From the IMG/VR virus record IMGVR_UViG_3300046786_000370, positions 1 through 15,926 of that record: DNA of 15,926 nucleotides. One strand, written 5' to 3'. The translations under genes were made by a program, and so were the position numbers. Of this stretch, positions 1 through 15,926 are shown piece after piece. The stretch is from a virus. Taxonomy: Duplodnaviria > Heunggongvirae > Uroviricota > Caudoviricetes. How positions within the stretch are numbered: position 1 is the first letter of the stretch; the number at the start of each line of letters is the position of its first letter. The notes under the pieces are model-generated. The model had not been told where the DNA came from, ran no database searches, and worked only from the letters and a program-made list of their open reading frames with translations.

Positions 1-50
1 ACAGCAAGACCCAAAGTCAAACAATTCATTCCATTAATGGAGGAGTTAGA

Positions 51-773
51 ATGACAAAACGACAACAAAAACGTGTTCAACCACAGGAACACGCCGCAGT
101 TCTGCATATTGAAAAATATCGTAAAGAGCGCCAAAAGCAAGTAGAAATTCTACCTAAGAATATTAGACAAGAAGATTATCTTGCTCTGTTAGAAGATCCA
201 AGAAAAAGCATTGTGTTTGCCATCGGACCAGCTGGTACAGGTAAAACGCTGTTGGCTTGCCTTTTAGCAGTACGTGAGTTGAAGGCCGGCAGAATTCAAA
301 AAATTGTAATTACAAGACCAGCAGTTAGTGTTGACGAACAACATGGATTTCTGCCTGGCACGCTTATTGATAAGATGGCACCATGGACACGACCTATATT
401 CGATGTCTTCGAACAATTTTGGGCTCCAAAATATATTGAAAACATGATTGAGGAAAACGTCATTGAAGTGGCACCTTTGGCCTACATGAGAGGAAGAACA
501 TTTGAAAATTCAATACTATTAGCAGACGAGATGCAAAATGCTACACCTAGTCAAATGAAGATGCTATTAACACGCATCGGCAATAATAGTAGAATTTTTG
601 TTACCGGAGACTTAGCCCAACATGACAGGGGCTTTGAGGCAAACGGACTCAAGGATTTTATTACTAGATTAGAAGCATCATCCAGTAAGATGATTGGCAC
701 TGTGGAGTTTGAACAGCGGGACGTTGAGCGTCATGCCGCTGTAGCCGAGGTATTAAAGATTTACGGAGAGTAA
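51..773 (+). CDS. phoH: PhoH-like ATPase (PhoH family)
   Basis: Walker A GPAGTGKT plus PhoH-family motifs ITRPAV, GFLPG, PLAYMRGRTF, DEMQN, GDLAQHD and C-terminal RH; GGAGGAG Shine-Dalgarno at 39-45. Confidence 0.95.
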   Translation: MTKRQQKRVQPQEHAAVLHIEKYRKERQKQVEILPKNIRQEDYLALLEDPRKSIVFAIGPAGTGKTLLACLLAVRELKAGRIQKIVITRPAVSVDEQHGFLPGTLIDKMAPWTRPIFDVFEQFWAPKYIENMIEENVIEVAPLAYMRGRTFENSILLADEMQNATPSQMKMLLTRIGNNSRIFVTGDLAQHDRGFEANGLKDFITRLEASSSKMIGTVEFEQRDVERHAAVAEVLKIYGE

Positions 774-774
774 A

Positions 775-816
775 TTATAAACTGTTTGATGCGGGTCTTG
801 CACCACAGTTTTTATA
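775..816. terminator. Imperfect hairpin between convergent phoH and clamp-loader genes; candidate bidirectional intrinsic terminator
   Basis: AAACTGT (779-785) pairs with ACAGTTT (805-811) around an inner TGC-N7-GCA stem; A/T tracts on both flanks; lies in the 38-nt gap between two converging stop codons. Confidence 0.4.
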
Positions 817-1762
817 AAATACCGCGACGCAGTCTGTCAAGTTTAACCATTGTAGCACTAAGGTTGATTTCAGGATCACCACACAAACTGTGGTTGACTA
901 AACCTTCTTTAATGATAACAATAGCCAAGTCTTGAACGTCTTCATCTGTGCCCCAGAACTCAAGATTGCGATATAGGAACTTGTAGACTTCTTCGTATTC
1001 TTCGAGTCCAATCTTTTTACAAATGTGTTCACGTGCCTGTCGCACACGCCCATTCTGAATCATAGCGATTGCTTCTAACTTCCATTCGCTGGTATCGGTA
1101 CTTTGGCCTGCGCCAGGTAAGACTAACTTGCCACTGTTGCTGTATTGTTGAGCTGTATTAATTGCTTTACGCAAATCTGGATACATTGCCTTAACAAACT
1201 TTTGTAGCGTATCTACATCTTCTTCAGTTTCAATCTTAACGCCTTCTGTTTGTAGAATCTCTGCGATTCTAGCTAAGAAGTCTGTTTCATCTAACTGATG
1301 GAAACTAAAGCCTTGACAACGACTATGTAGCGCAGGCATAATCTTGTGTGGCATATTACAAGTTAGAATAAACTTAGCCACATTACTGTACTGCTCTAAC
1401 ATGCCACGCAATACTGCCTGTGCGTTGGGACTTAGATAGTCTGCTTCGTCGAGGATAATAACACGAAAGTCACCAAAGCTCATACTACGACAAAAGTTAC
1501 TGACTTTCTCACGAAGGTTATCGACACCGGTTTCATGACTGGCGTTAATGAACATAATGTCTGCTTTTTGTACGTCTAGTTCATTACATAGAACTTTGGC
1601 CAGTGTAGTTTTACCTGTGCCTGGAGGGCCGCTTAGTAGCAAGTGCGGAATGTTTTTGTCTTTAATCCAACCCTCGACCATAAGTTTTTGGCCAGGGTCA
1701 ATCCAAACGTAATCTTTAATATTCTGAGGCCTGTAACGTTCTACCCATAAGTAATTCGACAT
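812..1762 (-). CDS. Sliding-clamp loader AAA+ subunit (RFC small subunit / T4 gp44-like)
   Basis: N-terminal LWVERYRP (canonical WVEKYRP), Walker A GPPGTGKT, INAS motif, Walker B IILDEAD, FILTCN, SRC arginine finger, DLRKAIN; 316 aa. Confidence 0.93.
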   Translation of the reverse strand: MSNYLWVERYRPQNIKDYVWIDPGQKLMVEGWIKDKNIPHLLLSGPPGTGKTTLAKVLCNELDVQKADIMFINASHETGVDNLREKVSNFCRSMSFGDFRVIILDEADYLSPNAQAVLRGMLEQYSNVAKFILTCNMPHKIMPALHSRCQGFSFHQLDETDFLARIAEILQTEGVKIETEEDVDTLQKFVKAMYPDLRKAINTAQQYSNSGKLVLPGAGQSTDTSEWKLEAIAMIQNGRVRQAREHICKKIGLEEYEEVYKFLYRNLEFWGTDEDVQDLAIVIIKEGLVNHSLCGDPEINLSATMVKLDRLRRGIL

Positions 1763-2438
1763 AATTTATCTTTCTGTGATTTAACACTAATATTACATTA
1801 TAACTGTTTTCAACACATGCTGTCAACTTTGCTATGTTCTTTTTTTCTAATTCCAAATCTTTACCGTTTTTATTCCATGTCCAACTTGATTTGATTTCGT
1901 AAATTGTATTATCTATAATAAAATCACTAATATATAATCGACTTTCGTTATCTATAGGATCAATATAGTAGATTGATGGACCCCGACTTATATTATCTTT
2001 TATCCACTGTATTCCTTTTTCACTTTCTAATTCTTCAAGAAATTCATATTCATATGTTCCTTGATATTTTATTTCTGTTTCTTTATAGTCTAATAATGGA
2101 CACTGAAGATTGTTTTGCCAAGGAGTTTCTTCCCAATGCTTTTGCATAGTTTTAGAAAGACGTTTGTAGTGTCCGTTATTTTTTCTAGTTTCGGCACCTT
2201 TTATTTGAGATGTTTTTGTTATCCCTAATCTTGTTCTAGTTTCTAATGACTTGGCAGCATTTTCTTTATGATCGGCATTTTCAATAAATTTTTTTCTTTT
2301 TTCAGGACAAGAATTATAATGTGTAGAGCAACATTTTTTGCCGGCGGAGAATTGGAACTTTGCAACTTGACCGCAGCCATAATTGCAAAGTTCGTTAGTA
2401 ATAATAGGTGTTGCTTTGGGTATACTCTTTTTTCGCAT
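1716..2438 (-). CDS. Free-standing putative homing endonuclease, PD-(D/E)XK fold, with N-terminal Cys-rich putative Zn-binding segment
   Basis: C-terminal YISDF...IYEIKSSWTW resembles the PD...(D/E)xK catalytic motif; N-terminal CNYGCG...CC...C cluster; visibly more AT-rich than neighbours; 3' end overlaps the clamp-loader start by 47 nt. Confidence 0.7.
   Translation of the reverse strand: MRKKSIPKATPIITNELCNYGCGQVAKFQFSAGKKCCSTHYNSCPEKRKKFIENADHKENAAKSLETRTRLGITKTSQIKGAETRKNNGHYKRLSKTMQKHWEETPWQNNLQCPLLDYKETEIKYQGTYEYEFLEELESEKGIQWIKDNISRGPSIYYIDPIDNESRLYISDFIIDNTIYEIKSSWTWNKNGKDLELEKKNIAKLTACVENSYNVILVLNHRKINYVELLMGRTLQASEY
1739..1760 (-). repeat. Functional clamp-loader 5' end; one copy of an imperfect direct repeat flanking the endonuclease gene
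   Basis: 1739-1754 matches 2465-2480 at 14/16 nt, including an exact TTCTACCCA 9-mer; a further GAC matches after a 3-nt gap. Confidence 0.8.
1797..1826 (-). promoter_or_regulatory. Consensus sigma70 promoter for the clamp loader, embedded in the endonuclease CDS
   Basis: Minus strand TTGACA (1826-1821), 18-nt spacer, TATAAT (1802-1797); clamp-loader ATG 35 nt downstream of the -10, with AGAAAGA SD-like sequence before it. Confidence 0.75.
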
Positions 2439-2443
2439 ATACT

Positions 2444-2450
2444 TATTTAT
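2444..2450 (-). promoter_or_regulatory. T4-like late promoter core (ATAAATA) 5 nt upstream of the endonuclease ATG
   Basis: Minus strand reads CTACGC-ATAAATA-AGTAT-ATG; no SD between the motif and ATG. Confidence 0.55.
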
Positions 2451-2464
2451 GCGTAGAGACTAAT

Positions 2465-2483
2465 TTCTACCCACAAATAAGAC
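2465..2483 (-). pseudogene. Decayed duplicate of the clamp-loader 5' end directly after the groES stop
   Basis: Minus strand (TA)AG TCT TAT TTG TGG GTA GAA encodes (K)SYLWVE versus MSNYLWVE of the real gene; start codon lost; frame closes 5 codons later. Confidence 0.7.
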
Positions 2484-2852
2484 TTAGCGAGCGCCAAAGT
2501 CTTCAGGGCGAACGCCACTGCTTAGATCAAATGATTCGCCAAACATTTCTTCTTTGGGTTCTTCATCTGTTACTAACATGATACCATTAGGATCAATCTT
2601 TTGGAATTTAAAATCGTCGCCATTGTCGTCTTTAATAGTAATAGTCATGGTCCAACGACCATGTTCAACTAGTATCCATTGACCTACATCAATGTCTTTG
2701 ACATCTTCGGCAATTTTCCAAACTTTTGCCCAGCGAGGCCTGATGCCTTCCTGTTTTCCATTATCATCACGTAAAATAATACCGCCGGCTGTAGTGCGGC
2801 TTCCTGTTTGCAATACTGCAAAAATATTTCCTGGTAAAGGATGAATATTCAA
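2484..2852 (-). CDS. groES: Co-chaperonin GroES (Cpn10)-like protein
   Basis: HPLPG start, mobile-loop TTAGGIIL, DIDVGQWILVEHG; TTG start codon right after the upstream TAA, with an AGGAG SD about 9 nt upstream; acidic C-terminal extension. Confidence 0.8.
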   Translation of the reverse strand: MNIHPLPGNIFAVLQTGSRTTAGGIILRDDNGKQEGIRPRWAKVWKIAEDVKDIDVGQWILVEHGRWTMTITIKDDNGDDFKFQKIDPNGIMLVTDEEPKEEMFGESFDLSSGVRPEDFGAR

Positions 2853-3236
2853 TTACAAATCTCCTGTATTTCCTGCTCGACTATCAATATCAACCCTTGT
2901 TTCTATTTTAGTTTCAAGCTTGTCTTGAATCTCTACGCTGCCATCAGCATAGGTAATTTCCCAACGTGGCACTCCGTCTGCGCCAACAATTTCTTTTCTA
3001 CCAATTTCCTGTTCCATTGGATTCAGTTTTACTGTAGTTGTGGTTGCTTGCCCACTCTTTTTATTGTACATTTCTGTGGTGATTTGCTGGCGTGTGGCTA
3101 TAATTTTGCCGCCTGGGCCTAGTAAATCACCACGGGCGTTTCTATTACTATTGCCAACGGCCACTGATTCGCCTTTGGCATCAGCAAATGCCTGCATATT
3201 AAATTCTCTACCACGATTCGTTCTGTGTTGGCTCAT
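2853..3236 (-). CDS. Hypothetical phage protein (AVGN..NARGD.LGPGG motif)
   Basis: 127-aa ORF coupled to both neighbours (ATGA overlap upstream, stop abutting the groES start); the motif resembles conserved large-phage hypotheticals (recalled, not searched). Confidence 0.7.
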   Translation of the reverse strand: MSQHRTNRGREFNMQAFADAKGESVAVGNSNRNARGDLLGPGGKIIATRQQITTEMYNKKSGQATTTTVKLNPMEQEIGRKEIVGADGVPRWEITYADGSVEIQDKLETKIETRVDIDSRAGNTGDL

Positions 3237-3715
3237 TTTAAAAATTCCTTAATGTCTAAGTTAAACTTATAACTATCTATTCTGTGTATGCCTATCAAAT
3301 ATAGTACATAACTGGCAATACTACTGCCCCTACCTACACCATATATGATATTGTTTGATCTTAGTATTGTAACAAAATAACAAAGAAAGCGCAACAAATC
3401 TAATAAGTTTCTTTTTTCAAATTCTTGTAATTCTTCGTCAATTCTAATCCACTGTGCTGCCGTTAAATTTGGATGTAATTTTTCTATATAGTTTATTACA
3501 TCTAAGCTTTCGTATTCAACTGGCATAGCCCAATGAATATCGCTACGATCAGACGCTAGTTTGAATGGAACATCTAATCCGTATTTTTTACAAGTAGATT
3601 CAAATTGTTGAAATGACGTTTTATTGCTGGGCAATATTTTTACTTGCCGATTAGCCAACATCAACTCTACAATTTCATTATCGTCTATATACATTTGACC
3701 CTTGTTGTTTATCAT
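3233..3715 (-). CDS. Stand-alone fragment of DNA polymerase III alpha (DnaE/family C), ending just before the catalytic DxD
   Basis: RIDEEL..FEKRNL...L..FV..LRSNNIIYGVGRGSSIASYVLYLIGIHRIDS.KFNLD..EFL matches the DnaE segment GxGRGSxAGSLVAYxLGITxIDPxxYxLxFERFL; only 160 aa. Confidence 0.8.
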   Translation of the reverse strand: MINNKGQMYIDDNEIVELMLANRQVKILPSNKTSFQQFESTCKKYGLDVPFKLASDRSDIHWAMPVEYESLDVINYIEKLHPNLTAAQWIRIDEELQEFEKRNLLDLLRFLCYFVTILRSNNIIYGVGRGSSIASYVLYLIGIHRIDSYKFNLDIKEFLK

Positions 3716-3936
3716 TATCCGATGCTTAAATAATCATCAAATCCATCGCCCCTGTCTGCTTTCTGCATTTGCCGCAGATCTTGTTGAGCAAATCTAACTT
3801 CCTGTAACATAAATTCAAAGTGACCAATGACTTGTGGATTCGCGTTTGCTCTCAGAGCCACATTCATTTTTTTAATAATTGCTCGTTCACGTTCTAACAA
3901 TTCGTTCAAACGCTGTTCCGTAGTATTATCAGCCAT
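3715..3936 (-). CDS. Hypothetical helical protein
   Basis: 73-aa ORF overlapping the sufA stop by 8 nt and the dnaE-fragment start by 1 nt (TAATG); amphipathic-helix composition. Confidence 0.65.
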   Translation of the reverse strand: MADNTTEQRLNELLERERAIIKKMNVALRANANPQVIGHFEFMLQEVRFAQQDLRQMQKADRGDGFDDYLSIG

Positions 3937-4258
3937 TTTTAAAATTTACACTTTCTCCGCAACCGCAACTGTGTGCGACATGTGGATTAACTATAGACAA
4001 TCTACTATTAATTCCGATATTCTCAATGACAACTTCGCTGTCAATGACATAAGGCAATGCTTTATTATTGACAACAACAAAATGGTCGTCATCTAAATTA
4101 ACAATATGGTCACTGGTCTTAATAGCAACTGGAGTCCAAGTATATTTGTAACCTGTACATCCTTGTTGCTCTAAACCCAATTCGACACCTGGGCGGCGAC
4201 TGCGCTCAAGCATATTGACAATATATGTTTTTGCCTCTTCAGATATTGTTAGTATCAT
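3929..4258 (-). CDS. sufA: A-type Fe-S cluster carrier (SufA/IscA, HesB family)
   Basis: LTISEEA start, QGCTGYKY and C-terminal NPHVAHSCGCGESVNF: all three conserved Cys present. Confidence 0.92.
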   Translation of the reverse strand: MILTISEEAKTYIVNMLERSRRPGVELGLEQQGCTGYKYTWTPVAIKTSDHIVNLDDDHFVVVNNKALPYVIDSEVVIENIGINSRLSIVNPHVAHSCGCGESVNFKNG

Positions 4259-4578
4259 ACTTTTGCTAATACTTTTACTAGTTCTTCTTTAGTACTGCGA
4301 GCTTTAACTTCCAAGCCATGCTGAGCAACTAGTGCCAACAAATCTTTCTTAGTCATTTTGTTTAAGTCAACACGTTTGTATTTTGCTTTGACTGTAACTG
4401 GTGCAACTTCAAAAGCTGGTGTTGGTAACACCTCGGCCGGAACAACTGCTTCTTTGACAACAACTACAGCGTCTGTGCCCACTGACATATCTACTGTTGG
4501 TGTTTCAACTTTATAAGGTGCTTCTGCAGCCTTAGTATCACTCTTGCCAGTGATCCATGCTAATATTGCTTTGATCAT
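4255..4578 (-). CDS. Hypothetical protein: Ala/Val/Pro-rich linker plus C-terminal HeH/SAP/Rho-N-like helix-extension-helix domain
   Basis: DLNKMTKKDLLALVAQHGLEVKARSTKEELVKVL fits the L..MT..EL......GL......K.ELI..L pattern; overlaps sufT by 41 nt and sufA by 4 nt. Confidence 0.6.
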   Translation of the reverse strand: MIKAILAWITGKSDTKAAEAPYKVETPTVDMSVGTDAVVVVKEAVVPAEVLPTPAFEVAPVTVKAKYKRVDLNKMTKKDLLALVAQHGLEVKARSTKEELVKVLAKV

Positions 4579-4897
4579 AATCGTACATTCCCATTTCTAA
4601 TCTTGCCTCTTCGGATACTCTTTCGGGAGTCCACGGAGGATCAAACACCACTTCTACTGAAGCAGTTCTCGTAGTATTTAACTCTGCCAACGCTTTTTCT
4701 ACTTGCACACGCACCTCTTCGGGTATTTCTTCTGCGCTTGGACAAAAAGCACTTGTTAGTGTCATAGTTATTTTAACATCTGTGTCTGTAACTGTCAAAT
4801 CATAGATAAGTCCTAAGTCATAGATGTTTACCGGAATTTCCGGATCATACACTGACTTTAAACCAGCGATAATTTTATCTTTAATTTGATCATTCAT
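4538..4897 (-). CDS. sufT: SufT / DUF59 (MIP18-family) Fe-S maturation protein
   Basis: LKSVYDPEIPVNIYDLGLIY, MTLTSAFCP (conserved Cys), VVFDPPWTPERVSEEARLEMG. Confidence 0.92.
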   Translation of the reverse strand: MNDQIKDKIIAGLKSVYDPEIPVNIYDLGLIYDLTVTDTDVKITMTLTSAFCPSAEEIPEEVRVQVEKALAELNTTRTASVEVVFDPPWTPERVSEEARLEMGMYDYDQSNISMDHWQE

Positions 4898-5268
4898 AAT
4901 GTTTTGATTTTTGCTATTAAATTAGCTACGCCATTTTGGCGGCCCATACTTAATAATGGTGCTAATCCGATATCTGTGAGTGTATTTAAGCTGAAATTCA
5001 CTTGCTGTATTTGACTTGCTTGATTATACCAATCACAGATCATCGACGCAATACCTTGTACTATTAGACTGTCGCCATAGCAGTAAATTTTATCTTCAAT
5101 CTTTTCGACCCATAAATTGCTAGTGCAACCTTTGACTAAATTGACTTCATTTTTTGTAACAGAAAACACAGGCTTGGCAATGGCACCGTATTCAATGATC
5201 CAGTCATATTTGTCCATAGCGTCTTCTAACTCAAACAGCTCGTTGAACATGTTTTGAAAGTCTAGCAT
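4894..5268 (-). CDS. sufE: SufE sulfur-acceptor / cysteine desulfurase activator
   Basis: KYDWIIEYG, NLVKGCTSNLW (persulfide Cys), GDSLIVQG, GLAPLLSMGRQNG; AGGAG SD 7 nt upstream, inside sufS. Confidence 0.88.
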   Translation of the reverse strand: MLDFQNMFNELFELEDAMDKYDWIIEYGAIAKPVFSVTKNEVNLVKGCTSNLWVEKIEDKIYCYGDSLIVQGIASMICDWYNQASQIQQVNFSLNTLTDIGLAPLLSMGRQNGVANLIAKIKTL

Positions 5269-6427
5269 GTATTTCTCCTAAGCTATCTAAAGCTAATTCT
5301 ATTTCTTGCCTTGTTGTATAGCAACCCCAACTTAATCGCAATAACGCACCATTACTTAATTGAGTAACCAACGGTTCGGCACATAACTTGCCACTTCGAA
5401 TCATAATGTTATTAGCGTCTAACATCATTGTATAATCTTCTACTGTGCCTACTACTGGTTCCAAACAAAGCAATCCAGAATCTGTTTTACTAACAGGCGT
5501 AAATTGTGCTAATGATATTTGGTCGTTGATAATTTTAGCAAGACTGATGTCATGCTCTTCTATATCATTTTGATGTTCTATTAGCCATTCAACAAGCCTA
5601 GGTATGGCGCAGATAGCACTGAGATTTTGTGTACCACTTTCGAACTTAGTAGCATTCTTAGTCCAAGTTACAGAGTCTGTGCTAACACTGGTAACAGTAC
5701 CGCCACCTGGACGAACTGGATCAAAGTTTAACCAAACTGGATCTATAAGCAAACAACCTAATCCCATTGGACCATAGACTTTGTGCCAAGAGAACGCAAC
5801 AAAGTCGAATCCACTAATATCTATTCTGCGCTTACTAATGATTTGACTAGCATCAATAACACTAACAGCCGCAACTTCTAAGGCAATCTTTTTAATGGCA
5901 TCTAAGTCATTGACTAAGCCTAGTACATTGCTGACAGCGTTAACGGCAATGACTTTACTGACTGCCATTGGCTCTTGTTTAATCTTTGCTTGTAAGTCAT
6001 TTAAGTCTAAGCGTCCGTCCTTGTCCAAATTAATAAACACAACTTTCCATTTAGCGTTACCTGACTGTGTCCAAGGTAAAATTAAACTGTGATGACTGTC
6101 GATACCAACAAATACTACGCCAGAGGACATTGCACTCATAATCATAGCCGCGGCATCGTTTAATCCCTGTGTAGTGCCACTGTTATAAACAATACGCTTT
6201 TCCGGATGATTAATGTTGAGCCATTTACCAATAAGTTCTTTGCTTAGATGATACTGCTGGTCAACCCATGTACCCATGCTGTTACCACTACGATGAGCAT
6301 TACTTTTGTGATCAAGCATAAAATCTCGCTGATCTTCTGCCACTGTATACAATGTTTGGCTTGTTGCCGCACTATCCAGATATATTATATCTTGTTTGCG
6401 TTTGAAAAATGGAAAACTATCACGCAT
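5231..6427 (-). CDS. sufS: SufS-type (group II) PLP-dependent cysteine desulfurase
   Basis: IYLDSAATSQ, SNAHR, HHSLILPW, DASQ, FSWHKVYGPMG (PLP Lys), FESGTQN, IRSGKLCAEPL (catalytic Cys), RLSWGCY; 398 aa. Confidence 0.92.
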   Translation of the reverse strand: MRDSFPFFKRKQDIIYLDSAATSQTLYTVAEDQRDFMLDHKSNAHRSGNSMGTWVDQQYHLSKELIGKWLNINHPEKRIVYNSGTTQGLNDAAAMIMSAMSSGVVFVGIDSHHSLILPWTQSGNAKWKVVFINLDKDGRLDLNDLQAKIKQEPMAVSKVIAVNAVSNVLGLVNDLDAIKKIALEVAAVSVIDASQIISKRRIDISGFDFVAFSWHKVYGPMGLGCLLIDPVWLNFDPVRPGGGTVTSVSTDSVTWTKNATKFESGTQNLSAICAIPRLVEWLIEHQNDIEEHDISLAKIINDQISLAQFTPVSKTDSGLLCLEPVVGTVEDYTMMLDANNIMIRSGKLCAEPLVTQLSNGALLRLSWGCYTTRQEIELALDSLGEIHARLSKHVQRAV

Positions 6428-6851
6428 CTAATAAACTCTGCTTAATTAATTCTTTATAATCGCTAACGCCCCTGCTAGCGAGATAATACTTATCCTCAGG
6501 TTTTAATGTTCCTAAAGCATTACCATGTGTTGCAATAATTTTGCTGTTACGGATAAACATTTCAGGTCTTGCTTTTATTTTACTCTTATCAAAAGGCCAA
6601 CTACGGATCTGTATATCTGTTTCAACCCCACTGACTTCTTTTGGCACATCTAATGTACAAACACAGTCTACTTCGCTGGTTCCTTCTGCGTAGATATAAA
6701 TCTTTACTTTGAATTTAGTGTCCGGGTGTGGTTTTAATTTAATATTAGCAATACACTTGCCGTCGGTTTGTATAAACACAAACTCGTATTCAGATCGTGT
6801 AGGCACTAATACTAAATCTAAACTTTCAGCATCCAAATAGACTTTACGCAT
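6420..6851 (-). CDS. sufD: Truncated (mini) SufD: C-terminal beta-helix turns plus SufC-binding helices
   Basis: RPEMFIRNSKIIATHGNALGTL..EDKYYLASRG matches the SufD tail P.LEI.ADDV.(C/A)SHG...G......YL.SRG; position between sufC and sufS; only 143 aa. Confidence 0.8.
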   Translation of the reverse strand: MRKVYLDAESLDLVLVPTRSEYEFVFIQTDGKCIANIKLKPHPDTKFKVKIYIYAEGTSEVDCVCTLDVPKEVSGVETDIQIRSWPFDKSKIKARPEMFIRNSKIIATHGNALGTLKPEDKYYLASRGVSDYKELIKQSLLDA

Positions 6852-7497
6852 TACTTAAATCCAATTTGTTATCACTGTATTTTGCTTGTAGTTCTTTGTC
6901 GTGTGTTACCAACAATACTGAGCCGCCATTACCACAAGTTTCTGCGATTAAGTCGATGATTTTTTGACGACTGCTTTGTTCCAGGCCGCTGTCTGGTTCA
7001 TCTAGTAGCAATAATTTTGTTTTGTTTTTAAGATATACAGCTTGTACGATTTCATTCTTCTTACGTTCGCCGCCACTGGCACCGAGATTAAATTGTCGCT
7101 TTTCCCAACCTTCTGGTAAACCAATCCAATTGAACAATGATTTACTAAGTTTAATTAAATCACTGGTTGAACCCGAGACGTTTTGAACTTTTTGTATTTC
7201 TTTAAACAATGTCATAGTATTAACACCATCTATACTGGGAGGGCTTTGATGTGCCATAAAAACTCCTACTTGACTGCGTTCATGGCATTCCATGTTATGT
7301 AACTCTGTATTGTCTAAATGAATATCGCCTGTGGTAGTAATATCAGGACGACCCATGATAGCGTGTAGTAGTGTACTTTTACCTGCGCCATTTTGTCCTG
7401 TTACTAGTAAACACTTGCCCTTGGACAACTCGATGTTTACATTGTTTAAGATTTGTTTGTCGCCAATGCTCGCCGATAAGTTTGTAATTTTTAGCAT
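6844..7497 (-). CDS. sufC: SufC ABC-type ATPase of the SUF scaffold
   Basis: Walker A GQNGAGKS followed by IMG, Q-loop FMAHQSP, RQFNLGASGGERKKNEI (SufC-type signature), LLLDEPDSGL, LLVTH switch; 217 aa. Confidence 0.92.
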   Translation of the reverse strand: MLKITNLSASIGDKQILNNVNIELSKGKCLLVTGQNGAGKSTLLHAIMGRPDITTTGDIHLDNTELHNMECHERSQVGVFMAHQSPPSIDGVNTMTLFKEIQKVQNVSGSTSDLIKLSKSLFNWIGLPEGWEKRQFNLGASGGERKKNEIVQAVYLKNKTKLLLLDEPDSGLEQSSRQKIIDLIAETCGNGGSVLLVTHDKELQAKYSDNKLDLSNA

Positions 7498-8912
7498 TAT
7501 CCTATGCTGCCTTCCATGGTTACTGATAATAATTTATTTGCTTCTGCCGCAAATTCTAAAGGCAATGTGTTTAATACACTACGGCAAAAGCCGTTGACAA
7601 TCGTCGATGCCGCTTGTTCTGCATCCAAGCCACGAGTTGCTAGATAATATAATTCTTCTTCACTTACTCTGCCTGTAGTTGCTTCGTGCTCAATTTGACT
7701 GCTGTCGTTTCTACATTCTGTATAAGGAACAGTATTGCTGATACTGTCGTTGCCAATCATCAAACTATCGCATTGTGTGTAGTTGCGACTATTCTTTGCT
7801 GTTGGTGCAACACGGACTAAGCCGCGATAAGTCATTGTACTCCGACCAATGCTAATACCTTTGCTGATAATTTTACTGCGAGTATTAGCACCAATGTGAA
7901 TCATTTTTGTACCAGTGTCGGCTTGCTGATGACCTTTGGTAACTGCCACTGAGTAAAATTCTCCAATTGATCCTTCCCCTTGGAGTACGCAACTTGGGTA
8001 CTTCCAGGTAATGGCTGATCCTGTTTCCACTTGAGTCCAACTAACTCTGCTTCGTACGCCTCGACATTGGGCACGTTTTGTGACAAAGTTGTAAACGCCT
8101 CCAACTCCGTTCTCATCCCCTGGGTACCAGTTTTGTACAGTCGAATATTTGATTTCAGCCCTATCAAGGGCAACAAGTTCGACGACTGCGGCATGTAACT
8201 GATTCTCGTCACGTTGGGGTGCTGTACATCCCTCCAAGTAAGATACATAACTATCCTTATCTGCTATAATTAAGGTGCGTTCAAATTGACCGCTACCGGC
8301 ACTATTAATTCTAAAGTAAGTGCTCAACTCTAATGGGCATCGTTTGCCTTCTGGAATATATACAAAACTACCATCACTGAATACTGCTGAGTTGATACAA
8401 GCAAACCAGTTATCACTTTTAGGTACAACTGAGCCTACATATTGTTTTACCAATTCAGGATGGTGTTGTACTGCTTCATTGAAGCTACAAAAGATAATTC
8501 CTTCTTCTGCTAGTTTTTCTTTGTATGTTGTACCAATACTAACGCTGTCAAAAACTGCGTCAACTGCTACACCTGCAAGTTTAGCACGTTCATGTAAGGG
8601 AATACCTAACTTCTCAAAGTCATCTAGGATTTCCTGTGGCACTTCGTCTATACTGTTAAATTGTTTTTTAGGCCGGCTGTGATAGTAAATGTTATCATAG
8701 TCTGGGCGTGTGTATTTTAACTCAGCCCAATTGGGCTCGGTCATTGTGCTTAGTTTGTTTAGTGCATCTAGTCTAAACTCTAACAACCATTCGGGTTCAT
8801 TGTTCTTAGCACTGATAAGTCTAACGGTGTTTTCATTCAAGCCACGGCCCGTCAATTCACTTTCGACATTGGTAGTAAACCCTGCTGTGTATTCTTGTTC
8901 TAGTTCATTCAT
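7497..8912 (-). CDS. sufB: SufB Fe-S scaffold protein
   Basis: [82 protein letters not shown]; full length 471 aa. Confidence 0.98.
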
Positions 8913-9117
8913 TAATTACATCAAATATGTTACCATATTCGTATCTTGTCCAATCATCGTGATCAACATAAGTGTTAATACACCTTCTATATATCTTCTT
9001 TAACCATATACGTTCGCCGCTAACAGTTGTAACTGGATACCAAGCAAACCAAATATGCCATGGCATTACTTCAATCTTCCTATATACATTGCCTATAGGG
9101 TCAAGCATTACTGCCAT
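8905..9117 (-). CDS. Small Trp-rich phage hypothetical protein
   Basis: 70 aa, W..WFAWYPV...SG..IWL..IYRR pattern; overlaps the sufB start by 8 nt (ATGAATGA). Confidence 0.65.
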
Positions 9118-9443
9118 CTCAACATAAACATCATTTGTTCTTCTTTACTGTTAAATTCTATGATCATACCAGTAAGTGTACATTGTATACGACTTTCAGT
9201 ACACCAGTCAAATATTTGTTCTTCATTGTCAATCCAATATCTGTAATCACAGATCAATAACATAGGCTTGCTAAACTTAGTAACTTTGGCTTCTACGAAT
9301 TTAATGCCCTGTTCTTTTAGCATCTTATGTGCTGTGTTAGCTTCTTTGTGAACTAATACCATTCTATCTCCCTGCGGTTCCTCAATGAGTATTTCCCAAC
9401 AAAGTTTAGAACTGTTATAATGTGCCGACGGACTATTTGACAT
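9108..9443 (-). CDS. Phage hypothetical protein with C-terminal F...E..MMF.LRW motif
   Basis: 111 aa; GGAG SD upstream; overlaps both neighbours by 10-11 nt. Confidence 0.65.
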   Translation of the reverse strand: MSNSPSAHYNSSKLCWEILIEEPQGDRMVLVHKEANTAHKMLKEQGIKFVEAKVTKFSKPMLLICDYRYWIDNEEQIFDWCTESRIQCTLTGMIIEFNSKEEQMMFMLRWQ

Positions 9444-9678
9444 TGCTCCACTTTAATTTATACATTAAAGCATCTTCATTATTGAACGTAGCAGTAATAT
9501 GATAAGCATATCCGTAGGATGCATACTCGATATGTTGATGGTAGACTATGTCCGTTGAATGTTCTTTGACCCATGTACCGTGTTCAGTTTGAAGCCAATC
9601 ATAGGCAACGGCGCCCAGATATATTTCTGGGTCATCTACGTCGCCTACTTTAAGTGTTTTAACAACTAATTTGATCAT
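9433..9678 (-). CDS. Phage hypothetical protein (GDVDDPEIY...W.QTE.G.WV...F..EDALMY.LKW)
   Basis: 81 aa; ATGA overlap with the upstream gene; motif resembles conserved large-phage hypotheticals (recalled, not searched). Confidence 0.7.
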   Translation of the reverse strand: MIKLVVKTLKVGDVDDPEIYLGAVAYDWLQTEHGTWVKEHSTDIVYHQHIEYASYGYAYHITATFNNEDALMYKLKWSNVK

Positions 9679-9995
9679 TTGAACAAGATAAGTGCCATTA
9701 AGCCAGCTTGAATAACAAAGCCCAACCCAATTGTAACAATGTTCAAAATGTCTTTGCTGATTGCGGCTTTAACAAAGAATAAAAACAAGCCAGCCCAAGT
9801 AAACAATACAAGATCTACAGGAGGAGTCTTTTCTGTTAATCCAGTTAGAATAGCAAGTAGAGTAGGGATAGTGCTCAAGTGAATAAGAATAACTGCTAAC
9901 CAGCCCAATGTATCAGCACTGACTGTGACTAATTGTTCTTTGAGATTCTTAGTGCTATTTGATGTAAACTCGTTTAGTTTTTCAATAATATTCAT
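9675..9995 (-). CDS. Small three-TM membrane protein (PQ-loop/SemiSWEET-like or holin-like)
   Basis: Start reassigned from 10058 to ATG 9995 (AGAAAGA SD, removes the overlap with sleB); three hydrophobic stretches LGWLAVILIHLSTIPTLLAIL, LVLFTWAGLFLFFV, ILNIVTIGLGFVIQAGLMALILF; 106 aa. Confidence 0.65.
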   Translation of the reverse strand: MNIIEKLNEFTSNSTKNLKEQLVTVSADTLGWLAVILIHLSTIPTLLAILTGLTEKTPPVDLVLFTWAGLFLFFVKAAISKDILNIVTIGLGFVIQAGLMALILFK

Positions 9996-10006
9996 TTTAA
10001 TCTTTC

Positions 10007-10537
10007 TTACTTGTAAAATACATGTCCGCCAATAGTGGCTACTTTTTCCCGTTTCCATCCTGGGTTAATATGTGTCCCATGGAAGTAAAGGGCATTTTTT
10101 AGACTAGGCAGTCTAAATTCTTCTAACAAAACTTGTCTAGCGACAATTTCACATTCTTTGTAAGCGGCTTTGTTTTTAGGTCTTGCCATTGTAGCTTGTT
10201 CACAGTACCAACTAAACTGGCAAAGAACTTTGTCATAGACAACATTCTTTTGGTAAACAACTTTGCAGATGTCGCTGGGGAATTGCCCACTTGCGGCTCT
10301 GTTTAATGTAACTTGTGCTACGGCTACTTTACCTTCAAATGGCTCATGGCCTGCTTCGTGGTAAATGTTTTTAGCCAAGCAATCTAATTGTCGGTCTCGC
10401 ATTTCTGCGGTTACAGGACTGGCCTGTACTTCTGCTGCCTTTAATTGGTCCAGCTTATAGTTGATACCATAATAAGCAATTAGTCCGACTAGACTAACAC
10501 CTACTACAGACAGGATAATTTTAACGATGCGTATCAT
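10007..10537 (-). CDS. SleB/Hydrolase_2-family cell-wall hydrolase (lytic transglycosylase) with N-terminal signal anchor
   Basis: CLAKNIYHEAGHEPFEGKVAVAQVTLNR (catalytic Glu), ICKVVYQ, CQFSW, ALYFH, IGGHVFY; hydrophobic N-terminus; AAGGAGG SD. Confidence 0.9.
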   Translation of the reverse strand: MIRIVKIILSVVGVSLVGLIAYYGINYKLDQLKAAEVQASPVTAEMRDRQLDCLAKNIYHEAGHEPFEGKVAVAQVTLNRAASGQFPSDICKVVYQKNVVYDKVLCQFSWYCEQATMARPKNKAAYKECEIVARQVLLEEFRLPSLKNALYFHGTHINPGWKREKVATIGGHVFYK

Positions 10538-10572
10538 TCAGTATTCCCTCCTTTACGCGGTTGATTTAGTAC

Positions 10573-10588
10573 GTATCGACTACGATAC
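10573..10588. repeat. Perfect 6-bp inverted repeat at the predicted transcription start
   Basis: GTATCG-ACTA-CGATAC, beginning 7 nt downstream of the -10 box. Confidence 0.6.
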
Positions 10589-10595
10589 ATTCATT

Positions 10596-10624
10596 ATAAT
10601 AACACTTAATTGCTTGTGTGTCAA
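10596..10624 (-). promoter_or_regulatory. Strong sigma70-type promoter heading the minus-strand operon
   Basis: TTGACA (10624-10619), 17-nt spacer, TATTAT (10601-10596) preceded by TGn (extended -10); an overlapping TATAAT at 10598-10593. Confidence 0.75.
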
Positions 10625-10633
10625 GCTAAACGG

Positions 10634-10942
10634 TTAAGTGGTAAGTTTTTTGGTAACAACGGAATAACTTTCACCGGATCCTAGTATACAAGCAACGTCT
10701 TTGTTGAATTGTATAATGGTCCAAGTTCTTGTTTCTGGGTTAACAAATAGTGAATAGTTTGGTGTTTTACTGTCAGCTTCTTTACCAAACCAAATTGGGA
10801 CTTCTTTGAAATCGCTGTTTTTTAAATTTGAAATCATTCTTTCAGCTTTATCGCATTCTACTTCTTTGTTCGTTAAAAAAGTTTCGGCAGTGACACTATC
10901 TACAGTAGCGTAAAATAGTAAGAAGAGTAAAAGATATTTCAT
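10634..10942 (-). CDS. Exported hypothetical protein with two Cys
   Basis: Signal-peptide-like MKYLLLFLLFYATVDSVTA; VEC...EVPIWFG...LFVNPETRTWT...ACILG; 102 aa. Confidence 0.75.
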   Translation of the reverse strand: MKYLLLFLLFYATVDSVTAETFLTNKEVECDKAERMISNLKNSDFKEVPIWFGKEADSKTPNYSLFVNPETRTWTIIQFNKDVACILGSGESYSVVTKKLTT

Positions 10943-10946
10943 ATGG

Positions 10947-10954
10947 TATTTATA
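10947..10954 (-). promoter_or_regulatory. T4-type late promoter TATAAATA, 4 nt upstream of ATG 10942
   Basis: Exact TATAAATA on the minus strand followed by CCAT-ATG, no SD; flanked by a 5-bp inverted repeat GGTAT/ATACC. Confidence 0.65.
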
Positions 10955-11018
10955 TACCTAAAACAAGAAAGTTGTATAAACTTTAGTTTTAACACCATAT
11001 AACTACGCCAAAAAGTGG

Positions 11019-11058
11019 TTTAAATATAGTATTGCCGTTTTGGCGGCTTCATCAGGAG
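11019..11058 (+). promoter_or_regulatory. Candidate late promoter variant, small hairpin and SD for the plus-strand module
   Basis: TTTAAATA (11019-11026, 1 mismatch to TATAAATA), GCCG-TTTTGG-CGGC (11034-11047), AGGAG (11054-11058). Confidence 0.4.
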
Positions 11059-11064
11059 TGAATT

Positions 11065-12630
11065 ATGAAACGATTACTTGTTACTTTTGCTTTAACTGCA
11101 ATCGCAACTTCGGTATTGGCACAAACAACAACTACCGGAACATCGGGAACATCCAGTGGCACAACCACTGGTACAACTACAGTTATTAATCAAGGAACTT
11201 ACGATTCTAAGTCATTGGTGGATACTAATAGTACGTCTAATAGCGTGAGCACAATTAACACCAATAACGTTAATAGCGGTACTATTACCAACAATAACAA
11301 TACCAACTTAACAGGTGGTACGACTAATACCAATAACAACAATAACGTTAATAGTGGCACAATGACTAACAACAATAACAATAACAACGTTATGAGTGGT
11401 AGTGTTACCTATACAAACAATAACAACAACGTCAACAGTGGTACGCAAACGTTTAACAACAATAACGTGAACACTGGTACAATGACTAACAATAATAACA
11501 ATGTGAATACTAGCACAAGTTCTAGCACCAGTGTTAATACAAATAACAACGTTAATACTGGAACTATGACTTACAATAATAACAATGCTAGTACAAGTTC
11601 AAGCACTAACGTTAATACAAATAACAATATTAACAGCGGTACAATGACTTACAATAACAATAATGTTAATGCTAGCACAAGTTCAAATACCAATGTAAAC
11701 ACAAATAATAATGTTAATACAGGTGATATGACTAACCGTAATATTAATACTAGCACTAGTACAAGCACCAATGTTAATACTAACAACAATATTAACAGTG
11801 GCACAATGACTTATAACAATAACAACGTGAACACAAGTACCAGTGTTAATACAAATAATAACAACAATACTAGCACAAGTACTAACACAAATTATCAGTA
11901 TGGTACGATGACTAACATCAACCAAAATACTAATAATAGTACCAGTGATAATACAAATAGAAATATTAACACAGGTGATATGACTAATCGTAACATTAAT
12001 ACAACTACTGCTACGACAAGTAACACTAATACTAATATTAACAGTGGTACAATGACTAACATTAATCAAAATACCAACAACGGTACAATGACTAATAACA
12101 ATAATAACGTCAATCAAAGTACCGCTACTAATACTAACACCAACGTTAACCAAAATATTAACAGTGGCGAAATGACTAATCGAAATATCAACGAAACAGT
12201 TATAACGCAGAAAGTTATTCAACCACCGCCAACAGCAGTTGCTCCGGCAATGATGAGTGGCGGTAACAATGACTTATGTTCAACTGGTAGCAGTGGATCA
12301 GTACAAACACAGATCTTTGGTGTTAGCTCAGGTGGTACTATACGTGATTTAAATTGCGAACGCTTAAAGTTATCCAAGACATTGTTTGACATGGGCATGA
12401 AGGTGGCCGCAGTTGCTACTATGTGTCAGGATCGTCGTGTATTTGATGCTATGATGGCAGCAGGAACACCTTGCCCATACGAAGGCAAAATTGGCGAACA
12501 AGCTAAAGCGGCTTGGGAAGAAAACAAAGATAAAGTTCCACAAATAGAAGAAGCGAGCAAATATGAAACTGCAAAAAACATTGGCCTTGGTGCTTTGTTG
12601 GGCATCCTTGTTCATAACGCTTTCAAGTAA
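11065..12630 (+). CDS. Exported Asn/Thr-repeat protein with a four-Cys C-terminal domain and hydrophobic tail
   Basis: Sec signal MKRLLVTFALTAIATSVLA-Q; ~320 aa N/T/S repeats; C-domain PPPTAVAP..DLC..QTQIFG..NCERLKLSK.L.DMGMKVAAV..MCQD.RVF.AM..AGTPCP; tail IGLGALLGILV; AGGAG SD. Confidence 0.85.
   Translation: MKRLLVTFALTAIATSVLAQTTTTGTSGTSSGTTTGTTTVINQGTYDSKSLVDTNSTSNSVSTINTNNVNSGTITNNNNTNLTGGTTNTNNNNNVNSGTMTNNNNNNNVMSGSVTYTNNNNNVNSGTQTFNNNNVNTGTMTNNNNNVNTSTSSSTSVNTNNNVNTGTMTYNNNNASTSSSTNVNTNNNINSGTMTYNNNNVNASTSSNTNVNTNNNVNTGDMTNRNINTSTSTSTNVNTNNNINSGTMTYNNNNVNTSTSVNTNNNNNTSTSTNTNYQYGTMTNINQNTNNSTSDNTNRNINTGDMTNRNINTTTATTSNTNTNINSGTMTNINQNTNNGTMTNNNNNVNQSTATNTNTNVNQNINSGEMTNRNINETVITQKVIQPPPTAVAPAMMSGGNNDLCSTGSSGSVQTQIFGVSSGGTIRDLNCERLKLSKTLFDMGMKVAAVATMCQDRRVFDAMMAAGTPCPYEGKIGEQAKAAWEENKDKVPQIEEASKYETAKNIGLGALLGILVHNAFK
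11260..12200 (+). repeat. Degenerate in-frame peptide repeats N-[VI]-N-[ST]-G-[TDE]-M-T-[NY]-N
   Basis: 11 GxMT cores plus GTIT, GSVT and GTQT variants, separated by NNNN/NVNT/TSTS tracts. Confidence 0.85.
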
Positions 12631-15187
12631 AGCTCAAGTAGATAGTACTACCGGTAATTTGATAAACTTTACCGGTACACCTACTGCTACGACTAGTAAC
12701 TGGAACAATGGTGTTTATGTTAACCAATTAGGTTGTTTTGGCGGTAATTCTAGTACAGGTTATTGCGGCCCTTACCCTAACGTTCAAACCAATGGTAACA
12801 TTAACTTTAGTTATGGACAGGTTAACTTAAATCAAATTGTCAATATAAACACAGCATTGGCCGCCGGCGGGTCGGGTGTACAACTCAGTGGATTCAACTT
12901 TGCGTTTACTGCCAAGAACGGTAATGGTTGGGATGATGGTAGACAAGACTATCTATCCGCCTATGTTAAGTTTTTTAATTCTGCTGGTGGCTTGGCAGCA
13001 AACTATGATTATACAAGTCAGACTAATCAAAGATATAACTGGACTAACTTTAACTTTAATGAAACATTTGCTACACCGGTACTCGCTTCACAGTTCAGTA
13101 CAGCACAGGTAGGTTTTATTGGTAAAGATAACAACTACTGGGCAGGTCCTTATGGTCCGGAAATTAACAATGTAAGTTTTAGTTTAAAATATCGTGTTGA
13201 CCCTTGTGCTCTTAATGCCGCTTATAGTCCAAACTGTGCTGGCTTTAATAATATTATAGAAAGTAATAACTTATTCAATAGTAATGCGTGGGGTCAGTCG
13301 ATGGTGCAAATGGCCGCTGTTAACGTAGCATTACAAAATGCTGGCATAGGCGCTCAAGTACATGGTATCAATTATTCTTTTGATTGGGCTGTAGGTAATA
13401 GTCAATGTACTAGCATGTTCTTATTCTGGTGTGATGGCTGGACTAATAGTAACATCAATGTCAATGTTAGAATGAACACTGCCAGCAATTCATTATTATT
13501 GAATAGAAATTATGGTTTTTCCGGAGAAAATGTTAGTGGGCGTGTTGAGGACAAATTCTTATTACCTAGTACAATGAATCAAACAGCATTGGGTTATGTA
13601 GGTATGGCCAGCAGTGGTTGGGGTGATGCACAAGCTGGTAATTTTAGAGCAAGTTTAATTTTCACACCCGATCCTTGTACTGCTAATCCTTTATACAGTA
13701 CACAATGTAGTGGCTACGCAGTTGCTTATGCTAAGAATATGTTATTAGGTTCTACAGTAGCCAGTGCAAGTGGTCCTATTGTATCTTCTGGTAGCACTTC
13801 TATGTCAAGTAATACTGGAACAATAGATCAAAGTAATCCACTACCGGATCAACAACAGACTCAACAACCACAGCAAACTCAACAGCAACAATCAAGTCCT
13901 CCTCCACAAGATGCAACTCAACAAACAGCAGTGGCGCAAATGGATCCATCACAACCTAGCCCAACACAAGCAGGTCCAGCTTCTACAAGTCCACAACCTG
14001 CAGGAGGACCAGCACAAACTACCACAGCATCGGCTTCGACTCAACAATCAGGTCCAGGAGCAGGTCCAAGTGCTGGGCCGAGTAAACTAGCAATGAGTGT
14101 ATTAAAAGCAAGTCAAGAAAAAGATAAAGCTACACAACAAATGGCCGTACAAAATGCCGCTAAAACATTAGAAAATGCTACACAAAGTTCACAGGCAAGT
14201 AGCAATCTTGCGATTAGTATAAATCAAGATATGAGTGCTAATAGTGCTACTGCTGCCGCAACGTTTGCTAGCCAACAAACACAAACTAGTCAGCAAACTG
14301 CTACACAAACAACTCAGCAACAACAACAAACTACACAGACTAGCACACAAACTCAGCAAGCAAGTAGAGGTGGGCCGCAATTACAACAACAGCAACAAGA
14401 AACACAACAAGCAGTAGTTCAATCTACTAATATTGTACAATTACAAGCACCACAACAACAAGAACAGCAACAAACACAAAGTCAAACTTCTAGTAGCGTA
14501 GTAAGATTGTTACCTCCTGTTCAACAAGAACAGCAACAAACACAAAGTCAAATGACTGCCGGTATGATGCCTATGCCACAGAGTACATATACTCCTCCAC
14601 AACAACAAACACAGGAAACACAGAGTACTCAAGTTAGTATGTTAAAACCTCCCGCACAACCACAAGTTGAAATACAGCAACCTAGCAGTGGTACAGGACT
14701 TACATTATCTAGAAATCCATTTGCTTATAATCCTTTAGGATCAATAAATGTATCTAGCATGACTATGCCGCAAACACAACCTGCGCCAACATTCCAGTTC
14801 CGCAATGAAACAAAGACAGAAATAGAAGCTCCACAAATGCCTGTTGCTAGTTTTAGTGTTAGCCGTGCTGGTAATCCATTATCTGAGATATTGATGCAAC
14901 AAAGATTTGAATCAATGCAAAGCACAATAACACCATCAATGAGCTCAGTTAATAAAAACGCACAATCAAATGAACTAGCAGGCGGTGTTGATATTGCATC
15001 AATTGCCACTGTACCAAGTGGATTTAATGCTTATTCAATTGTGTTAAAAGATGCGGCATTTTATGAGCCCAAAGAAGTTTATAAAAATCAACGTACAGTT
15101 GATAATGAGAGAGTGTTGCGTGGACTAACACGTGGCAGTGATAGCTTACATCAGCGTATGGTTGATCAGCAATATAAAGGAAATTAA
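12563..15187 (+). CDS. Large exported protein: two beta-rich domains each ending in a DPC...C knuckle, Gln/Thr/Pro-rich stalk, globular C-terminus
   Basis: Signal MKLQKTLALVLCWASLFITLSSKA-Q; GKDNNYWAGPYGP motif; DPCALNAAYSPNCAGF (13199-13246) and DPCTANPLYSTQCSGY (13670-13717); Q-rich ~13850-14700; 874 aa. Confidence 0.85.
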   Translation: MKLQKTLALVLCWASLFITLSSKAQVDSTTGNLINFTGTPTATTSNWNNGVYVNQLGCFGGNSSTGYCGPYPNVQTNGNINFSYGQVNLNQIVNINTALAAGGSGVQLSGFNFAFTAKNGNGWDDGRQDYLSAYVKFFNSAGGLAANYDYTSQTNQRYNWTNFNFNETFATPVLASQFSTAQVGFIGKDNNYWAGPYGPEINNVSFSLKYRVDPCALNAAYSPNCAGFNNIIESNNLFNSNAWGQSMVQMAAVNVALQNAGIGAQVHGINYSFDWAVGNSQCTSMFLFWCDGWTNSNINVNVRMNTASNSLLLNRNYGFSGENVSGRVEDKFLLPSTMNQTALGYVGMASSGWGDAQAGNFRASLIFTPDPCTANPLYSTQCSGYAVAYAKNMLLGSTVASASGPIVSSGSTSMSSNTGTIDQSNPLPDQQQTQQPQQTQQQQSSPPPQDATQQTAVAQMDPSQPSPTQAGPASTSPQPAGGPAQTTTASASTQQSGPGAGPSAGPSKLAMSVLKASQEKDKATQQMAVQNAAKTLENATQSSQASSNLAISINQDMSANSATAAATFASQQTQTSQQTATQTTQQQQQTTQTSTQTQQASRGGPQLQQQQQETQQAVVQSTNIVQLQAPQQQEQQQTQSQTSSSVVRLLPPVQQEQQQTQSQMTAGMMPMPQSTYTPPQQQTQETQSTQVSMLKPPAQPQVEIQQPSSGTGLTLSRNPFAYNPLGSINVSSMTMPQTQPAPTFQFRNETKTEIEAPQMPVASFSVSRAGNPLSEILMQQRFESMQSTITPSMSSVNKNAQSNELAGGVDIASIATVPSGFNAYSIVLKDAAFYEPKEVYKNQRTVDNERVLRGLTRGSDSLHQRMVDQQYKGN
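14456..14552 (+). repeat. Exact 31-bp direct repeat within the Gln-rich stalk
   Basis: CAACAAGAACAGCAACAAACACAAAGTCAAA at 14456-14486 and 14522-14552 (66-nt period, in frame; QQEQQQTQSQ twice). Confidence 0.9.
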
Positions 15188-15188
15188 T

Positions 15189-15377
15189 ATGGAATACATT
15201 GCTTATTTTATGTTAGGGTTTGGATTTGGTATATCGTTTTACTATATGTTTTATTACGATAACTCGTCGACTAAGTTAGAACGCATGAAGCATGATTTAG
15301 ATGTACGTAAAGAATGGTTCAGAATGTTAGCTGACCAAAAGAAAAACAAATCAAAATGGCCAGAAGGCTGGAAATAA
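15189..15377 (+). CDS. Small single-TM membrane protein
   Basis: Start reassigned to ATG 15189 (AAGGAA SD, 1 nt after the upstream stop); MEYIAYFMLGFGFGISFYYMFYY hydrophobic N-terminus, basic C-terminus; 62 aa. Confidence 0.65.
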   Translation: MEYIAYFMLGFGFGISFYYMFYYDNSSTKLERMKHDLDVRKEWFRMLADQKKNKSKWPEGWK

Positions 15378-15389
15378 TAGGAGAAACAA

Positions 15390-15926
15390 ATGACAGAAGA
15401 AATTAAAGACGTTAACGCAAAAATTGACGAAGCAGAAGCGGCTATGAAAAAATATGCCAGCAAAGATACTGTAATTAGTATTGGTGGCTACGAATTCACA
15501 CCCGCTAAACTAATGGTAGCACTTACTATTGTAAGTAGCACATTAGGTGGTTTGTATGGTGCCTTTGAAGTCTATAAAGACTATATTGGCATGAAGAAAA
15601 AGATTGCTGAATACAGTGCGCCTGACCTAAGTGGGTTTGACAAGCGTTTGGCAGTTATTGAAGAGAATAGTGCTAAGACCAGCGATTACACTCGTGATAT
15701 CAAAACAGATTTAAAGAACGACCTTCGTCGTAATGAATCAGTTACTGAGCAAGTTGAGCGCAGTGTAAAACAAGCACAACGTGAAACTGAAAGTGAAATG
15801 CGTGACATGCGTAAAGCAGTACGTGAAGACTTGGAAAAAGCTCGTAACGAAGCCAACACTATTCGTAAAGAAATGGCAGAAGCTCGTAGAGAAATTGAAC
15901 GTGAAGTTGTTCAGTTAAAGAAAGAA
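15390..15926 (+). CDS. Membrane-anchored coiled-coil protein (partial; runs off the window, absent from the ORF track)
   Basis: TAGGAG SD then ATG 15390; open for 179 codons: MTEEIKD...IGGYEFTPAKLMVALTIVSSTLGGLYGAFEVYKDY...APDLSGFDKRLAV then an E/R/K-rich heptad-like region. Confidence 0.85.
   Translation, partial: MTEEIKDVNAKIDEAEAAMKKYASKDTVISIGGYEFTPAKLMVALTIVSSTLGGLYGAFEVYKDYIGMKKKIAEYSAPDLSGFDKRLAVIEENSAKTSDYTRDIKTDLKNDLRRNESVTEQVERSVKQAQRETESEMRDMRKAVREDLEKARNEANTIRKEMAEARREIEREVVQLKKE

Follow-up and report, generated by a model that had tools for sequence, protein, structure and literature searches.

The stretch of DNA analysed here (the window, 15,926 nucleotides) very probably carries, at positions 2482-1715 of its minus strand, a free-standing homing-endonuclease cassette lodged at the very start of a clamp-loader coding sequence, in the RFC-box-II codons for LWVE-K-Y, which its nuclease is predicted to cleave in alleles without the insert. 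The source of the locus is an uncultured relative of the Pseudomonas jumbo phage PA5oct. On the minus strand, an ORF of 240 aa sits between a gp31/GroES-like co-chaperonin gene (2484..2852, with its stop codon at 2486-2484) and the gene for a gp44-like clamp-loader large subunit (AAA+, RFC-like; 812..1762), which is the host gene of the cassette. The groES-like ORF matched phrog_931 (head morphogenesis, E 3.9e-12) and phrog_3188 (GroES, E 1.3e-4); it lies outside the cassette, and its position just upstream of the clamp loader is conserved among relatives. The clamp loader matched phrog_168 (E 6e-79) and the Pfam families AAA and Gp44_lid, and is 54% identical to PA5oct-group proteins. As a separate observation, a fractured intein was present in replication genes of large phages at some loci.

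The 240-aa ORF is bracketed by an imperfect direct repeat of 16 nt on the minus strand (1739-1754 and 2465-2480), with 14 of the 16 positions (88%) identical. The left copy, TCT TAT TTG TGG GTA GAA (2482-2465), begins one base past the groES-like stop, encodes SYLWVE without an ATG, and represents the displaced 5' remnant of the clamp-loader gene. The right copy lies within the rebuilt, functional start of that gene, which reads ATG (1762-1760), TCG AAT TAC TTA TGG GTA GAA (to 1739) and then CGT TAC AGG CCT. The two mismatches, TAT/TAC and TTG/TTA, fall on third codon positions and are synonymous. A sequence-only reading of this locus had claimed a 14/16 repeat with synonymous mismatches and a start-less upstream copy, all of which was borne out by re-reading the window and by a repeat search. 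As the repeat is short and the region A+T-rich, the similarity could be put down to chance and the ORF regarded as an ordinary intergenic gene, but when the 45-nt spacer was shuffled 20,000 times, only 7 shuffles reached 14/16 against the initial 36 nt of the clamp-loader gene, and not one of the other 45-nt pieces of the window (2,213) did so. Moreover, duplicated clamp-loader 5' codons bracket a homologous ORF at 18 further distinct loci, each time with host-specific sequence, and the repeat is absent from nuclease-free relatives. Chance, to which we attach almost no probability, is refuted by those relatives, by this recurrence and by a 777-nt block shared between two loci (see below).

Eight close relatives (L002-L009, with clamp loaders 81-86% identical at the amino acid level) have neither the nuclease nor the SYLWVE remnant. 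In these genomes the order is groES, a promoter spacer of ~40 nt and the clamp loader, the spacer holding TTGACA-N17-TATAAT plus four more codons (MTTQNYLWVEKYRP). Retention of the remnant in nuclease-free relatives had been put forward as the observation that would speak against an insertion, an objection that falls with the absence of SYLWVE from all eight. The ancestral arrangement then proposed, with the groES stop coupled directly to the clamp loader, has to be abandoned, since the relatives have the promoter spacer in between. Within this one clade the nuclease is polymorphic, being absent from L002-L009, L051 and L052, and present in the window and L132.

The same relatives delimit the rebuilt gene end. 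Nucleotides 1-60 of the clamp-loader gene are 48-63% identical to L002-L009, as compared with 82-95% over the next 400 nt. Judged by this drop in identity, the first ~48 nt of the window clamp loader are foreign, and correspond to a cassette-derived 5' end (1715..1762, minus strand) made up of a new ATG and ~15 codons. This tract includes a K-to-R codon, CGT at 1738-1736, which gives the window its ERYRP in place of EKYRP. As for the insertion point, the sequence-only reading had placed it within the LWVEKYRP codons; the region holds, as it recurs at 19 loci, but the exact point shifts ~5 nt further 3', to after E-K-(Y) rather than after E, because remnants at other loci extend through the K codon. 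Across loci the remnants retain the wild-type K codon, most of those outside the window also keep the ATG, and the remnant core is retained in 19/19 loci, including those without the ATG. In the window and L132, the remnant stands without native promoter and without ATG, an arrangement that requires a secondary loss of ~50 nt. In addition, the GTA GAA of the window remnant is closer to the right copy than to the GTT GAG of the relatives, and this remnant may be either native or imported. The 47-nt overlap between the nuclease ORF and the clamp-loader gene is indeed present (1762-1716) but incidental: at L024 the nuclease ends within the clamp-loader start codon (ATGA), a stop that the window has simply lost.

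Locus contexts gathered by IMG/VR and metagenome scans revealed nuclease homologues at the same clamp-loader site in 19 distinct loci of uncultured phages, whose clamp loaders are only 43-96% identical to each other. These loci share a native remnant ending in LW(V/T)EK, a late-box linker, the nuclease gene and a rebuilt start, together with, at most of them, a sigma70-like promoter embedded in the nuclease 3' end; the proposal that the insert supplies a replacement start thus finds the same architecture at all 19. At L131 and L133 the two copies differ in the protein sequence they specify, WVE in the remnant versus WTE in the rebuilt end, and are therefore native and imported, respectively. 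L023 and L024 have in common a block of 777 nt that is 100% identical from the remnant ATG to 41 nt into the clamp loader, even though their flanks are unrelated upstream and ~78%, then 68%, identical downstream. Nuclease and clamp-loader identities correlate poorly (r = 0.33), with extremes of 100% versus 81% and 71% versus 96%. On the strength of these alignments, the cassette moves horizontally and independently of its host gene. Decayed nucleases were also found, truncated in L044/L045, L050 and L137, and frameshifted within the ExK motif in L058, as were nuclease-free alleles with a cassette-type patch (L122 and L052). Decayed copies and patched alleles both fit the life cycle of a homing endonuclease.

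The nuclease ORF (1716..2438, minus strand; 240 aa) was characterized by alignment A1 and a structure model (pLDDT 80.6). A Cys-rich module at the N terminus is followed by a helical middle part and, at the C terminus, by a predicted restriction-endonuclease-like domain, in which D172, E181 and K183 are invariant in 22 sequences (motif D...ExK). Residues 108-236 of the model matched TnsA (Z 7.2), Vsr (6.2), Hjc (5.0) and I-Bth0305I (5.0), all with Z below 8; nearly all top structural matches have the restriction-endonuclease-like fold, with Foldseek E values above 0.03. Homologues number 246 proteins, many of which have a precomputed DUF7487 match. The window protein itself scored 21.5 bits against Pfam PF24308 (DUF7487), below the gathering cut-off of 27, and homologues at 59-67% identity pass it (P0010 with 30.2 bits and P0120 with 29.6), the match being limited to the C-terminal 85 positions of the profile. 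Overall, the ORF is predicted to encode a PD-(D/E)XK-like nuclease of an uncharacterised, DUF7487-related family, the fold match being a middling one. Neither Pfam nor PHROGs gave a GIY-YIG or HNH match for the nuclease, a PDB sequence search with the family profile returned nothing below E = 1 and no solved nuclease, and Foldseek against PDB with the nuclease model returned nothing at E <= 0.001. Among 50,697 phage records, a single homologous match was detected, of 38 aa, in one uncultured record. No paper on DUF7487 was found in a literature search of incomplete coverage. The name NUMOD3, considered for the GGWNKG-type N-terminal extension of P0041 and P0120, was dropped, as no Pfam family matched.

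With the Tn7 protein TnsA as best structural match (Z 7.2) and direct repeats flanking the insert, the repeat might also be read as a target-site duplication left by a transposon-like element with a TnsA-resembling nuclease. We consider this highly improbable. The insert of ~750 nt holds a single ORF and no transposase or integrase, and has no terminal inverted repeats at its ends. Moreover, the duplication measures from 16 to more than 21 nt and is anchored at the gene start where the ATG survives, the two copies differ at the K/Y codons, the imported tract extends 20-27 nt past the repeat, and insertion is confined to one codon of a single gene.

Upstream of the nuclease gene lies the cassette linker (2439..2464, minus strand), which is conserved across 13 loci (alignment A3) and contains the stop of the remnant frame at 2449-2447. 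A T4-late-promoter-like box, CATAAATA, is located at 2451-2444, 5 nt ahead of the nuclease ATG. Of the 15 (T/C)ATAAATA boxes in the 80-kb genome, 11 precede the ATG of an ORF with 80 aa or more by no more than 60 nt, 9 of these 11 at a distance of 4-8 nt. At the other side, a sigma70-type promoter (TTGACA-N18-TATAAT, 12/12) is found inside the nuclease 3' end (1797..1826, minus strand), a cassette part that was absent from the sequence-only reading. Its activity is predicted, and it would replace the native clamp-loader promoter. By eye, a promoter matching at least 11/12 positions occupies the same place in the window, L024, L026, L036, L039, L041, L042, L044 and L132. The promoter overlaps the conserved codons K-L-T and Y-N-V, and its conservation may be explained by protein constraint on these overlapping codons.

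We then considered the motif at the insertion site. All 19 alleles with an intact nuclease have altered WVEKY codons, and in 18 of them K or Y is affected, the substitutions being R, A, V or L at K, W or F at Y, and C at V. EKYRP is kept in 74 of 89 nuclease-free alleles and in all four alleles with a truncated or frameshifted nuclease; the allele of PA5oct reads MKELWTEKYRP. Departure from EKYRP is accordingly associated with nuclease carriage (18/19 intact-nuclease versus 15/89 nuclease-free alleles; Fisher p = 1e-10, a test that overstates independence because the loci are related by descent), which upholds the earlier suggestion that ERYRP is linked to the nuclease. As the rebuilt end recreates the predicted target, it would have to carry a change in the WVEKY codons against the resident nuclease, in the window K to R. 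It should be noted that, since 15 of the 89 nuclease-free alleles also lack EKYRP, the variants could instead be standing polymorphism, doing no more than allowing the nuclease to persist.

These presumably immune variants without nuclease would likewise be expected under attack, which raises the question of whether the nuclease no longer homes and serves instead as a weapon or exclusion factor that cuts co-infecting EKYRP phages, with the patch protecting its owner and spread being a by-product. That the target is an essential replication gene, and that the nuclease has its own late-type promoter box, would suit such a role. Nevertheless, the identical 777-nt cassette in different phages and the decayed copies point to active spread and loss, the usual selfish cycle, and we regard an exclusion role without homing as unlikely, although the attack on a competitor and the homing step amount to one and the same reaction and are thus inseparable by sequence alone.

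Under the homing interpretation, the cassette would bring the late-box linker, the nuclease gene, the embedded promoter, and a new start with ~14 replacement codons, and the native 5' codons would be displaced upstream as a short dead remnant, the left repeat. During co-infection, alleles that lack the nuclease would be cut by it at or near GAA-AAR-TAT-CGN. Of the two ends thus exposed, the left one could then pair with the remnant and the right one with the main part of the clamp-loader gene, so that repair would copy the cassette into the cut genome. If the left end paired with the right copy instead, the immune patch alone would be copied, generating nuclease-free immune alleles. An extension of this scheme, which we advance tentatively and think rather doubtful as a whole, is that the two LWVE copies act as portable homology arms suited to any upstream context, that the substitutions record an arms race with co-evolution of nuclease lineages and immune alleles, and that the remnant is also half of a regulatory hairpin, making up a self-contained design free of intron and intein. 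In heterologous contexts the left arm does not exceed ~20 nt, a short length for a repair process that depends on recombination.

The hairpin just mentioned is predicted to pair the remnant with the linker and the late-promoter box (2441..2482, minus strand). It folds with a dG of -24.9 kcal/mol (z -5.1), a stability equalled by none of 200 shuffles, and strong equivalents exist in L024/L023 (z -4.1) and L042. Across 13 loci, 68% of the hairpin cells are paired, as compared with 30-52% in slid controls, and the covariation score was reached by 8 of 500 shuffles, with 7 pairs changing on both sides. It is therefore conceivable, though we would put it somewhat short of an even chance, that the left copy is functional and not a mere scar, which would add to the cassette interpretation without replacing it. 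The remnant could be the 5' arm of a hairpin masking the nuclease start on read-through transcripts, an arm skipped by transcripts starting from the CATAAATA box; or else it could be an operator bound but left uncut by the nuclease, as for I-TevI. Survival of the remnant core at every locus, even where the ATG is gone, is in line with a function, and such hairpins and operators are used by T4 endonuclease genes (PMC2988022). Against it, about half of the loci have a minimum-energy fold with other pairings, several of the inner stems form poorly, and the percentage of paired cells is no better than in column shuffles of the 13 loci (137/500). Furthermore, the complementarity is partly fixed by the promoter box and the Leu-Trp codons, and a recent scar would look conserved too. 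Control of the nuclease by the hairpin on read-through transcripts is thus a suggestion that the folding data may favour.

To our knowledge, the only recognized ways for a homing endonuclease into a coding region are residence in an intron or intein and the splitting of a gene into two working halves, and no example of a phage gene with a rebuilt 5' end turned up in a literature search of incomplete coverage. The cassette would represent a third route in phages, in which a few codons are removed and the gene start is rebuilt with the element's own promoter, ATG and altered target; it would also represent a new homing-endonuclease family that enters a coding region without intron or intein. For the large DUF7487-related family, the comparison suggests both a function and a probable target of 15-25 bp in the RFC-box-II codons. 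In addition, the cassette would explain odd N-terminal variants of phage clamp loaders and be further evidence that selfish elements are drawn to the replication genes of large phages, and its imported 5' tract and remnant can mislead gene callers and phylogenies.

Among enzymes of comparable fold, I-Ssp6803I and I-Bth0305I (structure 3r3p) are PD-(D/E)XK-type homing endonucleases. Like the predicted cassette enzyme, they employ a restriction-endonuclease-like core for homing (I-Bth0305I, Z 5.0), but they are intron-encoded or intein-associated, have no detectable sequence similarity to the cassette nuclease, and differ from it in the Cys-rich N-terminal module and the helical middle.

In their genomic setting, the closest parallels are the Seg and Mob genes of T4 (segG, mobE), which are free-standing, adjoin their target gene and occur sporadically among relatives (PMC2988022). 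As proposed for the cassette, promoters of downstream essential genes are embedded in the ORFs of T4 free-standing endonucleases, late or middle promoters and hairpins control the endonuclease, and spread is by intron-less homing (PMC2988022). Seg and Mob enzymes are, however, GIY-YIG or HNH proteins, whereas the cassette enzyme has no such Pfam match. They occupy intergenic positions or divide one gene into two functional parts (Aeh1 nrdA, T4 genes 39/60) and, unlike the cassette, have no duplicated, rebuilt gene end; an immunising substitution in a rebuilt copy is not needed there, because the insertion itself disrupts the target.

A spare gene end is found in the mORFs of fungal mitochondria, described in Allomyces macrogynus atp6 and in Glomus atp6, atp9, cox2 and nad3 (PMC3630166). 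In these, as in the cassette, an endonuclease gene enters a coding region together with a duplicate, of foreign origin, of the gene end that it displaces; the gene is completed by the imported copy while the native one persists as a remnant, and the imported copy diverges more from relatives than the native one (PMC3630166). In mORFs it is the 3' end that is replaced, in frame with the host gene and by GIY-YIG or LAGLIDADG elements, and no promoter or start is needed (PMC3630166). In contrast, the phage-borne cassette, with its PD-(D/E)XK-like enzyme, replaces the 5' end and therefore supplies a promoter and a start codon. The cassette is thus a gene-end-replacing element of the mORF type, as an analogue and not as a relative.

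The GroES-like ORF (2852-2484, minus strand) ends with a stop codon at 2486-2484, and one base past it on that strand lie the codons TCT TAT TTG TGG GTA GAA (2482-2465), a remnant of a clamp-loader start. The gp44-like clamp loader itself (1762-812, minus) opens with ATG TCG AAT TAC TTA TGG GTA GAA CGT TAC AGG CCT. As the sequence-only reading had described, the SYLWVE codons are thus repeated, and a repeat search recovered them as a 16-nt direct repeat with 88% identity (1739-1754 versus 2465-2480), both mismatches being synonymous third positions. A chance origin of the repeat was excluded, as a 14/16 match was reached by only 7 of 20,000 spacer shuffles and, among 2,213 further 45-nt segments taken from the window, by none. 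Between the two copies, the proposed endonuclease was found as an ORF of 240 aa (2438-1716, minus) that extends 47 nt into the clamp loader. This overlap (1716-1762) exists only because the ATGA stop/start of L024, one of the compared clamp-loader loci, reads ATGT in the window; the 15-aa nuclease tail encoded there corresponds to LWVE codons read out of frame, and model confidence is low over it.

The window comes from an IMG/VR fragment of 80 kb, of which it makes up the first 16 kb. The window's clamp loader has matches in phrog_168 (E 6e-79) and in the Pfam families AAA and Gp44_lid, and its closest cultured relatives are those of the PA5oct-group Pseudomonas jumbo phages (54% amino acid identity), where a GroES-like gene also lies directly upstream and PhoH is convergent downstream. 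In eight IMG/VR loci (L002-L009), whose clamp loaders share 81-86% identity with that of the window, the gene order is unchanged and a nuclease gene is missing. After the GroES stop, they carry a spacer of approximately 40 nt with TTGACA-N17-TATAAT, after which ATG and the MTTQNYLWVEKYRP codons follow. The SYLWVE remnant, whose retention in such nuclease-free relatives would speak against an insertion, is present in none of the eight, which leaves that reading standing; the idea that the ancestral GroES stop directly adjoined the clamp-loader start has to be given up, given the promoter spacer between them. All that the window retains of such a spacer is the 8 nt next to the GroES stop; promoter, ATG and four codons have been lost. 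Since the same truncated remnant is found in L132, a metagenome contig of the window's clade (clamp loader 86%, PhoH 92% and nuclease 74% identical), this loss is either ancient or was inherited jointly with the cassette. In L003-L009, the TTGACA-N17-TATAAT of the spacer (about 3950-3995) ends only ~7 nt before the clamp-loader ATG, and the spacer is without a Shine-Dalgarno sequence, a layout that points to a leaderless clamp-loader transcript.

Scans of IMG/VR and metagenomes revealed an intact nuclease homologue in 19 distinct loci, immediately 5' of a gp44-like clamp loader in 19/19. Every one of them has the same four-part layout: a remnant, which is a short clamp-loader start (with its own ATG in most) spanning LW(V/T)E and the wild-type K codon; a conserved linker with GCATAAATA; the nuclease ORF; and a rebuilt, complete clamp-loader start. 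Judged by how far the remnants extend, the insertion lies past E-K plus one or two bases of the Y codon; its earlier assignment to the LWVEKYRP codons was right, the exact point being ~5 nt further 3' than first read. Several family members end in a C-terminal '..MGR..', i.e., LWVE codons read out of frame, and therefore the overlap with the clamp loader occurs in further contigs as well. Loci L037 and L043 lie on the same 117,666-nt IMG/VR contig (23476-29150 and 88517-94191), in opposite orientations and with identical match statistics; either a large inverted duplication or an error of assembly could account for this doubled inverted locus. Distant homologues, with a C-terminal domain about 43-45% identical to the nuclease, were also located away from any clamp loader (L046:216-3460, with two or more in tandem; L048 and L049, around 2501-2839), and further branches of the family probably have targets other than the clamp-loader gene.

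L023 and L024 belong to different phages, in which the genes upstream of the cassette are unrelated and the clamp loaders downstream share about 78%, then 68% nucleotide identity. Both carry a 777-nt block that is 100% identical, starting exactly at the remnant ATG and ending 41 nt into the real gene. Over 91 locus pairs, nuclease and clamp-loader identities were only weakly correlated (r = 0.33), the extremes being 100% against 81% and 71% against 96%, respectively. Against L002-L009, the window's clamp loader shows 48-63% identity over its first 60 nt and 82-95% over the following 400 nt, the low 5' identity reflecting a dense run of changes over ~48 nt. Moreover, because L131 and L133 have WVE in the remnant and WTE in the rebuilt copy, or the reverse, one copy must be native and one imported. 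Decayed nucleases were also observed, truncated in L044/L045, L050 and L137, and frameshifted in the ExK motif in L058.

We then compared the EKYRP motif across 112 distinct clamp-loader loci plus metagenome loci. With an intact nuclease, 19/19 loci are off consensus within WVEKY (K or Y altered in 18), whereas the 89 loci without nuclease read EKYRP in 74 cases and depart from it in 15, and all four with a decayed nuclease read EKYRP. Fisher tests gave p = 1e-10 for intact versus nuclease-free and p = 1e-4 for intact versus decayed alleles, values that are inflated by shared descent. Seven different substitutions occur with an intact nuclease: ERYRP (window, L029, L038, L041, L131, L132, L136), EAYRP (L026, L027, L133, L134), EVYRP (L032), ELYRP (L037, L039), EKWRP (L023, L024, L042), EKFRP (L036) and WCEKYRP (L028). 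The window's ERYRP, earlier suspected of being a self-immunising change, is therefore tied to the nuclease. While an ordinary intergenic or intron insertion disrupts its target, this cassette would rebuild the entire clamp-loader 5' end; because the target would thereby be recreated, a substitution in the WVEKY codons would be needed for self-protection, and this design would explain the motif pattern. The consensus of the 74 naive alleles, TGG GTA GAA AAR TAT CGN CC, is the likely nuclease target.

Some nuclease-free alleles nevertheless have a changed motif. L122, a relative of L023 without nuclease, has 38 nt identical to a cassette-type start, EKWRP included, and L052, from the window's clade, has the native promoter and ATG, yet reads ERYRP with almost the window's codons. 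Such alleles would fit cassette loss by direct-repeat recombination, cut repair templated solely by the right copy, with only the patch copied, or resistant variants already present. In L023 (1807-4127), an intein that is absent from L122 also interrupts the clamp loader at Walker B (LLDE|C ... THN|C). It is broken up into three ORFs in different frames, the middle one (317 aa, 2474-3427) with a weak TnsA-like endonuclease match, an arrangement resembling a 'fractured gene' or a split intein accompanied by a free-standing nuclease. Clamp-loader inteins also occur in L036 (near 3492-4094) and L050 (near 3009-4368).

Regarding the protein, the nuclease family comprises 246 proteins at E ≤ 1e-3. 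All named cluster members examined are annotated 'hypothetical protein', many with PF24308/DUF7487, and no functional annotation was found in the sources checked; the window protein scores 21.5 bits against DUF7487, below the 27-bit cut-off that some homologues pass. The family alignment shows invariant C18, C22, C36, C37 and C44, in a Cys-rich module that is probably metal-binding; the helical middle part is conserved, and D172, E181 and K183 are again invariant. No sequence match to solved structures was obtained. The AlphaFold model has a mean pLDDT of 80.6 (>90 over residues 120-230); Foldseek returned nothing at E ≤ 0.001, the top rows (all E > 0.001) being Cas4, RecU, RecE, Bax1 and Vsr. 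VIA-align of residues 108-236 gave middling Z values (TnsA 7.2, Vsr 6.2, Hjc 5.0, I-Bth0305I 5.0, VRR-NUC 4.4), and the ORF is a probable PD-(D/E)XK nuclease. Among homologues, P0076 and P0089 have two Cys-rich modules, the N-terminal one being duplicated, and P0041, P0103, P0115 and P0120 an extra 35-50-aa N-terminal extension (GGWNKG...), rich in K, S and T, that matched no Pfam family; this modular variation in the DNA-binding part would fit a changing target specificity.

Expression signals were read as consensus matches only. A sigma70-type promoter (1826-1797, minus; 12/12 match) is embedded in the nuclease 3' end, 36 nt upstream of the clamp-loader ATG; equivalents (at least 11/12) were read by eye in L024, L026, L036, L039, L041, L042, L044 and L132. 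It would replace the native promoter displaced by the insertion; such embedded downstream-gene promoters have been described for T4 segG, segA, segE, mobB and mobC (PMC2988022). The nuclease ATG is preceded, at a distance of 5 nt, by a late-type box, CATAAATA. Of the 15 (T/C)ATAAATA boxes in the 80-kb genome, 11 precede the ATG of a ≥80-aa ORF by no more than 60 nt, nine of these by 4-8 nt, and from this distribution and the box position the nuclease probably has its own late-type promoter. T4-late-promoter-like boxes occur, e.g., near 10954(-), 19342(-), 30802(-), 37193(+) and 57229(-), and their spacing suggests that late mRNAs of this phage may be leaderless or near-leaderless. Remnant and linker form a predicted hairpin (dG -24.9, z -5.1), with 68% of cells paired across loci versus 30-52% in slid controls; its covariation score was reached by 8 of 500 shuffles, so that support across loci is moderate. 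As happens in T4, read-through transcripts could thereby have their nuclease start hidden, though this is only suggestive.

Literature searches found neither a description of DUF7487 nor a phage case of a rebuilt 5' gene end. Altogether, the cassette probably represents a new family of homing endonucleases whose design rebuilds a gene's 5' end, for which we infer cleavage, cut position, repair route and promoter use. The T4 Seg and Mob genes have in common with it the free-standing life style and embedded promoters, but do not rebuild gene ends and have other catalytic folds. The closest analogues of the cassette are the fungal mitochondrial mORFs: these bring along a foreign C-terminal end for the gene, the native one staying behind as a remnant (PMC3630166).

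Follow-up and report, generated by a model that had tools for sequence, protein, structure and literature searches.

A seven-gene SUF set for Fe-S biogenesis is encoded on the minus strand at 3929-8912 of the window, by which we mean the whole 15,926-nucleotide stretch analysed here (positions 1 to 15,926 of the Caudoviricetes record IMGVR_UViG_3300046786_000370). It comprises sufB, sufC, a sufD of 143 aa, sufS, sufE, sufT and a sufA-like carrier. The set is probably a genuine phage-borne SUF pathway kept by selection, and its main job would most likely be to serve the phage's own Fe-S enzymes. The reading is based on observed gene identities, conserved residues, viral surroundings, selection, virus-specific clades and counts of client genes, from which activity, timing and the recipients of the clusters are inferred.

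Gene content and functional residues of the suf block

The block is ordered B-C-D-S-E-T-x-A, x being a non-suf ORF. The Fe-S scaffold subunit SufB (7497..8912, 471 aa), the ABC-type ATPase SufC (6844..7497, 217 aa), the mini-SufD (6420..6851), the type II PLP cysteine desulfurase SufS (5231..6427, 398 aa), the sulfur acceptor SufE (4894..5268, 124 aa) and the DUF59 maturation factor SufT (4538..4897, 119 aa) are followed by the non-suf ORF (4255..4578, 107 aa) and the A-type Fe-S carrier (3929..4258, 109 aa), all on the minus strand. Junctions from sufB/sufC through sufA and the downstream ORF at 3715-3936 overlap by 1, 8, 8, 38, 4, 41, 4 and 8 nt. The initial annotation had described a complete SUF pathway of seven genes in one contiguous block, overlapping at every junction. 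The overlaps were borne out, including 8 nt at either border (sufB with a Trp-rich ORF, sufA with ORF 3715-3936), and all seven components were identified, but the extra ORF between sufT and sufA had been overlooked and SufD is cut to its C-terminal third.

Gene families were assigned by Pfam gathering scores and NCBIfam curated cut-offs. The correct family was the top Pfam or NCBIfam match for each suf gene; SufB, SufS, SufE, SufT and the core fragment of SufD passed the Pfam gathering score, and SufB alone among the proteins of the block passed the NCBIfam curated cut-off (820 bits vs 717 for the SufB equivalog). SufB matches E. coli SufB (5awf_A) with 630 bits at about 60% identity. Eight functional residues have been mapped in the E. 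coli protein (Yuda et al. 2017, PMC5571166), and the phage SufB keeps all eight (R201, N203, C229, Q260, W262, K279, C381 and E410), along with E408 and H409. By alignment to 5awf_A, the E. coli positions covered include the sulfur-acceptor C254, the tunnel residues and the cluster-site C405 and E434. The functional residues are invariant in 11 viral copies, and the E. coli N-terminal CxxCxxxC segment falls in a gap of the alignment.

The partners of SufB score lower and retain their motifs. For SufC, Pfam gives only a generic ABC ATPase call; the best NCBIfam match is TIGR01978 (sufC, 160 bits, under its cut-off of 212.8), and the score against E. coli SufC is 88.7 bits. Its Walker A, Q-loop, SGGE signature, Walker B (LLDEPDSG) and H-loop His are readable and kept in relatives, while about 30 C-terminal residues are missing (217 aa vs 248 in E. 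coli). SufS matches Pfam Aminotran_5 at 5e-71 and, best in NCBIfam, TIGR01979 (sufS, 237 bits, under cut-off), with SufS enzymes as its top PDB matches; nearly all relatives checked share its motifs for the PLP lysine (SWHKVYG) and the catalytic cysteine (RSGKLCAEP). SufE (Pfam SufE, 4.8e-21; NCBIfam score likewise under cut-off) carries its persulfide cysteine in GCTSNLW, which aligns with GCQSQVW of E. coli SufE and is kept in relatives.

SufT (Pfam FeS_assembly_P, 7.2e-19; NCBIfam SUF_assoc, 121 bits vs a cut-off of 143) has the conserved Cys-Pro. The SufA-like protein falls 0.2 bit short in Pfam Fe-S_biosyn (26.1 vs 26.3) and scores 55.2 vs 58.8 in NCBIfam TIGR00049, with the SufA and IscA models ranking next; it also matches phrog_17776 at 7e-15. 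It is 25% identical to an ErpA encoded elsewhere on the same contig, and the three ligand cysteines (C...CGC) of an A-type carrier are aligned between them. The retention of key motifs noted at the outset was borne out for every catalytic and ligand residue tested.

At its N-terminus the non-suf ORF at 4255-4578 is of low complexity, and its C-terminus is Rho_N/SAP-like (helix-extended-helix). It gave no match in Pfam or NCBIfam, and its phage-family matches are confined to the C-terminal 40 aa. It occupies the same position only in the closest clade and shows the highest dN/dS of the block (0.18-0.44). Its atlas neighbours are virus-only clusters, some with Rho_N/SAP, and are leads only.

Viral setting, clades and selection

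The source record is a 79,926-bp IMG/VR fragment with an estimated completeness of 22%. It derives from a phage of roughly 350 kb, a member of a T4-like jumbo phage lineage with genomes of roughly 330-360 kb. On the sufB side, the block abuts the Trp-rich phage ORF (8905..9117, minus strand, 70 aa), which matches phrog_7749 at 9e-6 and occupies the same place in five relatives. On the sufA side lie, on the same strand, the phage ORF at 3715-3936, a dnaE-like fragment (3233-3715, phrog_11127), another phage ORF (2853-3236) and a gp31-type head-morphogenesis co-chaperonin (2484-2852). The dnaE fragment and groES announced for this flank were therefore both found, the latter as the gp31-type protein. 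The last three of these genes keep their linkage to suf across three diverged clades of viruses, and PhoH, a gp44-type clamp loader and a cell-wall hydrolase also flank the block. Further host-type metabolic genes of the contig include an isocitrate lyase and a dicarboxylate symporter.

This setting bears on whether a bacterial suf operon has contaminated, or been joined in a chimera with, phage DNA. Fe-S assembly systems are normally cellular, and MW495066, the only GenBank 'isolated phage' with sufBCDS, has panB and panC alongside; a critique treats it as a bacterial fragment and counts its Fe-S system among the cell-like features (PMC13623518). In the present case, however, both borders are overlaps with phage ORFs and recur in assemblies from different samples. 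The hydrolase-suf-PhoH gene order is identical at five loci (L007, L008, L010, L011, L012) and, through the sufB end, at a sixth (L056), these being from six different metagenomes; at least six other contigs share the order. GC is uniform across the suf borders (0.36-0.42). Four relatives (G001, G005, G006 and G007) have a T4 Gp23 capsid gene (E 1e-80 to 1e-97), and the 328-kb record of one of them, G007, is complete and has terminal repeats. The suf genes thus reproducibly lie within a genuine viral genome, flanked at either end by viral genes, and contamination or chimerism is scarcely credible. Contamination filters that take suf genes as cellular markers accordingly call for caution with viruses.

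The same conclusion is reached from phylogeny. The sequence trees place SufB, SufC and SufS in clades made up of viruses only: 25 viral SufB representatives split from 49 others (SH-aLRT 93.7; FastTree 96), 37 viral SufC rows split from 53 cellular rows (support 99), and 34 of 36 viral SufS rows group together (support 98). The viral grouping sought in SufB and SufS trees is present, with two SufS rows outside it, and extends to SufC. The nearest cellular SufB proteins are only 63-67% identical, and no sampled cell exceeds 67%. Multi-gene suf loci also recur, with at least five suf genes at 32 of the 50 IMG/VR loci with a SufB relative. Relaxed selection, named at the outset as an observation that would count against the pathway, was not seen: pairwise dN/dS is 0.015-0.31 across all seven suf genes and the catalytic residues are kept, which points to purifying selection in the viral lineage.

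The shortened SufD and the modelled scaffold

The most conspicuous departure from the bacterial pathway is SufD, which has 143 aa vs 423 in E. coli. Only residues corresponding to approximately 282-395 are represented (the last beta-helix turns and two C-terminal helices) and two thirds are missing, so that the full-length architecture of N-terminal helical domain, complete beta-helix and C-terminal helices is absent. Because sufC and sufS overlap both ends of the gene, there is no space for a missing sufD exon. A profile of 11 viral copies matched E. coli SufD 282-395 at E 3.9e-16, vs 7e-5 for SufB. His109, corresponding to the interface histidine H360 of E. coli SufD, is invariant, and the position of E. 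coli Cys358 is occupied by Ala. The dN/dS of mini-sufD is 0.035-0.105.

Structure prediction supported this assignment. The AF2 model of mini-SufD (pLDDT 93.6) gave the SufB and SufD chains of 5awf/5awg as its top Foldseek matches (TMq 0.6-0.7) and a TMq of 0.67 to SmsB, a confidently predicted SufBD-type fold. A model of the SufB-mini-SufD complex reached an ipSAE of 0.66 vs 0.01 for the best control, a mark that 58 of 80 solved complexes attained, as against 2 of 110 mismatched pairs, with at least 95% contact agreement across three runs and partner pLDDT of at least 85. In the modelled interface, SufB 383-415 pairs with mini-SufD 86-118, and H109 faces E408-H409-E410. Mini-SufD is thus predicted to pair with SufB, although the score may reflect resemblance to the solved 5AWF complex and not independent evidence.

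Such a reduction might mean that the viral machine no longer performs de novo assembly, and instead repairs or transfers clusters or acts as a modulator joining host SufS, SufE or SufD. Besides the loss of two thirds of SufD, which steps through about 430, 280, 193 and 143 aa inside the viral clade while SufC shortens with it, SufC, SufS and SufD have diverged from cellular homologues far beyond SufB. SufC shows 30-36% and SufS 24-30% identity to their counterparts in the bacterial operons that encode the nearest SufBs, and because of this low identity altered function is possible for both. None of the residues known to be essential for de novo assembly has been lost, however, the SufD histidine included; the full sulfur relay of SufS, SufE and SufB Cys229 is kept, and the interface in the model matches the canonical site of assembly. 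A machine remodelled in this way is consequently improbable, and the preferred reading remains an assembly pathway. The truncation series also amounts to a natural deletion experiment, and indicates which part of SufD is indispensable to the scaffold.

Predicted expression, candidate Fe-S clients and known systems

No regulator family was found among the Pfam and NCBIfam matches of the block, in agreement with its description as regulator-free. A putative sigma-70-type promoter with an extended -10 (10596..10624, minus strand; TTGACA-17-TATTAT after TG, 11/12 matches) lies upstream of the gene run containing suf, in the one sizeable gap between genes there. Its -35 TTGAC and its -10 are conserved in six relatives across a region that is 53% identical overall, and promoter-like matches in the region are at chance level (33 found vs 32.7 expected). 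We infer from the sequence that this site works as a promoter. Given the conserved sigma-70-type promoter and the lack of an iron or redox regulator, the operon would probably be transcribed early by host polymerase and outside the control of host IscR, Fur or SufR, an escape from host iron control that had been suggested before.

Candidate recipients are plentiful. The contig has three radical SAM matches, and its relatives G001, G003, G005, G006 and G007 have 17, 15, 11, 23 and 22, respectively, several of the proteins having SPASM or Fer4_12 auxiliary-cluster domains. FdxA (168 vs 135 bits) and ErpA (164 vs 117 bits) of the contig both pass their NCBIfam cut-offs, and an FdxA-type ferredoxin occurs in all five records checked. 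The Fe-S clients whose listing had been proposed are accordingly three radical SAM proteins plus FdxA on the contig, and 11-23 radical SAM proteins in the larger relatives, the link between suf and client load being co-occurrence within one phage lineage. Since the radical SAM load coincides with FdxA and ErpA, the most probable interpretation is that the phage runs an Fe-S supply for its own client enzymes.

By analogy with E. coli SUF, SufS would take sulfur from cysteine as a persulfide and pass it to SufE, which would load SufB Cys229. A cluster might then form between SufB (Cys381, Glu410) and His109 of the pared-down SufD, with SufC providing an ATP-driven conformational change. SufA, SufT and the separately encoded ErpA would deliver clusters to the 7Fe ferredoxin and to the radical SAM enzymes of the phage, many of which have additional SPASM clusters. 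At about even chances, we extend this to T4-like jumbo phages as holders of a long-held, re-engineered pathway, in which SufD (and SufC) would be pared to the module at the SufB site to give a natural minimal SufB-SufC-miniSufD scaffold, expressed early, outside the iron and redox control of the host, and serving a bacterium-like load of radical SAM proteins and ferredoxin.

SUF is the bacterial system for stress and iron limitation, and the phage set could instead mainly sustain host Fe-S enzymes, for example those of respiration and of nucleotide and amino-acid synthesis, under oxidative stress or iron scarcity. The isocitrate lyase and dicarboxylate symporter of the contig would fit such a role, and earlier single viral Fe-S genes were interpreted in this manner (PMC8940887, PMC5332604). 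Such a role leaves unexplained the presence of a whole pathway instead of a limiting step, in view of the 11-23 radical SAM genes and the phage's own ferredoxin and ErpA, and as the main purpose we consider it unlikely. Both purposes had been proposed initially; client gene counts give the phage's own enzymes the more direct support and upkeep of host enzymes less, and the two are not mutually exclusive. A use of SufS/SufE persulfide outside Fe-S chemistry, in tRNA thiolation, thio-cofactors or DNA/RNA modification, would be in line with the fact that cysteine desulfurases supply several sulfur pathways (PMC11446229, PMC10219651). It leaves the conserved Fe-S-specific SufB, SufC, SufD, SufA and SufT unaccounted for, no thiolation enzyme is seen beside the block, and it is very improbable.

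We found no published description of a complete suf operon in a virus; earlier reports of Fe-S genes in viruses concern individual genes, for a carrier, IscU, SufE or SufB. Full SUF as a stable virus-specific module would shift the boundary of phage self-supply from substrates to cofactor assembly. Marine T4-like genomes contain genes for an A-type carrier, IscU and PaaD/DUF59 along with as many as 12 for radical SAM proteins (Nishimura et al. 2017, PMC5332604); OMZ viromes contain sufE (PMC8940887). The former resemble the present lineage in coupling Fe-S biogenesis genes with many clients and share ATC and DUF59 proteins with it, whereas both reports concern single carrier, scaffold or acceptor genes and here the SufBCD scaffold, ATPase and desulfurase are present too. 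Group C amoC-phages, which are large (155-338 kb) and from freshwater, likewise have SufB, but as a lone host-like protein grouping with host homologues (bioRxiv 10.64898/2026.06.18.733297) rather than in a virus-only clade with six partners.

Among cellular systems, SmsCB of M. jannaschii (PDB 9H78) also combines a reduced SufBD-type scaffold with an ABC ATPase, but SmsB (316-321 aa) homodimerises, whereas the phage has a full SufB and a much smaller SufD-derived partner. Classification of the block as SmsCB was rejected on this second subunit and on the SufB score against the SmsB model (181 bits vs a cut-off of 650), the SufB models being passed. The S. aureus sufCDSUB system with SufT (PMC4982691) similarly ties a DUF59 protein to sufBC and high Fe-S demand, and differs in having SufU where the phage has SufE. 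The closest parallel is E. coli SUF (sufABCDSE; SufBC2D, PDB 5AWF/5AWG; SufS-SufE relay), with which the phage shares the same six components, the mapped functional residues, type II SufS with SufE, and an A-type carrier. The phage version differs in being virus-encoded, with sufT and an unrelated small ORF inside the operon, a shortened SufD and SufC, a SufB that lacks CxxCxxxC, and no IscR, OxyR or Fur context.

Composition of the suf block and its retained residues

On the minus strand of the window, overlapping genes follow one another without a break from about 10537 to 812, and positions 3929-8912 of this run hold eight ORFs. Overlap at every junction, noted in the initial annotation, was measured at 1-41 nt. 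The assignment of SufB (7497-8912, minus strand) is unambiguous from its sequence, with 820 bits for the NCBIfam SufB equivalog (cut-off 717) and 630 bits for E. coli SufB. The remaining six suf genes had the right family as their top match, yet all stayed under the NCBIfam trusted cut-offs, namely SufC (160 bits, cut-off 212.8), SufD (32, 222), SufS (237, 475), SufE (42, 160), SufT (121, 143), and SufA (55.2, 58.8). No family match was obtained for the eighth ORF (4255-4578), a non-suf gene with a low-complexity N-terminus and 40 C-terminal residues like Rho_N/SAP helix-extended-helix motifs, which are leads only. Of the complete SUF pathway proposed by the initial annotation, all seven suf genes are present, with a truncated SufD and this one further ORF as amendments.

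Mapping of the E. coli proteins by Yuda et al. (PMC5571166) defined R226, N228, C254, Q285, W287, K303, C405, and E434 of SufB as functional, with E432 and H433 redundant, and H360 of SufD as functional, with C358 redundant. Alignment to E. coli SufB places the phage equivalents at R201, N203, C229, Q260, W262, K279, C381, and E410, along with E408 and H409; all of these are kept, without variation across 11 viral SufBs. In the 143-aa SufD of the window (hereafter mini-SufD), H109 corresponds to E. coli H360 and is invariant, while the position of C358 is Ala in mini-SufD and Cys in the 193-aa SufD forms. SufS retains the PLP lysine and active-site cysteine, SufE its cysteine, SufC the Walker A, Q-loop, signature, Walker B, and H-loop motifs, and SufA the C...CGC motif, and these motifs were found again in nearly all relatives examined. 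Alignments to the E. coli SUF proteins and to relatives agree with the earlier reading that the key Cys/His/Lys motifs are retained.

Likewise, no regulator family was found within the suf block, in keeping with the IscR, SufR, or Fur regulator reported as missing from it. Upstream of the run, the sole gap of appreciable size (10538-10633) contains TTGACA-17-TATTAT preceded by TG, of which the -35 and extended -10 elements are kept in six relatives where identity around them is only 53%. This candidate promoter resembles the early, host-polymerase type, and transcription from it would be early. The T4 late-promoter motif occurred once, as TATAAATA at 10947-10954, which is not above chance.

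Viral origin of the contig

The window represents the opening 15.9 kb of a record of 79,926 bp, whose estimated completeness of 22% places the genome near 350 kb. Flanking the suf block are genes for PhoH, a gp44-type clamp loader, a gp31-type head co-chaperonin, and a cell-wall hydrolase, together with a dnaE-like fragment of a family known from phages. This gene order recurs in L007, L008, L010, L011, L012, and L056, six contigs that each come from a different metagenome and show both borders of the block wherever their sequence reaches, which excludes a chimeric join, and GC content is even over the borders. Larger relatives of 236-340 kb have the T4 Gp23 capsid gene, and one of them, at 328 kb, is complete and bears terminal repeats. 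When the remainder of the contig was scanned twice with Pfam and PHROG, the 80-kb fragment yielded no unambiguous structural hallmark, so its viral identity rests on relatives and synteny; matches to "head maturation protease" PHROGs coincide with families of ATP-dependent proteases and could represent ClpP. The capsid genes of relatives, the synteny, and the even GC content together support the viral interpretation first offered from sequence alone.

No match among GenBank phages was obtained when the window was searched by megablast. Among the tblastn hits obtained with SufB, those in Staphylococcus, Listeria, and Enterococcus "phage" records were short or terminal (42-45% identity), as would fit host DNA or the flank of a prophage, and were set aside. 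Microcystis phage MaAM05/PhiMa05 (MW495066, L002) was also rejected as a viral precedent, its context being bacterial-looking: at 258.8-273.9 kb sufBCDS-iscU adjoins panB, panC, and pxpA, and SufD is full-length. This agrees with the published doubt on that record, disputed as a bacterial fragment in a critique that counts the Fe-S system among its cell-like features (PMC13623518).

Two other regions of the window were noted. Between the co-chaperonin and the clamp loader lies a 240-aa ORF (1716-2438, minus strand) whose family matches, to DUF7487 and to a head-closure PHROG, are weak. All syntenic relatives lack this ORF, the two neighboring genes being directly adjacent there, and it looks like a mobile insertion. 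On the plus strand, two large ORFs of 521 and 874 aa (11065-15187) are partly conserved in L008-L010; neither matches a Pfam family, and one matches phrog_20531.

Spread, phylogeny, and shortening of SufD

Scanning IMG/VR with SufB gave 50 loci, and at least five suf genes were present in 32 of them. Viral sequences largely grouped together in each tree: a quick IQ-TREE of SufB splits 25 viral representatives from 49 others (SH-aLRT 93.7), and FastTree gave support of 96 for 42 viral SufB rows, 99 for 37 viral against 53 cellular SufC rows, and 98 for a grouping of 34 of the 36 viral SufS rows. The cellular SufB sample was limited to the best 80 genome matches, mostly from Alpha- and Gammaproteobacteria (63-67% identity). 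Divergence within the operon is uneven, with phage SufB 63-67% identical to cellular SufB, and SufC and SufS only 30-36% and 24-30% identical to their partners in those cellular operons. Four IMG/VR SufBs group among cellular sequences, which suggests separate captures or contamination. One of these, L048, groups with Pelagibacteraceae; it lies in a complete jumbo phage record with terminal repeats (G007, 328,149 bp), encodes a SufD of 192 aa, and, with its SufB outside the viral clade, may represent an independent capture or a recombinant and possibly a clue to the host.

Pairwise Nei-Gojobori dN/dS ranged from 0.015 to 0.31 over all seven suf genes, and from 0.035 to 0.105 for mini-SufD. Between the otherwise close L008 and L010, sufE shows a dS of 1.5 and a dN of 0.24, compared with a dS of 0.08-0.34 for the other suf genes, a pattern indicating that sufE was probably replaced singly by recombination.

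In most contigs of the viral clade SufD has 384-431 aa. Shorter forms measure 276-286 aa (two contigs) and 192-194 aa (four contigs), and the shortest, at 143-156 aa, belong to the clade of the window and to the sister of that clade; SufC shortens in parallel from 231-244 through 227-237 to 217-220 aa. Mini-SufD (6420-6851) is predicted to fold into several beta-helix turns and two helices (pLDDT 93.6), and the top structural matches of the model are the SufB and SufD chains of 5AWF/5AWG; phmmer against the PDB found no match, and a profile was needed. Among 1.84 billion cluster representatives searched, only seven proteins (154-193 aa) matched the mini-SufD profile at E ≤1e-30. Modeling of mini-SufD with SufB 190-471 yielded an ipSAE of 0.66 (best control 0.01); of 80 solved complexes 58 attained this value, as did 2 of 110 mismatched pairs. 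Since SufBC2D is already solved, the score speaks for likeness to the known interface and is no demonstration of binding by this copy. Runs agreed in at least 95% of contacts with a partner pLDDT of at least 85, and the modeled interface sets SufB 383-415 against mini-SufD 86-118.

Candidate cluster clients and comparison with known viral Fe-S genes

Candidate Fe-S clients elsewhere in the genome comprise three radical SAM proteins on the 80-kb fragment and FdxA, a proteobacterial-type 7Fe ferredoxin (28396-28719 of the record, minus strand; 168 bits, NCBIfam equivalog cut-off 135); each record of a suf-bearing relative contains 11-23 radical SAM matches, and these frequently form tandem arrays. 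ErpA (29946-30269, minus strand) likewise passes its equivalog cut-off (164 bits, 117), and the two proteins hint that the host is a proteobacterium and that a further carrier route exists. In the larger relative G001, several radical SAM proteins bear SPASM or Fer4_12 domains for additional clusters. About ten paralogues of 320-850 aa stand there in tandem (L057, 144001-164000), several with a SPASM-like auxiliary-cluster domain at the N-terminus, unusual against the C-terminal norm. The comparison of suf with radical SAM content over 13 long contigs sharing the capsid gene covers one kind of phage, all being 13-53% fragments of a like ~350-kb phage with the suf region uncaptured.

A CGFS monothiol glutaredoxin of the Grx4 type (101 aa) lies between sufB and sufC in L008 (9144-9449), L009, L010, L054, and L013-L016, and after sufE in L018 and L049. 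The 80 kb of this contig lack it. An unrelated 263-aa ORF fills the sufB-sufC slot in L012.

The observation of a phage-borne suf block is confirmed. Its function is most likely phage-controlled Fe-S assembly that would serve phage Fe-S enzymes, with activity, timing, and clients predicted. No description of a complete viral suf operon was found in the open-access literature, which is not proof of absence, nor any open-access paper that mentions sufB together with jumbo, huge, or giant phages. Single viral Fe-S genes have been reported (PMC5332604, PMC8940887). In the T4-like marine genome of Nishimura et al. (PMC5332604), 12 radical SAM genes accompany those for an A-type carrier and a DUF59 protein, so a phage Fe-S economy is not a new idea; the complete scaffold and desulfurase pathway present here is absent from that paper. 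The nearest published case is that of the amoC-phages (bioRxiv 10.64898/2026.06.18.733297), which carry a lone, host-like SufB, whereas the phage block described here is a full suf operon.

Follow-up and report, generated by a model that had tools for sequence, protein, structure and literature searches.

A conserved, short SufD homologue in the suf operon of a T4-like jumbo phage and its probable role as a minimised scaffold subunit

We analyzed a gene encoding a 143-aa homologue of SufD (hereafter mini-SufD) in the suf operon of a jumbo T4-like phage (IMG/VR record IMGVR_UViG_3300046786_000370; the window is the whole stretch of 15,926 nucleotides that was analyzed), and concluded that its product probably functions as a minimised SufD in the SUF system that the phage encodes. 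The preliminary description of this DNA had already proposed a naturally minimised SufD, and this proposal was supported in part by our results: the protein is a homologue under selection that keeps the SufB-facing strands and the essential histidine, and a complex model docks it to the canonical interface of the phage SufB. Mini-SufD has one third of the length of SufD and corresponds to its C-terminal portion, without the N-terminal helical domain and the full-length β-helix of the ~420-aa SufD architecture.

A phage-encoded suf operon containing a short sufD gene

The genes of the operon are arranged in the order sufB-sufC-miniD-sufS-sufE-sufT(-sufA), and the following features were assigned in the window.

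7497..8912, minus strand: full-length SufB, 471 aa (NF008773, 820 bits; residue mapping)
6844..7497, minus strand: SufC-type ABC ATPase, 217 aa (TIGR01978, 160 bits, under the cut-off of 212.8)
6420..6851, minus strand: mini-SufD, 143 aa (open reading frame; Pfam and NCBIfam matches; AF2 model; VIA-align; dN/dS)
5231..6427, minus strand: SufS cysteine desulfurase, 398 aa, with K216 and C349 equivalent to E. coli K226 and C364 (profile matches, residue mapping)
4894..5268, minus strand: SufE sulfur carrier, 124 aa, with C48 equivalent to E. coli C51 (profile matches, residue mapping)
4538..4897, minus strand: SufT/DUF59 Fe-S assembly protein, 119 aa (profile matches)
3929..4258, minus strand: probable A-type carrier (SufA-like), 109 aa (PF01521, a marginal match of 26.1 bits against a cut-off of 26.3)

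The order from sufB through sufC, miniD, sufS and sufE to sufT was identical in five other related viral contigs. The phage SufB shares 60% identity with E. coli SufB, and all of the functional residues that were mapped are kept (C229, R201, N203, Q260, W262, K279, C381 and E408-H409-E410). The catalytic residues of SufC are likewise kept (K40, Q84, E167 and H199, equivalent to E. coli K40, Q85, E171 and H203); this protein lacks ~30 C-terminal residues, a trimming that is common to the SufC proteins of Saccharibacteria in our alignment. Judging from the mapped catalytic residues, all of which are retained, the phage SufB, SufC, SufS and SufE look active. In one freshwater metatranscriptome, we found contigs with exact or near-exact matches to sufS, to sufB and to the region 4200-4444, for which DNA carry-over is possible, and the mini-SufD gene was covered by none of these contigs.

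Virus-encoded Fe-S genes (sufA/ATC, iscU, sufE and paaD/DUF59) have been reported from aquatic viromes and T4-like phages (PMC5332604; PMC8940887). The phages of those reports and the phage examined here are alike in that Fe-S biogenesis functions are encoded by T4-like aquatic phages; however, the earlier reports deal with individual genes for carriers or scaffolds, whereas a whole sufBC(D)SE-sufT-sufA pathway with a reduced SufD is present here. The presence of an entire SUF pathway in some jumbo phages, and not only of single Fe-S carrier genes, bears on the supply of Fe-S enzymes during infection.

The ATG of mini-SufD lies inside the last sufC codons and gives an 8-nt overlap with the sufC stop at positions 6844-6851 (on the minus strand, sufC ends in AGT AAT GCG TAA, and the mini-SufD frame there reads ATG CGT AAA). 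Its own stop overlaps the start of sufS in the same manner, again by 8 nt (ATGCGTGA), at positions 6420-6427. Because the stop-to-stop frame around the gene comprises only 144-145 codons in the five related viral contigs, no in-frame N-terminal extension is possible. The open reading frame, the overlap and the stop-to-stop frame thus all agree with the earlier statement that the 143-aa protein, with its start overlapping the sufC stop, leaves no room for a missing N-terminal part, and a Pfam profile search gave no match to PF19295 (SufBD_N) in mini-SufD.

Family membership and key residues

We compared mini-SufD with the profiles of the SufB/SufD family. The Pfam profile PF01458 (SUFBD_core) matched with 30.2 bits (gathering cut-off 27, E 3.9e-7) over residues 88-131, corresponding to profile positions 178-221, and this match was also recovered in the genome search. 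The NCBIfam model TIGR01981 (sufD) matched with E 5.8e-8 and 32.3 bits, far under its equivalog cut-off of 222, and the NCBIfam search reported no match to the SufD equivalog model NF008194; its small length and its divergence keep mini-SufD from being named SufD by these two models. No match to the SmsB profile NF052511 was found in the same search, and phmmer against PDB sequences returned nothing at E <= 1. The kinship of mini-SufD with solved SufD is therefore visible by profile and fold only, namely through the SUFBD_core match above its cut-off and a fold match with Z 10.7-12.3.

The motifs ATHG (A107-T108-H109) and YYLASRG (residues 122-128), noticed in the preliminary description, are both present, and in a MAFFT alignment they corresponded to C358-S359-H360 and FYLRSRG of E. 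coli SufD, respectively. The histidine is kept and the cysteine is replaced, with Ala107, two residues before His109, standing in place of E. coli Cys358. The codon of the conserved histidine is located as follows.

6525..6527, minus strand: His109 codon (CAT), equivalent of E. coli SufD His360 (alignment, numbering, invariance)

In an alignment of 60 short and long SufD sequences, H109 and P96 were the only invariant columns, and H109 was also invariant within the phage family. In alanine scanning of E. coli SufD, H360 was the sole essential residue found (PMC5571166).

Predicted fold and modelled interface with SufB

The AF2 model computed from the single mini-SufD sequence was unusable (pLDDT 47.8), and the alignment-based model was used instead; this model had a pLDDT of 92.8 (90 for residues 1-10) and contained 9 strands and 2 helices. 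A model in the ESM Atlas that belongs to the same cluster as mini-SufD agreed with it (TM 0.94). The top structural matches were all SufB, SufD or SmsB: with VIA-align, residues 1-143 were superposed on residues 243-396 of E. coli SufD (1vh4_A; Z 10.9, rmsd 2.2 Å) and on residues 316-469 of SufB (5awf_E; Z 12.3, rmsd 2.1 Å). Mini-SufD is thus predicted to comprise the final three turns of the SufB/D β-helix and two C-terminal helices, equivalent to residues 243-396 of E. coli SufD. The right-handed parallel β-helix followed by a C-terminal helical domain that characterizes SufD was recognized in the model, in which the core is represented by its last part only and the helical domain by two helices. 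The exposed N-terminal edge of the truncated β-helix could need a further partner.

6423..6500, minus strand: two predicted helices (residues 118-126, with YYLASRG, and 132-142), residues 118-143, remnant of the SufC-binding C-terminal domain (model, alignment)

The third helix of the canonical C-terminal domain is absent, and mini-SufD ends ~27 residues before the C-terminus of E. coli SufD, its end corresponding to position 396 of 423. The earlier claim that the SufC-docking tail is kept accordingly holds for the two helices and YYLASRG, but the last helix has been lost and the tail is shortened.

Over its 143 residues, mini-SufD shares with E. coli SufD (SufBC2D; PDB 1VH4, 2ZU0 and 5AWF) the same last turns and first two C-terminal helices (Z 10.7-10.9, rmsd 2.2-2.3 Å), the histidine (H360/H109), the FYLxSRG helix and the location of the gene between sufC and sufS. 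The two proteins differ in length (143 versus 423 aa) and show only ~13% overall identity; in addition to the exchange of Cys358 for Ala, mini-SufD lacks the region of E. coli SufD residues 1-242, that is, the N-terminal helical domain and ~60% of the β-helix, as well as the last ~27 residues.

We further modelled the complex of mini-SufD with the phage SufB and obtained an ipSAE of 0.64 (0.64, 0.68 and 0.64 in the separate runs), compared with 0.00 for the best control, with a pLDDT of at least 85 for the partners and at least 94% agreement of contacts between runs. Of 80 solved complexes, 58 attained the mark used, compared with 2 of 110 mismatched pairs; these counts hold only roughly here since our own alignments were used. 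The modelled interface involves SufB residues 383-415 and mini-SufD residues 84-117, the mini-SufD contacts being residues 71, 84, 86-115 and 117, and, as in E. coli, antiparallel strands adjoin the equivalents of SufB C405 and E434. The model suggests that mini-SufD binds the phage SufB through the canonical interface, and the score may stem from the likeness of this pair to the SufBC2D complex already solved (5AWF).

6501..6602, minus strand: predicted SufB-contacting strands, residues 84-117 (IRSWPF, ARPEM, THGN) (complex model, conservation)

Conservation and selection

We collected 145 homologues of mini-SufD, which ranged from 137 to 160 aa, and 134 of them had a length of 142-143 aa. 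None contained a frameshift or a stop, and the motifs were still kept in family members with 59-62% identity; variable, degenerate truncations were not seen. The segment 84-117 was the most conserved, with a mean identity to the consensus of 0.94, compared with 0.81-0.90 elsewhere. The dN/dS values of mini-SufD (NG86) were 0.025-0.105, as low as those of SufB, at dS values of up to ~2. These results show that mini-SufD is a real, conserved short gene under purifying selection. The phage group includes contigs of 292-360 kb. The holders of the phage family came from freshwater metagenomes, by which a marine origin of the family was ruled out, and megablast and tblastn searches of an isolate-phage collection identified no relative and hence no cultured one.

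Short SufDs in cellular genomes

We scanned genomes for short SufDs, using a three-sequence alignment as the query. Short homologues were found in Saccharibacteria and in other Patescibacteria: Saccharibacteria have a SufD of 145-153 aa as their sole SufD, and the lengths were 159 aa in Collierbacteria and 188-230 aa in further Patescibacteria, with a second phage-like lineage also falling within 159-230 aa. The suggestion in the preliminary description that mini-SufD defines the smallest functional SufD therefore has to be given up for mini-SufD by itself. In five small genomes (three Saccharibacteria, one Collierbacteria and one Mycoplasmataceae MAG), SUFBD_core was matched only by a full SufB and a short SufD, and these short SufDs spanned the same half of the profile as mini-SufD. 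At one Saccharibacteria locus, a 588-aa fusion of SufB and a short SufD was apparent only: it resulted from a frame extended outwards from a match that began within sufB, and the listing of open reading frames gave separate genes of 443 and 146 aa.

The short SufDs of Patescibacteria resemble mini-SufD in covering profile positions ~107-232, in the invariant proline and histidine and in their similar length, and in Saccharibacteria, as in the phage, the short SufD is paired with a C-terminally trimmed SufC (220-227 aa). In contrast, they are cellular proteins in public MAGs, their identity to the phage mini-SufD is 22-28%, and their genes follow the order sufC-sufB-sufD, compared with sufB-sufC-sufD-sufS-sufE in the phage. 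Within the incomplete coverage of our literature search, we found no description of short or truncated SufD, of phage SUF operons or of SufD in CPR/DPANN, and no paper describing the short SufDs of Patescibacteria.

Proposed function and alternative explanations

What mini-SufD retains is confined to the known contributions of SufD to the cluster site. On the basis of the complex model and the residue correspondences, we propose that the edge strands of the last β-helix turns of mini-SufD would pair in antiparallel orientation with the matching strands of SufB, with H109 facing SufB E410 and C381 (E. coli E434 and C405), and that the second SufC should be held by the two helices of the C-terminal domain. 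SufS and SufE would provide persulfide sulfur to SufB C229, from which it would pass through the SufB β-helix to C381. The nascent cluster would be ligated by SufB C381 and E410 together with mini-SufD H109, and because Cys358 is replaced by Ala in mini-SufD, a flexible fourth ligand might come from SufB E408 or H409. With a stoichiometry of two SufC molecules, one on SufB and one on mini-SufD, ATP-driven dimerisation would open the interface. Were mini-SufD active in this manner, the phage system could dispense with the N-terminal helical domain as well as with the first ~60% of the SufD β-helix; SufE has been found to dock on SufB and on the SufC adjacent to it, and not on SufD (PMC13485665). 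What SufD does apart from providing His360 and a hold for the second SufC is still not settled in the SUF field, and a selected 143-aa SufD from a phage family of which over 140 members have been sequenced offers a ready-made minimal construct, which could show the parts of SufD that are needed for the heterodimer, ATPase coupling, iron acquisition and cluster assembly.

A different use of the same surfaces is conceivable, in which mini-SufD acts as a modulator that diverts or dampens the SUF system of the host by capping its SufB or by binding its SufC, or in which mini-SufD forms a mini-D2-C2 complex of its own; E. coli SufD forms SufC2D2. The model, in which exactly the SufB- and SufC-binding surfaces appear to be kept, would suit such a role, as would the 60% identity between the phage and E. 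coli SufB, by which phage and host interfaces may be interchangeable. We nevertheless regard modulation as unlikely, because the phage encodes a complete partner set of its own in one overlapping operon of conserved order, because the invariant cluster-ligand histidine would not be needed by a pure cap or inhibitor, and because cellular genomes with only SufB and a short SufD argue for the normal job of SufD. It is also improbable, to a greater degree, that mini-SufD is the C-terminal half of a split protein, with an N-terminal half encoded elsewhere in the ~360-kb genome that rebuilds a β-helix like that of full-length SufD. In favor of a split, the phage records are fragmentary (22% and at most 66% complete according to CheckV), the truncated β-helix has an exposed edge, the SufB of a second phage-like contig seems to lie in two open reading frames, and an HMM could miss the N-terminal regions of SufD, whose conservation is poor. 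However, the 79.9-kb record and a 235-kb relative contained only two SUFBD_core matches, SufB and mini-SufD, and likewise only two were present in each of the five small bacterial genomes, searched as wholes, in which SufD is equally short; moreover, the model folds confidently alone from residue 1, and the gene has a fixed length of 142-143 aa and is translationally coupled on both sides.

Finally, a decaying remnant of sufD might have been left by a deletion and tolerated since the phage SufB works as SufB2C2 or with the host SufD. E. coli preparations are reported to contain SufB2C2 complexes, and SMS systems to function in the absence of SufD (PMC12584684, PMC12442378), and the Pfam match of mini-SufD is limited to residues 88-131. 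Decay is contradicted by the selection data (low dN/dS at dS values of up to ~2), by the invariant length and intact frames of the 145 homologues, by the retention of the motifs at 59-62% identity and by a fold predicted with high confidence, which together make a remnant extremely improbable. A minimised SufD subunit remains the probable function. A broader proposal, which we put forward only tentatively, is that mini-SufD and the trimmed SufC might constitute a working asymmetric SufB-C2-miniD scaffold that arose independently in giant freshwater phages and Saccharibacteria. In that case, the N-terminal domain and the greater part of the β-helix, together two thirds of SufD, would form with the SufC tail a dispensable, co-evolving module, and the real job of SufD would reduce to one histidine, one β-edge and one SufC dock.

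Relation to SmsB and placement among SufDs

In a quick tree, the phage clade was grouped with other short SufDs (SH-aLRT 98); the rows L025_464, L055_465, L061_449 and L044_471 were SufB paralogues, not SufD, and were located beside the outgroup, and the placement of the phage clade was unaffected by them. An AU test did not reject a grouping of the phage clade with Pseudomonadota SufD (p 0.234); the phage and patescibacterial short forms may share a common descent or may have been truncated convergently. The earlier placement of the system between canonical SUF and SmsBC can be retained as a description of its architecture, but in the tree mini-SufD branches within the SufDs and is a reduced form that is derived, and the comparison with SmsB gave no support for an evolutionary intermediate from SUF to Sms. 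SmsB of the SmsCB complex (PDB 9H78, M. jannaschii; 4DN7) resembles mini-SufD in having a β-helix followed by C-terminal helices (Z 9.8-9.9) and a SufC-type ATPase as partner. In contrast to mini-SufD, it is a homodimeric, SufB-like full scaffold of ~290-400 aa with its own cluster ligands, and the phage system differs from the two-gene smsCB system in its canonical SufB, its heterodimeric design and the additional presence of SufS, SufE and SufT.

Fold and motifs of mini-SufD

We modelled mini-SufD with AlphaFold2 from a 60-sequence alignment and obtained nine strands and two helices (pLDDT 92.8), consistent with the ESM Atlas prediction for the same cluster (TM 0.94). All strong structural matches were SufB, SufD or SmsB chains. 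All 143 residues were superposed with VIA-align both on residues 243-396 of Escherichia coli SufD (Z 10.9, rmsd 2.2 Å) and on residues 316-469 of E. coli SufB (Z 12.3, rmsd 2.1 Å); mini-SufD therefore corresponds to the final three beta-helix turns and the two leading helices of the C-terminal domain, and, compared with E. coli SufD, lacks residues 1-242 and the last ~27 residues. The SufD assignment of the preliminary description is thus borne out by structure and also by the Pfam SUFBD_core model (30.2 bits, cut-off 27; limited to residues 88-131), although mini-SufD scores far below the cut-off of the SufD equivalog model (32 versus 222 bits). In the alignment, A107-T108-H109 corresponds to C358-S359-H360 of E. 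coli SufD, confirming the retained interface His and the Cys-to-Ala replacement, and YYLASRG corresponds to FYLRSRG.

The suf operon and its phage

The suf genes form one close-packed run on the minus strand of the window:

7497-8912, minus strand, SufB, 471 aa
6844-7497, minus strand, SufC, 217 aa
6420-6851, minus strand, mini-SufD, 143-aa ORF
5231-6427, minus strand, SufS
4894-5268, minus strand, SufE
4538-4897, minus strand, SufT/DUF59
3929-4258, minus strand, probable but marginal A-type carrier (SufA-like), with a PF01521 match just below the cut-off (26.1 versus 26.3 bits)

Mini-SufD begins within the final codons of sufC, and its stop codon runs into the start of sufS; both junctions are 8-nt overlaps (ATGCGTAA and ATGCGTGA). 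The overlaps at 6844-6851 and 6420-6427 share the pattern ATGCGTRA, and mini-SufD and SufS each begin with Met-Arg within the stop region of the preceding gene. The stop-to-stop frame of mini-SufD comprises only 144-145 codons in five related viral contigs; therefore, as previously proposed from the start position within the end of sufC, the locus cannot accommodate a hidden N-terminal part.

Around the operon, T4-like genes (encoding PhoH, a clamp loader, a protein resembling gp31/GroES and part of a DNA polymerase) and a SleB-type cell-wall hydrolase were found. Since the virus record of 79,926 bp was rated 22% complete by CheckV, the genome would measure ~360 kb; mini-SufD homologues were found on contigs of 292-360 kb. 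The DNA derives from freshwater metagenomes, and contigs from a second freshwater sample of another study showed no differences to window positions 4200-7649, the whole mini-SufD gene included. In a freshwater metatranscriptome, exact or near-exact short contigs fell on positions 4200-4444, sufS (5821-5972) and sufB (8587-8737), and none matched the mini-SufD gene.

Predicted interaction with SufB

Phage SufB shares 60% identity with its E. coli counterpart and has retained 8 of 8 mapped functional residues; the catalytic residues of SufC, SufS and SufE are also kept. We modelled residues 190-471 of phage SufB with mini-SufD, alongside three controls. Mini-SufD was placed on SufB at the canonical interface (ipSAE 0.64; runs 0.64, 0.68 and 0.64; best control 0.00), although this score may stem from likeness to an already solved complex, E. 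coli SufBC2D (5AWF). In calibration, 58 of 80 solved complexes attained the score mark, as did 2 of 110 mismatched pairs. Both partners had a pLDDT of 85 or more, and contact agreement among runs was at least 94%. The modelled interface, SufB 383-415 with mini-SufD 84-117, is the canonical antiparallel-strand interface, and H109 lies in the model against C381 and E408-H409-E410 of SufB (E. coli C405 and E432-H433-E434). The model, built on alignments made in this analysis, supports rather than demonstrates binding of mini-SufD to phage SufB.

H360 is the sole SufD residue found essential, and C358 is individually dispensable provided that SufB E432 and H433 are present (PMC5571166); equivalents of both are present in phage SufB. 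The docking site of SufE lies on SufB and on the SufC next to it and does not involve SufD (PMC13485665). This published work fits a reduced SufD.

Conservation and alternative explanations

A word-indexed search yielded 269 homologues of 78-251 aa. Variable, degenerate truncations were not what we observed: 134 of the 145 aligned family members are 142 or 143 aa long (longest, 160 aa). When 1.8 billion representatives were searched exhaustively, members of 154-155 aa with identities as low as 62% were recovered, one of which has the same sufC-miniD-sufS context. The order sufB-sufC-miniD-sufS-sufE-sufT was kept in 5/5 fetched viral loci, where mini-SufD aligns gap-free. The dN/dS comparison proposed earlier gave 0.025-0.105 for mini-SufD (Nei-Gojobori, dS up to about 2), with 0.04-0.10 for SufB, 0.06-0.15 for SufC and 0.11-0.31 for SufT. 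Conservation peaks at residues 84-117, where identity to the consensus averages 0.94 and the blocks IRSWPF, ARPEM and THGN are invariant. Mini-SufD is a live gene.

The phage Suf proteins diverge very unevenly from those of E. coli (identity 60% for SufB, 33% for SufC, 28% for SufS and 25% for SufE), and mini-SufD is locally alignable over about 47 residues only. Divergence is also uneven within the phage group: on a 6909-bp contig (proteins P0242 and P0187), identity is 88% for SufB and 59% for mini-SufD.

We consider that mini-SufD is probably a functional, minimised SufD, which would supply the interface partner of SufB and the His ligand, and would provide a predicted seat for the second SufC. 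A decaying sufD remnant is contradicted by the selection data and can hardly account for the gene. Mini-SufD might instead be one half of a split SufD; this reading is weakened because only two SUFBD_core matches were found in a 235-kb relative and likewise in whole small genomes with short SufDs (five such genomes, 0.6-1.1 Mb in size, each gave just a full SufB and a short SufD), and we regard it as quite improbable. That mini-SufD modulates the host SUF machine appears unlikely. The phage SUF containing mini-SufD is not a new system; the minimised SufD is of value as a naturally occurring minimal construct with which the purpose of SufD can be investigated.

Shortening of SufC

In phage SufC, 18 residues follow the H-loop His, and about 30 residues of E. 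coli SufC are absent. Saccharibacteria SufCs (220-227 aa) end at the same place, and SufC is full-length (247 aa) in a second phage lineage, whose SufD measures 193 aa (compared: window 6844-7497 and the fetched loci L017:1265-1927, L014:570-1232 and L012:1051-1794). In the examined loci, a SufC of 217-227 aa was always accompanied by a SufD of 143-153 aa; this pairing represents at most two independent events and is thus a hint rather than a result. SufDs of 159-230 aa adjoin SufCs of 231-247 aa or more. These lengths suggest that the missing SufC tail and the missing SufD parts belong together, and the shortening may be a co-truncation of two contacting parts. The putative SufC-docking tail, previously described as intact, keeps its first two helices and YYLASRG, but its last helix is gone.

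Short SufDs in other lineages

A literature search found no paper describing mini-SufDs. Mini-SufD is not unique and cannot alone define the smallest functional SufD, the role given to it in the preliminary description, since other short SufDs occur in Saccharibacteria, other lineages and a second phage-like contig. The exhaustive search detected many short SufD-like proteins (125-265 aa) covering the second half of SUFBD_core. One family was traced by genome scan to Saccharibacteria MAGs, arranged as sufC (220-227 aa), sufB (442-443 aa) and SufD (145-153 aa); other lengths were 159 aa in Collierbacteria, 165 aa in a Mycoplasmataceae MAG and 188-230 aa in other Patescibacteria. Further short clusters indicated by a language-model search of the Atlas, in Nanobdellota archaea (199 aa) and bacteria (149 aa), are leads only.

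In a quick maximum-likelihood tree, subject to long branches and skewed composition, the phage clade (support 100) was nested within a 33-member group (support 98), composed mostly of short SufDs, that stood away from full-length Pseudomonadota SufDs; a clade of phage and Pseudomonadota sequences was not rejected by the AU test (p 0.234). The phage order sufBCDSE is the proteobacterial one, whereas Patescibacteria have sufCBD. Convergent truncation of short SufDs is plausible but unproven.

On the second phage-like contig (L012:1-5573), SufB is represented by two ORFs, a first of at least 103 aa carrying SufBD_N and a second of 239 aa carrying the core. After these come SufC (247 aa), SufD (193 aa), SufS, SufE, SufT, a ferredoxin, SufA, MazG and part of DNA_pol3_alpha. 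This is a different reduced SUF layout, although the two-ORF SufB could be an assembly frameshift. Read with table 11, the gene at L010:577-1086, beside a 179-aa short SufD (P0127) of a very AT-rich organism, is interrupted by three in-frame stops, pointing to a different genetic code or a disrupted gene. Two in-frame TGA codons were observed in SufB of the Mycoplasmataceae MAG.
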